NCBI GenBank assembly: GCA_965208125.1
Contig: OZ242320.1
Span: 480,001 to 544,000 of the forward strand
Direction: 5' to 3'
DNA length: 64,000 bases
Origin: Candidatus Latescibacterota bacterium
Lineage (GTDB): Bacteria > Latescibacterota > UBA2968
In this document: positions 1 through 64,000 of the stretch, piece by piece
Numbering within the stretch: position 1 is the first letter of the stretch
Layout: every line of letters begins with the position of its first letter
The notes under the pieces: generated by a model
Told to the model about the DNA's origin: nothing
Seen by the model: only the letters and a program-made list of their open reading frames with translations
The model's database searches: none
Made by a program: the position numbers and the translations under genes

Positions 1-275
1 AAATCTTCTACAATAGTTTTGACAACGCGAGGCGCAGCCGGGGCGTGGGCTTCGCCAATGCCCTCAATACCGTTATCTGTACGCACGCGAATAAGCGCTG
101 TCGATCGCCCCGAAGGATAGACACAGAGATGTCGCGTATCGGCTCTGCCGGGAAAGGTCTGTGTGGATTGGGGCGCGACTTGCGGAAATTTTAATCCTGC
201 GGTATCTTCATATCGCGTCGCACCCTGTTGGTGAACGGTAGAGAGAATATCGCAGGTAATATCGGTAATTTTCAT
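1..275 (-). CDS. Mandelate racemase/muconate lactonizing enzyme (enolase superfamily), 5' part, runs off the window edge
   Basis: Not in the ORF track. Reads MKITDITCDILS...STALIRVRTDNGIEGIGEAHAPAAPRVVKTIVED, the typical MR/MLE N-terminal 'vrv.TD.G..G.GE' motif. GAGG RBS upstream. Confidence 0.85.
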   Translation of the reverse strand, partial: MKITDITCDILSTVHQQGATRYEDTAGLKFPQVAPQSTQTFPGRADTRHLCVYPSGRSTALIRVRTDNGIEGIGEAHAPAAPRVVKTIVED

Positions 276-378
276 TTTTGCCTCTTAGGATGTTTTGTGA
301 AGAAAAACGGACAGATATGAAAATAGAGTGAAAACTCACTATTGGCAAATTTCTGTCCACACTGTGAAAGAGGATTAG

Positions 379-723
379 ATGAATGCTATTGAAGCCCATA
401 TTGACCGAGCCACTATCCAGGCCATAACGCGACTGATTGTCGAACGCTTTGATCCGGAGCAGATCATTCTCTTCGGAAGCCATGCACGCGGAGAGGCTAA
501 CGAGCACAGTGATCTGGACCTGCTGGTCGTGATGCATACAAATGTAGGACGACGCCAGCATGGCAATCCTATTCGTCGGGCAATTGCCGAGCATTTCGTG
601 TTGCCCGTCGATGTAATTATTCGCTCTCCTGAGGTCTTAGCCGAACAGCGCAACAATCCATATTCCCTGATACACAAGGTGCTGGAAGAAGGAGAAGTGG
701 TGTATGAACGACAAGTCGCCTGA
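379..723 (+). CDS. Minimal nucleotidyltransferase (MNT) antitoxin
   Basis: IILFGSHARG...SDLDLLVV and VDVII motifs; 114 aa; ends EGEVVYE. Confidence 0.9.
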   Translation: MNAIEAHIDRATIQAITRLIVERFDPEQIILFGSHARGEANEHSDLDLLVVMHTNVGRRQHGNPIRRAIAEHFVLPVDVIIRSPEVLAEQRNNPYSLIHKVLEEGEVVYERQVA

Positions 724-757
724 ACGGGATTGGTTTGAGAAGGCGGATCAAGATAAA
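704..757 (+). pseudogene. HEPN toxin N-terminal remnant (about 17 codons), in frame with the next gene
   Basis: ATG overlaps the MNT 3' end, as in MNT-HEPN pairs. 'RDWFEKADQD' resembles the HEPN first helix (W..KA..DL), then similarity stops. Confidence 0.6.
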
Positions 758-784
758 AAATCTGAAGAAAAGGAGACCGCAAAC

Positions 785-2137
785 ATGAAACACTTATTAA
801 ATGACGAAGCAATATTGCATTTCATAGCGCGGGGATATTGCGTAATCAAAACAAATGTCGCGCCGCATATCCACGCACAAATACTGACAGATGCAAAAAA
901 AGCCATGGCAGAGGGAAACCCGGGCAATGACATATTGCACGCCGCACCGGGCTTGCGCGAAATTTTTGATGACGAAGCAATGGTCGGCGCGCTATCGAGC
1001 CTCCTCGGCGATTCTTATGTCATGCACTGCCACAGACATTGCCATCGCAATACCGCGGGTACAGAAGGCCGAAATTTTCACCAGGATGGTTCAACGCGTC
1101 GCTTCGCCGGCTGGAGCCGACCGTGGCGGCGTCACCATCGCCCCCGAACTGTAATGGCAATTTGTTATCCGCACCAGACGCCGATTGAAATGGGACCCAC
1201 TGGCGTGATTCCCGGAACGCAATATTACAGTGCGAAACCAAAAAATGAGTTCGATTACGAATTCCCATTTGCAGTTGTCGATCCCGGCGATGTATTGCTC
1301 GTACATTTTGATCTATGGCATCGCGTATCCAGCAACACAAGCGACCGCGATCGGTACATGATGAAATTTTTGTTCAAACGCACAGAAGAGCCAACAGCGC
1401 CGAATTGGCATGCCGCATCGGATTTTGATCCCGATTTCGACACCCTTGTCAACCGGATAAAACCCGACCATCCGTCCGACGTCTTATTGCGCTATCCTCT
1501 CGTATGGGAATTTATGTGGCGCTGGATGCGCGGTGAACCCCTACCCGAATGGGGTGATGACGCACCCGTCTCTGTTGATGACATGATGCACAACCTGAAC
1601 AGCGATGATCCAGGTGTCGTACTAAACGCGACATACTCCCTGGGACGATTGGGCAAACGTGCAGTACCCACATTGATGGACGTATTGCTGGGACCAGATG
1701 AAGCACTTCGAGAACAAGTACCCGCGGCACTATCAGCTGCAGGCAGGTACGCGGTAGATCCACTCGTCCGTGCATTGGCACATTCGGATGACTGGGTGCG
1801 CGCAACAGCTGCAGATACCCTGGGCGACATTGGCTTACCAGCCCTCGACGCGCTACCCGCTATTCGCAACGCACTCTCAGATCCCGACGACTGGGTACGC
1901 CACAATGCCACGCGCGCATTGACCATCTGGAGCAAAGCTGCTAAAATCACCCGCGATGACTTGCTCACAGCCCTAAAAGACGCCGAGCCTTTTGTCGGCT
2001 TCAACGCGCTAACAGCTCTGGAACACATGGACAGCGTTGACGATGCACAGGTACTGCCATTGTTAAAAACAATGCAAAACCATGAACACTCGCGACTGCG
2101 CTATCAAGTGAACGAAATGCTACAACGCGTAGCCTGA
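785..2137 (+). CDS. Phytanoyl-CoA dioxygenase (PhyH) family protein with C-terminal HEAT repeats
   Basis: AAGGAG RBS before ATG 785. GY.VI, HQD and 'GDVLLVHFDLWHR' facial-triad motifs; HEAT repeats 'DDWVRATAADTLGDIG', 'DDWVRHNATRAL'. Confidence 0.85.
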   Translation: MKHLLNDEAILHFIARGYCVIKTNVAPHIHAQILTDAKKAMAEGNPGNDILHAAPGLREIFDDEAMVGALSSLLGDSYVMHCHRHCHRNTAGTEGRNFHQDGSTRRFAGWSRPWRRHHRPRTVMAICYPHQTPIEMGPTGVIPGTQYYSAKPKNEFDYEFPFAVVDPGDVLLVHFDLWHRVSSNTSDRDRYMMKFLFKRTEEPTAPNWHAASDFDPDFDTLVNRIKPDHPSDVLLRYPLVWEFMWRWMRGEPLPEWGDDAPVSVDDMMHNLNSDDPGVVLNATYSLGRLGKRAVPTLMDVLLGPDEALREQVPAALSAAGRYAVDPLVRALAHSDDWVRATAADTLGDIGLPALDALPAIRNALSDPDDWVRHNATRALTIWSKAAKITRDDLLTALKDAEPFVGFNALTALEHMDSVDDAQVLPLLKTMQNHEHSRLRYQVNEMLQRVA

Positions 2138-2164
2138 CCGAATGTTAAAAATATGTTACAAGTA

Positions 2165-2193
2165 TTGACTTTTGCGTCGAATACTTATAATGT
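2165..2193 (+). promoter_or_regulatory. Putative sigma70 promoter
   Basis: TTGACT at 2165, then TATAAT (15-bp spacer) or TAATGT (17-bp spacer), upstream of the gene at 2249. Confidence 0.5.
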
Positions 2194-2248
2194 TGCCCGT
2201 GCTTGAGTCGCATTTCCACAATTTAACACTCTGTGAGGAAGAACTACA

Positions 2249-2506
2249 ATGTCAGACAAAAAACGGGTTTACTTTCAAGTGGAAGCACCCAGAGCGGGTG
2301 ATGTTGTTGTATCGGGCGATTTTAACAACTGGGAACAACGGTCTCTGAAACCGAATAAAAAGGGACAATGGACAACCTGGACAACCCTAACACCTGGGCG
2401 GTATGAATATCGGTATCAGATCGACGGTGAATGGCGCAATGACCCCGCAGCACCTGTTGTGCCCAATGAATTTGGCTCGGAGAACAATGTTGTGGTCGTA
2501 GGTTAA
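2249..2506 (+). CDS. Stand-alone glycogen-binding domain protein (CBM48/AMPK-beta, isoamylase early-set)
   Basis: V.VSGDFNNW...W...L.PGRYEYRYQIDGEWRNDP...NEFGSENNV. Confidence 0.9.
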   Translation: MSDKKRVYFQVEAPRAGDVVVSGDFNNWEQRSLKPNKKGQWTTWTTLTPGRYEYRYQIDGEWRNDPAAPVVPNEFGSENNVVVVG

Positions 2507-2528
2507 AACCCACTCAAAATTCCAACAC

Positions 2529-2566
2529 AAAATCGCCTGTCCGGGACAATGGACAGGCGATTTTTG
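2529..2566 (+). terminator. Intrinsic terminator
   Basis: AAAATCGCCTGTCC...GGACAGGCGATTTT inverted repeat followed by T tracts. Confidence 0.85.
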
Positions 2567-2637
2567 CGTTTTTTAGCACTTTCATATATTTTCTCGTATG
2601 CGTATTTTGCACGACCATCAAACATTGAGGAAGTATA

Positions 2638-3465
2638 ATGTCTTCCAAACGCGAACAGTTAATTCAAGACGGATTCTGCGTATTTAAAAATGTGCTCACT
2701 CCCGAGATGGTTGCGCGCACAAACGCAGTGTCCAATCGCCTGTTAGACGCGCAAGACGCCGAGTATTTTGAGGAACAAAAATCGACGGGCAGTTTGATCA
2801 GCATTTACAATGACGACTTTTTTGCCGAACTGGTCACCTGGACCAAGGCACTCAATGCTCTGAGAGAAATGGGCTTTGATCACCCCACCTTTTCATCAGG
2901 CTATATAATCAGCAAACCCCCGCATAGCCCACCCCTGTTCTGGCATCAGGACTGGTGGGGATGGAATGATCCCATTAGCTACGAGCCCCTGCCACAGCAG
3001 GTATTTTTGATGTATTATCTCGTAGATACCTCGCGTGAAAACGGGTGTTTGAGATTAATCAAAGGCTCACATTTGAAACGACATCCCCTGCACGACATAA
3101 CCCCCGAAGCACATACCGAAGATCTGCGACGCGTATCCGACCCAGACCATCCGGCCTATCAGTCGTATCCCGACGAGCGCGATGTTCCCGTGCGTGCTGG
3201 CGATCTGGTCATTGGCGATTCGCGGCTATTGCACAGCGCACACGCCAACAAAACGGACCAGCGGCGGACAGTCATCACACTGTGGTACCACCCGATATAC
3301 AACGAACTACCCGACGGCATGCGCGCCCGTCTGGCGAACCGGCACCCCATACCAGATCACTGGTCTGAAGACGCGGCGCAAAAAATTGCGCCCTTAATGC
3401 CCATTTACAAAGGCGAATGCGAAGAACTCGAATGGAATCGCATTCCTGGACCTGCACTGGTGTAA
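2638..3465 (+). CDS. Phytanoyl-CoA dioxygenase (PhyH) family protein
   Basis: DGF, WHQD, ENGCL..I.GSH, GDLVIGDSRLLHSA.AN...RR motifs. Confidence 0.9.
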   Translation: MSSKREQLIQDGFCVFKNVLTPEMVARTNAVSNRLLDAQDAEYFEEQKSTGSLISIYNDDFFAELVTWTKALNALREMGFDHPTFSSGYIISKPPHSPPLFWHQDWWGWNDPISYEPLPQQVFLMYYLVDTSRENGCLRLIKGSHLKRHPLHDITPEAHTEDLRRVSDPDHPAYQSYPDERDVPVRAGDLVIGDSRLLHSAHANKTDQRRTVITLWYHPIYNELPDGMRARLANRHPIPDHWSEDAAQKIAPLMPIYKGECEELEWNRIPGPALV

Positions 3466-3635
3466 TGGGTTACATCTATATTTGTGATAATTTGGAAGGG
3501 GTAGTTAGTAACCAATGGTGCAGTAGGCAATCTCAATAATTATGCAAATAATTGAGGGGTGTACATAATTCCTACTGTTGTGGTCCAGCGGAGTATATAG
3601 CTTTTTTGCCTATATTGCTCTTTTGCCTTCGGCGA

Positions 3636-3796
3636 CTTCATTTTTTTGCGCGCCCAAAAAAATGAAGCAAAAAAAGGGCGCCCCTGCGGGGGGCTTGCAC
3701 AGCGCAAACTGCTCAGGTGGATAAATGCCCTGTGGTGGCCTTCAAAGTTGGATGCAAACAAGAAGGACGGCAGTTAACGGAAAAGCGCGCTGTGCA
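3636..3796. repeat. Structured intergenic palindromic element
   Basis: Perfect 13-bp IR CTTCATTTTTTTG/CAAAAAAATGAAG (3636-3667), CCCCTGCGGGG hairpin, and 10-bp long-range IR TGCACAGCGC (3696) / GCGCTGTGCA (3787). Confidence 0.55.
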
Positions 3797-3906
3797 TAAT
3801 GGCTTTGATTAATAGTGGTTTATGGGAGATGTTTTGTAATGCCTTATCTGAAGCACTGCGTAACATCAATCAGATATATAAAAAATGTATAGATGTGGAG
3901 ATTTGT

Positions 3907-4644
3907 ATGAGTGATGGAACCCGGCTGGAAGATGTGAAGCGGTTTTATGAGATTCTTGGAAAGTTGGAGCGTAGGGTAGGAGAACGTAGAATTCTCGCGG
4001 AATGTTCGCGTAGTTCGGGTTGGCCCACTCGGGGAGTATATTTCTTTATGGAGAATGGCGAAGATCGATCTGAGAGTGGCGATGGTTTGAGAATTGTGAG
4101 AGTTGGGACACATTCCGTTAAAACGGGAGGTTCTAAGACATCATTGTGGAATAGGTTGAGCCAGCACAAAGGGTCAACCTCCGGATTAGGCAACCACCGT
4201 GGATCAATATTTCGTGCTCTTGTAGGGCGTGCTTTAATAAACAAAGATAGTATAAAGTGCGAAACGTGGGAGAGCAAGACGACGCCTTCTCCACGAGGTG
4301 TTGAACAGTGTGTAGAGATACGTGTGAGCGAAACGATTGGCCGGATGCCTTTCTTGTGGTGAGAGGTAGATGATAATGATAAGTCGAAAGGGGCAAATTT
4401 ACGAAACTACATTGAGAGCAATGCAATTGCTTTACTCAGCAATTTCTGTACAAATAAGTTGAAAATTGATGCTCCATCGTCTGGATGGCTTGGTTATCAC
4501 TGCACGGATACAAAAGGTAATTTGAATCAAAAGGTTAGAGAATCGGGGCTTTGGAATCAGAAGCTCGTTGATTCTGATAGATACTACCCGGGGTTTCTAG
4601 ATAAGTTAGAGGAGCTTGTGGAACAGATGGAGGCAGTACGATGA
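3907..4644 (+). pseudogene. GIY-YIG-like nuclease interrupted by one in-frame TGA (4360-4362)
   Basis: GVYFF...IVRVGTH...LWNRLSQH before the stop. The same frame continues after TGA as EVDD...YIESNAIALLSN...SGLWNQ to 4644 (ORF-track pieces 3799 and 4459 are co-framed). Confidence 0.7.
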
Positions 4645-5363
4645 AGGTGATGAAGGTTGTGATTTCATGTGCGGGGTCTAAGGCGGACAATGCTGGCTAC
4701 ATGAAGACTAAGGATGAAAAATGTGTGAACTTTGTGGGGAATCCCGCCAAGGTGATGTCACGGGAGCCAGGATTTTGCTACGCTCGGCCGGATGGTGAGG
4801 CGGGAGATAGCAAAACTTGGCGGGATAAGCTGATTGCATATAATGAGTCTTGTGTGGAAGCAAATCCTCTTGGACTACTTCCGGCTTACAAACTTTACAC
4901 GCCTAACAAGCCATACAAAGATATATATACTCAACTGGTAGAGGTATTTGGTATAGATAATGTGTACATCCTCTCGGCGGGTTGGGGATTGATACAGGCA
5001 TCCTTTCTGACACCGGAGTACGATATTACTTTCAATGGATCTGCCGATGCTTATAAGCAACGAAATTACAAACAGGACTGCTACAATGACTTCAACCATC
5101 TGGAAAGTGCTATTGATGAGGATTTGTTGTTTTTGGGCGGACAGGGTTACCTGCCATTGTTCTGTGATCGGACTCGGCATTACCAGGGACGGCGAGTCAG
5201 TTACTACAATTCAGCAAAAAAGCCGAAGTGTGATGATGTTAAGTTGGTTCATTACGAACCAACGGGGAATCCACGTACATGGGTCTATGAGTGCGCGACG
5301 AAAGTTATAGAGTGTTACAAGTCTGATCCCTATGGGTTTGATCCGCGAAAGATAAAAGGATAA
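4641..5363 (+). CDS. DUF6884/YaaA-like protein
   Basis: VVISCAGSK...PAYKLY...YILSAGWGLI...YDITF motif series; ATGA overlap with the upstream gene. Confidence 0.65.
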   Translation: MKVMKVVISCAGSKADNAGYMKTKDEKCVNFVGNPAKVMSREPGFCYARPDGEAGDSKTWRDKLIAYNESCVEANPLGLLPAYKLYTPNKPYKDIYTQLVEVFGIDNVYILSAGWGLIQASFLTPEYDITFNGSADAYKQRNYKQDCYNDFNHLESAIDEDLLFLGGQGYLPLFCDRTRHYQGRRVSYYNSAKKPKCDDVKLVHYEPTGNPRTWVYECATKVIECYKSDPYGFDPRKIKG

Positions 5364-5375
5364 ATTGCGTTCTAT

Positions 5376-5630
5376 ATGACCAAACCAAAACTATATGAAG
5401 AAGTGGCACTGACCCGCAACATACCGGCAGAAAACTTAAAACAAGGTGATGTTGCTGTCGTAGTCGAGTACGTGCCACATCCTGCAGGTGGAGAAGAAGG
5501 TGCAATTTTAGAGATCTTTAATGCCATTGGCGAATCTGTAGCCGTGGTCACAGTGCCCATCTCCGCGATTAAATCGCTACGTGCTGATCAAGTGTTGATG
5601 GTACGGGAGGTGGCTCCTGCAAGATCGTAA
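5376..5630 (+). CDS. DUF4926 domain protein
   Basis: LYEEVALTRNIP..NLKQGDVAVVVE...LEIFNAIGESVAVVTV. Confidence 0.85.
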   Translation: MTKPKLYEEVALTRNIPAENLKQGDVAVVVEYVPHPAGGEEGAILEIFNAIGESVAVVTVPISAIKSLRADQVLMVREVAPARS

Positions 5631-5651
5631 AAACCACAAAGTGAAAACAAT

Positions 5652-6704
5652 ATGAAAATCGCCGCTCTCATATCCGGTGGTGTCGATAGTTCCGTGGCTT
5701 TGAACATATTAAAAAATGAAAGCCACGACGTGACGGCATTTTACTTAAAAGTATGGCTCGAAGACGAACTCGCTTTCTTAGGGGAATGTCCCTGGGAAAC
5801 CGACCTGAAATTTGTCCGGGCCGTATGCGATCAACTCGATGTCCCGCTACAAGTGATCTCCCTACAATCTGAATACCTCGAACGCGTCGTATCTTATGCA
5901 CTCGACGAATTGCGCGATGGACGCACACCCAGTCCAGATATATTTTGCAATCAGCGAATCAAATTCGGCGCATTCTTTGACCACATAGACAGCAGCTATG
6001 AAAAAGTGGCAACCGGGCATTACGCACAACTCGCACAGAGCAACGGAACTTATCATCTAAAACGCGCACCCGACCCCATCAAAGATCAGACCTACTTCTT
6101 ATCCGGCATGTATCAATCGCAGGTCGCGCAGGCATTATTTCCCATTGGAAACATGATGAAAAGCGAAGTGCGCCAACTCGCGCGAGATTTTGACCTGCCA
6201 AATCAAGCGCGAAAAGACAGCCAGGGAATATGTTTCCTGGGCAAAATCAGATATCCAGACTTTATCGCATTTCATTTGGGCGAAAAAAAAGGCGATATTA
6301 TCGACAGAGAAACCGGACAAATCCTGGGACCCCATCGGGGATACTATTATTACACAATTGGCCAGCGGCATGGCCTGGGATTGGGCGGAGGCCCCTGGTA
6401 CGTCGTACAAAAAGATATCGAGCGCAACATCATCTATGTATCTCACGCCACGAAGCACAAGAACACATCGCGGAACCAATTTATCGCTACAAATCCCAAT
6501 TGGATAGCAGAACCACCTGGCAAAACCGCCCTGCAATTGAAACTGCGCCACGGCCCAGAATTGATCAACTGTGAAATCGAAGCAATGAATAACAACCAAT
6601 TATCCGTAACCATAGCAGAAAAAGATTCCGGCATAGCACCCGGACAATTCGCCGTATTTTACGACGGCGACCTCTGCCTCGGTAGCGCGGTAATTGACCA
6701 CTAA
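5652..6704 (+). CDS. mnmA: tRNA 2-thiouridine(34) synthase
   Basis: SGGVDS PP-loop, PDIFCN.RIKFG, ATGHYA, KDQTYFL, DSQGICF, TIGQRHGL, APGQ. Confidence 0.97.
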   Translation: MKIAALISGGVDSSVALNILKNESHDVTAFYLKVWLEDELAFLGECPWETDLKFVRAVCDQLDVPLQVISLQSEYLERVVSYALDELRDGRTPSPDIFCNQRIKFGAFFDHIDSSYEKVATGHYAQLAQSNGTYHLKRAPDPIKDQTYFLSGMYQSQVAQALFPIGNMMKSEVRQLARDFDLPNQARKDSQGICFLGKIRYPDFIAFHLGEKKGDIIDRETGQILGPHRGYYYYTIGQRHGLGLGGGPWYVVQKDIERNIIYVSHATKHKNTSRNQFIATNPNWIAEPPGKTALQLKLRHGPELINCEIEAMNNNQLSVTIAEKDSGIAPGQFAVFYDGDLCLGSAVIDH

Positions 6705-6719
6705 AAAAGAGAGAGCACA

Positions 6720-7469
6720 ATGAGCATTGAACAAGCGCGTGCCGCCGTTGAATCCGGCGATGTACATACCCTGAAAAGACTGATAGCAGAAGATCCGCAA
6801 CTGGCCAATAAAACCACAGCGGACAATCCCCGCACACTTTTACATACACTCTGCGATTATCCCGCGCACAGACCCAGATGCCGCGAATCCGCAGAAATTT
6901 TGATACGCTCAGACGCAGATGTCAATGCGCGGGCAAAATTCGAAGGAAAAACCGACCCCGGCGAAACACCTCTGCATTGGGCGGCCAGCAGCGACGATGC
7001 GGAAATGATAGAAGTGCTGCTCGACAGTGGTGCGGAAATCGACATCGATGGCGGGGTCATTGCAAACGGCACACCGCTCTGGGAAGCCGTAATATTCGGC
7101 ATGCAAAATGCAGCGGCAAAACTGATCCAGCGCGGGGCGACCTGCAACCTGATGATCGCTGCTGGCGTGGGGCGACTCGATCTCGTTGAGAAATTTTTCG
7201 ATAAGGAAGGCAATATAACGGATCGGGCGGGCGATCTGCCCGGATGGTCGGAACCCCGACCTGCGCGAGCTTGTATCGACAGTGCCTTCGGAATGGCATG
7301 CCGCAATGGGCACCTCGAAACCGCCAGATGGTTGCTGGGCAAAAAACCGGAGATCAACCGCAAAAATCCCGTTGGCGAAACGCCTCTGGATCAAGCCATG
7401 GACAGAAAACACATCGAAGTTGCGAACTGGTTGATGACAATTGGCGCGAAACGATCCGCGAACTTATAA
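6720..7469 (+). CDS. Ankyrin repeat protein
   Basis: GETPLHWAA, GTPLWEAV, ACRNGHLETARWLL, GETPLDQA. Confidence 0.92.
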   Translation: MSIEQARAAVESGDVHTLKRLIAEDPQLANKTTADNPRTLLHTLCDYPAHRPRCRESAEILIRSDADVNARAKFEGKTDPGETPLHWAASSDDAEMIEVLLDSGAEIDIDGGVIANGTPLWEAVIFGMQNAAAKLIQRGATCNLMIAAGVGRLDLVEKFFDKEGNITDRAGDLPGWSEPRPARACIDSAFGMACRNGHLETARWLLGKKPEINRKNPVGETPLDQAMDRKHIEVANWLMTIGAKRSANL

Positions 7470-7496
7470 TGCCACCGCATTAAAGGGAAACTCAAC

Positions 7497-8441
7497 ATGA
7501 ACAAAGTAGGACTGGTTCAGCATCCCGATTTTCAAAAACACGACACCGGAGGCGCACATCCCGAGCGCCCCGAGCGCTTACAAACGCTACATGCCCATCT
7601 GGATGCAACGGGACTGACAAAAGATCTCATAACACTAGAACCCGGACACGTCGATACATCCTGGTTGGAAAAAGCACACACGCCCGAGCACATTGCAAAC
7701 GTAAAAGCACGATGTACACAGGGCATCACGTACATGGACGATTTTGACACCAGAATCTGTCCACTATCTTTTGACATAGCCCGCCTCGCTGTTGGCGCGA
7801 CATTTGAAGCGATTGACGCAGTTATGGACGCGCGTGTACACACGGCTTTTTGTGCCGTACGTCCCCCCGGGCACCACGCCGAACGCAATCACGCAATGGG
7901 ATTTTGTCTATTTAGCAACGCGGTCATAGCCGCGCGATATATACAAGAAACATATTCCCTAAGACGCGTGGCAATTGTAGATTGGGACGTGCATCACGGC
8001 AATGGCACACAGCACATATTGGAAACCGATCCCTCGGTATTCTTCTTTAGCATCCACCAATACCCCCATTATCCCGGCACGGGACGGGCCGACGAAACCG
8101 GCATTGGCGCAGGAGAAGGATTCACACTAAATGCACCCGTGCCCGCAGGCAGCGATGACGCAATGTATTTGCGCATATTCGACGACGTATTTTTGCCCGC
8201 CATGCACGCATTTAAACCACAATTTGTCATTATCTCCGCTGGATTTGACGCGCATCGGTCCGACCCCTTATCGGCCACTCAAGTAACGGAATCCGGTTTT
8301 GCCGAAATGACAAAGCGCGTGATAGCTATCGCACAAGATCACGCAGAAGGACGGCTGATTTCCCTCCTGGAAGGTGGATATGATCTGGGCGGCCTCTCGC
8401 GCAGCGTAGAATCCCACATAAAGGAACTAATGAATGGGTAA
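7497..8441 (+). CDS. Histone deacetylase family amidohydrolase
   Basis: HPERPER, RPPGHH, GFC, DWDVHHGNGT, SAGFD, LEGGY. Confidence 0.95.
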   Translation: MNKVGLVQHPDFQKHDTGGAHPERPERLQTLHAHLDATGLTKDLITLEPGHVDTSWLEKAHTPEHIANVKARCTQGITYMDDFDTRICPLSFDIARLAVGATFEAIDAVMDARVHTAFCAVRPPGHHAERNHAMGFCLFSNAVIAARYIQETYSLRRVAIVDWDVHHGNGTQHILETDPSVFFFSIHQYPHYPGTGRADETGIGAGEGFTLNAPVPAGSDDAMYLRIFDDVFLPAMHAFKPQFVIISAGFDAHRSDPLSATQVTESGFAEMTKRVIAIAQDHAEGRLISLLEGGYDLGGLSRSVESHIKELMNG

Positions 8442-9321
8442 TACAAAAAAAATTGTAGCATTTCAAGGTGAACCCGGTGCATTTAGCGAAATGGCCGCGC
8501 GTTCGTACTTTGGCAAAGACGTCCAGGTCGTACCACAACGCAATTTCTCCGCCCTGTTTGCCGCCGTCGAACACGAAGAATGTACGCACGGCATGGTACC
8601 CATTGAAAACTCATTGATAGGTAGCATTCACGAAAACTACGACCACCTGTCAGCCCACCATTTACAGATCGTCGGCGAACTCAAGTTGCGCATCGTACAC
8701 AATCTAATTGTAAACCCCGGAGTAAAATTAGAAGACATCCGCCATATCTATTCCCAGGCACCTGCACTGGCCCAGTGTACGCAATTCACAGCATCTCTGT
8801 CACGCGCCGAAACAATTATGACCTCCGATACCGCAGGAGCCGTAAAAGCTTTGAAAACATCGGGTGCACGCGATGCCGCTGCAATAGCGAGTGCCCAGGC
8901 AGCCTGGGATTACGATCTGGAAATTTTGCAGGCAGGCATTGAAGACGACCATCAGAATTACACGCGATTTTTGGTCGTCACATCCGAGGCTATAGCACCT
9001 GAAAATCCAGACATCGAAATACCCGCAAAGACGTCTATCGTATTCGCCATGAAAAATGTGCCCGGCGCATTATTTAAAAGCTTGAGCGTATTTGCATTGC
9101 GCGACCTCAACCTGCTCAAAATTGAATCTCGCCCCCTTGCGGGCAAACCCTGGGAATACGCCTTCTCGCTCGACTTTGAGGGCCATATCCATCAAGAACC
9201 CTGCGCCCGCGCCATTGAACACCTGCGCGAAATCGCCACCTTTGTAAAAATTCTCGGTTCTTATCGGCAAGGGGACATGGTCGAAGGCAAAGTTTGGAAA
9301 GACGAAAAACGCAAGACGTAA
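8434..9321 (+). CDS. pheA: Prephenate dehydratase
   Basis: FQGEPGAFSE, VPIENS..GS, NYTRF, ACT domain with KIESRP. Confidence 0.93.
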   Translation: MGNTKKIVAFQGEPGAFSEMAARSYFGKDVQVVPQRNFSALFAAVEHEECTHGMVPIENSLIGSIHENYDHLSAHHLQIVGELKLRIVHNLIVNPGVKLEDIRHIYSQAPALAQCTQFTASLSRAETIMTSDTAGAVKALKTSGARDAAAIASAQAAWDYDLEILQAGIEDDHQNYTRFLVVTSEAIAPENPDIEIPAKTSIVFAMKNVPGALFKSLSVFALRDLNLLKIESRPLAGKPWEYAFSLDFEGHIHQEPCARAIEHLREIATFVKILGSYRQGDMVEGKVWKDEKRKT

Positions 9322-9374
9322 AACATGAGACGTGGAAGGCATCCTCTCTCACCTCTTACGTCTCACCTCTCACC
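9298..9374. repeat. Degenerate heptamer tandem repeats in inverted arms
   Basis: AAAGACG AAAAACG CAAGACG TAAAACA TGAGACG, then TCTCACC TCTTACG TCTCACC TCTCACC. Confidence 0.7.
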
Positions 9375-9392
9375 TTCTTTTAAGGACTTTAC

Positions 9393-11519
9393 ATGGCAAG
9401 CCAAAGATACGAAAATCTGTATGCACAAATAGAAACCGCACTGCGAGAAAAACCAAAACGCACGCAGCTCTACAACGCAGTCAAACGGGCGCGGGATGCC
9501 CGACGCACTGCAATTGATATTTTGCCGCAAGGAGAGGCATTTCGCAAAGAAGTGCGCGACATCAAAGTGCGATGCCTGCACAAGCTGGACGACCTGGTCG
9601 ATCAATTTGCCGAGAAAGTCGAATCGCGCGGAGCAAAGGTCTTTCTCGCAAAAGACGGTGCTGCTGCGATTGACTACATCTTAAAACTATCAGCAGAGAA
9701 AAACGCCGAGACCGTGGCAAAATCAAAATCGCTAACAAGCGAAGAAATCGAAGTCAACCACCCGCTGGAAAACGCCGGTCTGGAAGTAATTGAAACCGAC
9801 CTCGGCGAGCTTATTATCCAAAAAGTCCACGAAAAACCATTCCATCTGGTATTTCCCGCTGTCCATAAAACCGCAGTTGAAGTAGCAGAAATATTTAAAA
9901 AAGAAACAGGTGAGGACGTACCCGACGATGTAGATGCCATTATGAAAATCGTGCGCAAATACCTGCGACCGATTTTTCTCAACGCCGACATCGGCATGAC
10001 AGGCGCAAATGTAGGCGTTGCTGAATCGGGCACAATCCTGATCGAAACCAACGAAGGCAATGCCCGTCTGGTATCGAGCATTCCCGATGTACACATCTGC
10101 ATTATGGGACGCGAAAAAGTAGTGGAAACAGTAGAAGACGCATTGCAAATGATGCTGGCACATCCGGTCAGCGCTGTCGGCCAACACACGACAACCTATG
10201 TAACGTGGATGAGTGGCAGATCGCCTCTGGGCGAGGGCGAGGGACGCGCACCGAGGGAATCGCATATCATCATCCTGGACAATGGCCGTACCAGAATGCA
10301 AGAAGACCCCCTGTTTTCAGACGCGCTCAACTGCATCCGCTGCGGCGCCTGTATGAATATCTGTCCAACTTATGGCGTAGTCGGCGGCCATGCATTTGGA
10401 TACATATACCCCGGACCGATCGGCATACCGTGGACGGCTGAAGTTCACGGTGTAGATAAGGCGGGCGACTTCGCACCACTGTGTATTTCGTGTGGCTTGT
10501 GCAAAGAAATATGCCCCGCAGAAATCGACATCCCAATGATGATAGCCGGGGTAAAAGACCGCGACAGCGAAGCCAATCCCCATCCGCGCGTCAACAAAAT
10601 GCTGATGGCCGCAGAAAAAGCCGCAAAAATGAGCAGTTTGACAGCACCCATATCCAATTGGATGATGGACAATGGACTGGTGCGATGGGCAATGGAAAAA
10701 GTGATGGGCATTGATCGACGCCGTCAGCTACCCAAATTCAGCCGAAAAACACTCGTAAAACGCTTCGCAAAACGCGGGCCATCTCCCGTATCGAACCCCA
10801 TTCGCAAAGTGGCCTTTTTCACAGACCTGTTTGCCAATTACAACGACCCCGACCTGGGAATGGCGGCAATTGAACGCCTGGAAGCACTCGGTTGCGAAGT
10901 CATCATCCCCCCGCAAAAAAGCAGCGGATACCCCTACATCGGCTACGGCGACCTGAAAAATGCGAAAAAAATTGCACGCGAAAACGTGGACCTCCTCCTC
11001 CCCTATATACAGCAGGGCTATGAGGTCGTTGCAACAGAACCCACGGCAACGTACTGCCTGAAAATTTCATACCCCAAATTGCTCGATAAAGCAGATGATG
11101 CCGTATCTGTCGCCGAACACACGTATGAGTTTTTTGAGTTCCTATCCCTGCTCGAAAACGATATTTCAGATGAAGAGCAACATGCCCTGCGTGGACGCGC
11201 ATTTGGATTCCACATCCCCTGCCACCAGCGTCCTCTGGGTGCGGGTGAACACGCAATGGCATTCTTGCGCCAGCGCGGTGCAGACGTCGCCCTCATCGAA
11301 ACAGGCACCTGCTGTGGCATGGCGGGAACATTTGGCCTGAAAGCCGGACCCCTCGGCTACGAACTCGCACAGGCTGTTGGAGAACCACTCTTCGAAGGCT
11401 TCCGCGAATCCAATGTAGAAGCCATCGTAACAGAAAGCAGCGTGTGCGCCATCCACCTCTCAGAAGGAACCGAACTCGAAGTCTGGCATCCCTTAAACCT
11501 GCTTCGTCTCCTGGAGTAG
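9393..11519 (+). CDS. LutB/LldF-like LUD-domain 4Fe-4S protein fused to C-terminal CCG (GlpC-like) domains
   Basis: KSKSLTSEEI, ETDLGE, NEGNARL, CIRCGACMNICP, CISCGLCKEICP; C-terminal HIPCH and CCGMAGTFG. Confidence 0.88.
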   Translation: MASQRYENLYAQIETALREKPKRTQLYNAVKRARDARRTAIDILPQGEAFRKEVRDIKVRCLHKLDDLVDQFAEKVESRGAKVFLAKDGAAAIDYILKLSAEKNAETVAKSKSLTSEEIEVNHPLENAGLEVIETDLGELIIQKVHEKPFHLVFPAVHKTAVEVAEIFKKETGEDVPDDVDAIMKIVRKYLRPIFLNADIGMTGANVGVAESGTILIETNEGNARLVSSIPDVHICIMGREKVVETVEDALQMMLAHPVSAVGQHTTTYVTWMSGRSPLGEGEGRAPRESHIIILDNGRTRMQEDPLFSDALNCIRCGACMNICPTYGVVGGHAFGYIYPGPIGIPWTAEVHGVDKAGDFAPLCISCGLCKEICPAEIDIPMMIAGVKDRDSEANPHPRVNKMLMAAEKAAKMSSLTAPISNWMMDNGLVRWAMEKVMGIDRRRQLPKFSRKTLVKRFAKRGPSPVSNPIRKVAFFTDLFANYNDPDLGMAAIERLEALGCEVIIPPQKSSGYPYIGYGDLKNAKKIARENVDLLLPYIQQGYEVVATEPTATYCLKISYPKLLDKADDAVSVAEHTYEFFEFLSLLENDISDEEQHALRGRAFGFHIPCHQRPLGAGEHAMAFLRQRGADVALIETGTCCGMAGTFGLKAGPLGYELAQAVGEPLFEGFRESNVEAIVTESSVCAIHLSEGTELEVWHPLNLLRLLE

Positions 11520-11560
11520 AGCACATCCTATCCTGAAATTGAAGACAGTTTCAAAAAAAC

Positions 11561-11598
11561 TTGCATCTCCAACACAAGTGTATTATATTAGTAATACA
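11561..11598 (+). promoter_or_regulatory. sigma70 promoter overlapped by a YtrA-type GntR operator
   Basis: TTGCAT-17bp-TATATT; palindrome TGTATTA-N6-TAATACA (11579-11598) directly upstream of the GntR gene. Confidence 0.75.
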
Positions 11599-11626
11599 GT
11601 AATTCACCTATTGAGAGAATTGCCCT

Positions 11627-12022
11627 ATGTTGATCTCAATTGACCACCACAATGGCATACCCGTTTTTCGCCAGATCATCGACCAGGTGAAATTCCACGT
11701 AGTCAGCGGGCTACTCGCGCCGGGAGACGAACTGCCCTCGACCCGCGCATTATCGGGGCAACTGGGACTCAACCCAATGACAGTGAGCAAAGCGTATAGC
11801 CTGTTGGAAGCAGAGGGATTGGTCGAGCGGCGGCGCGGACGACCGTTAACCGTAAAACCCTTACGAGATCAGATCGTACACGCCGAAAAACTGGAACAAC
11901 TCAAACCACAACTCACACAATTGGCAACAATGGTTCGGCAGTTGGGGGTTGATCGGGCGGAAGTCGTAGATCTTTTCCACTCCATCTTAGATACCCTGGA
12001 GGAAGACAATGATGGCACATGA
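11627..12022 (+). CDS. GntR family (YtrA subfamily) transcriptional regulator
   Basis: P.F.QI..QV...L.PGDELPSTRAL..L.LNPMTVSKAY; short C-terminus; heads an ABC operon. Confidence 0.93.
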   Translation: MLISIDHHNGIPVFRQIIDQVKFHVVSGLLAPGDELPSTRALSGQLGLNPMTVSKAYSLLEAEGLVERRRGRPLTVKPLRDQIVHAEKLEQLKPQLTQLATMVRQLGVDRAEVVDLFHSILDTLEEDNDGT

Positions 12023-12902
12023 CCAGACATCTGTATTTGAAGCCACATCACTGACCAAAAAATTCGGTGACACCACAGCGCTCAACTCCGTAACGCTCTC
12101 TCTTGGCGCACATCGCGTAATTGGATTGATCGGACGCAATGGCGGAGGCAAAACCACCTTGATCCAGCACATGATCGGCCTGTATTTACCCACAGAGGGA
12201 ACGTGTCAAACACTGGGCCGCGCGTGCGATCAGCTGGGAGCAAACGAACTTTCGCGCATTGGTGTGGTACATCAAGAAAATCGATTTTTCGAATGGATGA
12301 CTGTCAAACAACATCTGCGCTACGTATCCTCATTTTACGAGATATGGGACCGCGATCTGGAAGCGCATCTGTTGCGCGAACTCGAATTGGAAACATCCGC
12401 ACGCGTGGGCAACCTGTCTTCGGGGAACATGCAAAAATTGGGAATCATACTGGCAGTATGTCATCATCCCGAGCTATTGATCTTAGATGAGCCGGTCAGT
12501 GGCCTGGACCCCATTGCCCGGGAGACATTGTTGAAATTTCTAATGACACTCCTGGCTGAAGACGAAAACACAATCGTGATCTCCTCCCACATTCTGCGAG
12601 ACATCGAAAAAATAGTAGATTGGGTCGTATGCCTCGACGAAGGGACAATCAAAGCCGACAAATCGCTGGACGATCTGCACCAGACATACGCAAAGTGGAC
12701 AGTCACAGGAAACAATCTGCCCCAGCAATTTTCTGAACCTTATATCCTATCGCAAACAGTGAACGGAGTACAGGCACAATTGATCGTCAATCAAGCACTG
12801 GGCAATGTAGATCAATTCAAGCGGACTTATCATGCTAATATCACCAGTCAGTCCCTGAATCTCGACCAGCTATTTCCCATCCTGATTCGGGAGGGCGCAT
12901 AA
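12009..12902 (+). CDS. ABC transporter ATP-binding protein (YtrB-like)
   Basis: GRNGGGKTT, LSSGNMQK, LILDEPVSGLD, SSH. Confidence 0.93.
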   Translation: MMAHDQTSVFEATSLTKKFGDTTALNSVTLSLGAHRVIGLIGRNGGGKTTLIQHMIGLYLPTEGTCQTLGRACDQLGANELSRIGVVHQENRFFEWMTVKQHLRYVSSFYEIWDRDLEAHLLRELELETSARVGNLSSGNMQKLGIILAVCHHPELLILDEPVSGLDPIARETLLKFLMTLLAEDENTIVISSHILRDIEKIVDWVVCLDEGTIKADKSLDDLHQTYAKWTVTGNNLPQQFSEPYILSQTVNGVQAQLIVNQALGNVDQFKRTYHANITSQSLNLDQLFPILIREGA

Positions 12903-14371
12903 TGGGTATTCTTCCATTTTTCACATTTTGGCGAAGCCCCGTTTACATTATCATCGCCTTGTGTGTCGGCTGGTTTCTCTTCCAAAACTTGGTGTCTTCC
13001 CATGCACATCGGTTCTCTGTATTCTTTTTATTTTTGTTTTTTGAACTTTACGGTGGGATTATCGGCAGTATTGTAGGAGAGAACCAGCACCGGAGGCTCA
13101 CATGGACCCTGCCGCATTTTCGCAAGCGTCTGATGATCTGGTCGATAATTATCGGACTATTTTCCGTTGTGGTGTGGACGATTATACTGGCTTATGCCCC
13201 CCTCAATGCGTCCTGGTCAACAATTTTACTGGTCAATTTGGGCTTTTATTGTTTGGGATTTGCCCTTTTCGGGGGTTGGAGTTTAGATACTAATCGCCCC
13301 GGGTTGATTTACAAGTGCCGGATCCTCATCGTGTTACCGGTGCTGGCATTAACCTATTTGTGGCAAGAGGTACTCGCTTTTGGAGAGCAACAAAAGTTGG
13401 GTTTGGCTCTCATCGCATTCGCCATCGCAATTGGAGCTCATTATTTCGCCTTTAATCAGACGACTTTTCGCAGTAAGCCATTTTCTTTTTGGGTTGGATC
13501 ATTCTACTCGGGTTTTGATCCTCGAACTCGGGAGTTTTGGCAACAGAATGCAATGAAGATGCGAAAGGCGAGTACCAGGGTATGGCATCTCGATCACATC
13601 GGTACAGGCATCTTCAACTGGCTACGTGCGGGCCAGTATGAAAATTTTGATCTGGGTGGGTGGAAATGGCCTATTTCCGCGTTTAGCGCAGCATTGGCAA
13701 TGGTATTCTTTTTTCTCGGCATGACGACGAAGTTATTCGGATTATTGGGTCAGTCTCCTTACGATTTTGAGACCGTCTCGAAAATGATTTATCACCTGAT
13801 CTTTTATTTTCACCAGTTGGACTCCAACATCATCGGGGGTATATTCGGTGCAGTGTTTTTCGGCATTTGTATGTATCTTTTTATTTCTCCTATTTCACTG
13901 AAATGGGGGTATGTCTATCCGCTTTCTCGCACCCAGCGGATGTGGATTCGGTATAGCAGTTTGCTGGTACAAAATATTTCTTTTTTTGTAGCATCTATTC
14001 TGGTATTGAGTGTTCTGGGCATCTTGGCGGGTATAAAGGTCGGGTTTGCGTCTGAAGGAGATATATCTTTGGAAATATTCTGTGTCCTTGGGTGGTGGGT
14101 CGTTCTTTTCCCGATATTGCAGTGGTTGCAAGTCAAATATGACCTGTATGAATTTCAAAGAACGCGGCGACATACATGGGGGATGGCTGTCCTGATCTTG
14201 GGCATAATTTTGGCTTTTGGATTCACTGGTTTTACCAGCCTGATGCGTGTCTGGTATCCCGATTTGATGCTGACCTATGAAGTGCCGATCCTTTTTCTCT
14301 CTTTTATTCTTTTACAATGGTTCCTATTGTCTCGGCTCAAACGGTATTATGCCACACAGGATCTGATTTAG
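12902..14371 (+). CDS. Polytopic membrane protein, probable ABC permease
   Basis: About 12 hydrophobic segments; translationally coupled (TAATG) to the ABC ATPase. Confidence 0.75.
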   Translation: MGILPFFTFWRSPVYIIIALCVGWFLFQNLVSSHAHRFSVFFLFLFFELYGGIIGSIVGENQHRRLTWTLPHFRKRLMIWSIIIGLFSVVVWTIILAYAPLNASWSTILLVNLGFYCLGFALFGGWSLDTNRPGLIYKCRILIVLPVLALTYLWQEVLAFGEQQKLGLALIAFAIAIGAHYFAFNQTTFRSKPFSFWVGSFYSGFDPRTREFWQQNAMKMRKASTRVWHLDHIGTGIFNWLRAGQYENFDLGGWKWPISAFSAALAMVFFFLGMTTKLFGLLGQSPYDFETVSKMIYHLIFYFHQLDSNIIGGIFGAVFFGICMYLFISPISLKWGYVYPLSRTQRMWIRYSSLLVQNISFFVASILVLSVLGILAGIKVGFASEGDISLEIFCVLGWWVVLFPILQWLQVKYDLYEFQRTRRHTWGMAVLILGIILAFGFTGFTSLMRVWYPDLMLTYEVPILFLSFILLQWFLLSRLKRYYATQDLI

Positions 14372-14634
14372 ATTAAGTAGATTGATAAATCAATTGGGTG
14401 GTATAGTGATTGCGATGCGCTCAACTCGAATCTCGCAGGACAAAAAGCATGATTTTTGTATAATTATGCATATATGCATTTGTTTTCTCATAGATTTTTA
14501 ATTTTTTATACACGTTAATAGCATTTAATAACTTGCAGCGTGCCGCCAGGGTTACGACAATAAGAGACACGAAGTATTGGCGTACCCATTCTTTTGCACA
14601 CGTATGTATTCCTATACCTGCGAAAATAACGTGT

Positions 14635-17600
14635 ATGTTTGAAAACGGAACGATTCTCGACAAAAGATACCAAATCCAGACACATCTGGGAACCGGGGGC
14701 ATGGGCGAAGTCTATCGGGTGTTGGACCTGGAGCAAAGCCAGGAGTGCGCGCTCAAAATTTTGAATACCATGGTGGATCAGAAGGCTGTGCATCGCCGCT
14801 TCCACAGAGAATTTCAAGTGTTGAACAGATTCCAGCACCCGCGTCTGGTCCGCACATACACCTGGGGCTTTGCCGAAGATCGCCCCTATTTTACAATGGA
14901 CTATTTGCCTGGCAAGACATTGGAAAAAATAATCGCCGATCATGCACATTCAGGGCAATTCCGAGCGTCTCACTTTTTTGCTCTGATACAACAACTTGCC
15001 GAGGGATTGGCTTATATCCACGCGCAGGGTGCAGTGCATCGCGATCTCAAGCCATCCAATATCATGGTTTTGGAAACAGAAGAGGGGCTTGAGACTACGA
15101 TCCTGGATATGGGACTGGCGAAACTCAGGCATCTGCACAGTGCCTCCATTACGCAGACCGGAACAGCCATTGGCACGGCAGAATATATGTCGCCAGAGCA
15201 GGGTAAGGGTCTTTGGGTGGATCATCGATCAGACCTGTATTCATTGGGCGTGATCTTATACGAGATGCTCACGGGCGCACCGCCCTTTTCCGGACAAAAT
15301 CCCATATCTATTATTATGAAGCATATTCGAGAGTCACCCCCACCAATAGGTGAAACCCATATCGCGATTCCCGAACAGACAAAACAAATCGTGCTGAAGT
15401 TGCTGGCAAAGGAGCTTGTTGATCGCTATCAGTCGGCAGAGGAACTCCTGCGTGCCTTACCATCGGGGGTTGTGCTACCCGATGACGAGCAACGCGATGT
15501 ACATAGAAAAGTGATGCGGCCGCAATTTGTCGGGCGCGAATCTGAAATGAAGACATTGCGCGCGATGTTGCAAGATGTACAGGCTGGCGAGCAACGCGTG
15601 GTTCTAATCTCCGGTGAGTCCGGTGTGGGAAAAACGAGACTAATTGAGGAACTATTGGGCGACGCTTTGATCCATGATTTTCTGTGTTTGAAAGGTGCGA
15701 GCCAGGAAGAAGGTGGACAAATATACGGTGCGTTGATCAGTGCTTTTCAAGAGACGGTGGATTCGGTGGCAGAGCTACCCGACCCTGCAGAATCGGACAA
15801 ATTTTCTGTTATGGAACGCTGGTTGCAGTTATTAAAGCGCCTGCGGCACAAACAGCCCATTGTGTTGTGTTTGGAAGATATTCAATGGCTCGATGAATTG
15901 ACCCTGGAATTTTTACAGTATGTGTTGCGCGATCCAGAACCCTGTCCGTTTTTGTTATGTCTGACTTGCCGATGGTCTAACCTGGAGCCGCTTGCAGAGG
16001 AAATTGAGAATTTTATACACAGCAATGAATTTGCTGGTGCTACTCATATTCAGTTGGAAAATCTACCGCGAGAAGAGGCGGGGTATTTAGCGGCGTCGAT
16101 GTTGGGGGAGCGATCTGTACCGCCGGATACCTTGCAAACCCTGTTCAGAGAAACGGGTGGGCAACCCCTGTTTGTCGTGGAGGCGGTGAGGACACTGGTG
16201 CAGGCCGATGTGGTTCGGCAGAATGTGTCCGGCGATTGGCAGTGGGGAGAATTTCCCGAAACATTATTATCCGATGATATTTCAGAGGTTTTGTACAGGC
16301 GCATAACTACTCTGCCTGATGTGCAACAGCGGGTGCTGGAATATTCGTGTGTTTTTCTGAGTGATTTTTCTTTTGAATTATTAGCTTCGGTTTGGCGTGG
16401 TGATGAGTTGGAGTTGTTAGATGTACTGGACGACTTGATTGCAGGAGAGCTTTTGACAGCTTGTGGAGAAGGCGAAGATCAATATCGATTTTCACAGGGT
16501 TTGTATCAGCAGGCAATTTATGACCGCCTGCAAGATGTGCGGCGGCGTCTGTTACATCGAGAAATTGGCAATGCTTTGGAAGAGACGGAAGATGCGGAAG
16601 AATTGGCGGAAGAATTGGCGGATCATTTTGCGGCGGCAGAAGGACGAGATAAGGCTGTGAAATATGCGCGTATGGCAGGCAAAAAAGCATTGGAACAACA
16701 CGCTTATCGCCAGGCAATGAGAAAGTTCGAGGCTGTGCGGAACTGGACAGCGGATGACACCTTTGATTCACCTGCAAATGCCATCGACTTTTTGTGTGAT
16801 TATGCAGATGCGTTGCGCAATTGTAGTCAGCACAATTGCGCACTGGAACTTTTAGACGAGGCAAAAGCATTATTGCCCGTTGATAATAAAGATTTAAAGG
16901 CGCGTATTTTGAACGACCAGGGTGAAATTCAAAGCGTACTGCAACATGGGGAAATAGCAGAAAAATATATGCTGGAGGCATTGCAACTTTATCGTGAACT
17001 CGGTGATTTTGAGGGTGAAATTCAGGCGTTGGGTAGTTTGGCTTATTTGTGTGATGTGTCTGAACGACACAAAGATGCTATTGCATATATGCGTCGGGAA
17101 ATAGAGAAACGTAGTATGTTGGGAGACCCGCAAAATGAGGCTTTTATACAAGGACGAGAAAGTCAGGCGGCATTGGTCGAGTTTCGATTTGAGACAGCTA
17201 AGGGGCATTTGGAGACTGCTACAAAGGCCTTTCAGCAACCTGGACTTGAACACCAACGCATTTGGGTACTCAATTTACTTCCAAGAGTTTATTTTTATCT
17301 GGGTGATTTCAATCGTGCAGAAGCCGTTTGCAACGAAGCAATTAGTGAATGGCAGAAGCGAGGCGTTGTGTACTGGGAAGCGATGAATTTTCTCTATCTG
17401 GGAGAATTGGCTCTGGAACAAGGTAATTTTGTCGAGGCTCTGGAATACGCCGAGACCTCATCAGAACGATTTTTGCAAACACCGAGAAGAGATTATGTCT
17501 ATAGCGCTTATGCGATTGCAGCAACGGCTGCTGCGAGAATGGGAGATACAGAAGCAGCACTTGAATGGGCAGAAAAAGCCAGTGAAGGAGTGCAGCAAGC

Positions 17601-19443
17601 ATCGGGTATGTACACGGGCATATTGCCCCTGGTGCATTGTGGTATTGGTGTTGCTTTGGCTCAAGCAGGGCGGATAACCGAGGCTGAAGAGGCTTTTGAG
17701 CAGTCTATTGAATGCCGTAGAGAATCCAAAGGCGACCACTGGGCGCGTGCATTGCTGATGGCTGGGGAGTTTTATCTCCAACGCGATGATATGACCAGAG
17801 CTACAGCACATCTCGAAGCGGCAAAACAGGCATTTAGAGAAATGGAAATGTCTTATTTTCTGGAGAAAACACAGGTGTTATTAAATCAATTTGATGGATC
17901 TTCTCGAGGCGGAGATGATGCCCCAACCCGTAGCTCTGAGATTTCAGTCGAGACGTTGTCTGTTGATCGCTTGCGCTTCCTCTACGATGTGAGCAGGGAA
18001 TTGACAACAGAACGCGATGTCAGAGTGTTATTGGACCGGATTTTGGGTAATTTGTTGGCTGTTTATCCAGCAGAGCGCGTGCTTGTTGCGCTAAAAAATG
18101 ATACACCAAAAGGCTTTATGGTTGATGCTGTGCGCCACTACAATTTAGAGGTAGATGATATAGAAGCACTGAGCCAGGGTATTATTCGCCAAGTTATTGA
18201 GACAAATGAACCCGTTTTGAGCTTTGATGCCCAGACAGACGAAAGATTCAATCGGTACCAAAGCGTAATAGATTACCACATTCGGTCTGTATTGTGCGTG
18301 CCCGTATTCCATCTTAACGAAGGTGTGATGGGTGCGCTGTATGTGGATCATCGCGGCATGGGCAACGCATTTTCTGAAGCCGATCAGACGTTTTTGCAGG
18401 CATTTGCTAATCTGGTAGGCGTGGCACTGGTCAATGCGAGGATGTACGAACAATTGGAAGAGAAAGCACAATATTTGCAACAACAGGTCGAAAGGCGATA
18501 TCAGCTTGACGACCTGATCGGACAAAGTGATGCCATGCAGAGGGTTTACCAGCTTATCGAACGCGCTGCAAAGAGTGATATTCCCGTGCTTATTCAAGGT
18601 GAAACAGGTACGGGCAAGGGATTGGCTGCGCGTGCCATACACTACAATAGTGCATGCAAAAACCAGCGATTTTTGTCGCAAAATTGTGCTGCTCTTTCAC
18701 CAGAGTTGTTGCAGAGTGAGTTGTTTGGGTACAAAAAAGGTGCGTTTACCGGGGCGACTGAAGATCACATGGGGATTTTTGAGGCTGCCAATGGCGGTAC
18801 GGTTTTTCTGGATGAAATCGCCGATGCCCCGCCACAGTTGCAAAAGAGTTTGTTGCGGGTGTTGCAAGAGGGTGAGATTCGGCGTGTGGGAGAAACAGAG
18901 GATCGCACAGTGGATGTACGCATTATTGCAGCGACCAATCGGGACTTAAAAAAAGAAGTAGAACAAGGGAGGTTTCGCGAAGATTTGTATTATCGGTTGC
19001 ACGGGATTCAGATCGATATGCCACCTTTGCGAGAACGCATGGAAGATGTGCCGTTATTGGCCGAACATCTGCTCATCCGAACAAAAGAAGATGCAAACAA
19101 GTCGGTTGGGAGGCTGACAGTGGGGGCAATCAGGGCGCTCACAAGTTATGACTGGCCGGGCAATGTGCGCGAGTTGGAAAATAAGGTTCGACTTGCGGTC
19201 GCATTGTCGGAAGAAGGTAGTGAAATCACGTCCGATTTGTTTTCAGAAGCTGTCGGGCACGCACTGTCAGATACTCCTGTTGAATACCAGGAGCGTTTAC
19301 AAGATCGTGTTCGGGAATATGAGAAACGATTGATTATGGATGCGCTCGAGAAATGCGTGGGCAATATTACACATACAGCTGAAGAATTGGGCATGACGCG
19401 CGCGGGTTTACAAAAAAAGATCAATCGTTTGGGGTTGAGATAG
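14635..19443 (+). CDS. Multidomain sigma54 enhancer-binding protein: Ser/Thr kinase - AAA ATPase - TPR - GAF - sigma54 AAA+ - Fis HTH
   Basis: LGTGGMGEVY, HRDLKPSN, GTAEYMSPEQ, FVGRE, GESGVGKT, EDIQW.D, TGGQPLF, TPR-like helices, GAF (SVLCVP..GALYVD), GETGTGK, GAFTGA, WPGNVREL, C-terminal HTH. ATG 14635 preferred over TTG 14533. Confidence 0.93.
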   Translation: MFENGTILDKRYQIQTHLGTGGMGEVYRVLDLEQSQECALKILNTMVDQKAVHRRFHREFQVLNRFQHPRLVRTYTWGFAEDRPYFTMDYLPGKTLEKIIADHAHSGQFRASHFFALIQQLAEGLAYIHAQGAVHRDLKPSNIMVLETEEGLETTILDMGLAKLRHLHSASITQTGTAIGTAEYMSPEQGKGLWVDHRSDLYSLGVILYEMLTGAPPFSGQNPISIIMKHIRESPPPIGETHIAIPEQTKQIVLKLLAKELVDRYQSAEELLRALPSGVVLPDDEQRDVHRKVMRPQFVGRESEMKTLRAMLQDVQAGEQRVVLISGESGVGKTRLIEELLGDALIHDFLCLKGASQEEGGQIYGALISAFQETVDSVAELPDPAESDKFSVMERWLQLLKRLRHKQPIVLCLEDIQWLDELTLEFLQYVLRDPEPCPFLLCLTCRWSNLEPLAEEIENFIHSNEFAGATHIQLENLPREEAGYLAASMLGERSVPPDTLQTLFRETGGQPLFVVEAVRTLVQADVVRQNVSGDWQWGEFPETLLSDDISEVLYRRITTLPDVQQRVLEYSCVFLSDFSFELLASVWRGDELELLDVLDDLIAGELLTACGEGEDQYRFSQGLYQQAIYDRLQDVRRRLLHREIGNALEETEDAEELAEELADHFAAAEGRDKAVKYARMAGKKALEQHAYRQAMRKFEAVRNWTADDTFDSPANAIDFLCDYADALRNCSQHNCALELLDEAKALLPVDNKDLKARILNDQGEIQSVLQHGEIAEKYMLEALQLYRELGDFEGEIQALGSLAYLCDVSERHKDAIAYMRREIEKRSMLGDPQNEAFIQGRESQAALVEFRFETAKGHLETATKAFQQPGLEHQRIWVLNLLPRVYFYLGDFNRAEAVCNEAISEWQKRGVVYWEAMNFLYLGELALEQGNFVEALEYAETSSERFLQTPRRDYVYSAYAIAATAAARMGDTEAALEWAEKASEGVQQASGMYTGILPLVHCGIGVALAQAGRITEAEEAFEQSIECRRESKGDHWARALLMAGEFYLQRDDMTRATAHLEAAKQAFREMEMSYFLEKTQVLLNQFDGSSRGGDDAPTRSSEISVETLSVDRLRFLYDVSRELTTERDVRVLLDRILGNLLAVYPAERVLVALKNDTPKGFMVDAVRHYNLEVDDIEALSQGIIRQVIETNEPVLSFDAQTDERFNRYQSVIDYHIRSVLCVPVFHLNEGVMGALYVDHRGMGNAFSEADQTFLQAFANLVGVALVNARMYEQLEEKAQYLQQQVERRYQLDDLIGQSDAMQRVYQLIERAAKSDIPVLIQGETGTGKGLAARAIHYNSACKNQRFLSQNCAALSPELLQSELFGYKKGAFTGATEDHMGIFEAANGGTVFLDEIADAPPQLQKSLLRVLQEGEIRRVGETEDRTVDVRIIAATNRDLKKEVEQGRFREDLYYRLHGIQIDMPPLRERMEDVPLLAEHLLIRTKEDANKSVGRLTVGAIRALTSYDWPGNVRELENKVRLAVALSEEGSEITSDLFSEAVGHALSDTPVEYQERLQDRVREYEKRLIMDALEKCVGNITHTAEELGMTRAGLQKKINRLGLR

Positions 19444-19454
19444 ACGTTGAACAG

Positions 19455-19577
19455 GTGCATCCAACTGTATGCAGTAGTGCATCCGACTGTATGCACCTGT
19501 CTATCCTTATATAATTCAGACAGTTATGTTGATTTTCTTTAAATAAGCGATTTATAGGTGCATCCAACTGTATGCAC
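19455..19577. promoter_or_regulatory. Three palindromic enhancer-like (UAS) sites GTGCAT-N8-ATGCAC
   Basis: GTGCATCCAACTGTATGCAG (19455), GTGCATCCGACTGTATGCAC (19477), GTGCATCCAACTGTATGCAC (19558), about 110-230 bp upstream of a sigma54 promoter. Confidence 0.8.
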
Positions 19578-19685
19578 TTACACCAGAATCTCGCAGATTT
19601 AGCACAAATCATTCTCAAATTTTATCTCTTTGTTTTTCAAGCACTTGAGCACATTCAAGTGCTTTTTTTTATTCTGAGACGATTT

Positions 19686-19702
19686 TTGGCACGGATCTTG
19701 CA
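19686..19702 (+). promoter_or_regulatory. sigma54 -24/-12 promoter
   Basis: TTGGCACGGATCTTGCA matches the consensus TGGCACG-N4-TTGC. Confidence 0.9.
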
Positions 19703-19757
19703 CTATAAAGAGGGCAAACCGTTATGGCACAGGATTTTTCCATTAAAGGAGGATAAC

Positions 19758-19937
19758 ATGGCAACACGACGCAAGTTGAATTTGATCAATGGAACGATAG
19801 ATCAAGAAGGTAGCATCCTCAGGTATCAAGCTACGAACAGTTTCGAAGTAGGTGCCTGTCCCCCTGGTAGGGTGGTTGTTCCGACTCTGCCCTTTCCCGA
19901 TGATGACGATAGAGACGAATTTGATCCGGCTGAGTGA
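19758..19937 (+). CDS. Putative RiPP precursor peptide (59 aa)
   Basis: AAGGAGG RBS; MATRRKLNLINGTIDQEGSILRYQATNSFEVGACPPGRVVVPTLPFPDDDDRDEFDPAE; directly upstream of an RRE-radical SAM gene. The ORF-track start at 19572 lies upstream of the promoter. Confidence 0.8.
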   Translation: MATRRKLNLINGTIDQEGSILRYQATNSFEVGACPPGRVVVPTLPFPDDDDRDEFDPAE

Positions 19938-19965
19938 ATTATCTCTATTCTGAGGAGTACCTGGC

Positions 19966-21408
19966 ATGCTGTGTATTCAAAAATGCGACATACATCTTTT
20001 TCAAACTGAAGAGCACAAACAGCCGATTGTCTATCAGGTTGAGACCGGTCTGTTTTTTAAACTGGATACTCTTTTCCAGTCAATTTTAGAGTGCTGCGAG
20101 GGGTTGTCTGCTTCGCAGGTTATTCAGATGCTGGCTGATCAATACGAGGCAGAAGAGATTGTCGAGGCTATCGAGGAACTGGCTCAGGTGGGTTTGATTT
20201 CGGATGGTGCTCTACCTGTGGTAGCCAATGTGCCGACAACAGAAGGGGTGGCAGCCTGTGGGGTTTCGCAGACAGATCGGTTGCAGGTGTCGTTGCACGT
20301 TTCGCATACGTGCAATATCCAATGTGCGTATTGCTTTGCTCACGGTGGGGATTACGGCGGTAAGGCTATGCTGATGCAACCAGAGGTTGCTGAGCAAGCG
20401 ACACGCTGGATTGTCACCGAGGCTCAGGTGTTCGGGCGGTGCCAGATTGATTTTTTTGGCGGGGAGCCGCTCTTGAATTTTCCGCTGCTGCGCGAGTTGG
20501 TACCGTCTGCCAAATCCCTGGGCGCGCGATTGGGTGTGCAGGTTGGTTTTGGCATTGTGACCAATGGCACGTTGTTGACCGACGAGATGAAGCAGTTTTT
20601 GATTGATGAAAAGTTTCAGATTAAAGTCAGCCTGGATGGGGGACGTAAAACACAGGATCGCATTCGCAAGTTTCACAATGGTTCTGGAACTTATGATGTC
20701 GTGGCAAAGAATGTACAGAAACTGACTGCTGAGGTACCTGAGCGCGTGTATTTGCAGGCTGTTATGACAGCGTATGATATGGATGAGGATCAGATTGCCG
20801 ATGCGTTGCGTTCTCTGGGTACTGAAAACGCGCTCATCGATCCGGCTGTCGTTTCACCGGATGCGCCCTATGCGATTCGAGAAGAACACATACCTGTTTT
20901 GAAGCAACAAATTTACAAGCGAAGCCGGCGTGCGCTCAAAGCCATTTTGAATGGTGAAGAGTGTGAAGAGTTTGATCCGCGGATTCAAAAATTGCTGACA
21001 CGCAAAAAATCCTGTCACGGGTGCCTGGGTGGCAAGCAGTATTTGGCGATTGCAGCAGACGGATCGATTTATTTTTGTTCGAGTTTGGCCGACGCGCCCG
21101 AGTTTAAGATGGGTGATGTGTTTGCGGGTATTGATCGCGAAAAGCAGCAGCATTTTGACGCGCAGTTCAATGTGAATAATCGTCCTGAGTGCAAGACATG
21201 CTGGGCGCGCAACTTGTGTGGTGGCGGATGTCTTTGGGATGCGCGGACGACAACGGGTGATCCGATGTATCCAAACCCAGTTTCCTGTGAACAGACGCGC
21301 TATCGCTATGAGTTGGCGATGGAGATGTGTATGGAAATTGCAGAAGCAGATGCGTCTTTGTTGCCGCGACGATATGATCTGGAAGTGGCATCTGAAGCAG
21401 ACAAGTAA
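19966..21408 (+). CDS. Radical SAM/SPASM peptide maturase with N-terminal RRE (PqqD-like) domain
   Basis: N-terminal 'VYQVETGLFFKLD...EEIVEAIEELAQVGLI'; CNIQCAYC; FFGGEPLLN; TNGTLL; SLDG; SPASM C...YLAIAADGSIYFC...CKTCWARNLCGGGC...C. CteB/QhpD-like architecture. Confidence 0.92.
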   Translation: MLCIQKCDIHLFQTEEHKQPIVYQVETGLFFKLDTLFQSILECCEGLSASQVIQMLADQYEAEEIVEAIEELAQVGLISDGALPVVANVPTTEGVAACGVSQTDRLQVSLHVSHTCNIQCAYCFAHGGDYGGKAMLMQPEVAEQATRWIVTEAQVFGRCQIDFFGGEPLLNFPLLRELVPSAKSLGARLGVQVGFGIVTNGTLLTDEMKQFLIDEKFQIKVSLDGGRKTQDRIRKFHNGSGTYDVVAKNVQKLTAEVPERVYLQAVMTAYDMDEDQIADALRSLGTENALIDPAVVSPDAPYAIREEHIPVLKQQIYKRSRRALKAILNGEECEEFDPRIQKLLTRKKSCHGCLGGKQYLAIAADGSIYFCSSLADAPEFKMGDVFAGIDREKQQHFDAQFNVNNRPECKTCWARNLCGGGCLWDARTTTGDPMYPNPVSCEQTRYRYELAMEMCMEIAEADASLLPRRYDLEVASEADK

Positions 21409-21425
21409 ATTTTCATAGCATTTGC

Positions 21426-21468
21426 AAAACTATCCTTAAGCTTACAAACTTAAGGATAGTTTTTTTTT
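21426..21468 (+). terminator. Intrinsic terminator closing the precursor-maturase transcript
   Basis: AAAACTATCCTTAAG...CTTAAGGATAGTTTT plus poly-T. Confidence 0.9.
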
Positions 21469-21524
21469 CTGAAAAATCCGTATATTCTAATACCATTTGA
21501 TATTGAGATTAGTAGAGGTGAACC

Positions 21525-22712
21525 ATGTTAAGATCAAATGTTGAATGGAAAAAAAAATATACAAGTACAGTTAAAATATCTATAGGCTTACTTTGTCTTG
21601 CGTCGTTCATTGCCTGTGGTGCTTCGAAAAGTATTGATTCTGATGTTCTATTTTTCGGTGATATACCACCATTGTCGTCAATGGATCATTTGGCAATCAT
21701 CGGAGGCGCAACAAACAAATCAATTGTTGTTGTTGATATTGCAAATAAGAAACAAGCAGGTACAATCACTTTCGAAAAAATTATTCAAGGATGTGCTATC
21801 TCACCCCAGGATAGAAGCATCTGGTTGACATTTACTTTTTGGAGTAATCAGAAAGGGATATTTAAGCTCAATTTTGACAGCAAACCCGAGATTGTAAACC
21901 TTATTCCGGATTTACAAGGCAACTTGCATTTCAACCATGATGGACGAAGACTTTATGTCACGCCAGGTTCTGAAAAGCTTTACATTATTGACACACAATC
22001 CAATCAATTAGTGGAGACAGTTTCTACCATTACCGGAAATCACGGAGAAGGTTGGGCATTTTTTAACGCCAGTGAAGCACAAAATGGACTGATTGCTTTA
22101 ACGGGTATGCCTCTGCGATTTGAAGCTGTAAATGAAGGATTCAACGTTTATTCTGATTATACAAAAACCTTTCTCTTTTTACTTGATGAAAAACGAACTG
22201 TTATACCGCTTGAGTTTGTTGGGGGATTTTCGACTCCCCCGATTTTTTCATTTGATAACAGATTAATAAGCACACTCAGTAAAGAAGAAAAATCAGTCTC
22301 AATTTATGATCTTGATTCTAAAAAAATGAACAGTATTCCTATTGGTGGAGATGTTGTGACATTCGGTGGATACGATAACGACAATGACATTTTCTATGTT
22401 TTATCAAGAAATTTTGATCGAGAATACGGAATTTTAGAAGGCATCACCACCCTGATATTATTGGACATAAGATCCAAAAGCATCATTGATACGCGCACCA
22501 TAGCCGGTAATTATTGGAACGGTGTGTATGATAGAGTATCTCAGACCATCCTATTGGTAGGGCCACATACTGAGGATGTGCGTGAAATACATAATAGAAC
22601 AATTCCTATTTCCAGTTTAACGATTTATGATCCGCATCAAGACCAAATTGTTGATCATATTTCAATTGATGGAGGAACATCCCTGGGAGCTGAGATTTTC
22701 TTGGCCCCCTAA
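21525..22712 (+). CDS. YncE-like beta-propeller lipoprotein
   Basis: Signal peptide ending FIAC; blade motifs 'IVVVDIANKK..GTI', 'FNHDGRRLYVT..KLYIIDT', 'VSIYDL'; AT-rich. Confidence 0.7.
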   Translation: MLRSNVEWKKKYTSTVKISIGLLCLASFIACGASKSIDSDVLFFGDIPPLSSMDHLAIIGGATNKSIVVVDIANKKQAGTITFEKIIQGCAISPQDRSIWLTFTFWSNQKGIFKLNFDSKPEIVNLIPDLQGNLHFNHDGRRLYVTPGSEKLYIIDTQSNQLVETVSTITGNHGEGWAFFNASEAQNGLIALTGMPLRFEAVNEGFNVYSDYTKTFLFLLDEKRTVIPLEFVGGFSTPPIFSFDNRLISTLSKEEKSVSIYDLDSKKMNSIPIGGDVVTFGGYDNDNDIFYVLSRNFDREYGILEGITTLILLDIRSKSIIDTRTIAGNYWNGVYDRVSQTILLVGPHTEDVREIHNRTIPISSLTIYDPHQDQIVDHISIDGGTSLGAEIFLAP

Positions 22713-22767
22713 CTTAAAAGTTGGGAAGTTCCTTCGTAGATAAGAGAAATAGCCCACACCTCCATTT

Positions 22768-22922
22768 CGGGGAATCTGGCCAATTCGGCCGGACTGCGAC
22801 CAGCGCGCACAAGCTCGACGATTTGGCGCTTCAACTCGAGTGGATAAGGGGACGTGTTGGTGGCATAGTGGGTCTCCTTTCTAACTACTGATAAAGGTAC
22901 TCACCGAAACGGATCAAGTCCA
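22768..22922 (-). mobile_element. IS3-family left-end remnant with frameshifted, truncated orfA
   Basis: Minus strand begins TGGACTTGATCCGTTTCGGTGAGTACC (5'-TG end), then AAGGAG RBS and MPPTR/PYPLELKRQIVELVRAGRSPAELARF with a 1-nt frameshift. Confidence 0.8.
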
Positions 22923-22928
22923 GGGTAA

Positions 22929-23423
22929 CTACTGTTTGCTGAGTTTTGATATTAATCTATTTATCTCTTTTGCCATTTGATCCACAGATTCTTGAGGCCG
23001 CTTGATCGGAATTGGAATAATGCCATTACGAATTTCTGAGACTATAATCGGTACTCCAACCAGCTTTTCATCTATGATTATACCAATACGCTTTTTGAGA
23101 TAGGTGCGGCTTATGGTCCGGAATTTTTCACTTCCTTCTGGATTACAGTGCAATAATAGAGTTGTATAAGGACTCGGGTTAGATGTTTGTGTAATGGTTG
23201 CACGTTTAATATCAGAAAGGCCCAAAAGAACCTCAGGCTTAAGTGCGGATTGCTTACCCGAATCTATCAATTCCATGACAGATGAACTGTCGCTTCTATT
23301 GGTATCGATAAGTCGTACCTGAATATATGTTTTATCTATAGTCTGTTCTTTACCTTGAGCAGGATTTAGTGCACCAAACAAAGCTGACAGAATGCTCAGA
23401 CCGAAAAGTCTTAGAATATGCAT
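22929..23423 (-). CDS. Secreted stand-alone SecDF P1-head-like domain protein
   Basis: Signal peptide; 'EGSEKFRTISRTYLKKRIGIIIDEKLVGVPIIVSEI' resembles the SecD motif 'G.F..T...G.rlAIvLD...SAP.I...I'. Confidence 0.7.
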   Translation of the reverse strand: MHILRLFGLSILSALFGALNPAQGKEQTIDKTYIQVRLIDTNRSDSSSVMELIDSGKQSALKPEVLLGLSDIKRATITQTSNPSPYTTLLLHCNPEGSEKFRTISRTYLKKRIGIIIDEKLVGVPIIVSEIRNGIIPIPIKRPQESVDQMAKEINRLISKLSKQ

Positions 23424-23836
23424 TTGTGCCCCCATTCTTTTTCCTTAAGTTCCGGAATCAATCTGGTCAAAGACTTGATGGCGTTTCGATTTTAGCTGAT
23501 TCAAAGTCAATACCATCTTGGTTAGAATTTACGCCTCTTCAAATTAGTTCTCTTCCTCCCGATGAGGAAGTAGAAATTTTTTTGATGACATGGGACGTGA
23601 AGTCGGTAGCAGTCACTGTTAAGGATGATTTTTTGACATTGGGGACACAGGTTCCATATGGTCAGGCTTGGAAGATGGCGGGAGTGGTGCCTCACATGTC
23701 CATCTGCTTGTAAAACAAATTGGACATGCAATGACTCTTCACTTCCCGAAGACGCAAATTCCTTTTGTGACAGATCGGAGTTTATTGTTATTTTTATGAG
23801 TAGATCGCCTTATGATGAAAAAAGAAAGGAATTGTT

Positions 23837-24712
23837 GTGAAACGAATATTTTTGGTGTTCTTTTGCCTATCTTTGGGGTTGGTTGGTTCTTTACCTGCTA
23901 TTCAGAAAATGCAGATTACAGAACCTTCTCAACTACCAGAAGATCGTATGCTTCCCGACATTCCCTGGCCTCAAAGTTTGATACAGAAAATAGAAGGCCT
24001 TCATGTGGAACTTGTCGGATATCTAAAATCAGAAAATCATGAGATGTACGTATCAAGGATGGAAGAATTTTTAAATGAGGAGATTCATGATACGGAGTCT
24101 CTATTGGTACTAAACTATACAATAGGGCAAATGTGCCGGTTTGTAGCTTATGAGAAATCGGATGCTGATGTACGCCGTAGATGGTACCAAAAGGCGGTTG
24201 GATTCAACAAGACTGCGATTGAACTTGCACGCACGGATTCTTCCAAATTCAAACCCTATCTGGTCAGATGCTACTTTGGTCTTGCTGAGTGCTATGATGG
24301 GTTAGAAGAAAAAAATCTTGCTCTGGACATGTATCAGCGTTTGGTTGGTTTCAAGGGGGTTGGACACGGAAAATTGAAGGATGACCTTGCTTCAGGTGGC
24401 ATTGGCAATGTTGTTCGCCTATGGAGAGACTTACAGCGCGATCCTGTCGAGTTGCGTAAATATCTAAGAAATATAGCGACATCGAATATGGACAACGAAA
24501 TAGGTTTCGTAGCACTTCAAAAATTGGTTGACTTCGATTTATTAGAAGGAAATTTGCAGATTGCAAGAACTACTCTGAATGAACTGAAGATGCGTTATGG
24601 TGATATTCAAAAATTAGGCGGCCAGATGCCTTCACTTCAAATTAAAGGACTTGAAGATCAATTTAATATTGCGGAAAAATCTAAACATAAAGAACCTGGT
24701 CATAAGCATTGA
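23837..24712 (+). CDS. Secreted TPR-like helical protein
   Basis: GTG start, signal peptide MKRIFLVFFCLSLGL; TPR-like 'YFGLAECYDGLEEKNLALDMYQRL'. Confidence 0.65.
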   Translation: MKRIFLVFFCLSLGLVGSLPAIQKMQITEPSQLPEDRMLPDIPWPQSLIQKIEGLHVELVGYLKSENHEMYVSRMEEFLNEEIHDTESLLVLNYTIGQMCRFVAYEKSDADVRRRWYQKAVGFNKTAIELARTDSSKFKPYLVRCYFGLAECYDGLEEKNLALDMYQRLVGFKGVGHGKLKDDLASGGIGNVVRLWRDLQRDPVELRKYLRNIATSNMDNEIGFVALQKLVDFDLLEGNLQIARTTLNELKMRYGDIQKLGGQMPSLQIKGLEDQFNIAEKSKHKEPGHKH

Positions 24713-24760
24713 GGAAAATCCAATTCTAAGCCTCTTTGAGTGACCGCTTGAAAGTGAGAA

Positions 24761-25651
24761 ATGCATAAAATTTCAGACTTCAAAATGTCGGAACAGCTTA
24801 GTCTGGACACAGGCTGGAGCATTGGTGAGAGAGCGTTTGAGAGAATAGAAACTTTGCTTCGTCAGATGTCTCCAGTAGAAAAAATTCTCGAATTTGGAAG
24901 TGGTCCGAGTTCTATCCGTCTGGCGATGGCGTTTTCTGAAGCCGAGGTTCTGTCTATAGAAGGCGACTGGCGGAATTATTTAGAGACCACGAGTCTGATG
25001 CGAGCATTATGGGATAAGCGCAATCTCTCGATCAAATATCGTCCAATTACACTTGAATCTTATGGAGACGCGGAATTTTTGACTTATGAAGATGGGATGT
25101 TTTGGGAGGAAGAGTTGGATTGCGTGATTATTGATGGTCCACCTGTCTATACCTTGCGAGGTCGAGAGGCGTGTCTCTACCAGGTTTATGATCAGATCAA
25201 GACTGGTGGTCTGGTTATTCTGGATGATTTCAGAAGGCGATTTGAGAAGCAAATTGTCAAGAACTGGCTGTCCGTCTATCCCGATAGTTTTACAGTGGCG
25301 ATTATCCGCGAAGACCACCATCTGGCCGTGCTGCACAAGATCAAATCCGTGACACCGTGTTGGGATGCGCCTTGTAGGCTTTCGGATGTTCAAACTGTCA
25401 GTAAAACTCGCGCTCGAATTGCAAAGGCATTATCGCATGTTGATGATGTATATTTGAGAACGTTGATCAAAGCTACTAACAGTGAAACAGATTTGATTGG
25501 CCTGTTCAATACCCTTCGCAACATCCATGGAGTGACGCCTGAGCATATCCAGGCGTTCGCGGACCGAACTACACTCCCACCGGAAACTCAAAAAAGAAAA
25601 CAGAATGCCTGTTATATGACAATCGTCAATGAGTTTTTCCAGAACGGTTAA
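24761..25651 (+). CDS. Class I SAM-dependent methyltransferase-like protein
   Basis: ILEFGSGPSS, VLSIE, CVIIDGPP...R..C, GGLVILDD. Confidence 0.8.
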   Translation: MHKISDFKMSEQLSLDTGWSIGERAFERIETLLRQMSPVEKILEFGSGPSSIRLAMAFSEAEVLSIEGDWRNYLETTSLMRALWDKRNLSIKYRPITLESYGDAEFLTYEDGMFWEEELDCVIIDGPPVYTLRGREACLYQVYDQIKTGGLVILDDFRRRFEKQIVKNWLSVYPDSFTVAIIREDHHLAVLHKIKSVTPCWDAPCRLSDVQTVSKTRARIAKALSHVDDVYLRTLIKATNSETDLIGLFNTLRNIHGVTPEHIQAFADRTTLPPETQKRKQNACYMTIVNEFFQNG

Positions 25652-25846
25652 ATGAAGACGAAGCGCGCTAACAGGCAGGGATAGTCAAACTATCTGCGTT
25701 CAGGCTCAAAAGTGATTGTCCCGAATTGAAATCTTTTCAAAATTGGCTGTAGATCATTTACTTGCTTAAAAACGGCATCCAAATGGGGAGCGCTCTATTA
25801 GATGCCGTTTGTTTTGCTTTTTTGGGTGGGCGACAGATTGTTAGTA

Positions 25847-26839
25847 ATGGGAGAAATATATCAATCAAAAAAATCCGGCCTCAATAAATGGCCGCTCATT
25901 GGACAGCATTCCTCACTCTTAGACGTGCAAAAGCGCGCGTACCGCGTGGCAAATAGCGAATTGCCCGTCAACATCAGTGGAGAAACTGGCACGGGCAAGG
26001 AATTGCTCGCCCGTTATGTTCACGGCATTAGCCACCGCAACAGGGGACCATTTGTAACCGTTGACTGCGGCATACTCTCTTCTGAAATGGCGCGCAGCGA
26101 GTTATTTGGACATGTTCGAGGTGCTTTTACCGGCGCCAGCGAAACGCGCACTGGACTGGTTGAATCTGCCCGAGGCGGTACGTTATTCCTCGATGAAGTA
26201 GGCGAATTGCCAGCCAATCTTCAGTTACAATTGCTCCGCCTGGTACAGGAACAGGAATTTCGCCGCGTAGGCGAAGCATCCATGCGCCGGTCCGATGTGC
26301 GCCTGATCACTGCGACACACTGCAACTTGCGAAAAATGGTGCGAAAAGGGACTTTCCGAGAAGATCTCTATTACCGCTTAACTGTCGTCCCTCTGCATTT
26401 GCCACCCCTGCGAAAGCGGATGAGCGATTTGCCACTTCTGGTCACGCATTTTTGCCAGGAAATGAAAGGATACACCCGCGCATTTTCCCCCGAAGTGATT
26501 CAAAAGATGTCGCGTTATGCATGGCCGGGCAATGTTCGGGAACTACAACACGAAGTCGCCCGATTAATGGTCATGGCCGAAGGTAAAATTATCCGCGTAT
26601 CCGATTTGCGCCCTCGCATTCGAGGATCCAAAGCAGAGGTCGATGTATTTGACCTCCCGTTTAAGGAAGCCAGACAACTGGCGAACAGCCAGTTTATGCG
26701 AGAGTATCTTCACAGAGCTTTGCAGCGAACACAGGGCAATGTAACCCAGGCAGCGCAACAATGCGGGATTGGCCGACAGTATTTCCAATTGCGTATGTCT
26801 GAATACGGGCTAAAGTCGGCATCTTACAAACAAAAATAA
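25847..26839 (+). CDS. sigma54 enhancer-binding protein without an N-terminal sensor domain (PspF-like architecture)
   Basis: GETGTGKEL, SELFGH.RGAFTGA, LFLDEVGEL, FREDLYYRL, WPGNVREL, Fis HTH; only about 15 aa precede the AAA+ domain. Confidence 0.88.
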   Translation: MGEIYQSKKSGLNKWPLIGQHSSLLDVQKRAYRVANSELPVNISGETGTGKELLARYVHGISHRNRGPFVTVDCGILSSEMARSELFGHVRGAFTGASETRTGLVESARGGTLFLDEVGELPANLQLQLLRLVQEQEFRRVGEASMRRSDVRLITATHCNLRKMVRKGTFREDLYYRLTVVPLHLPPLRKRMSDLPLLVTHFCQEMKGYTRAFSPEVIQKMSRYAWPGNVRELQHEVARLMVMAEGKIIRVSDLRPRIRGSKAEVDVFDLPFKEARQLANSQFMREYLHRALQRTQGNVTQAAQQCGIGRQYFQLRMSEYGLKSASYKQK

Positions 26840-26855
26840 TACCTCGCGGTGTACT

Positions 26856-26890
26856 AAAAAACGTCAATGGAAAAACCCATTGACGTTTTT
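26856..26890 (+). terminator. Intrinsic (bidirectional) terminator
   Basis: AAAAACGTCAATGG...CCATTGACGTTTTT. Confidence 0.85.
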
Positions 26891-26940
26891 CCTTGCAGGA
26901 CGTTTCTTGAGCTTATCTCAACTCTTCACAAGGACCTGTC

Positions 26941-29900
26941 ATGCAATACATCGCCGACATACACCTGCACTCGCGTTTTGCCCGCGCAACCAGCAAAGCC
27001 CTGAACCCCGAAAACCTGTATCGATGGAGCCTCATCAAAGGTCTAACCGTGGTCGGCACCGGAGATTTTACCCATCCCGTATGGTATGAAGAACTGCGCG
27101 ACCAACTCGAACCCGCCGAAGAAGGGCTATATCAATTGCGATCAGACCTCAGACGAGGTATCGACGCCGAATTGCCGCCAGCCTGCCGCGGACAAATGCG
27201 ATTTGTGCTCTCCGTCGAAATCAGTCTCATATACAAAAAAAACGACAAAACCAGAAAAATTCATCACGTCGTCCTGATGCCAAATTTTGATGCTGCAGCG
27301 CGCTTGAATGCCCGACTCGGCGCAATAGGCAATCTAAAATCAGATGGACGCCCCATCCTGGGCCTGGACAGCCGGGACCTGGTGGAAATTTGTCTGGAAA
27401 CGTGTGACGAAGTACTCTTTATACCCGCGCACATCTGGACCCCTCACTTCGCGGTCCTGGGCGCGAGTTCTGGATTCGACACCCTCGAAGAATGTTTTGA
27501 AGACATGCTCCCCCATATCTTCGCCGTAGAAACTGGCCTGTCTTCCGATCCACCCATGAACTGGCGCCTATCCATGCTGGACAACTACGCAATCGTCTCC
27601 AATTCAGACGCCCATTCCCCACAAAAGCTCGCCCGCGAAGCCACCTGCTTTAACACCGAATTATCCTTCCGCGGAATGTATGACGCATTAAAAGACCGCG
27701 ACCCAGCGCGATTTACAGGCACCCTGGAATTCTATCCCGAAGAAGGCAAATATCACTTTGACGGACATCGAAAATGCGATATATGCTGGAAACCCGTACA
27801 AACCCTCAACGCAAACGAAATCTGCCCAGTATGTAACCGCAAATTGACCGTCGGCGTACTCCACCGCGTTGAAAAACTCGCAGACCGCGCAGAAGGCGAC
27901 CGCCCCGAAGTGGCAATGCCCTTTGAAAATCTGATCCCACTGCCGGAAATCATCGGCTCGGTCCTCCAGGTAGGCCCCACCAGCAAGCGCGTACAAACCG
28001 TGTACGAACAAATGCTATCAACACACGGGGCAGAATTGAAAATCCTGCGCGAACTGTCCATCGAAAAAATCGCCCAAACAGGAGACCCCCTCATCGCCGA
28101 AGGCATTCGACGCATGCGCAAAGGAGAAGTTCACATTGCGCCGGGATACGACGGCGTGTACGGAAAAATTCAAGTCTTCTCCGACGAAGACCGCGCACGC
28201 CTGAGCGGGCAGGAATCGCTATTTCACATACCAGCCGCGGAGCCTGCAAAGGAGGCAGAAGAGAACCCGAGCCAAGACAAGAGCACAGAAACCGCGATAG
28301 TCAAAGATTCTCCCCTCACACGTCCCACTTCACACTTCACACTCCTCAACCCACACCAGCAAGCAGCCGTAACCATGGAAAAAGGTCCCGTCATCGTAAC
28401 AGCGGGACCCGGCACCGGAAAAACTCGGGTCCTCACCCATCGCGTCATCGACCTGATCCAGAACCGCGGCGTATCGCCCGCTTCTATAATAGCCGTAACA
28501 TTCACCAACCGCGCCGCGACTGAAATGTGGGAACGCATCGTATCACTATCCTCAGGAGGCGAAGAACTGGTACCCATGCGCGTAGGCACATTCCATCGGT
28601 TGGCATTAGACCTCCTGCGGGAATACGCCCCCGAACGGCTGGGCGCAATAGCCGACCGAGGAGAAGCCCGTACTGTATTGCAAGAAGCAATCGCCGACAT
28701 CGATACCGAAATATCGGTCGATGACGCACGCTCCCAGATCTCCCTATTCAAAGCTGAGGGACGGGAAATACCCGTCACCGACACTGAACTCCAAACCATT
28801 TACACAAATTATCAAAATCGCCTGACTGCTTATGGCCTGATGGACTTTGACGACATCTTGCTCATCCTCCACGACGTACTCGGCAGCGACATTTTGCGGA
28901 CAGTGCAAGCGCGTTTTTCCCATATACTCGTCGATGAATTTCAGGACATCAATGCCGTACAATACGCACTGATTCAAAAATTGGCCGGAGATGGGTCGGG
29001 CCTCTTTGTCATCGGCGACCCCGATCAAGCCATCTACGGTTTTCGGGGCGCGAGCGCGGAATATTTTGCACAATTAAAAACGGACTTTCCCGGAACAAAC
29101 GAAGTCATCCTACAGCACACATTTCGCTCCACCCCTCAGATCATCTCCGCAGCATCCAGCCTGCTCCGCGGAAGATCTTATGTCCCCGTACGAGAAAACG
29201 GTCCAAACCTGAGCGCTTTATCCACACCCGGCGAAACCAGTGAAGGCATTGCCATCGTAGAAGAAATCTCCCGAATGGTCGGCGGCGCAGACTTATTGCA
29301 AGCCAACGAAGAAGGCAAACGCAGTCTGGACGACTTCGCCGTCTTATTCCGCACCGGACGCCAGGCAGACGCCCTGGAAACGTGCTTCTTACAGGCCGGG
29401 ATCCCCTACCGCGTCGTCGGGCAAAAAAGCTATCTGGACGCGGCTTCGGTACAACACGCCCTATCGTTTTTTAAATGCGTCCTGAGGGATGACATTTCCA
29501 GCACCCCATCCACCAGAGATATAACCGACCTCCTCTCCATCCCCGCATTTGACCCCGGCAGAGAAGCGCGCGCATCAATACGCCGGCAAATTCAAGACAA
29601 CGCACTATCAGACACTGTACAGGAAAAATTAAACGCCGCGCTGGAAGCCGTAAATCGCTTCCGCAATGAAACATCCCACCTATCGCCTTCAGAACGCATA
29701 GCGAAGTGGACAGACGAATTTGCGACATCAGACGACATAGACATCGAGCGATTGAGCCTATTGGCTCAAGGCGTGGATACCATCGCGGAGCTATTGGACA
29801 TCATCACCCTGGGACAGGATGGCGACTTTGTGCGTCGTGGAAAGATAGCGCGTCCCGAAGCCGTCACACTCATGACCTTGCATGCGTCTAAGGGCCTGGA

Positions 29901-30171
29901 ATTTCCCGTGGTATTTATCTGTGGGGTTGAGGAAGGATTGATACCGCACGCCGATGCGGATATCGAAGAAGAGAAACGACTATTGTTTGTCGGCATAACC
30001 CGCGGACAAGACGAAGTAATTTTGACACGCGCCCGAAGCCGCAGACGCTTTGGCGAACGCATCGCACCCGAAATATCGCGCTTTGTAGCCGACATACCCG
30101 AAGAAGTGATCGAATTTGTAGATTTGCGAACCGAAAGACGCAAGCCCGCCGAACAATTATCCCTATTTTAA
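26941..30171 (+). CDS. Endonuclease Q-like PHP domain fused to UvrD/Rep helicase
   Basis: AD.H.HSRF, GTGDFTHP, SNSDAHS, GKYHFDGHRKC, PGYDG.YG; then AGPGTGKT, LVDEFQD, IGDPDQAIYGFRGA, MTLHASKGLEF, EEKRLLFVGITR. Confidence 0.93.
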   Translation: MQYIADIHLHSRFARATSKALNPENLYRWSLIKGLTVVGTGDFTHPVWYEELRDQLEPAEEGLYQLRSDLRRGIDAELPPACRGQMRFVLSVEISLIYKKNDKTRKIHHVVLMPNFDAAARLNARLGAIGNLKSDGRPILGLDSRDLVEICLETCDEVLFIPAHIWTPHFAVLGASSGFDTLEECFEDMLPHIFAVETGLSSDPPMNWRLSMLDNYAIVSNSDAHSPQKLAREATCFNTELSFRGMYDALKDRDPARFTGTLEFYPEEGKYHFDGHRKCDICWKPVQTLNANEICPVCNRKLTVGVLHRVEKLADRAEGDRPEVAMPFENLIPLPEIIGSVLQVGPTSKRVQTVYEQMLSTHGAELKILRELSIEKIAQTGDPLIAEGIRRMRKGEVHIAPGYDGVYGKIQVFSDEDRARLSGQESLFHIPAAEPAKEAEENPSQDKSTETAIVKDSPLTRPTSHFTLLNPHQQAAVTMEKGPVIVTAGPGTGKTRVLTHRVIDLIQNRGVSPASIIAVTFTNRAATEMWERIVSLSSGGEELVPMRVGTFHRLALDLLREYAPERLGAIADRGEARTVLQEAIADIDTEISVDDARSQISLFKAEGREIPVTDTELQTIYTNYQNRLTAYGLMDFDDILLILHDVLGSDILRTVQARFSHILVDEFQDINAVQYALIQKLAGDGSGLFVIGDPDQAIYGFRGASAEYFAQLKTDFPGTNEVILQHTFRSTPQIISAASSLLRGRSYVPVRENGPNLSALSTPGETSEGIAIVEEISRMVGGADLLQANEEGKRSLDDFAVLFRTGRQADALETCFLQAGIPYRVVGQKSYLDAASVQHALSFFKCVLRDDISSTPSTRDITDLLSIPAFDPGREARASIRRQIQDNALSDTVQEKLNAALEAVNRFRNETSHLSPSERIAKWTDEFATSDDIDIERLSLLAQGVDTIAELLDIITLGQDGDFVRRGKIARPEAVTLMTLHASKGLEFPVVFICGVEEGLIPHADADIEEEKRLLFVGITRGQDEVILTRARSRRRFGERIAPEISRFVADIPEEVIEFVDLRTERRKPAEQLSLF

Positions 30172-31473
30172 AACATCGAGCATCTCGTGTACCGCATCGT
30201 GAATGCGGTCTTCTGTATCTTCAACGAAGGGACCCGTGCGTTTCCAGTGTTGCTGGTTGAACCAGACCTCGTAACCCCCTTCTGGGATCTGCCGTTTGAC
30301 GGGAATATAACCCACAATATCATTTGTATAAGCCACCACCAGAAGATTCTCAAAATAAGGCACCAGTTCTCTTTTCAAACGCAACCCGTGCTCCACATTC
30401 ATCTCTGCGGCAAGCCCGACTATTGCCAGCGCATCGCCAAAACGCACGGTCTGGATCTCAAACGGAAATCTGGTCGCAACCGGAATATTGTTTTCAACGC
30501 TCTCGAACAAATGTCGCGCCCATGCCCGTACATAGTCCGAACCGGCGTCCAGGCTGGCCTTGACCAGATCCATATCAATGGGCTCGGTCTCTATATTGAG
30601 CACCGTCTGAGCAATAGAAATCGGACCGCTGATGTGCCGCAGGTCTTGCGAAGCGAGCACCCGGGTAACGGACTCACCCAATTCGACGCCAATATCCCGG
30701 ATCTCATCAACCTCTCGCTGAACAAAAACTTTTGACATCGGATCGACGGGCTTCGTCTTCTGATCTCCGGCACAGCCCTGCAAAAAACAAGTCTCGACAT
30801 CGGAATACACCGCTTCAATATGATCACAAGCGAAACACACGTAATCCCCCCCAATAAGTGTCCCACTGCGGCTGGTAGGGTGACAGGCATAGCTGAAAAT
30901 AACACACCGCAACTCGCCTTCGAGAGATTCCACCGCAATAACCGGAACATCGTGGTCGTGAGGTGCTTCCAAAGAGGGCACCCACGCCACACCGCCCTTT
31001 CCATCTGGCTTTCGACGGGACCTCGCGATATCGCAACGCCCCGTACCAAAACGAAGGCGCGCGGGAGACCGATCTTCCCAGGCTATTTTTGCACAGCGCG
31101 CGACATTCTCAAAAAGATCCTTGAGATAATCGTCATCCAGTTCCCCGTGCCGCTCCCTGTCCATCTCCCGGATACAGGGACCGCAATGGGTATGCGAACC
31201 ATTGAGAATAATATGTGCCGGATCAATACCCGTGGCCGCGTTAATTCTGCGTCTCACCTCTTCGGTGCGTTCGTAAAAACCCAGAATCTCTGCACCGACG
31301 ATAAGCAGCGGTGTCTCACCGTCGTCTATCGCAACAGCCGTAGCCTTCAAAGGGTGATAAACCGCAGTAGAAGGCTCTTGCCGCGCCGCGAACCCGGCCA
31401 GATAAATCCCCACGGGCGGGGTAATATCGACCGTGCCGACGCCGACTTGATAGGTATTATTGGATGATGACAT
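30163..31473 (-). CDS. Neutral/alkaline ceramidase-like hydrolase
   Basis: VG...VDITPP.G..LAGF, SHTHCGP, YACHP, FLQGCAGD, GYIP...EGGYE. Confidence 0.85.
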   Translation of the reverse strand: MSSSNNTYQVGVGTVDITPPVGIYLAGFAARQEPSTAVYHPLKATAVAIDDGETPLLIVGAEILGFYERTEEVRRRINAATGIDPAHIILNGSHTHCGPCIREMDRERHGELDDDYLKDLFENVARCAKIAWEDRSPARLRFGTGRCDIARSRRKPDGKGGVAWVPSLEAPHDHDVPVIAVESLEGELRCVIFSYACHPTSRSGTLIGGDYVCFACDHIEAVYSDVETCFLQGCAGDQKTKPVDPMSKVFVQREVDEIRDIGVELGESVTRVLASQDLRHISGPISIAQTVLNIETEPIDMDLVKASLDAGSDYVRAWARHLFESVENNIPVATRFPFEIQTVRFGDALAIVGLAAEMNVEHGLRLKRELVPYFENLLVVAYTNDIVGYIPVKRQIPEGGYEVWFNQQHWKRTGPFVEDTEDRIHDAVHEMLDVLK

Positions 31474-31485
31474 AACACATATTCC

Positions 31486-32619
31486 TTATAAGAACCGCGT
31501 GATCTGATAGACATCAATATCCGTCGCGAGATCTTTTTCCAAAACCAGATCCGCAATGAGTTTGCCACTATAGGGACCGAGTTGCAAACCCGTAGGACCG
31601 TGCCCGGTAGCGAGATAAATATTTCGAATACTGGGCACATGCCCCAACACCGGCAAATGGTCCTCCGTGTAAGGACGCAACCCAACCCGAATCTCCCGAA
31701 CCTCAGCCTGCCCCAGACCGGGCGCAACCCGCAGGGCCTCTGCGAGAACCTCGAGCATCCCTACAGCAGTAGTACGAGCTTCAAAACCGGATCCCGTCTC
31801 CCGCGTCGCCCCCACAACCACGCGGCCATCCGGCCAGGGAACCATATAGTGACCCCGCACCGCACTGATAATGGGCCAGGACGACGTATTCGTATCGCCC
31901 AGACCCAGATGAATAATCTGACCGCGCTGAGGCTCGACCGGAATATGAACGCCAAGCTGATCTCCAAACGCCTGCGACCAGGCCCCACCCGCAATAATAA
32001 CCTTACCGGCAGAGATCTTTTCTCCATCTGTAATAACACCCGTAACCGCATCATCCTGGATACATAGCTGATCAACCCCAGCGTGTTTAACCACAAGCCC
32101 CTTCGCTTCGGCAGCCCTATGCAGTGCAGCCGCCAGAAGCCGACCATCCACGCGGGCGGCATCGCGGTAGAAAATCGCACCGCGCACATCTCCCAGAGCG
32201 GGAAAGCGTCTGCGCGCCTCATCCGAAGAAATCTCGTACAAATCTTCCTCAGCCGGTTCACCGCGTTGATCCCGGCGGTTAAAAATATGCTGTCGCGCAA
32301 GAGCAAAAGACTCTATCTCGTCATAAGAAACAGCGACAAGCATCATCCCACAAGTTGCAAACCCCGTCTCCCCATCCTGCTCCGCCTGCAAATTATCCAC
32401 CAATTGTGGATAATATACGGAAGCAAACGCGGCAAGACGCAACCAGGGATCTGGATCGCGGGTATTGGTAGCAGGCGAAAGAATACCCGCACCAGCATCC
32501 GTAGCGCGGCCAGCATCTCTCCGGTCAACGAGCAGAGTCTTCGCGCCGTCGCACACCAGATGATACGCAGCAGAAATCCCGACAACACCGCCGCCGATAA
32601 CAATAGCGTCATAAGTCAT
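31486..32619 (-). CDS. FAD-dependent oxidoreductase (DAO/glycine oxidase family)
   Basis: IGGGVVG, AGAG, GAWS, P.RGQ, GLRP, GHG..G...GP. Confidence 0.92.
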   Translation of the reverse strand: MTYDAIVIGGGVVGISAAYHLVCDGAKTLLVDRRDAGRATDAGAGILSPATNTRDPDPWLRLAAFASVYYPQLVDNLQAEQDGETGFATCGMMLVAVSYDEIESFALARQHIFNRRDQRGEPAEEDLYEISSDEARRRFPALGDVRGAIFYRDAARVDGRLLAAALHRAAEAKGLVVKHAGVDQLCIQDDAVTGVITDGEKISAGKVIIAGGAWSQAFGDQLGVHIPVEPQRGQIIHLGLGDTNTSSWPIISAVRGHYMVPWPDGRVVVGATRETGSGFEARTTAVGMLEVLAEALRVAPGLGQAEVREIRVGLRPYTEDHLPVLGHVPSIRNIYLATGHGPTGLQLGPYSGKLIADLVLEKDLATDIDVYQITRFL

Positions 32620-32638
32620 TTTTTCATCTCTTTCCGTA

Positions 32639-33481
32639 TTATCCCCTCAGACCCCATATCTCAGCCGCCGTCCCGCCCAGAATGCGTTCTATATCCCCAT
32701 CCGTCAGAAAGGGCAACCCCTCGCGAATAAGACGCAGTTCATCAGCAAGCGTGGGCCACTTGTGCCTGACCCGGTGATACCCGGGGTAACCAGTCCCCCA
32801 GACCGTACGCCGAGCAGTAAAAACCGCCAGCGCCGCCTCAATATACGGATGCACATCTTCGTACGGATAAACTTTTTGCGAACGTCCAGCCACATCCGAA
32901 AGTTTAAAAAACACATTGTCAAAACGCGCCAGATCCAGAACAGGCTGATATTTAGCAAGCGGACGATCTATTTGCGGGTACCCCATATGGTCCAGGATAA
33001 GAACAGTATCCGGACACCGCCGCGCAATGGCAGCGACCTGATCCGCGTGTTCGGGCCGCAAATGAAACTGAATAACAGCATCGAGCGCCGCGATCTCTTC
33101 CCACATCGGACCGTTCTGCTCCGTAAGCAGAATCTTCTCATCGGGATAGTACATCGGATGCAACCGGAACCCAACCAGACCGCGCTCCCGGATCCAGTAG
33201 CGCACCTGCTCGGCATTATCGGGATCCTGGGGATCAACAAGACCATGCCCGACAAACCGATCCGGATACCGAACCACAGAATCCGCGATATAACCGTTAT
33301 CCCACGTGGACCAACTCGTCTGCACGAGCACCGTCCAATCCACCCCTTCGGCATCCATATCAGCCAAAAGTTCTTCAGCAGTACCCGGCTCATCCGGATA
33401 GCTATTCCACGTCGGCGCAGTGGGACCAACCGGATACTTATCCGAAATTTCCCAGATGTGAACGTGCGTATCTACAATCAT
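32639..33481 (-). CDS. Amidohydrolase_2 family protein
   Basis: IVDTHVHIW, LDHMG, KLS, WGT.YP. Confidence 0.9.
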   Translation of the reverse strand: MIVDTHVHIWEISDKYPVGPTAPTWNSYPDEPGTAEELLADMDAEGVDWTVLVQTSWSTWDNGYIADSVVRYPDRFVGHGLVDPQDPDNAEQVRYWIRERGLVGFRLHPMYYPDEKILLTEQNGPMWEEIAALDAVIQFHLRPEHADQVAAIARRCPDTVLILDHMGYPQIDRPLAKYQPVLDLARFDNVFFKLSDVAGRSQKVYPYEDVHPYIEAALAVFTARRTVWGTGYPGYHRVRHKWPTLADELRLIREGLPFLTDGDIERILGGTAAEIWGLRG

Positions 33482-33501
33482 AAAGAAGTCCTATAAGAAG
33501 C

Positions 33502-33524
33502 AAAAGCCCGATAGAATCGGGCTT
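33502..33524. terminator. Short hairpin related to the terminators at 35266 and 36577
   Basis: AAAAGCCCGATAGAATCGGGCTT. Confidence 0.65.
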
Positions 33525-33567
33525 ATTCATATAATTTGCGGGATGTGCATAATTCCATATAACCGCG

Positions 33568-34032
33568 TCACGCACCCAACGCTTGCTCAAACGCCTCAAG
33601 GCTGGACACCTGAACCGCCGAGCGAAGCAACTGCTTGAGACGTTGCAAATCCGTAATGGTCGTAAGGTGAGCAGATAGGTGTTCTGATTCGTGTAGATCA
33701 AATCGAATCTCCAACACCGTGATAATATTTTTTATGGCGTAGCCTCTTTCCCTTTGCTCTCTGCCTTGTTGGATGAGTTGTTTTACAAAGGATGACTCAA
33801 AGACGAGGTCCATGAGATCCTCCTCTACGAGTACTTTACAAATGGTTTCAGCGTCGTACAACCTCCCGCAGAAGAATGCTCTAATTGCGAAAAAGTCAGC
33901 CTTAGTTGACCGATCCATACAAGTGGTTTCAGCCCTGTTCTTCGATCCGCTCAAGATCTCCTTACACGCGAGATAATCAGCCTTAGCTGACCGATTCGTA
34001 TGGACGTGACGCGGTGTTTTCGCGTCAGGCAT
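33568..34032 (-). CDS. Rpn C-terminal-domain-only paralog with no nuclease domain; internal start at 33813 gives an 81-aa RpnS-like protein
   Basis: AAGGAGG RBS before ATG 34032. C-terminal VLEIRFDL...LKQLLRSAVQVSSLEAF is shared with the upstream Rpn. GAGGAGG-N5-ATG at 33813. Confidence 0.75.
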   Translation of the reverse strand: MPDAKTPRHVHTNRSAKADYLACKEILSGSKNRAETTCMDRSTKADFFAIRAFFCGRLYDAETICKVLVEEDLMDLVFESSFVKQLIQQGREQRERGYAIKNIITVLEIRFDLHESEHLSAHLTTITDLQRLKQLLRSAVQVSSLEAFEQALGA

Positions 34033-34043
34033 TGTAACCCTCC

Positions 34044-34298
34044 TTAATCTGCTTCATCTAATATTTGCTGAAATGCCTCGAGGCTGGACACCTGAACTGC
34101 CGAGCGAAGCAACTGCTTGAGATGGTACAAATCTGTGACGGCCGCTATGCGAGCAGATAGGGGATCTGTTTCAGGTAGATCGAATCGAATTTCCAGCACC
34201 TCGATGATATCGGCAATAGCGCGGTCTCTCTCCCCGCGCTCAATGCCTTGCTTCATAATGTATTGTGCAGACAATGATTCGCGCATAATGGCATCCAT
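34044..34298 (-). CDS. Predicted intragenic small protein (RpnS-like, 84 aa)
   Basis: In-frame ATG (Met212) preceded by AGGAGG with a 5-nt spacer (CAGGAGGGTCTTATG). Confidence 0.6.
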   Translation of the reverse strand: MDAIMRESLSAQYIMKQGIERGERDRAIADIIEVLEIRFDLPETDPLSARIAAVTDLYHLKQLLRSAVQVSSLEAFQQILDEAD

Positions 34299-34931
34299 AA
34301 GACCCTCCTGTAATAGAATACGATTGATAAGTGTCGGATCATACGCTAACCCACTCAATATCATCAACCTGCCTAAAAAGTCAACCTTTATTGATTCATC
34401 CACCCGCAAAGTATTCGCGGCGTCAACACAGTGACGCAGCCACGCCTCTGAATCTATGCCAACAGGACGCTTCATCAACGATGCAAATGGAAACAAGCCC
34501 GAAGGTCCGCCATCGAGAATGTCCTGTCCGTCTATTTCACTGAGCCGAATCACTGTGTATTTGATCACAACGGGATGGCCGGACATTTTATGAACAAAGT
34601 GCCCCGGATCGCGCCGACCTGCATTGCGCCGCAAGTAGATCACACTGGAATAAATCGGCAGGTCGTGCTGCTCAATCGCACGTATCATATAGCCCGCCAT
34701 GCGCAGCGGCATAGACGGATCGTCAGCCGTTTGAAACTCCGTATGGATCAACGCCTCCTCACCTGCGATAAGGACGCGGATGAGGCTGTCCATGTGTCGT
34801 GTTTCAACGGTGTTTTGCTCTGTGTCGAGGATGTCGAGGACTTCTACATCGTCCTGTCCGAATGTGAGGCGGATGAAGTCTTTGGGGTAGGTTTGGATGA
34901 GGTCTTTAGAGATGGTGTCATATTCGGCCAT
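34044..34931 (-). CDS. Rpn/YhgA-like recombination-promoting nuclease (PD-(D/E)xK)
   Basis: YD...K.L, R.MDSL, LIHTEFQT..DPSMPLRM..Y, VIYL; C-terminal MRES...GIERG...VLEIRF. Confidence 0.85.
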   Translation of the reverse strand: MAEYDTISKDLIQTYPKDFIRLTFGQDDVEVLDILDTEQNTVETRHMDSLIRVLIAGEEALIHTEFQTADDPSMPLRMAGYMIRAIEQHDLPIYSSVIYLRRNAGRRDPGHFVHKMSGHPVVIKYTVIRLSEIDGQDILDGGPSGLFPFASLMKRPVGIDSEAWLRHCVDAANTLRVDESIKVDFLGRLMILSGLAYDPTLINRILLQEGLMDAIMRESLSAQYIMKQGIERGERDRAIADIIEVLEIRFDLPETDPLSARIAAVTDLYHLKQLLRSAVQVSSLEAFQQILDEAD

Positions 34932-35265
34932 GTGAGATGCCTCGCGTCTGATGGGTGAATTTGATCAGACACAAAGCAAATATCAAGCCAACATCACAGA
35001 AATTGAGCGATAAATTGTGTGGACAGAAACTCAAGTACCCTCATCAGGCTTTTAATATGCTGTATTACGCCCCTAACTTGAATGTACGGATCGCCTTTGG
35101 AGGCACATATAAACGGAACGCACTGGGATACAAAAGTGTACGTTTTGATCCATGAATGATGAGGTATCGTGAAAGATTTTTACATTTTAAAAAGTAGTGG
35201 TCTGCTGTGAATCAGTCTCCAGCATTGTACTTAATGGCTTTTTAGGATTGGCTGATGGCATAAAC

Positions 35266-35310
35266 AAAAGCCCGATGGATAACCAGTCCACCGGGCTTTT
35301 TCATTTTTTT
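35266..35310. terminator. Bidirectional terminator, copy 1
   Basis: AAAAGCCCG ATGGATAACCAGTCCAC CGGGCTTTTT. Confidence 0.8.
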
Positions 35311-35317
35311 ATAAATC

Positions 35318-36424
35318 TCACTCATAAGTCCACCCGCAGTGAAATCCTTGCTGCTCTGCAATCGACATAAGAGGCTCCAGGGTTCTTCGATAGGCAAATC
35401 TCAATTTTTCAAAATTCAGAGTGTCCTCGGGTTTATCAATATGCAGATCTGTAATATAAGGCCCCACATCCTTTTCCCATTTGTTATTGCTAAAAATGTC
35501 CCGGGTAATAGACAGCGCGTCGCACTGGGTTTTAGCCAAGCAGTCAATGTAGATTTCTGATGGAAGACGATCACTTTTTGAACTATTTGCCTGGGGATCA
35601 ACGGGAATGAGATTCCACAACTGATTGTGCGCCACAAATTTCCAAGGCAAAAAGTGATCCAATGCATAATCGCTATGTACCTCTTTTCCGGTGTAAATAC
35701 ATTGGATATTCGTTTTGTTAATAACAGTTTTCCAAAACTTTCGCTGTGTATTAAGAGGCTCCCTCCGATCAGGAGGAAACAATTTTTGCGTCACAGCAGG
35801 AATATTGGGGTTGCGCCGCTGCATATAATCTGCCCAGTGCCACAGTGCCCAGCCCTCAAGAATTGTTAGATGTTGCTCTAAATAAGCAATCCAGTCTGGA
35901 TGCAAAAAAATACATTTTCGAGTACCGTCAAAACGGAAGAGAGGGCGTCGTTTCTGAAAATGTTCAGCAGCAAGTTCGACAATTTTCTGATCTACCTTTT
36001 TTCTCAACAAACTGGTTTCTTCGAGAAAAAACGGACGCAAAATTCGATAGGGGACATAGCGCATCAATTTGAAATCCAGCATTTCACCATAAAAGGCAAG
36101 GTGTTTTCGCAAATCATTGCGCCCCGTTTTAGACAGCAAATTTTTATCATTATCAAAATTTGGAATCCGTCCCAAAACGGAAGGAATTTTATCCTGAATA
36201 CCAAATGACAGTTTAAAAAAGACGTGCGGGTACCAGGCAGTAACCAGCATCTCAATCTCTATATCTCTCAGTGAAATGCCGTCATCAATCTCGAAATCTC
36301 TATCCTTTAGCAGAGTCAATAGAGAAAGAAAAAATAGATACTTGTACGAATTGGTCGTATTCCTGAACAATCCACTGAGTGCTGCAATATTAAGTTGATC
36401 TGAATGTGGTAATTGCTGAGTCAT
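35318..36424 (-). CDS. HNH endonuclease domain protein (putative restriction/defence nuclease)
   Basis: TNSYKYLFFLSLL N-terminal domain; CIYTG...LDHFLPW...LWNLIP....NSSKSD HNH motif. Confidence 0.85.
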   Translation of the reverse strand: MTQQLPHSDQLNIAALSGLFRNTTNSYKYLFFLSLLTLLKDRDFEIDDGISLRDIEIEMLVTAWYPHVFFKLSFGIQDKIPSVLGRIPNFDNDKNLLSKTGRNDLRKHLAFYGEMLDFKLMRYVPYRILRPFFLEETSLLRKKVDQKIVELAAEHFQKRRPLFRFDGTRKCIFLHPDWIAYLEQHLTILEGWALWHWADYMQRRNPNIPAVTQKLFPPDRREPLNTQRKFWKTVINKTNIQCIYTGKEVHSDYALDHFLPWKFVAHNQLWNLIPVDPQANSSKSDRLPSEIYIDCLAKTQCDALSITRDIFSNNKWEKDVGPYITDLHIDKPEDTLNFEKLRFAYRRTLEPLMSIAEQQGFHCGWTYE

Positions 36425-36576
36425 AAAGGTTCAATCCGATTGGCGAACTGGTGAATCTCCTCCGCCTCACCAGAGATAAAGAGAATTTGTCGCCCGCGAT
36501 ACCGATGCCCGGCAGGCACTAATCAATATACTCAAGGGGTTGAGATTCCACAAGTTGACAGACAGATCCACACAAC

Positions 36577-36620
36577 AAAAGCCCAATGGATAACTGGACC
36601 CACCGGGCTTTTTTTATTTT
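36577..36620. terminator. Bidirectional terminator, copy 2
   Basis: AAAAGCCCA ATGGATAACTGGACCCAC CGGGCTTTTTTT. Confidence 0.8.
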
Positions 36621-36632
36621 CCTTATCTCAAT

Positions 36633-39089
36633 CTATTCATGCCGCAACGCTTCCACCGGATTGGACAGCGCCGCACGAAGGGCGTGGAAACTCACAGTAA
36701 ACAACGCAATCGCCAAGGCAACCGCGCCACTCAACACAAATATCCACCACGAAAGATCCGTGCGATAGGCAAAACCCTCCAGCCAACTTCGCATGGCAAA
36801 ATACGCAACCGGCCATGCAAACAGATTTGCAATCAAAACCATAATTGCAAATGTCCTGGAAATCAGCATCACAATATTTGACACACTCGCACCCAAAACC
36901 TTTCGCACCCCAATCTCTTTCACGCGCTGCTCAACCGTAAATGCCGCAAGGCCAAACAGACCCATACACGCGAGCAAAATCGCCATCCCCGAAGAGAGCA
37001 ATGTCAGCGCCTGCGCCCGTTGTTCTGCAGAGTACATATATTCAAACTGCTGGTCCCACATCATATATTCAAAAGGCTGATCTGCGGGAGCGAATCGCTT
37101 CCAGGTCTTTTTAAAAAAAGCGAGTGTCTCTTCCATCCCCTCGGCTTTGACGCGCACGCCCAAACTGTAAAATTGCTGGTGCCGAAGCGTCAGCGCAACA
37201 GGACCAATTTCTTCTTGCAACGGACCGTAGTGAAAGTCCCGCACAACGCCAATCACCGTCCCCTTCCGATTTCTCTCCCGATCAACCCACTCAAAAGACT
37301 TGCCAATAGGATCATCCCAGCCGAGCCGCGCAACAGCCGTTTCATTGATAATAAACGCTTTTGACGTATCTGTGGGAAATGCAATCGGATCAAATTTGCG
37401 TCCTTCTACCAGCCCAATTTGAAACACATCGAGATAATCTTCATCGACCTCCAGAAGCGGCATGCGCCAGTCTGTGTCCTCGTGTCCCTCTGCTCGAATC
37501 GTTCGAATAATACCCCCACTCCATCCAACCCGCCAGCGATAAGCCGTTGCTTCAAGCGCGTTCGGATGGGCGAGGAATGCCTCTTTCACCGTAGCATAAC
37601 GGGCGGCGAGCTTTTGCTCCGGATCCAATTTTGTTTCCTGATCGAGAACAAATATGGGCATGAGCACCATCTGCTCCATATTAAAACCCAGATGCTTATT
37701 TTTAATATAATCGAGTTGCCGATAGATCACCCCCGTACTCGCGAGCAGAGTAATTGAAATTGCAAACTGCGCCACCACCAATCCTCTTCGAATCCACTGC
37801 CCCCGAGAACCCGCGCGAAACGCCCCCTTTAGTGTCTCTGTGGGTTCATACGCCGAAAGAAAAAATGCGGGATAAACACCGGCCAACAGCCCGACGAATA
37901 CGGCAATACCAATCAGGGCCATTGTGAGCAACGGATCACTCGACAAATTCAACTCGAGTTGCTTAAAGAAAAAGGCGTTAAACTCGGGGAGCACGAGTTC
38001 GACGGCACTAAGCGCGAGCACAAGCGCGACCAATGCCGTGAGAACAGACTCACCCAAAAACTGACCCATAAGTTGTGAGCGATACGCCCCCGACACCTTT
38101 CGCAAACCCACCTCGTGCGCCCTGCGAGCCGATTGTGCCGTCGTCAAATTAGTAAAATTGATACATCCAATCGCAAGCACCAGAACTGCAATAGCACCAA
38201 ACTGATAAACGCGGTCAATATCGCCGTACCAATCCAGATCATAGTCCTTCCTCGAATAGAGATAAATGCGATTGAGAGGCTGGAGATGATACGCATTTGT
38301 ACGCGCAATCTCTGCCCCCATATAGCGATTCATAAATTCGGGAAGCTTCGCGGACAGCGCCTTTGGGTCAGCTCCTTCTCGCAGCAAAACATACGTATTG
38401 ACCGGACGCCAGCCATCGGTAGGTATCCAATCTTCCCAGAGATATTTCGCGCCTTCGGACGAAAAACTGCCTATTCCGATATAATCGATATAATCGGTTT
38501 CTCCGTAGCGGCTGAGTGTAGAGTTGCGGGGCACATCTTTTATTATAGCAGTGATGGTGCGCTCGCCTCCGTGATGCTTGCTTTCAGAGGTGATGGTCTT
38601 GCCAATCGGGTCTTCGTCTCCAAATAACCGCTTTGCCGCCGATTCCGTTATGGCAATCGCATTGGGATTGGGAAAAGCGGTCTCGAGACTGCCGCGCACA
38701 AATGGAAAATCGAAAATTTCAAACATCTCGGGATCGGCAATACAGATACTCAGTGGAAATTCTTTTTCTCTCAGGCTTACGTCTATGAAATCAATCCATA
38801 CGCGCACGGCTTTTTCCACCTCGGGAAAATCTCGCTCAAGTGCCCCTGCCAGCGCGCCCGACGTATCGGGCAAATAATTCGATTGTCCCCCAGCCTTAGT
38901 CTCCCGCATCACGCGATAAATCCGATCTCCTTTTGCATGCCAACTGTCAAAACTCAACTCGTCCTGAATATAGAGCACGATCAAAATGCACGTCCCCAGA
39001 CCAATGGCAAGCCCCAGAATATTGATAGCGCTAAAGGTCTTTTGCCGCTTGAGATTTCTCAGTGCGATAATCAGGTAATTTCTAAACAC
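36633..39089 (-). CDS. MacB/FtsX-family duplicated ABC permease
   Basis: MFRNYLIIALRNL...INILGLAIG; two FtsX halves with 'EVGLRKVSGA' and 'KEIGVRKVLGAS'; ends NPVEALRHE. Confidence 0.93.
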   Translation of the reverse strand: MFRNYLIIALRNLKRQKTFSAINILGLAIGLGTCILIVLYIQDELSFDSWHAKGDRIYRVMRETKAGGQSNYLPDTSGALAGALERDFPEVEKAVRVWIDFIDVSLREKEFPLSICIADPEMFEIFDFPFVRGSLETAFPNPNAIAITESAAKRLFGDEDPIGKTITSESKHHGGERTITAIIKDVPRNSTLSRYGETDYIDYIGIGSFSSEGAKYLWEDWIPTDGWRPVNTYVLLREGADPKALSAKLPEFMNRYMGAEIARTNAYHLQPLNRIYLYSRKDYDLDWYGDIDRVYQFGAIAVLVLAIGCINFTNLTTAQSARRAHEVGLRKVSGAYRSQLMGQFLGESVLTALVALVLALSAVELVLPEFNAFFFKQLELNLSSDPLLTMALIGIAVFVGLLAGVYPAFFLSAYEPTETLKGAFRAGSRGQWIRRGLVVAQFAISITLLASTGVIYRQLDYIKNKHLGFNMEQMVLMPIFVLDQETKLDPEQKLAARYATVKEAFLAHPNALEATAYRWRVGWSGGIIRTIRAEGHEDTDWRMPLLEVDEDYLDVFQIGLVEGRKFDPIAFPTDTSKAFIINETAVARLGWDDPIGKSFEWVDRERNRKGTVIGVVRDFHYGPLQEEIGPVALTLRHQQFYSLGVRVKAEGMEETLAFFKKTWKRFAPADQPFEYMMWDQQFEYMYSAEQRAQALTLLSSGMAILLACMGLFGLAAFTVEQRVKEIGVRKVLGASVSNIVMLISRTFAIMVLIANLFAWPVAYFAMRSWLEGFAYRTDLSWWIFVLSGAVALAIALFTVSFHALRAALSNPVEALRHE

Positions 39090-39188
39090 GATAATCCTCC
39101 CCGTTACAAGTAGAACGAATTAAAAACTATTAACCCATTAGACACACCTGGTAAATAATGGGGTGGAAAGTTTTTCACCCAAAATGAA

Positions 39189-39306
39189 GCAATTTCTGTG
39201 CCAAAATCCTCTTCTCTATGTTTTACAAGGAGTTATAAAAATTAGTGCCATGGGCACAGTTCAATAAGTGTCCGATTTTGATACAGTAGTGTCCGAAAAT
39301 GAACAC
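39189..39306 (-). promoter_or_regulatory. sigma54 promoter with tandem upstream enhancer-like sites
   Basis: Minus strand TGGCACAGAAATTGC (39203-39189); imperfect palindromes GTGTCCGATTTTGATACA (39268) and GTGTCCGAAAATGAACAC (39289). Confidence 0.7.
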
Positions 39307-39313
39307 CTGAAAT

Positions 39314-39350
39314 AAAAACAGGCACATTGTTTTGATTGCAATGTGCCTGC
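39314..39350 (-). terminator. Intrinsic terminator
   Basis: CAGGCACATTG...CAATGTGCCTG with an A-run on the left (U-tail on the minus strand). Confidence 0.75.
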
Positions 39351-39379
39351 TGTATTATCCGTTTTAAACCACACAACAT

Positions 39380-41164
39380 TCAAATCACCAACATCTTCAC
39401 CTCGTGTTTCTTAGCGAAATATACGTCATTTCCCATCACAGGACCGGGGATTTGGAAAGCGTCTTCTTCCTCGTACAGAAGCGTAATAGCGCGGTGGGCT
39501 GGATCGAACGCATAAAAAGACCCCGTCGTAAAACCGTATATCTTCCCATCTGGTCCATTCTGAAGCCCCAGATCCAGCGGACGATCATCTAAGGGAATCG
39601 CATAGAGAAACGCCCGCGAAACAGGATCAAACGCAAACAGAACAGGACCTTCATCGCCCAGAGCAGTCCCGTACAGTAAACCATTCTCACCGACAACAAG
39701 CGCATTAATCGCTGAAATGTGCCTATCGAGCGTACCCTCCCACGCCTTCTCCTCCCGTTCATAATCCCACAAAAACAACACCGCCTGTGAAACCCGCGGA
39801 CGGGTACCGGATCCGCCGTTAATCGTCGTCCCCACCGCGAGCAAATCCTGGCGAGACAGCCATGCCAGCGACCAGCAACTCGCCTCCCCGGCGATATCGC
39901 GGTAAGACCCAAACTGCTCCGTACCCGGATCGAACCACGACAGCGGACCACCCCACAAACCGTAATCCGGAACAGACGCGATCCACACCCGCCCCATCGG
40001 ACCCGTCACCAGCGCACGGGGACGATAGGACACCTCATCTACACGCCCCAAATCGCGCGGATTGCTATCAGCCGCCACCCCAAAACGATACGCACGCGAA
40101 GGATCATACACCGACAGCCTCGCACCGGGATAAGAACAAATATAGAGCTTCCCGTCCAAATTCCCCATCGAATACGCCTCACCAGTCGCCGTTGAACAAA
40201 CCCCCAGATCCATCATCTCGCCCGAAGAAGGCACAAAGCGGAACAAATGCAATGGCAAAATACTCGACCCGTATATATTGTCATCCGGACCGCGGTGCAT
40301 CAAAAACAACTCGCTCCCCGCCGATTTGTATGAAATAGGCAATCGCCTCGTCGCGCCCGTCCTGGGATGCGTAATCCCAACCACGCGGTACATCTGCGTA
40401 TCCCGATCAGCAAAATCAACAACCGCGCCATCGGACATCGTCGGCAACGGCGCAGGCTCGGGAAGCGACGCCACCCGAACCGCCTCAAACCCTTCCAGAC
40501 GAAAATTGCCCTCGGACGACGCGATATAAAGCACCCCATCGGACGCCCGCATCAACACCGACGCCCCACCATCCTCCTTTGTCACAACCGATCCTACCGC
40601 CTTCCGAACACCCGTCCTCGGGTCCAGCACCACCACATGGGGCCGCGTCATCTTAATCTCGCATGCAATCGTCCCATCGGGCGCACACATCGGATAACAA
40701 TACATATCCGTCTCATCCATCCGTCCATACCGCACAAACACACCCGTCCTCGGATCGTAACTCGTCAACCCCGCCGAACCGTAACACCCGATCCACAGCA
40801 CCCCCTGGGCATCCTCATCAATACGACATGGAAACGTATCATCCGGCAAATTAATCGCCCCCAAATTATCCAACCGCCCCGTCTTTGCATCATAACAAAA
40901 CAAATACCCTGCGTACGCCGCCCCAATATAAATCACACCACTTCGACTCAGCAGCGTCGCCGTCGGATAATGCGCCGAAGGCAGCGTCGCCGTCACCTGA
41001 TCCGTATCACCCATAACCGGATCTATCTTCACCACCATAAAACCATCTGCCTGCTGGCCCATCACAGCCACCAGACAATCGCGACCCTCTGCATCCAGCG
41101 TCGGGAAAATACGCACCCAATTCACACTGCGAATCGGCACGCCAAGAGTATGGACAGAAGACAC
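39380..41164 (-). CDS. Double beta-propeller protein of unknown function
   Basis: Repeated blades 'G.IYIG...LF.YD..TG...LG', 'GPDDNIYGS', 'GPDGKIYG'. Confidence 0.75.
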   Translation of the reverse strand: MSSVHTLGVPIRSVNWVRIFPTLDAEGRDCLVAVMGQQADGFMVVKIDPVMGDTDQVTATLPSAHYPTATLLSRSGVIYIGAAYAGYLFCYDAKTGRLDNLGAINLPDDTFPCRIDEDAQGVLWIGCYGSAGLTSYDPRTGVFVRYGRMDETDMYCYPMCAPDGTIACEIKMTRPHVVVLDPRTGVRKAVGSVVTKEDGGASVLMRASDGVLYIASSEGNFRLEGFEAVRVASLPEPAPLPTMSDGAVVDFADRDTQMYRVVGITHPRTGATRRLPISYKSAGSELFLMHRGPDDNIYGSSILPLHLFRFVPSSGEMMDLGVCSTATGEAYSMGNLDGKLYICSYPGARLSVYDPSRAYRFGVAADSNPRDLGRVDEVSYRPRALVTGPMGRVWIASVPDYGLWGGPLSWFDPGTEQFGSYRDIAGEASCWSLAWLSRQDLLAVGTTINGGSGTRPRVSQAVLFLWDYEREEKAWEGTLDRHISAINALVVGENGLLYGTALGDEGPVLFAFDPVSRAFLYAIPLDDRPLDLGLQNGPDGKIYGFTTGSFYAFDPAHRAITLLYEEEDAFQIPGPVMGNDVYFAKKHEVKMLVI

Positions 41165-41217
41165 GACACACCCCCAAAAAATATGGGATGACCCGTTATT
41201 GGATCATCCCAAAGAAA

Positions 41218-43410
41218 TCAAAACTGATATTCCCGCTTAGTCTTTTTAGGTTGACTGGGAGTCGGCAAAGACTGCGGATTCGAAGTATGTATGTGACACG
41301 GGCGTTTGGGTTCAGTACCCGGCTTAAACACCTCCGTATAGCGCTTAGAACAATAAATAGACGCCACTTCATAAGTATCGCCACAAACCTCCACCTCTGG
41401 AATATCCTCCGGCAACACAAAATCTTCAACCGGCAACTGAAGTACCGTGTGCGCGCGCCACATAAACTCCGCCCAAATCGGCAACGCCACAGCCGCGCCC
41501 GTCATTCGTCTGCCCATCGACACCTTGGAATCAAACCCCACCCACACCCCACACACAATCTGCGGCGTAAACCCGATAAACCACGCATCGGCATACTCCT
41601 GCGTTGTCCCCGTCTTTCCCGCGGCGGGACGACGAAATCCATAAGCCGTGCGCGCACTCCGCCCCGTACCCGTCAAAACCGCGTAATTTTCACCCGCCCG
41701 CATATCCAGAATCGACTGCATCAGATTCACAGTCACAGCCGCAGTCTCCTCGCTCAACACAACCTGTTCGCGTCCCTGTATATTCTCCTCGAGCACATTG
41801 CCATTCTTATCCTCAATCTTCAAAATCGACATCGGCGTCACGCGAATACCCTTATTCGCCAGCGTCCCATAAGCCGACGCCAATTCCAACAACTCGACCT
41901 CACTCGTCCCCATCCCCAAAGATAAAACCGGTTGAATCTGCGAATCAATCCCCATCTTCATCGCGTAATCCACCGCCGTCTTCGGTCCCACTGCTTGCAA
42001 CACCTGAGTCGTCACCACATTGCGAGAACCGGCAAGCCCCTCGCGCATCGTCATCCACCCCAAAAATTTTCGGTCGTAATTCTCCGGCTGCCAATACGTC
42101 CCGTCATACATCTTAATCGACACAGCTGTATCGGGTAACCGCCACGTCGGCGTATGGCCCTCATCAACCGCAGCCGTATAAATAAAAGGCTTAAAAGAAG
42201 ACCCCGGCTGACGCATAGCCTGCGTTGCGCGATTGAACTTACTCTCTTCAAAATTGCGCCCGCCCACCATCGCCAGAATATGTCCCGTATGCGGATCCAG
42301 CGCCACCAGCGCCCCCTGCAACACCAGATTGGCCAGCGTATCCTCATGCGTCTTAATCTTCGCAAAAAATGCCGCCCCCGGGGGATCGCGCTTCCAATTG
42401 TCAGCCACGCGATCTTTCAGCCGCCCCATCAAATTGCTCGACACCACATCTTCCGCGACCTCTTGCAACCGACTATCCAGCGTCGTAGTAACAGTCGCGC
42501 CATCGTAAAGCACACTCAGCCCATAGGTATGCTCCAAATACTTGCGGATATCCTCTGTAAAATAAGGCGCTTCTCCCGTCTCCTCGCGATTCTCCTTCAA
42601 AACAATCGGACGCTGAGCAATCGAATCGTATTCCGCCGCCGTAATCCTACCCGACGCCCGCAAATTGTACAACACCACATTATTGCGCCTATCCAGCGAG
42701 CGCTCGGGATGATAAATCGGCGAATAGGGCGTCGGCCCCTTCAAAAGCCCGACCAACAACGCACCCTCCTCCAGCGTCAAACGCTCCACATCCTTCCCAA
42801 AAAAACGACGCGTAGCAGTCTGAATACCATAAGCACTATTGCCAAAATACATCTGATTAAAATACATCGTAATAATTTCGCGCTTGGTATAGGTGCGCTC
42901 CAAAAGCACGGCAGTCATCTGCTCCTGAATTTTGCGCTTCCACGTTGGATCCAGCGTCAAAAAAATATTGCGCGCCAGTTGTTGTGTCAGCGTACTCGCA
43001 CCGTGTCCCTTTAAGGTACCCGACGTATAAACATTGCGGAACACCACGCGGATAATATCGGGAACACTCACACCCCAATGCCCCCAAAAACGCTGATCTT
43101 CCGTGACAATCAGAGCGTCAATCACAGCGCTCGGCAATTGCTCAAACGCAATGGGATCGCGCCTCTGCACCCAGAACTTCTTCAACTCCACCCCATCTCG
43201 AGAAAAAATATTAGTCGTCTGCGCGGGATCCACATCCTCTAACTTATCAAAAGACGGCAAGCCATCTTTGTACCCATAAATCACCGCAACAGCAATGCCC
43301 AAATACCCCACCACACAAATCGCACAATAGATCGCCATACGGGAAAGATGGGGCCTTATCCCGTAGATTATCTGATCGATATAGGGTCTTATCTTATCTA
43401 TCTTGATCAT
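41218..43410 (-). CDS. Class A penicillin-binding protein (PBP1A family)
   Basis: TEDQRF..H.G, GASTLTQQLARN, RKIQE, RQPGSSFKP, SRN, GKTGT. Confidence 0.95.
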   Translation of the reverse strand: MIKIDKIRPYIDQIIYGIRPHLSRMAIYCAICVVGYLGIAVAVIYGYKDGLPSFDKLEDVDPAQTTNIFSRDGVELKKFWVQRRDPIAFEQLPSAVIDALIVTEDQRFWGHWGVSVPDIIRVVFRNVYTSGTLKGHGASTLTQQLARNIFLTLDPTWKRKIQEQMTAVLLERTYTKREIITMYFNQMYFGNSAYGIQTATRRFFGKDVERLTLEEGALLVGLLKGPTPYSPIYHPERSLDRRNNVVLYNLRASGRITAAEYDSIAQRPIVLKENREETGEAPYFTEDIRKYLEHTYGLSVLYDGATVTTTLDSRLQEVAEDVVSSNLMGRLKDRVADNWKRDPPGAAFFAKIKTHEDTLANLVLQGALVALDPHTGHILAMVGGRNFEESKFNRATQAMRQPGSSFKPFIYTAAVDEGHTPTWRLPDTAVSIKMYDGTYWQPENYDRKFLGWMTMREGLAGSRNVVTTQVLQAVGPKTAVDYAMKMGIDSQIQPVLSLGMGTSEVELLELASAYGTLANKGIRVTPMSILKIEDKNGNVLEENIQGREQVVLSEETAAVTVNLMQSILDMRAGENYAVLTGTGRSARTAYGFRRPAAGKTGTTQEYADAWFIGFTPQIVCGVWVGFDSKVSMGRRMTGAAVALPIWAEFMWRAHTVLQLPVEDFVLPEDIPEVEVCGDTYEVASIYCSKRYTEVFKPGTEPKRPCHIHTSNPQSLPTPSQPKKTKREYQF

Positions 43411-43416
43411 CCTGAT

Positions 43417-45024
43417 CTATTCCGGATAAAGCCACGGTACGCGGCTGATGAGATAATCGCGCTGTTCCTCCATCATCACCTCAATCACAGCAGGACCTTC
43501 CAAACCCAGCGTATCCGCAAAAACCGCTTCAAAACGATCGGGATCATCCACGCGGATACCCCTTGCACCCAGTGATCGCGCCAGATCTGCAAGACGAGGC
43601 GTCTTCATATCCGTATCGATCACCCGACCATCAAAAGCCTTTGCCTGCGCGCCGCGAATCGCCGAAAGACTGCCATCATTGGAAACAACCGAAATCGTCC
43701 CAATACCGTGTTCGGCCGCAGTAGCGAGTTCACTCGCCGTCATCTGAAACCCGCCATCGCCACAAAACGCGACAACCTCCTGATCTGGACACGCGAGCTT
43801 CGCGCCAATAGCAGCGGGAACAGCAAACCCCAGCGTAACCGAATGACTGGGATAGAGAAACGTACGCGGAATAGTAATCGGATACTCGTCAAACGCGCGA
43901 TACCCAATAGACGTAACATCCACCACAATAATCGTATCCTCTGGAAGCGAACTGCGCGTAACGCCCATAATCGGCACCGGCGCGCGATTGGACGCGGCCT
44001 CGGCCCGCGTGCGATCAATAAAATCGTCCCAGTCAGCCGCATAACCAGCCGCCACATCGGCGAGTTGGGGAATCGATTGCGCCAGATCACCCGAAGCACC
44101 CACCTCAATCGGATACTCGCGCCCAAGCTCTCGCGGATCGGGATCGAGTTGAACCTTGCGATCCGGCAGCGGAAGCGACCAGCTCCGCGTATCGATCTGC
44201 GTAAAGCGACAGCCAATCGCCAGCAGCAAATCCGCCCTACCGAGAATGGCCTTACCCGCCTGCGCCGAACAATGCCCCACAGTCAGGGGATGACCATCTG
44301 GCATAACCCCCTTCCCCAAACGGGAATAAACAACTGGAATATTGAGCCCCTCTGCGAGAGAACGGAGCGCATCGGTAGCATTGGCGTGAATAACCGCACT
44401 ACCCGCCAGAATAACTGGACGCTTCGCCGTGCGCAGCACCGCAGCCACGCGATCAATATCCACACTATCGGGACAAAGGCAATCCCCCTCAACCACAGGT
44501 GGAATATCCGCCATACCCTCCTCTGCGGCCACATCGGTCGGTATTTCAATAACTGCAGGACCGGGACGCGGGGCACGCAGTGCCTTGAACGCACCCACAA
44601 CAGCATCGGGAATTTCAGCAACAGACCTGGGACGCGCAAAAAAGTGCGTAATCGACTTAAAAAAAGTCTCCTGATCCAGACCGTGAAAACACTTGGCGCG
44701 ATCCCGCCCGTCAAAAGCAACCTCTGTCCCCCCGGTAATCAACAGCACGGGAACGCAATCCGTATGGGCATCTACCAGACCCGTAGAGGCATTTGTCGAA
44801 CCGGGACCCGGAACAGTAAGCGCGACACCAACGCGCCCAGACGCGCGCGCATACCCATTCGCAATCAGCGTCGCGCCCTGTTCGTGGCGGATGAGCAGAT
44901 GGCGAATACCACCAGCGCGCAGCACCGCGTCGTAAAGATGAATATTCTGATTGCCGGGCATACCCGTAAGCGTATCAACGCCCTGCGCTTTCAGACTCTG
45001 GATAAGTACATCAGCACCGGTCAT
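43417..45024 (-). CDS. Thiamine pyrophosphate-dependent enzyme (acetolactate synthase-like family)
   Basis: RHEQGA...A.GYAR, PGPGSTN, RPGPAVIEIP.D, GDGGFQM...EL.TA...N. Confidence 0.92.
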   Translation of the reverse strand: MTGADVLIQSLKAQGVDTLTGMPGNQNIHLYDAVLRAGGIRHLLIRHEQGATLIANGYARASGRVGVALTVPGPGSTNASTGLVDAHTDCVPVLLITGGTEVAFDGRDRAKCFHGLDQETFFKSITHFFARPRSVAEIPDAVVGAFKALRAPRPGPAVIEIPTDVAAEEGMADIPPVVEGDCLCPDSVDIDRVAAVLRTAKRPVILAGSAVIHANATDALRSLAEGLNIPVVYSRLGKGVMPDGHPLTVGHCSAQAGKAILGRADLLLAIGCRFTQIDTRSWSLPLPDRKVQLDPDPRELGREYPIEVGASGDLAQSIPQLADVAAGYAADWDDFIDRTRAEAASNRAPVPIMGVTRSSLPEDTIIVVDVTSIGYRAFDEYPITIPRTFLYPSHSVTLGFAVPAAIGAKLACPDQEVVAFCGDGGFQMTASELATAAEHGIGTISVVSNDGSLSAIRGAQAKAFDGRVIDTDMKTPRLADLARSLGARGIRVDDPDRFEAVFADTLGLEGPAVIEVMMEEQRDYLISRVPWLYPE

Positions 45025-45036
45025 AAAAAATTCCTT

Positions 45037-46122
45037 TCAACGCACAAAAAGATCGAAATATTCTGCAGCAGTCTTACCCCAGGTAAACTCAGAACGCACA
45101 TAATTGCGGGCTTCGCGTTCTATTTCCTCGCGCTCTGATGCAGACAACTGGAAAAATGCGTGAATCTGATCGACAAACGCCTGGTAATCATTTGGCGGAA
45201 TCAGATACCCCCCCTTGCTAACACTCTCCGTAAGAGCATCCACAGCAAAAGCGACAACGGGCGTAGCATCGTACATACATTCGAGAGGAGCGATACCAAA
45301 TCCCTCCACATCGTTGGGATAGGGCACATTGGGCATAATAAACAAATCGGCTTCGCGCCTGACAAAACCCAATTCTTCATCGCTAAGATAAAGCAGCAAC
45401 ACCCGATCTTGAAGACCATTTTCTTCCCAAATCTCGCGAATGCGCTCGGCATCTGGGCCAGAACCGCTAACGATCAATTTGATATCTCGATCGAGCAAAG
45501 GCACGCCGCATTCCAAAAATTTGGCCACGCCTTTTCGGGGCACTTGCCTGCCGAAATTTAGAAGAATTTTGTCCCGTCCAAATTGAATACCGTGTTTGTC
45601 CTCAAATCGCGCCTTGAGTGTCTCGCGCCGTACTTCGGGAATATTCGGCGGATCGATCCCGTTATAGACAATATCAATCTTTTCAGCAGACACGCCCCCC
45701 TGAATAGTAATCGCCCTGGTAATTTGACTAACGACAGCCACCCTGTCGCAAAACGAAACACCACAACGCATCATGCGGCTAAATATCGGATTGGAATACG
45801 TCATTTCCAATCCGTGAATCGTCACCACAAAACGCATGCGCGTAAACAGCCTTAGAAATGGCGCAATAGAACAAATCACACCATCGCTAAAATAAATTGC
45901 ATCCACCCGCCTGAAAATAATAGAAAAAAAAGAAATAAAAAACGCATAAGGCACAAACCAGATAAGATGCAAAAGCGAGTCTCTACCCAATGCGACCAGT
46001 CTTACCGAACACATCTCAACCAAGCGGTAATAGAGATTATAACAAAACGTCTCCACACCACCCACACTGGGCGGATAGCGGCGCGCGAGAAAAAGGATGC
46101 GGAAATTATTTGAAGAAGACAT
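45037..46122 (-). CDS. Glycosyltransferase family 4
   Basis: YPPSVGGVE, TIHGLE, RKGV, EGFGIAPLE. Confidence 0.92.
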   Translation of the reverse strand: MSSSNNFRILFLARRYPPSVGGVETFCYNLYYRLVEMCSVRLVALGRDSLLHLIWFVPYAFFISFFSIIFRRVDAIYFSDGVICSIAPFLRLFTRMRFVVTIHGLEMTYSNPIFSRMMRCGVSFCDRVAVVSQITRAITIQGGVSAEKIDIVYNGIDPPNIPEVRRETLKARFEDKHGIQFGRDKILLNFGRQVPRKGVAKFLECGVPLLDRDIKLIVSGSGPDAERIREIWEENGLQDRVLLLYLSDEELGFVRREADLFIMPNVPYPNDVEGFGIAPLECMYDATPVVAFAVDALTESVSKGGYLIPPNDYQAFVDQIHAFFQLSASEREEIEREARNYVRSEFTWGKTAAEYFDLFVR

Positions 46123-46124
46123 AA

Positions 46125-47180
46125 CTATGCAAGATCCCCCTGCTCGTTGCGCTGGACGAGTTCTCGTTCTGCCCGCTCGCGGTCCGCAGTGTTTTCAAGC
46201 GGAAAAACAGTCGCGCCGGGACAGGGTTTGGGATACAAAAAGCGACTGGCACCGGCCTGCTTCATCGCCTCGACAACGGGTTTTGTGTCACACGCAAGCG
46301 CGATAATCGTGCCGCCACCCCCTGCGCCAGCGAGCTTCGCGCCCAGTGCGCCACCATCCAATGCAGCCTGAATCAGCCGCTCATTTTCCGGACCCGATCC
46401 CCCCAGATCGCGCTGAATCTCGTGGTTCTCAATCATAAGCGCGCCCAGATGCGCCCAATCTTTGGCGAGAATCGCGCGTTTGCCCATACGCGCCAGATGG
46501 GCAATCCGCAAATAACAACGCCTGACCTCTCTATCGCCCTCCAACCAGCGCTCTCGAATCGGCAGATGAACAGTACCCGACGAACGCTGGACACCCGTAT
46601 GCCCCAACACAAAAGGATAATCCTCGACATATTCGTGGAGCGGTTCAACAGTCGCATAAGGTTCATCGCCAAATGCGCGGTAAAACTGCTTGCCATTAAA
46701 ATCCATATAATTCAAACCGCCAAACATGCACATATACGCATCTTGATACCCGCATAAAGCCATATAGTTCAATTCAATATGTCGCGCCATCTCAGCGCAA
46801 AAAAAAGGATGCTCGTCGCGTCCTATAAATGCAAAAATCGCATTGAGAATAGACACACTCATAGCCGACGAACTGGAAAGCCCGGCGGCAAAGGGCACAT
46901 TGCACGCCCAGCGCAGAGAAAATTTCGCACTGCCGAGATCCAAAAAATGGACAATAGCCCTGGCCACATCAAAATAGCCGCCATCCGGATACAGATCTTC
47001 GGGGCGATGCACTTCAAAGCGCTGCCCGGCAACCTCAAAACTGAGCACATCGGCAGGCTCAATCAGAACCGCGGCGCGTTCTCGCGTCGAACACGAAATA
47101 ACACTGCCGCCGTACATATCGGTGGGATTTCCAATAATGCCACAGCGCCCCGGGGCAGTGGAAAGAAACGCAGAGGTCAT
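46125..47180 (-). CDS. GHMP sugar kinase, glucuronokinase-like
   Basis: APGRCGIIGNPTDMYGG, P..AGLSSSSA, CGYQD, GAKLAGAGGGG. Confidence 0.8.
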   Translation of the reverse strand: MTSAFLSTAPGRCGIIGNPTDMYGGSVISCSTRERAAVLIEPADVLSFEVAGQRFEVHRPEDLYPDGGYFDVARAIVHFLDLGSAKFSLRWACNVPFAAGLSSSSAMSVSILNAIFAFIGRDEHPFFCAEMARHIELNYMALCGYQDAYMCMFGGLNYMDFNGKQFYRAFGDEPYATVEPLHEYVEDYPFVLGHTGVQRSSGTVHLPIRERWLEGDREVRRCYLRIAHLARMGKRAILAKDWAHLGALMIENHEIQRDLGGSGPENERLIQAALDGGALGAKLAGAGGGGTIIALACDTKPVVEAMKQAGASRFLYPKPCPGATVFPLENTADRERAERELVQRNEQGDLA

Positions 47181-48082
47181 TAGAATTGTCTCAGGCGCTT
47201 TTGCAGGTACTGGCGGATAAGGTACCCATAGCGCTGATCAAAGAGAGTAAAATCGATGAAAGATTTAAAATACGATTCAAAATCGCCGATATCATAGCGC
47301 AATTCTTCGGGATACAACTTGATACAGCGAACAGTATGTCCCATTTTGATAAGCGTCGAAATCGCATCTGTCAGCTCGAGCTTGCCCCTGTAACTGGGAG
47401 ATGTGCGTTTGAGAGCGGTAAAAATTTCGGGATTAAAAATATAACGCGCGGCCACGCCGAGATTGCTCGGTGCATTTTCCGGGGCGGGCTTCTCCACAAT
47501 ATGTGCGATTTCAAAATCGTCTTCAGACTCACCGTTCACAGGCTCGACAATACCATAATGGTTTTCTTCGCCCTGAGGCACTTCGACAACCGCAATAGTA
47601 CAACTGGACCCATTTTCTCGGTGCGATTTGATCATCCGCCGCACGAGACCCGCATGATTGCCCGACTTGATAATCGTATCGCCAAACGCAACCACAAAAG
47701 GCTCACCTGCAACAAAATCTTCAGCCCTGCTAATGGCATCCCCTATACCCCCGGGCGTAATATGCCCGGTGGGAATAATTTGTCGCGTATAAAAAAATTT
47801 AACCCCTTCTCTTTCGTAATCAAGCTCATCAAGTGTGTGATCGCTCTCCGAGAGATAATTCTGCAATTCCGGATCTCGGTCAAAGTGATCTTCTATCGTG
47901 CGCTTGTCCTTTCCCGTCACAAAAAGTATCTTCTTTAACCCTTGCTCAACCACCTCTTCAACCACATACTGAACCACGGGTTTTCGCCCCACGGGCAACA
48001 TCTCCTTGGGCTGAGACTTGGTGGCGGGCAACAGACTCGTGCCCAATCCAGCAACCGGAATAACGACTTTTTCAATCTCCAT
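47180..48082 (-). CDS. UTP--sugar-1-phosphate uridylyltransferase (GalU family)
   Basis: KVVIPVAGLGT..LPATKSQPKEMLPV, EKP, LELTDAI, RYDIG. GGAGG RBS favours ATG 48082. Confidence 0.9.
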   Translation of the reverse strand: MEIEKVVIPVAGLGTSLLPATKSQPKEMLPVGRKPVVQYVVEEVVEQGLKKILFVTGKDKRTIEDHFDRDPELQNYLSESDHTLDELDYEREGVKFFYTRQIIPTGHITPGGIGDAISRAEDFVAGEPFVVAFGDTIIKSGNHAGLVRRMIKSHRENGSSCTIAVVEVPQGEENHYGIVEPVNGESEDDFEIAHIVEKPAPENAPSNLGVAARYIFNPEIFTALKRTSPSYRGKLELTDAISTLIKMGHTVRCIKLYPEELRYDIGDFESYFKSFIDFTLFDQRYGYLIRQYLQKRLRQF

Positions 48083-48195
48083 AGCGCGATGTTCCTCCAA
48101 ATGCCAAACGCTTGACAGAGTGCAATTTGTCCTTTAGAATATCAGTAAAAAATAACAGGAGAAACTTGTAGAACGCAAGGTAAAAGAACTTCATC

Positions 48196-49155
48196 ATGTT
48201 AAACAAACAAATAACAGACTCTCGCGCGTGGACTTCTGAGACAATTGATGCGCCTTCTGACTGGTATTACACCTTATCCGAACGCTATTTATCTGCTCTC
48301 GATAGCGGAGTGCAAAAACATGCGGGCGCAATCTCTGATCTACGCGTTCCCGACACCATCGCCTGTGCATCGTGTCTCCAGCCCGTTCTGGACGCATTGC
48401 ACACCGGACGCGGATTTGCCATCATCGAGCACTTGCCTGTCGAACATTACACGCTGGACGAAGCGCGAGCCGCATATTGGATGATCGGGCAATGTTTGGG
48501 CGTACCCTTTGAACAAAATATTGAAGGCACACTACTCTACGATGTGCGGGACACCGGGCGAGATGTAAAAACGGGCGCGCGTTTTTCTGTAACCAATGCA
48601 GAAAGTTCTTTTCACACAGATGGCGCATTCGGAACACAAGTACCCGAAATAGTCGGCCTGTTATGTATCAAAACCGCGCGGTCGGGTGGGCGCAGTCAAC
48701 TGATCAGTGCCTGTGCAGTACACAATATATTACACCGACAAGCGCCCGATGTTCTAAACACACTTTACTCATCTTTCTATTTTGATCGACGGGGGCAATT
48801 TCTCCAGAGCGAAGCACCTGTAAAAAAAACCCCTGTGTTTTCCTGGGATAAACAAACACTAATGATGCGCTACCTGCATTATTATATCCAGGAGGGACAT
48901 CGAGAAGCAGGAGTGCCACTCACATCGGAACAAAAGCGCGCACTACAAGCCATTGAAGACATATTAAAGCGTCCCGAAATGTGCGTGGAATTTGATCTCG
49001 CACCCGGACAAATGCTATTTACCAACAACAACTGGATCCTGCACAATCGAACGGCATTTGAAGACCATTCAGACCCGGACCAAAGACGGCATTACGTGCG
49101 CCTTTGGTTGATGCAAAAGGACAATGTAGATGGCTGCATTGAGAACCGCGATTGA
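48196..49155 (+). CDS. TauD/TfdA (clavaminate synthase-like) dioxygenase
   Basis: GRGFA, FHTD, VGLLC...A.SGG, NN..ILHNRTAF.D....RHYVRLWL. Confidence 0.9.
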   Translation: MLNKQITDSRAWTSETIDAPSDWYYTLSERYLSALDSGVQKHAGAISDLRVPDTIACASCLQPVLDALHTGRGFAIIEHLPVEHYTLDEARAAYWMIGQCLGVPFEQNIEGTLLYDVRDTGRDVKTGARFSVTNAESSFHTDGAFGTQVPEIVGLLCIKTARSGGRSQLISACAVHNILHRQAPDVLNTLYSSFYFDRRGQFLQSEAPVKKTPVFSWDKQTLMMRYLHYYIQEGHREAGVPLTSEQKRALQAIEDILKRPEMCVEFDLAPGQMLFTNNNWILHNRTAFEDHSDPDQRRHYVRLWLMQKDNVDGCIENRD

Positions 49156-50254
49156 AGACCGCAAAAGCCGGTGGCAGCTCAGCCTGTTGTTGGGCGAGCA
49201 GGCTGTCAGTGGTCTCGGTGTGGTAAAAAAACACATGCAGATCGATTCTGCTGTTGTGAAAATGGGTGGCATTGCTGGTGTATGGACGGATATCAATCAT
49301 CGCCGGAAAGGATATGCCAGTCAGGCCATGTGGGAATCAATTGCATTGATGGAGCACCAGGGCTGCGACATGAGCATTTTGTTTGGTATTGACGATTTTT
49401 ACCATCGATATGGGTATGCCGTGGTATTTGCCAATCAGTCTATGTGGTTGAAAACATCGCAATTATTGTCGCTGAACGGCCCTTTGAAAGCGCGGAGAGG
49501 GCGCAGGGCTGATCACGAGGCAATGCGCCGATTGTACAGAAATTACAATGCCGCGCGCTCAGGCATGGACGCACGTCAAAAGAACTGGAAGCCGAGATGG
49601 TATATGCCAGGCCTGGGCAAAGATACGGTTCGCCGTGCGGGAAAATTTCTGGTGGTGTATGACGCTCGGGACCGGGTGCGTGGATATGCAGTTTACGACA
49701 TACAAGCGGGGCGCACTGTGGTAGCAGAAGTGTGCGGCAAGGACCGCGAAGCACTTGCCTCTGTTGGGAAAACCATCGCAAGACGAGCAAAACGTGCAGG
49801 CGCTGAAGAAGTACTCTTTCATCTGCCTTGCGATGATCCATTTATCTCGCTATGCATACCCCTGGGATGTGCGTGTTTGATCGCGTATCCGTTTAATCAA
49901 AGCGCAATGGGACGCATTATCCATCTGAATCGTCTGATGAAAAAATTGCTGCCCGTATTCCAAAAACGATGGGCGCACTCGGAATTGAATTGGACAGGTG
50001 AATTTGCCATTGATACGGACGTTGGGCGCGTGGGCTTCGAGATTTCCGGGTCGGATATTGTCATGGCCGATGTTGGTGGCCGCGCCCAGGTGTCAATGTC
50101 TCAAATGACGTTGACACAACTGGTAATGGGGTATCGACAGGTAGTAGATATTGCTTATAATGAGAAAATAAAAATATCCAGACAACTGCTACCCGTGCTG
50201 GATATCCTATTTCCCAAAGGCAATCCGTATATGTGGTGGACAGATCGATTTTAG
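49130..50254 (+). CDS. Eis-like GNAT acetyltransferase
   Basis: GGIAGVWT...HRRKGYA, LFGI..FYHRYGY; tandem GNAT plus SCP-like tail. Confidence 0.85.
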   Translation: MAALRTAIEDRKSRWQLSLLLGEQAVSGLGVVKKHMQIDSAVVKMGGIAGVWTDINHRRKGYASQAMWESIALMEHQGCDMSILFGIDDFYHRYGYAVVFANQSMWLKTSQLLSLNGPLKARRGRRADHEAMRRLYRNYNAARSGMDARQKNWKPRWYMPGLGKDTVRRAGKFLVVYDARDRVRGYAVYDIQAGRTVVAEVCGKDREALASVGKTIARRAKRAGAEEVLFHLPCDDPFISLCIPLGCACLIAYPFNQSAMGRIIHLNRLMKKLLPVFQKRWAHSELNWTGEFAIDTDVGRVGFEISGSDIVMADVGGRAQVSMSQMTLTQLVMGYRQVVDIAYNEKIKISRQLLPVLDILFPKGNPYMWWTDRF

Positions 50255-50272
50255 ATAAGAAAGGAGAGAGCA

Positions 50273-51145
50273 ATGTCAACCTTCACAGTCGGCTTACTGA
50301 GTCCCGGCGATATGGGCCATGTCGTTGGACAGGTGGCGATTGCCAATGGCGCCCGGGTAATAACCTGCCTGAATGGCCGCAGCGAGCGCACGCGCAAACT
50401 CGCAGAAATAGCGGGAATCGAAGACGTGCCCACATATTCCGACCTCGTGCGCGAAGCTTCACTCGTAATATGCATTCTCGTCCCCGCAGCATCAGAATCG
50501 GTAGCCGCTCGCGTGGCTGACGCCCTGAAAGAAACGAATGAACAGATTGTATATACCGATTGCAATGCAATAGCCCCGGCAACCACTGTGCGCATTGGCA
50601 AAACAATTGAAAACGCGGACAGTGTATTTGTCGATGCGGGTATTATCGGCGGACCGCCGCGCCAGCCTGGGGGTACGCGGTTTTACTGTTCTGGCCCAGA
50701 CACATCGGTCTTTGAAAAACTGAACGATTACGGGCTGGACGTGCGAAAAGTAGGCGATGAAATCGGACAGGCGTCGGGATTGAAAATGTGCTATGCCGCG
50801 CAGACCAAAGGAACGACCGCGCTGCAAACAGAATTGCTCATCGCCGCGCGGCGCATGGGCCTGTACGAAGGATTGATCGCAGAGTGGGAAATGAGTCAGC
50901 AAGACCGGTTGGCGGGCATGGAGCGGGGCTTGCCGGGAATGCCGACCAAAGCAAAGCGGTGGATAGGCGAAATGGAAGAAATCGCCAAAACCTTCGGCGA
51001 TTTGGGACTCACGCCCAAAATATACGAAGGCGCTGCAGACATGTACCGACTCGTCAGCGAAACACCACTGGCAGACGAAGCACCTGAAACGCGAGACAGG
51101 AGCCGAACACTCGCGCAGGTCATCGATATTTTGTCTGAGGAATAA
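50273..51145 (+). CDS. NAD(P)-dependent oxidoreductase (6PGDH/3-hydroxyisobutyrate DH-like, DUF1932)
   Basis: GLLSPGDMG, DCNAIAP, DAGIIGGPP, ASGLKMCYA, RWIGEMEEIA. Confidence 0.9.
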   Translation: MSTFTVGLLSPGDMGHVVGQVAIANGARVITCLNGRSERTRKLAEIAGIEDVPTYSDLVREASLVICILVPAASESVAARVADALKETNEQIVYTDCNAIAPATTVRIGKTIENADSVFVDAGIIGGPPRQPGGTRFYCSGPDTSVFEKLNDYGLDVRKVGDEIGQASGLKMCYAAQTKGTTALQTELLIAARRMGLYEGLIAEWEMSQQDRLAGMERGLPGMPTKAKRWIGEMEEIAKTFGDLGLTPKIYEGAADMYRLVSETPLADEAPETRDRSRTLAQVIDILSEE

Positions 51146-51159
51146 AAAAGTAAATAGAT

Positions 51160-51390
51160 CTAAAGACTATTCCACTCTTGAGCAGAAATACCGCGTTCGA
51201 GCTTGTCTTCGACCTGAGCGAGCAATTTTCGCAATTGAGGAACAGAATAATCGTCGTTGCGGGGAATGACCTGCTTGTGAGATCCGAGACGCATCACAAA
51301 ATGACGCGTACCCGGTTCGGGAGGATCGAAACCGAGCACTCGAAGTTTTCGGACAAACTCTCTGCGTTTACACGGAAACCACCTATTCAT
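51160..51390 (-). CDS. hicA: HicA family toxin
   Basis: R..VRKLRVLGF..P..GTRH.VM.....VIP; 76 aa; ATGA overlap with hicB. Confidence 0.8.
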   Translation of the reverse strand: MNRWFPCKRREFVRKLRVLGFDPPEPGTRHFVMRLGSHKQVIPRNDDYSVPQLRKLLAQVEDKLERGISAQEWNSL

Positions 51391-51632
51391 TGGATTACTA
51401 CTGCCTGCGCATTAAGGTCAACACCATTAATAACAGGCAGTTCATCACCATGACGCAACGCAGAAAGAATCCAATCATGAAGTGCTGCCTTGAGTTCCTG
51501 ACGGCATTCTTCAAGTGTCTGTCCAAAAGCAATCGTCCCTGGACATTTGGGAATCTCTCCAAAGAATGAGTTATCATCCAACTCTTCATAGATGGCGTAT
51601 GTTAATGCCGCATTGATGTAATCCTGAACCAT
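51387..51632 (-). CDS. hicB: HicB family antitoxin (short, no DNA-binding domain)
   Basis: FGEIP.CPG..AFGQTLEEC..EL..AL.DW......G.ELP. Confidence 0.85.
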   Translation of the reverse strand: MVQDYINAALTYAIYEELDDNSFFGEIPKCPGTIAFGQTLEECRQELKAALHDWILSALRHGDELPVINGVDLNAQAVVIQ

Positions 51633-51767
51633 CCTCATCTCCTTTGAAGTGTTTGGTAAGTTTACGCGATTTGTGAAGTGATAGCAAGGAATATCCCGTC
51701 TTCTATCAAATGTAGAAGGGGATTTTATTTTTTATTTATTTTTTATAAACATATGCCCAATGGTAAA

Positions 51768-51796
51768 TTGACTTTTCGATTGTGACAAGCTATATT
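51768..51796 (+). promoter_or_regulatory. sigma70 promoter
   Basis: TTGACT-17bp-TATATT. Confidence 0.7.
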
Positions 51797-51841
51797 ACGC
51801 GTTTTAAAAAATAGTGGGTAAATTTAAACCGGGAGATGTAA

Positions 51842-52879
51842 GTGAAAGCAGCACAAATCGTCGCACCCAGACGCATTGTGGTCGTCGAAACAGACGAACC
51901 ACAACTCCTGGGCGCCGGGCAAGTAAAAATTCAACTCGAAAGGGCGTGTCTTTGCGGTTCAGACGTGCCATTATGGGATTACGATCACAACGAACTGGCA
52001 GAAAGGGCGCGGCTCAATCCGCGCAAAGCAAAACGCGCACCATTTGTCGATTACGTCAACGGAGACCCGTATCCCCTGCGCGTCGGCCTCTCAATTCACG
52101 AATGCCTGGGCACAGTCGTTGAATCGACATCTGACCAATTTCAAACCGGCGATTTTGTCCTTGCATTACCCGACGCACAAAGAGGACTATGCGAATATAT
52201 CTGCGCCCCCGATAGCCGAACCATTCCCCTGCCAAAAGGCGCAGTACCCGACGAGCAAATTCTGATGACCCAACCCCTGGGCACAGTCGTATGGGCGTGT
52301 CAAAAACTCGGCAACATCGTCAATAGCGATGTGGTAATTGTCGGACAAGGCCCTATGGGATTGATGTTCACGCGCATGCTGGCCAATCTGGGTGCGCGAA
52401 GAGTAATTGGACTCGACAAATTGGACTACCGCTTACACACCGCAAAAAAAATGCACGCAACCCATACCGTCAACGTCGATCAAGACGATCCCGTGGAAGC
52501 CATCCGCGAGATCACAAACGGCAAAATGGCGGACCTGGTAGTCGAAGCAGTCGGTCATCAGACAAAAACGCTCAATTCGTGCATGAAACTCGTGCGCCAT
52601 ATGGGCACACTGCTGTGCTTTGGCGTACCCGACGATGCGTATTACCCATTTGCATATCCCGAATTTTTCAGATTAAATCTCAACCTGATCTCCACAGTCG
52701 GTCCCAATGTGGTGCCCAACTTTTCTCTTGCCCGAGATCTGATCGCACAAGGACGTGTTGACATGGCACCTCTGGTAACGCATGTGTTGCCCTTTGAAGA
52801 TATTCAGTACGGGTATGAGTTATTTACCGATCGCCGCGATGGGGCCATTAAAGTGGTTATCGATTACAATTCGCTGTGA
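51842..52879 (+). CDS. Zinc-binding (MDR) dehydrogenase
   Basis: LCGSD, HEC.G.V, G.GPMGL, DLVVEAVG, LVTH.LP, AIKVVI. Confidence 0.9.
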   Translation: MKAAQIVAPRRIVVVETDEPQLLGAGQVKIQLERACLCGSDVPLWDYDHNELAERARLNPRKAKRAPFVDYVNGDPYPLRVGLSIHECLGTVVESTSDQFQTGDFVLALPDAQRGLCEYICAPDSRTIPLPKGAVPDEQILMTQPLGTVVWACQKLGNIVNSDVVIVGQGPMGLMFTRMLANLGARRVIGLDKLDYRLHTAKKMHATHTVNVDQDDPVEAIREITNGKMADLVVEAVGHQTKTLNSCMKLVRHMGTLLCFGVPDDAYYPFAYPEFFRLNLNLISTVGPNVVPNFSLARDLIAQGRVDMAPLVTHVLPFEDIQYGYELFTDRRDGAIKVVIDYNSL

Positions 52880-52928
52880 ACCTGACCAGCGGAACAACTT
52901 TGACAAACACAAAAGGGGGTTTTTACTT

Positions 52929-54515
52929 GTGGCAGCAATGTTTGAATACGGCGCAGTAGTTGGACAACCCGAATCCGATTCTGCCGCTGTAAGCATATTG
53001 AGAAAGGGTGGTAATGCCGTCGATGCCGCTGTTACAGCAGCATTTCTCGCCTGTGTTCTATCACCTAAATCGTGCGGAATTGGAGGTTATGGCGGCGCGA
53101 TGACCGCCTATATTGGCGACGAAGTCGTCTGTGTTGACTTTAATACAGTCGCACCCAAAGAGGCCCATGACAGGATGTTTCGCGTAACGCGTTCCGATGG
53201 GCGATTTGGTTCTGCTGTCAGCGGTTATGCGAATTCAATCGGTTATAAGGCCATCTCAGTTCCCGGTGTACTGGCAGGTCTTGGACTGGCCCTGGAAAAA
53301 TTCGGCAAAATGCCACTATCCGAAGTACTCGCACCTGCTATTCGCGCCTGTGAACGCGGGTTTCGGGTATCTGCAAATTACGCTACGGGCGTTGCTCGAA
53401 GCGAAGCGCGCATTCGCGAGTTTCCAGAAACAACCCGCTTATTGATGATCAGTGGCGAAGTGCCCAAAGGCGGAGACCGTGCACAAAACCCCTATTTGGG
53501 CAGAATGCTCAGTCAGGTTGCAGAAAAAGGCGTGCGTGAATTTTATGAGGGACGCATCGCAGAGCGCATTGTCAAACATATTCAGGATAACGGTGGCATT
53601 TTAACCCGAGATGATCTGGCAAATTACGAAGCCCAGGTCGTTAACCCTGTACAAACGGCTTGTATGGAATACGATGTGTACAGCTCGCCCCTTTGTAGTG
53701 CCGGATTGAGCCTGGCGCAAATGTGTGCCATTGCCGACGAAGCCGAATTAGATCTCTACGAGCGGGACTCCGCCCGGTTGGCCCATGGCATGGTCGAAAT
53801 TATTCGCGCAGCCTGGATGGACCGATACCGGCATTTTGGCGATCCAAAGCAAATGCCGGTAGATACAGACATGCTGATGTCGGATATCAATATCGGTGCA
53901 AATGCCAAAGAAATTGCCACTTATATTGCCGAAGGAAAACGCGGACAATCGCTACTACGACCGTTTTACACGGGTGGTACGACGCATATTTGCACAATAG
54001 ACGCGCAAAGCAATATGGTCGCCCTGACCCTCACACACGGACCGGGCTATGGCTCTCTTGTAACAATTCCCCGCATGGGCTTGTTGATGAATGCGGGCAT
54101 GTCGCGGTTTGACCCCGGTTCGGGCTTAAAAAACTCAATTGCCCCCGGCAAATCACCGATCATGAACATGACCCCAACCATTGTATTGCAAGATGGCGAA
54201 CCCGTCCTGACTGTGGGTGCGTCCGGCGGTACGCGTATCCCCTCGTCTGTCTTTCAGGTTTTAGCGCGAAGGCTGGTACTCGACGAAGATCCCGAATGGT
54301 CAATCGCAGCCCCTCGGGTGCACTCAGAGGGCAATGAATGGGTAAGCATAGAAGAAGAATTCGGCGAGGCCGCACCAGATTATCTGAGTTCAGTCGGATA
54401 TAAAATTAACAAAAAGGGCGCGGCTGCCGCCAGTGTCCGAATGATTGAGATCGTTGAAGAGGGATTGCTGGCCATGTACGATCCGCGCATGAAGGCGCGA
54501 GAAAAAGGGTATTAA
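52929..54515 (+). CDS. ggt: Gamma-glutamyltransferase family (Ntn hydrolase)
   Basis: GGNAVDAAV, GIGG.G, VPG..AG, GTTHI nucleophile, GASGGTRI, APRVH. Start is 52929 (GTG) or 52938 (ATG), not 52782. Confidence 0.88.
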   Translation: MAAMFEYGAVVGQPESDSAAVSILRKGGNAVDAAVTAAFLACVLSPKSCGIGGYGGAMTAYIGDEVVCVDFNTVAPKEAHDRMFRVTRSDGRFGSAVSGYANSIGYKAISVPGVLAGLGLALEKFGKMPLSEVLAPAIRACERGFRVSANYATGVARSEARIREFPETTRLLMISGEVPKGGDRAQNPYLGRMLSQVAEKGVREFYEGRIAERIVKHIQDNGGILTRDDLANYEAQVVNPVQTACMEYDVYSSPLCSAGLSLAQMCAIADEAELDLYERDSARLAHGMVEIIRAAWMDRYRHFGDPKQMPVDTDMLMSDINIGANAKEIATYIAEGKRGQSLLRPFYTGGTTHICTIDAQSNMVALTLTHGPGYGSLVTIPRMGLLMNAGMSRFDPGSGLKNSIAPGKSPIMNMTPTIVLQDGEPVLTVGASGGTRIPSSVFQVLARRLVLDEDPEWSIAAPRVHSEGNEWVSIEEEFGEAAPDYLSSVGYKINKKGAAAASVRMIEIVEEGLLAMYDPRMKAREKGY

Positions 54516-54517
54516 AT

Positions 54518-54574
54518 GTAGGTGGCGGTTTGAAACCGCCACCTACCCTCACGTCTTACTTCTTACGTCTCACC
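54518..54574. repeat. GTAG-type REP-like palindrome followed by heptamer repeats
   Basis: GTAGGTGGCGGTTT-G-AAACCGCCACCTAC (14-bp arms), then CCTCACG TCTTACT TCTTACG TCTCACC. Confidence 0.8.
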
Positions 54575-54596
54575 TTTTTAGCTGGAGATAAATCAC

Positions 54597-55715
54597 ATGG
54601 AAAGATATCCTTTTGGCAGCGGGCGTCCCGATCCGTCATCGTTTCCCAAGCGGGAATTGGCCGAAGCCGCCATGCGTATCTTGCCCGAGATGGGCAATGA
54701 ACTGGCACTTTATCCCGGCACATTGGGATATCAACCGATGCGACAGGTCCTGGCTGACCGCTTGTTGCGACGCGAAGGGATCGCCCCTCCCGTAGAAGAA
54801 ATCGCATTGACCAATGGCTCAATGCAGCCCGTGACCTTAATGGCGCAGATGTTTATCGATCAACCCGGCGACGGCGTCATCATGGAGGAATTTTGCTATT
54901 CCGGCACAATTGGCGCATATAACAAAGAAGGCGCAGAATTGGTGGGCATTCCCGTAGATGAGCACGGCATGCGCATGGACGCGCTGTCCGACGAATTAAA
55001 AAAACGGGGCGCCAATGGAAAACTGCCCAAATTCATTTATGTACTCGCAACATTTCAAAATCCCACAGGTGCGATTATGCCCCTCGAACGGCGAAAAGAA
55101 CTGTTGCAAATAGCCGCACAGTACGAGATCCCCGTCGTCGAAGACCACTGTTATGCAGACACGGTGTACGAAGACGATTATTACGTACCTTCCCTCTATA
55201 CCCTCCCAGCAGAAGTGCCCGTAGTACATATTGAATCCCTCTCCAAAATTTTGGGTCCAGGTGTGCGCCTGGGGTGCTTTTTTACCAAACAACCCCTCCT
55301 CGGCAAAATTTTACAAATTCGTCGAGATGGCGGCACGAGTTCGCTCGCCGCAGCCATTGTGTACGAATACTTCCGCGAGCACCTGTGGACCCATGTCAAT
55401 AACATCAACGCAATCGTAAAAGAAAAGCGCGACTTGATGTTTGAAATGCTGGGACAATCTCCCGACGCTTTTGAATGGTTCAGCCGTCCCAAAGGCGGAT
55501 TATTTATCTGGGTCAAATTGCCCGATGCCACCGATGTGATCGAATGCGAACAAATCGCCGAATCCCGCGGAATCGACTACGCCACCGGCAAGGCATTTCA
55601 CGTACACCACGACGACGTCCCCTACCTGCGCCTCGCATTTGGCTACGCATCACTCGCACAAATCCGAGAAGGCATACCCAAGCTGGCAGAATGCGTCATG
55701 GCAACGCAGAAGTAA
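54597..55715 (+). CDS. PLP-dependent aminotransferase class I (2-aminoadipate/MocR-like)
   Basis: G.PDP..FP, TNGS, FQNPTG, VEDHCY, SLSKILGPGVRLG, P.GGLFIW, LRLAF. Confidence 0.92.
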   Translation: MERYPFGSGRPDPSSFPKRELAEAAMRILPEMGNELALYPGTLGYQPMRQVLADRLLRREGIAPPVEEIALTNGSMQPVTLMAQMFIDQPGDGVIMEEFCYSGTIGAYNKEGAELVGIPVDEHGMRMDALSDELKKRGANGKLPKFIYVLATFQNPTGAIMPLERRKELLQIAAQYEIPVVEDHCYADTVYEDDYYVPSLYTLPAEVPVVHIESLSKILGPGVRLGCFFTKQPLLGKILQIRRDGGTSSLAAAIVYEYFREHLWTHVNNINAIVKEKRDLMFEMLGQSPDAFEWFSRPKGGLFIWVKLPDATDVIECEQIAESRGIDYATGKAFHVHHDDVPYLRLAFGYASLAQIREGIPKLAECVMATQK

Positions 55716-55731
55716 AAAACAGGAGTTCTAT

Positions 55732-56523
55732 GTGAGCGCACCACCAATCCCAGAGCGTCCACCCATCCCGGGTGTCAGACACATCGTCGCAATTGCCAGT
55801 GGCAAAGGCGGTGTGGGCAAAACGACAACCGCGTCAAATCTGGCTGTGGCAATGGCACAGTCGGGACACGCGGTGGGATTGATGGATGCGGATATTTACG
55901 GACCCAATGTACCGATCATGATGGGCAGCAAAGCGCAGCCCCAGATGACACCGGAACAAAAAATTGAACCCCTTGAGCTGTACGGTGTAAAAATGGTATC
56001 TCTGGGATTAATCGCAGGCGATGGTGTGCCCATTATCTGGCGCGGACCAATGCTGGCCAAAATGGTGACCCAATTCGTGCGCGACGTGGCCTGGGCACCG
56101 CTCGATTGTCTGGTCATCGACTTGCCCCCGGGCACCGGCGATGTGCAACTGACCCTGACCCAATCGACCCCTTTGGATGGCGCTGTCATCGTAACGACAC
56201 CACCTCTGGTCGCCCTGGAAGATGTGCGGCGCGGCGTCGAAATGTTTCACACCGTTGAAGTACCCGTACTCGGTGTAATTGAAAACATGAGCACTTATAT
56301 ATGCAGCAAGTGCGGCACAGAAACACCGATCTTTGGTCAGGGAGGTGGCGAACGCACAGCAAAAGCCTATCGCGTGCCGTTTTTGGGCGCGATACCCCTG
56401 CATCTGCAGGTACAAATGGGAAGTGACACAGGAGAGCCGATTGTAGCCTCTGATCCCGACTCGCCTCTGGCAAAGATATACCGCGGCATCGCCGATAGCA
56501 TCTGGCAATCGCTGGAGATGTGA
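55732..56523 (+). CDS. mrp: Mrp/NBP35 (ApbC) Fe-S cluster carrier ATPase
   Basis: ASGKGGVGKTT, DADIYGP, WRGPM, DLPPGTGD, ENMS..CSKC; AGGAG RBS before GTG 55732. Confidence 0.93.
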   Translation: MSAPPIPERPPIPGVRHIVAIASGKGGVGKTTTASNLAVAMAQSGHAVGLMDADIYGPNVPIMMGSKAQPQMTPEQKIEPLELYGVKMVSLGLIAGDGVPIIWRGPMLAKMVTQFVRDVAWAPLDCLVIDLPPGTGDVQLTLTQSTPLDGAVIVTTPPLVALEDVRRGVEMFHTVEVPVLGVIENMSTYICSKCGTETPIFGQGGGERTAKAYRVPFLGAIPLHLQVQMGSDTGEPIVASDPDSPLAKIYRGIADSIWQSLEM

Positions 56524-56702
56524 AAACTGCATCCACAATCGCGTATCGCAAAAAGGCGATCATTATGCGGGTGTTTTTTAATTTCTCTCTTGAAAACTAT
56601 ACATTCGTTCAGTATATTTAATAATGTTTTCCGAAACCAGTCTTCCCACTGGTGCGTCAAAGGTCTTGTAGAATTCAGGCATATTCCAACCTGTGAGGAT
56701 AA

Positions 56703-57953
56703 ATGATGTTGCAGCGTATATCGGTTATACTCGGAATTCTAATTCTTCTCTGGGCGTTTTCGGGGTGCAGTGAAGAAGCCACTGCTGACAAGGCATCTTC
56801 TGATAGCACGGCAAAGACCAGTTCTGCCAAAGCTGATTCTGCCAAAACTGATTCTGCCAAAGTTGCCGCAAGGAAGCAGCGCACCAAACAACCGAATCCA
56901 AAGGCCAAAAAGCAACCAAATCCCAGGCGCCAAAATCAAAAACCGAGAGTCGCCGAAGGGGTACCCGTAAAAGTATCTGTCGTGGGAACGGGCAAAATCT
57001 CCCAGCACGTGCTCTATAGCTCCGCAGTAGAAGCCGAAGAAACCATCGATATTTACGCGCGAGGCTCCGGATTGGTGCGGCGCGTACTGGTCGAAGAAGG
57101 AGAGCGTGTGCGCGAGGGCCAGGTGCTGATCGAACTGGTTGACGACGAATTAAAGCTCAACGAAGCCGAGGCAAAATTGGCGTATCAGAAGCTGGAAAGT
57201 CAGCTCAAACGAAAAGAAGAGTTATTTAACCGACAACTCCTGGCAAAAGAAGAATACGAAGACCTCAAAATCAATGTTGAACAGAGCAAAATTCGGTGGG
57301 AACGCGCCCGATTATCCCTCGATTACGCGCGCGTGCGTGCGCCGGTAAGCGGAGTCATATCAAGACGCTCGGTCAAGCTGGGCGACCGCATTGGTGCCAG
57401 CACAAAGCTCTACGAAATGGTCAACTTGAGTCGCTTGATCGCGTATGTACACGTGCCGGGACAGGGCATGCACAATTTGGCGGTTGGACAGCCTGCACTC
57501 ATAACAACAGATTTCTTACCCGGTACAAAATTTGAAGGAAAAATATTGCGTATCAGTCCAGTGGTCGATCCCAATACAGGTACATTTAAAGTAACTCTGG
57601 AACTGAAATCAAAGAATCGGCTGCTGCGACCAGGCATGTTTGTCAATGCACACATCGTCACAGCGACCCACCCCCATGCTGTCCTCGTACCCAAGCGAGC
57701 TGTGGTGTACGACGACGGCATGCCGCATGTATTTGTCGTATCGGACAGCACAGTCAATAAAGTGCGCTTTGAAATGGGTTTTGACGACACCGAATTTGTC
57801 GAGGCGCTCGCGGGCGTAAAAAAAGGCGATCAGATAGTCGTGGTGGGACAAAACGGTTTGAAGGATAAAGCCAAAGTGCGAATCATCGAAGGTGAAGGTT
57901 TGCGCATTCCCGCGAAGCCCGACTCAACTGAGGAACAAGCAGAGAAGACGTGA
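56703..57953 (+). CDS. RND efflux membrane fusion protein (lipoprotein)
   Basis: Lipobox FSGC, V.EGERV.EGQ.L, RAPVSGVI, ISPVVDP.TGT, LRPGMFV. Confidence 0.93.
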   Translation: MMLQRISVILGILILLWAFSGCSEEATADKASSDSTAKTSSAKADSAKTDSAKVAARKQRTKQPNPKAKKQPNPRRQNQKPRVAEGVPVKVSVVGTGKISQHVLYSSAVEAEETIDIYARGSGLVRRVLVEEGERVREGQVLIELVDDELKLNEAEAKLAYQKLESQLKRKEELFNRQLLAKEEYEDLKINVEQSKIRWERARLSLDYARVRAPVSGVISRRSVKLGDRIGASTKLYEMVNLSRLIAYVHVPGQGMHNLAVGQPALITTDFLPGTKFEGKILRISPVVDPNTGTFKVTLELKSKNRLLRPGMFVNAHIVTATHPHAVLVPKRAVVYDDGMPHVFVVSDSTVNKVRFEMGFDDTEFVEALAGVKKGDQIVVVGQNGLKDKAKVRIIEGEGLRIPAKPDSTEEQAEKT

Positions 57954-57990
57954 TGAGGTATCTTGTGTTTACCCGTCGTGATGTGAAAAT

Positions 57991-58035
57991 AGCGAATCGC
58001 AGACTTAATATGTGGGCGGTTCGCTGATTTTTTTT
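57991..58035 (+). terminator. Hairpin plus T-tract between the MFP and RND genes
   Basis: AGCGAATCGC...GCGGTTCGCT then GATTTTTTTT. Confidence 0.55.
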
Positions 58036-58049
58036 ATGCGGAGCGATAC

Positions 58050-61000
58050 ATGCAGAACAATGTGGAATCGGAAGCTCGGGACAATGTAAAACGGAACTTT
58101 TCTCACACATTTGAGATTACGACCCGGCGGCCCGTAGCGATTTTTATGGTGGTCCTGGCCGTTGCCGTATTTGGCTATGTGTCTTATCAGCAACTGCCGC
58201 TAAATATGATGCCCGACATTTCATATCCAACGCTAACAGTGCGTACCGAATATCCCGATACCGCGCCCGAGGAAGTTGAAAATTTGATCTCAAGGCCAAT
58301 TGAACAGCGCCTGGGGGTCGTGAGCAACCTCGTAAGCATTACATCGATTTCCAGACCTGGCCTGTCCGATGTGATTTTGGAATTTGGCTGGGATACCGAT
58401 ATGAATGACGCCGTGCAAACAGTGCGCGAAAACCTCGACCGTCTCAATTTGCCGCGCGGTGTCAATCGCCCGTTGATCTTGCGCTACGACCCCACGCAAG
58501 ATCCGATAATGCGCGTGGGGATTTACGGCAACGAGAATATGTATGCGCTGCGCTATATTGCCGAAGAAGAAATCAAGCAAGAACTGGAGGCACTCAAAGG
58601 CGTAGCCGCAGCGCGTGTGAAAGGCGGACTCGAAGAAGAGATTCGGGTTGAAATCAGCGAACGGCAATTGGCGCTGATGGGCCTCAATATCAACACCATC
58701 AACCGGCGGTTACAAGAGGAAAATGTCAACCTGGCTGGCGGCAGCTTGTTGGATGGACAGACACAGTACCTCGTGCGTACGCTAAATGAATTTCGCACCA
58801 TTGACGAAATTGCCAATCTGGTAGTAGGCGACCGCAACAATATTGAAATTCGGGTAAAGGATGTGGGGCGGGTTTATCGCACGCACAAAGAGCGGGAGAT
58901 CATCACGCGGGTCAATGGTGTAGAAAGTGTAGAAATCGAAATTTTTAAGGAAGCCGACGCCAATATCGTGGCGACAGCACAGCGCGTGCGCGACCGCCTG
59001 TTTGGTACACCCGAACAATTGGAATACATAGAAAAACTCAAAGCGGGTGAAATTGAAGAAGCCAAAGCCAATGACCGGCGGGAACAGGTGCGACAATTTG
59101 TACAGCTAAAAGAGATGACGAGTTTTATCGCCTTTACATTGCCCGAAGGCGTGGCTATGGAACTGCTGTCCGATCAATCCACATTTATTGAATCATCGGT
59201 CAATGAGGTCAAGCAAACCGCGCTGATAGGCGGGTTATTGGCGATACTGGTCCTGTACATATTCCTTCGCAATCCATCTCACACGGCTATTGTGGGACTC
59301 GCCATCCCAATTTCAATTGTGGCGACATTTGCCCCTATGAACATTTTTGGCGTATCCCTGAATATCATGTCTCTGGGCGGGTTGGCACTCGGTATTGGAA
59401 TGCTGGTTGACAATGCCATTGTCGTATTGGAAAGCATTTTTCGATGTCGCGAAGAAGGCGACGATATGATTTCAGCCACCATCCGGGGGACCGGAGAAGT
59501 CGGCGGGGCGGTTTTTGCATCCACGCTGACAACTGTGGCGGTATTTTTTCCCATTGTATTTGTCGAAGGCGTGGCCGGACAGATTTTTGGCGATATGGCA
59601 CTAACCGTTGTGTTTTCACTCCTGGCGTCTCTGGGCGTCGCACTATTTTTCATTCCCATGCTGGCTTCTCGGCAAGTGCATTTGTCACGCGGTGATAGCG
59701 AAGAACAGGGCGGGCGTCTGATGCAGTCTGAAGTATTGCAGTTGCGTTCGGTCACGTGGTTCCTCGAGGGCATGGGCCTGAAAAAAAGAGGCGAAAACGC
59801 ACTTAAATATCACGCCATGAATTCTCGCACGCTGTTGATGCGCGTACCAACCGGCTTTGCCTACTTGTTAGGCGAATACGTCATTCGCACATTGTGGCTT
59901 GCAAGTGTAATCGCTATCGTAGCACTCAAAGCCGTATTTACCGTATTGGCGGTTCTTCTATACCCCATTATCTATCCCGGATGGGGATTTTATTGTTGGC
60001 TCGGTTCTGGACCATTATGGCGTCGGGAAATAAATCGCCTGTGGAGATCTTTGTGCGCCTGGACTGAGGAGCGCGACCTGTTTGGCAAAGCATGGGTGCG
60101 GATAATATGGGACGATTTGCTGGCATTTGTGACACCTCAAAATTTGGGACGCGACCTGAGTGTGCAAACGAAATGGACAGGCAGGACATTGAAGCGTCTG
60201 TTCGGCTGGGTTTGGAAACGCGCGGTCTGGAAGCGCGTCCTGGCAATCGCGCCCGTGCTCCTGGCCGCGATAGGTCTTTTGTTGCTATTTGTTCTCGGCG
60301 CAGTTTATTTTCTTCTTCGATTCCTGATCTTTACCACACTCATCCTGGTCGGCAAAATATTGATTTTAACGCTCATGTTTGTGTTTTTAACCGGATTGGT
60401 TGCATTGCTGGTGGTCGCTCTTGTCTTGTTGCCCCTCCTCGCGCCAGTGCTATTTTTGTTTGAGCGCGGTTTTGCAGCCATTCGACGCGCTTACACGCCT
60501 TTTATCCGCTGGGCTTTGCACAACAGACTGAGCATTATAGCGGGTGCTGTGGTACCTTTTGCAATATGCTGGATGGTCTTGTTGCCCCGATTGGGCAATG
60601 AATTGATCCCGCAGGTACATCAGGGCGAATTTAATGTGGATATTGGTTTACCCGTGGGCACGCCGCTTGAAATGACCGACGAAACCCTGAAACTCATCGA
60701 ATCGCGGGTGATGGATGCATATGATGTGGGCGCGGTTTCTTCGACAATCGGTGTGGATAAAACCGACATCGCATCGTCTGATCAAGGCGAGCACACCGGG
60801 GTTGTTTCTGTAGTACTGGAGGATATCGAAACAGAAGGACGAGAAAATGTACTGGCGAGTTGGGGACAGGACCTGCTGACATTGCCCATACGTATTTGGG
60901 GCGGCATTAGAGGGGAAAGCGTTTTGGCACAGCGCGAAGACGCATTGATGACTGATTTGCGAAACAGGCTCTCGGATTTGCCGCAGGTAAAAGCCGATTT

Positions 61001-62090
61001 TTCACGCCCCGCACTATTTAGTTTTAAGACGCCTATAGAGGTGGAAATCCGCGGTTATGATTTGCCAACACTGACCCAATTGGGGCGTGAAGCCGAGCGG
61101 GTGATGAGCGAAATTCCCGGACTTTACGACGTGAAATCGAGCCTTCAGCGCGGTAACCCTGAAGTGCAAATCGTCTATAAGCGCGACTTATTGGCCAAAT
61201 ACAACTTAAATGTGCGTCAGGTCGCCTCGCTGGTGCGCGAAAAAGTACAGGGCAATGTGGTAACGCGATTTCGGGAAGCCGACCGGCGTATTGATGTGCT
61301 GGTACGCGTAGATGAAGCCGACCGCGCCGGAGTAACTGAGTTGCGTCGGCTGGTGGTGAACCCGGGGCGACAGCAAGTGCCCATTCGCCTATCTGCGGTG
61401 GCCGACATCGAAGTACACGAAGGGCCCAGTGAAATTCGGCGTATAGATCAACAGCGCGCGGTTCTGATTTCAGCCAATGTGAGCGGTATAGACCTGGGAA
61501 CGATGACCGCTATGATTCAGCAAGCATTGGAAACAATGGAAGTTCCCCAGGATGTATCAATGGTCATTGGCGGGCAAAACAAGGAAATGGAGACATCTTT
61601 GAACAGTTTGACCTTTGCATTGGGTCTCGCAATTTTTCTCGTGTACATCGTAATGGCCTCGCAATTTGAATCATTTCTCCATCCATTCGTAATTATGTTT
61701 AGCATTCCCCTGGCACTGATTGGCGTAATTGTCATTTTGTTCCTCACCGGTATATCCCTTTCCGTAGTGGTCTTTTTGGGCGTTATCATGCTGGCGGGCA
61801 TTGTCGTAAACAATGCCATCGTACTCGTAGATTATATCAACCACCTGCGGCGCAGTGGAATGTCTAAATTGGAAGCAATTGTCCAGGCTGGCGAAGTGCG
61901 GTTGCGCCCCATCTTGATGACCACATCGACAACTGTGCTGGGATTATTGCCCATGGCACTCGGCCTGGGCGATGGCGCAGAAATCCGCACGCCAATGGCG
62001 ATCACCGTCGTGGCCGGACTAATCAGTTCCACACTTTTGACACTGGTAATTATACCAACCGTATATTCTCTAATGGATCGCAGCCAGTAG
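58050..62090 (+). CDS. AcrB/AcrD/AcrF-family RND permease, enlarged (1346 aa)
   Basis: RRPVA, PEEVE..I..PIE, GMLVDNAIVVLE, ASQFES..HP, GIVVNNAIVLVD, RLRPILMT. Confidence 0.95.
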   Translation: MQNNVESEARDNVKRNFSHTFEITTRRPVAIFMVVLAVAVFGYVSYQQLPLNMMPDISYPTLTVRTEYPDTAPEEVENLISRPIEQRLGVVSNLVSITSISRPGLSDVILEFGWDTDMNDAVQTVRENLDRLNLPRGVNRPLILRYDPTQDPIMRVGIYGNENMYALRYIAEEEIKQELEALKGVAAARVKGGLEEEIRVEISERQLALMGLNINTINRRLQEENVNLAGGSLLDGQTQYLVRTLNEFRTIDEIANLVVGDRNNIEIRVKDVGRVYRTHKEREIITRVNGVESVEIEIFKEADANIVATAQRVRDRLFGTPEQLEYIEKLKAGEIEEAKANDRREQVRQFVQLKEMTSFIAFTLPEGVAMELLSDQSTFIESSVNEVKQTALIGGLLAILVLYIFLRNPSHTAIVGLAIPISIVATFAPMNIFGVSLNIMSLGGLALGIGMLVDNAIVVLESIFRCREEGDDMISATIRGTGEVGGAVFASTLTTVAVFFPIVFVEGVAGQIFGDMALTVVFSLLASLGVALFFIPMLASRQVHLSRGDSEEQGGRLMQSEVLQLRSVTWFLEGMGLKKRGENALKYHAMNSRTLLMRVPTGFAYLLGEYVIRTLWLASVIAIVALKAVFTVLAVLLYPIIYPGWGFYCWLGSGPLWRREINRLWRSLCAWTEERDLFGKAWVRIIWDDLLAFVTPQNLGRDLSVQTKWTGRTLKRLFGWVWKRAVWKRVLAIAPVLLAAIGLLLLFVLGAVYFLLRFLIFTTLILVGKILILTLMFVFLTGLVALLVVALVLLPLLAPVLFLFERGFAAIRRAYTPFIRWALHNRLSIIAGAVVPFAICWMVLLPRLGNELIPQVHQGEFNVDIGLPVGTPLEMTDETLKLIESRVMDAYDVGAVSSTIGVDKTDIASSDQGEHTGVVSVVLEDIETEGRENVLASWGQDLLTLPIRIWGGIRGESVLAQREDALMTDLRNRLSDLPQVKADFSRPALFSFKTPIEVEIRGYDLPTLTQLGREAERVMSEIPGLYDVKSSLQRGNPEVQIVYKRDLLAKYNLNVRQVASLVREKVQGNVVTRFREADRRIDVLVRVDEADRAGVTELRRLVVNPGRQQVPIRLSAVADIEVHEGPSEIRRIDQQRAVLISANVSGIDLGTMTAMIQQALETMEVPQDVSMVIGGQNKEMETSLNSLTFALGLAIFLVYIVMASQFESFLHPFVIMFSIPLALIGVIVILFLTGISLSVVVFLGVIMLAGIVVNNAIVLVDYINHLRRSGMSKLEAIVQAGEVRLRPILMTTSTTVLGLLPMALGLGDGAEIRTPMAITVVAGLISSTLLTLVIIPTVYSLMDRSQ

Positions 62091-62228
62091 GGACAGACGC
62101 CTGTGCCCACCCGCAGTTATCAGTCCCCATCCCTGCTGTACTCCCCGATTTTTTTCCAATTGACTTTTGGCAACTTTCCATTTTCTTAAACACTTGAAAT
62201 TTTTTTGTGGTAAGGCAAGCAAAAACTC

Positions 62229-62256
62229 GGTAACTTTTTGGGCGTTTTTTCGTCTA
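62229..62256 (+). promoter_or_regulatory. Possible ECF-sigma promoter for the tolC-like gene
   Basis: GGTAAC-N16-CGTCTA resembles the AAC/CGT ECF consensus. Confidence 0.4.
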
Positions 62257-62306
62257 ACCCTTGTAACAACGATAGTCACCTCATTTGTAGCAATATGGAG
62301 ATTTGA

Positions 62307-63680
62307 ATGATGCGTTTTAGATATATCGCAATATTGGCAATTGTCTTTGCCCATGTGAATACAAGTGCCCAGGAAGAGCGACGGGAAATGCGCCTGACGC
62401 TAAATGAGTGTGTGGAGATCGCGCTGACGAGCAGTGCCCAAATTGAGCAATTTAAGTACACGGTTGCGATTGCTGAGACCCAGGTAGATAATGCGCGAAA
62501 TAATTTTTTCCCGACTAATTCTACGATGACCTGGGGGCTCAATCGAAGTGTTCAGGGACCGCGTGAAGGACAAGTTCTGGATCAGACGACCGGTACGCTG
62601 GTGCAGTTATTGGGGGAAGATCGAATTGGTGGTGGGCAGAACTTCAGAATTGGTGGACTGTCAATGCCCATTTATGACGGTCAGATTATCTCCCAGCTAT
62701 CGAGCGCGAAAAACAGTCTGATGCAAACGCAAATGCAACAAGCTGGCACTCGTCAAACGATCATTTTTCAAACCAAACAGCGCTACTTTCTATTGTTACA
62801 AGCCATTAAATTATTGGAAGTCCAGCAAGAGCGCGTACGAGTATCTGAAGAAAGCCTGCGCAGGGCAGAGACATTGTATGAGATTGGGTCCGCGGCAATT
62901 TTACAGGTGACGAATGCAAGATCGAATCTGGCGGGTTTGCGCGCAACCCTGATTCAGCGAGAAAATGCCGTGAGCATCGCTCAGTCAAACCTGGCATTTA
63001 CAATGGGCCTGGGCACAGATGTAGATATTATTCCATCAGAAGAAGAGTTTGAACTTCTGACTCCGAAATATTCTTTTTCTGATGCACTATCTATCGCACT
63101 TGCAGAACACCCCGACATTTTGGGTACCAAGTACAGTATGCTGGCATCCCGAGACACTTATAATGCGACGAGAAAGAGTTTGTACCATCCCAGAATAACG
63201 ATGAGCACGGGTGCTTATAGCTGGAGCATTGGTAAGGATGAGGAATTTGGCGGTATAGAAGACATATTCCTCAAGAACTATAACTATAGTTTTAGTATCG
63301 GCGTGACTATGCCCCTATTTAACTTCAATACGAGCATCAACCTGAAACGTCAAAAGCTACAGTATTTGCGCAGCCAGGAACAGTTAGACCAGGCCAAACG
63401 ACAAAAAGCATTGGACCTTCGACTGCGCTATCTCAACCTGGAGCGCTTTCGGAGATTGATCGAAGCAAATGAAGTGGCAGTACAAGCGGCTGAAGAAAAT
63501 TTTAAGCTGGAAGAAGAGCGATATAATTTTGGCGGGGGAACTTTTCTGGAACGATTGACCGCTCAACGCGATTTGTTTGATGCGCGCAATAATCTCGTGC
63601 AGTCAAAATACAACTATCTGATTGAAATGGCGAATTTGGAAAACGAAGTCGGCACACCTGTTGTCGGAAATCCTGAATAA
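62307..63680 (+). CDS. TolC family outer membrane efflux protein
   Basis: Signal peptide, LTL.ECV..AL, two OEP repeats ('LYEIG', 'EERY..G.GT.LE...AQ..L..A'). Confidence 0.92.
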   Translation: MMRFRYIAILAIVFAHVNTSAQEERREMRLTLNECVEIALTSSAQIEQFKYTVAIAETQVDNARNNFFPTNSTMTWGLNRSVQGPREGQVLDQTTGTLVQLLGEDRIGGGQNFRIGGLSMPIYDGQIISQLSSAKNSLMQTQMQQAGTRQTIIFQTKQRYFLLLQAIKLLEVQQERVRVSEESLRRAETLYEIGSAAILQVTNARSNLAGLRATLIQRENAVSIAQSNLAFTMGLGTDVDIIPSEEEFELLTPKYSFSDALSIALAEHPDILGTKYSMLASRDTYNATRKSLYHPRITMSTGAYSWSIGKDEEFGGIEDIFLKNYNYSFSIGVTMPLFNFNTSINLKRQKLQYLRSQEQLDQAKRQKALDLRLRYLNLERFRRLIEANEVAVQAAEENFKLEEERYNFGGGTFLERLTAQRDLFDARNNLVQSKYNYLIEMANLENEVGTPVVGNPE

Positions 63681-63695
63681 TACGGAGGCGAGTTT

Positions 63696-64000
63696 ATGGG
63701 TATGTTTTATCGAACTGGTGTGGGATTGGTTGCGGCTGCTCTGATCTTGAGCATGGCTGTACCTGCCCAGGCTGTGGGTAAAGACTTTTTGATGCGATCA
63801 AAATTTCACAGCGCGCTGATGTTTGGCCTGGGTGGCGTTCTGGTTAAGCAAGCAGTCGATGCAAAAAAAGAGGCCAATGATGCTTATGATCTTTACAAAC
63901 AAGCCGGTACCTCTGCATTAGCACGAGAATTTTACGATAATTCCAAGCGCCATGACACCCGCGCCGCGGTATTGGGCGTTGCCGGTGGCGCAGCGATTCT
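63696..64000 (+). CDS. Secreted/membrane hypothetical protein, 3'-truncated by the window edge
   Basis: GGAGG RBS; open frame MGMFYRTGVGLVAAALILSMAVPAQA...ANDAYDLYKQA to the window end. Confidence 0.75.
   Translation, partial: MGMFYRTGVGLVAAALILSMAVPAQAVGKDFLMRSKFHSALMFGLGGVLVKQAVDAKKEANDAYDLYKQAGTSALAREFYDNSKRHDTRAAVLGVAGGAAI

Follow-up and report, generated by a model that had tools for sequence, protein, structure and literature searches.

The 64,000-nucleotide stretch of Candidatus Latescibacterota DNA analyzed here (hereafter, the window) very likely carries a member of an undescribed family of modified peptides in sponge-associated Latescibacterota, because a fast-evolving gene for a peptide with one cysteine adjoins a thioether-type radical SAM enzyme under its own sigma-54 regulator. 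We consider it reasonably probable that this locus is a self-contained, sigma-54-dependent RiPP cassette and that its peptide represents a new ranthipeptide-like family carrying one crosslink derived from Cys. Ranthipeptides are defined by a thioether that a radical SAM enzyme installs between the sulfur of a Cys and a non-alpha carbon. RRE-bearing radical SAM-SPASM enzymes are a known route to crosslinked peptides.

A probable precursor gene and maturase gene in one predicted transcript

The original prediction described a 59-aa ORF, a 28-nt gap, a radical SAM gene, and a terminator at positions 19758–21468 of the window, together forming a closed two-gene transcript, and our analysis reproduced all of these coordinates. 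A GGAGG ribosome-binding site (19748–19752) provides the precursor peptide gene (19758..19937, forward strand), which runs from the ATG at 19758 to the TGA stop codon at 19935–19937, with a strong RBS of its own. This stop codon is separated by 28 nt from the ATG (19966) of the 480-aa RRE-radical SAM-SPASM maturase (19966..21408, forward strand), and the transcript ends at an intrinsic terminator (21426..21473, forward strand) consisting of a 15-pair stem and then TTTTTCTGAA, with the hairpin and its T-run covering 21426–21463. An additional terminator-like hairpin with a T-run (19639..19664, forward strand; 11 pairs, then TTTTTTAT) is located 3' of the upstream regulator gene and 5' of the promoter. 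The two genes are bounded by a promoter signal before and a terminator after, in line with the closed transcript originally described. The absence of a protease and a transporter from the cassette was likewise confirmed, and no immunity gene was found in it, so release of a product is not assured.

As originally described, the window peptide contains exactly one Cys (C34) and lacks Trp; it includes the stretch CPPGRVVVPTLPFP as well as the tail DDDDRDEFDPAE. Its leader spans approximately residues 1–26 (MATRRKLNLINGTID.EG.I), the invariant C34 is followed by a six-residue loop (35–40), and the C-terminal half comprises a conserved VP..PFP segment (41–47) and an acidic tail (48–59). Scanning upstream of homologous maturase genes, as had been proposed with the prediction, uncovered an intact, conserved peptide ORF in 34 of 35 distinct close loci, with the remaining locus broken by a contig end. 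The gap between peptide and maturase is 21–29 nt in 32 of the 35 close loci and 304 nt in 2. In the same genome, we also found a second cassette whose peptide is 61% identical and whose enzyme is 92% identical to the window copies.

A profile search revealed 259 peptide relatives at E ≤ 0.01. All of the best 120 among these 259 contain C-x6-[VI]P..PFP, 103 of the 120 have exactly one Cys, and 104 of the 120 carry D-W-D in the tail. The window copy has Arg in place of this Trp, and the corresponding DDR[DN] form occurs in 25 of the 120 best relatives, a count that overlaps with the 104. Thus, the lack of Trp reported in the original prediction holds for the window copy but not as a typical trait. 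Similarly, the ORF cannot be called hidden among its relatives generally, since gene callers annotate them as hypothetical proteins. Longer forms of the peptide are limited to 7 over-extended calls of 114–122 aa, and all 4 that were read (P0241, P0243, P0246, and P0247) extend back across the promoter region; the peptide is therefore not the decayed 5' end of a larger gene. Comparison of the window peptide with NCBIfam and Pfam gave no family match at E ≤ 1, and a search of the ESM Atlas gave no usable match.

The overall dN/dS was 0.33 for the peptide and 0.11 for the maturase. Within the peptide, the values were 0.26 for the leader, 0.12 for VPPLPFP, 0.23 for the tail, and 0.95 for the loop, whose six residues are hypervariable in sequence and constant in number. 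The Cys codon displays synonymous changes only (pN 0, pS 0.90), F46 is invariant, and F55 is kept in at least 90% of sequences. Collectively, our data show that the peptide is encoded by a real gene under selection and is conserved together with its maturase.

More distant clades, with enzymes 42–54% identical, retain the leader motif ..[LIV]NG and one conserved Cys that precedes a stretch rich in Pro and aromatic residues, and an aromatic-Pro pair lies C-terminal to the Cys in every clade. The Asp/Glu-rich tail that was originally emphasized is present in the window copy and is not family-wide: it is missing from the 50–54% clade, so Asp/Glu is not a family-wide acceptor. No acceptor residue conserved across the wider family was found. 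Two candidate features were rejected. A double-glycine cleavage site for the leader, with GG preceding the Cys, is not a conserved feature, as many relatives have one Gly or none there, and Glu at C-4 was dismissed as a conserved acceptor upstream of the Cys because several loci have K, Q, or G at this position.

The maturase and the putative thioether ring

Pfam analysis of the enzyme revealed Radical_SAM (55 bits, cut-off 29.5), SPASM (24.6 bits, cut-off 21.5), and Fer4_12 matches, together with a PqqD/RRE match at residues 22–77 (19.8 bits, short of the gathering score of 23.4) in a region that aligns with the N-terminus of CteB. The radical SAM cluster motif CX3CX2C corresponds to C116/C120/C123. 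Residues C353, C371, and C422 are the equivalents of the AC1 ligands, and C409, C412, C418, and C441 those of the AC2 ligands, as carried over from the CteB cysteine assignment in the accessible text of PMC10177961. These ten cluster cysteines (3 + 3 + 4) align one to one with those of CteB and are invariant among 66 sequences, whereas C350 has no CteB equivalent and is less than 90% conserved. The CX3CX2C motif and a SPASM domain with the cysteines needed for two auxiliary clusters place the enzyme in the radical SAM/SPASM superfamily.

Within this superfamily, placement of the enzyme rests on HMM scores and a PDB search. CteB is the best PDB match (E 7.8e-60, enzyme residues 20–452), followed by anSME structures. 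The best NCBIfam match is the SCIFF maturase (TIGR03974, 265.3 bits against a cut-off of 425), and the second best is QhpD (TIGR03906, 248.1 bits against 453); the Nif11-leader peptide maturase (TIGR04064, 244.4 bits against 518.7) and PapB (NF047865, 225.5 bits against 340) also match. The suggestion of a CteB/QhpD/PapB-type enzyme is thereby supported in that these are the best NCBIfam matches, all below cut-off, and CteB is the best solved structure. As none of the NCBIfam thioether-maturase models reaches its cut-off on the window enzyme, the chemistry cannot be transferred by family membership. A scan of metagenome contigs with the clade alignment returned only SCIFF-type relatives of 27–35% identity and no further clade members, and these loci were used solely as an outgroup.

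The leader probably binds the predicted RRE of the enzyme, as judged from complex models in which it was placed there with an ipSAE of 0.86 in 3 of 3 runs, as compared with 0.02 for the best control. In calibration, 58 of 80 solved complexes and 2 of 110 mismatched pairs attained this ipSAE. The runs share at least 40% of contacts, with a partner pLDDT of 48–62, and the modelled contacts join peptide residues 4–14 and 18–26 with enzyme residues 21, 28–37, and 64–77. The model is confident for the leader only and leaves the peptide core unplaced, so it points to no acceptor; moreover, given that a CteB-CteA complex has already been solved, it shows likeness rather than independent proof. The resemblance to SCIFF leaders noted in the original prediction is supported by similar leaders in the outgroup loci.

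It could also be argued that the small ORF is not a substrate at all but either an upstream ORF with a regulatory role or an incidental product of the promoter region, with the radical SAM enzyme maturing a protein encoded elsewhere in the genome. The relatives QhpD and anSME act on protein substrates, the cassette is missing a protease and an exporter, and the product is undetected, all of which would fit. We nonetheless regard this as very improbable in view of the residue-specific purifying selection in the leader, Cys, VPPLPFP, and tail, the constant architecture across 259 relatives, the peptide's own strong RBS, and the modelled placement of the leader on the RRE far above the best control.

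Taking the peptide as the substrate, we postulate that its leader (K6 L7. L9. N11 G12) would pair as a strand with the N-terminal RRE of the enzyme, and that C34, which keeps a constant spacing from the leader motif, would be brought to the three-Cys AC1, as in CteB, PapB, and Tte1186. A 5'-deoxyadenosyl radical would then abstract hydrogen from some residue on the C-terminal side of the Cys, after which the thiolate would close one thioether ring. The chemistry, whether one thioether or something new as originally suggested, and the position of the acceptor are inferred. Most likely, the ring would enclose the six-residue hypervariable loop and close at or past the invariant V41-P42, with V41, F46, and D49-D51 as candidate acceptor residues.

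The conservation of aromatic residues raises the question of whether a C-C (cyclophane/triceptide-like) or ether crosslink is instead formed on F46-P47-D48 or W-D-D, with the Cys serving as an anchor to an auxiliary cluster or in some other role. Consistent with this, F46 and F55 are conserved as described above, the aromatic-Pro pair follows the Cys in all clades, and the enzyme shows weak matches to YhhB (NF041707, 86.7 bits, cut-off 445) and FxsB (TIGR04269, 72.6 bits, cut-off 370). These cyclophane scores are, however, three times below the thioether-maturase scores, the window copy has Arg instead of Trp, 25 of the 120 best relatives carry the DDR[DN] form as against 104 with D-W-D, and the Cys codon is free of non-synonymous change; hence, we consider such a crosslink unlikely.

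Quite unlikely, too, is that the single Cys is altered with no crosslink, for example, by an anSME-like oxidation to formylglycine or a thioaldehyde-derived product, in which case the aldehyde, or a group derived from it, would carry the function. The sulfatase motif is C-x-P-x-R, more broadly C/S-x-P/A-x-R for anSME substrates, and the C-P-P-G-R of the window peptide fits it. Of the 119 six-residue loops tallied among the best 120 relatives, 115 have P, S, or A at position C+2, but Arg occupies C+4 in just 8. The Cys is the sole residue conserved in all clades, which share no common acceptor, and anSME structures rank second in the PDB; the match to the anSME model TIGR03942 (110.7 bits), however, is far under both its cut-off of 349 and the thioether-maturase scores. 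In addition, the enzyme carries a predicted RRE, which anSMEs lack, and the three-Cys AC1 pattern of CteB with no extra ligand; C350 is without a CteB equivalent. A single thioether ring remains our preferred reading.

Comparison with known systems

Among the closest known systems is that of SCIFF peptides (CteB/CteA thermocellin; Tte1186/Tte1186a; TIGR03974), which is likewise a two-gene peptide-maturase cassette with no protease or exporter. The window enzyme resembles CteB in a predicted N-terminal RRE, CX3CX2C, and a SPASM domain whose 3 + 4 auxiliary cysteines correspond one to one, and the leaders are related (for example, MKHIKTLN...GGC in the SCIFF-type outgroup, RRKL(T/N)LING...GGC in the cassette peptide). 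According to the accessible text of PMC10177961, AC1 of CteB has three Cys ligands and AC2 has four, the cluster bound by the substrate Se/Cys in Tte1186 is AC1, and Tte1186 forms a single Cys-Thr link.

The differences are nevertheless considerable. Identity between SCIFF maturases and the window enzyme is only ~30%, and the TIGR03974 cut-off is missed. A SCIFF precursor has six Cys in ~45 aa, and 24 of the 29 outgroup loci encode a peptide with at least 5 Cys, whereas the window peptide has one Cys in 59 aa, no CxxC/SC-rich core, a longer linker, a Pro-rich core, and then, in this genus, an acidic tail. Moreover, the named SCIFF maturases that were matched belong to clostridial-type Firmicutes, while the window cassette is from Latescibacterota and is also set apart by its sigma-54 promoter and its own giant regulator.

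PapB, which acts on PapA to form freyrasin, is a homologous radical SAM-SPASM enzyme with the same predicted cluster scheme as the window enzyme, and PapB-type Cys-to-Asp C-beta thioethers would fit an Asp-rich peptide. However, PapA has six CX3D motifs and the window peptide has none, its C+4 residue being Arg and its first Asp lying at C+14; Asp is also unconserved in the wider family. QhpD joins Cys to Asp/Glu carbons in a small subunit with a Cys-Trp quinone, and most relatives of the window peptide resemble that substrate in having Cys, Trp, and many Asp. In contrast to QhpC, the window peptide is 59 aa long and has a hypervariable loop, and Trp is dispensable, being Arg in the window copy. 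No dehydrogenase subunit genes were found among the cassette neighbors, the source genome has only two QhpD matches, both below cut-off, and none of 14 control genomes has a QhpD match above cut-off. As for Nif11-type systems, the TIGR04064 cut-off is missed and the window peptide matches no Pfam or NCBIfam family.

Our literature searches found no work joining Latescibacteria, radical SAM, and RiPP, and among the papers listed on ranthipeptide/SCIFF precursors none uses the phrase "single cysteine". The accessible text of PMC12993501 lists antiSMASH "ranthipeptide" and "RRE-containing" clusters in MAGs of sponge-associated Latescibacterota; these agree with the window cassette in phylum, habitat, and broad class, and the loci are possibly identical. 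That text gives counts of cluster types, with no description of a precursor, regulator, or family.

Regulation and wider significance

Directly upstream of the cassette, the window encodes a 1636-aa enhancer-binding protein (14533..19443, forward strand), a candidate dedicated regulator in which Pfam identified Ser/Thr kinase, AAA_16/STAND, TPR, GAF, sigma-54 activator AAA+, and Fis-type HTH domains. A homologue occupies the position directly upstream of the peptide-radical SAM pair in 42 of 44 distinct loci, a count that includes distant loci of 41–60% identity. Between this gene and the promoter are three putative operator copies, TGCATCC(A/G)ACTGTATGCA (TGCAT-N8-ATGCA; 19456..19576, forward strand), with start-to-start spacings of 22 and 81 nt. 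Across the 64-kb window, the motif occurs 3 times (0.01 expected) and only within this interval, and we propose that the copies are upstream activating sites. The three-site layout is repeated in paralogous loci with other half-sites, and genomes carry 2–3 paralogous circuits with matched operators (half-sites TGCAT, TGTAT, or TGTAA). The HTH sequence of the regulator co-varies with the operator type, from which we infer the link between the two.

A predicted sigma-54 promoter of the -24/-12 type, TGGCACGGATCTTGCA (19687..19702, forward strand), lies 56 nt before the peptide start codon; its motif is seen 2 times in the window, as compared with an expectation of 0.17. All 34 of 34 close loci have GGCAC-N5-TTGC no more than 120 nt before the peptide start. 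The strict pattern TGGCA[CT]-N5-T[TC]GC[ATC] was found in 17 of 44 loci and a relaxed pattern in 24 of 38, with two false placements. The genome also encodes rpoN (429.6 bits, cut-off 277). Based on this arrangement, the kinase-STAND-TPR-GAF enhancer-binding protein would bind the three operators and then switch on the -24/-12 promoter, and the resulting transcript would carry the 59-aa precursor and the maturase up to the strong terminator. Contigs from RNA libraries match relatives at 85–99%, which we grade as weak evidence of expression. None of the sequencing runs contained half or more of the sampled words of the stretch, with the best DNA runs reaching 0.38.

The neighbors of the cassette in the window include, besides the regulator, a beta-propeller lipoprotein and a divergent class I (O-)methyltransferase-like protein of 296 aa (24761..25651, forward strand), located 3.3 kb from the maturase. 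In 13 of the 35 close loci, a homologue of the latter follows the maturase at a distance of at most 430 nt; the gap is 6 nt in three of them (L007, L017, and L032). The family evidence is weak (Pfam Methyltransf_24, E 0.003; PDB 2gpy O-methyltransferase, E 0.0013), and the protein is possibly an accessory tailoring enzyme.

Tentatively, and with fairly low expectation, we suggest that these cassettes are private signalling or host-interaction modules of sponge symbionts, with 2–3 insulated circuits per genome, each displaying a loop on a thioether ring. Each circuit would have its own sigma-54 activator, matching operator half-site, maturase, and peptide. The one-thioether ring would show its six-residue loop beside the invariant polyproline motif and the acidic aromatic tail, and specificity would be set by this loop, evolving under selection that is either diversifying or relaxed. 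Sensing of the mature peptide by the TPR/GAF regulator might complete an autoinduction circuit, and the crosslink could be chemistry new to this enzyme clade. The PPLPF motif resembles eukaryotic WW and EVH1 ligand motifs.

To our knowledge, Latescibacterota are uncultured, sponge-associated bacteria with almost no characterized natural products, and multi-cysteine substrates are used by nearly all characterized enzymes related to CteB, PapB, and QhpD. In the family described here, the natural substrate is pared down to one cysteine and one predicted ring, no fewer than 259 natural variants are available whose differences lie mostly in a fixed-length six-residue loop, and a built-in sigma-54 switch comes with paralogue-specific operators. 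The two-gene cassette is small enough for direct heterologous testing. It is thus a clean system for the choice of acceptor carbon by these enzymes, and it also bears on the role of ranthipeptide-like products and on the insulation of duplicated regulator-operator pairs.

Layout, copies and relatives of the precursor gene

The layout claimed in the original prediction is borne out by the sequence: a GGAGG ribosome-binding site (19748-19752, forward strand) is followed on the same strand by an ORF of 59 amino acids (ATG at 19758, TGA at 19935-19937) that reads MATRRKLNLINGTIDQEGSILRYQATNSFEVGACPPGRVVVPTLPFPDDDDRDEFDPAE, by a 28-nt spacer containing the enzyme's own GAGGAG, by the 480-aa enzyme ORF (19966-21408, forward strand) and by a terminator-like 15-pair hairpin with a T-run (21426-21463). 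The hairpin scan also placed an 11-pair hairpin with a T-run after the preceding gene (19639-19664). A 121-aa frame from 19572 was rejected as a mere upstream extension that crosses this second hairpin and the promoter.

Scanning species-representative genomes yielded 37 loci, 33 of them labelled Latescibacteria or Latescibacterota and often two or three per genome. Relatives at E <= 1e-60 occur in 26 of the phylum's 168 genomes, including 15 of 20 further genomes in the window's genus, and span 7 of 49 genera. Once duplicates were removed, 44 distinct loci remained, of which 35 encode enzymes that are 89-100% identical (hereafter, close loci). The peptide ORF is intact in 34 of the 35, the last being truncated by the contig start, and it lies 21-29 nt from the enzyme gene in 32. 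A 304-nt insertion separates the peptide and maturase genes in loci L011 (2645-2948) and L028 (3697-4000); it encodes a conserved 52-aa ORF (MSVQ.LIKKRDHLAYLSLLYAIWGNEV...) and shortens the acidic tail of the peptide, which ends in ...DDF, and both loci have a conserved 77-aa ORF downstream of the maturase. In addition, the window's own genome harbors a second complete cassette outside the window (G000:C1:2464020-2467190, loci L002/L005; peptide-enzyme part C1:2465520-2467161), in which a paralogous regulator, the promoter TGGCACGAATTTTGCA, a 60-aa peptide (61% identical to that of the window), a maturase (92% identical) and a methyltransferase-like gene follow one another.

Run against 5.8 billion clustered proteins, a profile built from 33 peptides retrieved 259 relatives (E <= 0.01); where named at all, these are hypothetical proteins. 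All of the top 120 contain C-x6-[VI]P..PFP, with 76 distinct six-residue loops; 103 of them contain a single Cys and the other 17 two, and, in overlapping counts, the tail contains Trp in 104 and DDR[DN], as in the window, in 25. Only 7 longer forms (114-122 aa) were found, and the four that we read (P0241, P0243, P0246, and P0247) are N-terminally over-extended calls; therefore, the peptide is not a remnant of a decayed larger gene. The cassette is, with high confidence, a genuine precursor-maturase pair, and it is very improbable that the ORF is not a substrate.

Metatranscriptome contigs from four sponge or related libraries of three studies (51, 158, 36, and 4 contigs) match relatives of the enzyme gene at 85-99%. 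One contig of 2587 nt starts at window position 19748 and takes in the opening 55 nt of the peptide region; next come 173 letters that differ from the 163 of the window at this point, after which the contig runs on across the enzyme gene. Such RNA-library contigs show presence only, not a transcript, its start or its level, and are a weak hint of expression.

The maturase and the crosslink it may form

In Pfam searches the enzyme scored above threshold for Radical_SAM, Fer4_12, and SPASM, and below threshold for PqqD (residues 22-77). The NCBIfam ranking placed thioether maturases on top, every one far under its cut-off: SCIFF maturase (265.3 bits, cut-off 425), QhpD (248.1, 453), Nif11-peptide maturase (244.4, 518.7), 'not_ScfB' (234.3, 855), and PapB (225.5, 340), with anSME (110.7, 349) and the cyclophane models YhhB (86.7, 445) and FxsB (72.6, 370) lower still. 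By these scores, the enzyme lies outside all of these curated families. Its top match among solved structures is CteB (5wgg; E 7.8e-60, residues 20-452), and the alignment pairs C116, C120, and C123 with the radical-SAM cluster cysteines, C353, C371, and C422 with the three cysteines of auxiliary cluster AC1, and C409, C412, C418, and C441 with the four of AC2, following the residue-to-cluster assignment for CteB in passages of PMC10177961. All ten are invariant across 66 aligned relatives, down to 28% identity. The same passages describe Cys-Asp C-beta links within CX3D motifs for PapB, only one Cys-Thr link for Tte1186, and a selenocysteine substrate that binds iron, most likely at AC1. Given this correspondence and the published cluster data, the predicted cofactor architecture of the enzyme is that of thioether formers.

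We modelled the peptide-enzyme complex with our own alignments, including three 4Fe-4S clusters and SAM, and obtained an ipSAE of 0.86 in each of three runs, whereas the highest-scoring of three controls reached 0.02; 58 of 80 solved complexes attain that ipSAE mark, as do 2 of 110 mismatched pairs. At least 40% of contacts were common to the runs, and the partner pLDDT was 48-62. Confident contacts join peptide residues 4-14 and 18-26 to enzyme residues 21, 28-37, 64-77, 341-346, and 452-477, and the peptide core received no confident placement. Because CteB has already been solved with its peptide, the modelled leader binding shows likeness to that mode rather than independent proof of it.

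The peptides have diverged more than their enzymes (mean pairwise identity 0.66 vs 0.91). Pooled pairwise counts from 34 codon-aligned peptides gave a dN/dS of 0.26 for the leader, 0.45 for the linker, 0.95 for the six residues after the Cys, 0.12 for VPPLPFP, 0.23 for the acidic tail, and 0.33 for the whole peptide, compared with 0.11 for the enzyme. The Cys codon has a pS of 0.90 and a pN of 0; because the sequences are kin, all of these figures describe rather than test. The residues M1, K6, L7, L9, N11, G12, C34, V41, P42, F46, P47, and D49 are invariant. A hypervariable loop of constant length between invariant residues is what would be expected of a ring closed by a crosslink, and one Cys-derived thioether closing a ring over this loop is, on balance, the most likely reaction. 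We regard oxidation of the Cys with no crosslink as improbable.

More distant relatives bear on where such a crosslink might end. In the clade with 50-54% enzyme identity, upstream ORFs retain L.[LIV]NG..D..G.I and, ~15 residues on, a Cys followed by C.WP.FP[ILV]LPPP, and the acidic tail is absent; in clades with 42-46% identity, the ORFs take the form M.RKRH.[KR]LVNG...LSC.P.[FY]P.... Judging from these peptides, the family-wide features are the leader motif, a single Cys that keeps a set distance, and a stretch rich in Pro and aromatic residues, but not Asp or Glu. The proposal of Asp/Glu acceptors is thereby weakened as a general rule, and such acceptors are possible within the window's genus. 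It seems unlikely that the aromatic/Pro segment carries a carbon-carbon or ether link. The homologue in L037 (3602-3952, 50% clade) lacks an in-frame ATG, its conserved part lying inside a 116-aa TTG-started frame, and in L061 (1256-1508) leader and core are in different frames, through a frameshift or an assembly error. Five distant-clade loci (L057, L061, L063, L064, and L066) have a second RRE-containing rSAM-like gene downstream of the maturase; CX3CX2C is kept in L057, and in the stretch seen of L063 and L064 the cluster motif is apparently replaced (..NITNDTLLGVEENVAYM..), so that this gene may be a degenerate paralogue there.

The closest non-family loci (27-32% identity) belong to ordinary SCIFF systems, and 24 of 29 encode an upstream peptide with at least 5 Cys. 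Their leaders, e.g., MKHIKTLN...GGC, confirm that the SCIFF echo noticed in the window's leader is a real resemblance. The cassette appears to work like the SCIFF, PapB, and QhpD systems but falls outside each by its membership test. A survey of sponge Latescibacterota lists antiSMASH 'ranthipeptide' and 'RRE' clusters without further description (passages of PMC12993501), and a description of this precursor family was not found in the literature searched.

Neighboring genes and proposed cassette-specific regulation

No conserved protease or transporter adjoining the cassette was seen in the neighborhoods of the compared loci. A divergent methyltransferase-like protein (296 aa, 24761-25651), for which family evidence is weak, is encoded 3.3 kb downstream of the maturase; in 13 of the 35 close loci, its homologue follows the maturase at a distance of up to 430 nt (6 nt in three of them). 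Three genes are inserted between the two in the window: 21525-22712 encodes a beta-propeller lipoprotein, 22929-23435 (minus strand) a SecDF-P1-like protein, and 23837-24712 a TPR protein. A short sigma-54 activator (345 aa, 25802-26839), with AAA+ and HTH only and no sensor domain, and an adjacent UvrD-like helicase are the conserved right-hand neighbors of one cassette lineage, present in the window and in 11 other loci. Unique to locus L007 is a 635-aa tyrosinase/haemocyanin-like ORF (6527-8434) downstream of its methyltransferase-like gene; it is not conserved in L009.

Upstream of the peptide, a sigma-54-type motif, TGGCACGGATCTTGCA (19687-19702), is one of 2 matches in the window vs 0.17 expected; the only other exact TGGCAC-N5-TTGCW match (39188-39203, minus strand) may also be a sigma-54 promoter. 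GGCAC-N5-TTGC precedes the peptide start by no more than 120 nt in every one of 34 close loci, and rpoN is present in the window's genome. Between this promoter and the regulator gene (14533-19443; 1636 aa, with Ser/Thr kinase, AAA_16/STAND, TPR, GAF, sigma-54 activator, and HTH domains) lie three copies of TGCATCC(A/G)ACTGTATGCA (19456-19576), the only ones in the whole window, where 0.01 would be expected. A homologue of the regulator is directly upstream in 42 of the 44 distinct loci, down to 41% identity.

Three operator classes can be distinguished among the close loci: half-sites TGCAT-N8-ATGCA (18 loci), TGTAT-N8-ATACA (8 loci), and neither type (11 loci, of which only L007, with TGTAA-N8-TTACA, and L032, with a variant, were examined). 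The operator stretches are at 19456-19576 in the window, ~1205-1345 in L002, 3485-3615 in L007, and 3486-3605 in L032; the spacings between the three sites, measured in the window, L007, and L032, are 19-22 and 80-82 nt. The HTH tail of the regulator is TRAGLQKK in all 14 TGCAT loci from which it was extracted and TRVGLHKK in all 6 such TGTAT loci; because the loci are kin, this co-variation counts as a pattern rather than a statistic. The window's genome carries one cassette each of two different operator classes. We infer that each regulator would drive its own cassette, and the co-variation of operator and HTH suggests insulated paralogous circuits.
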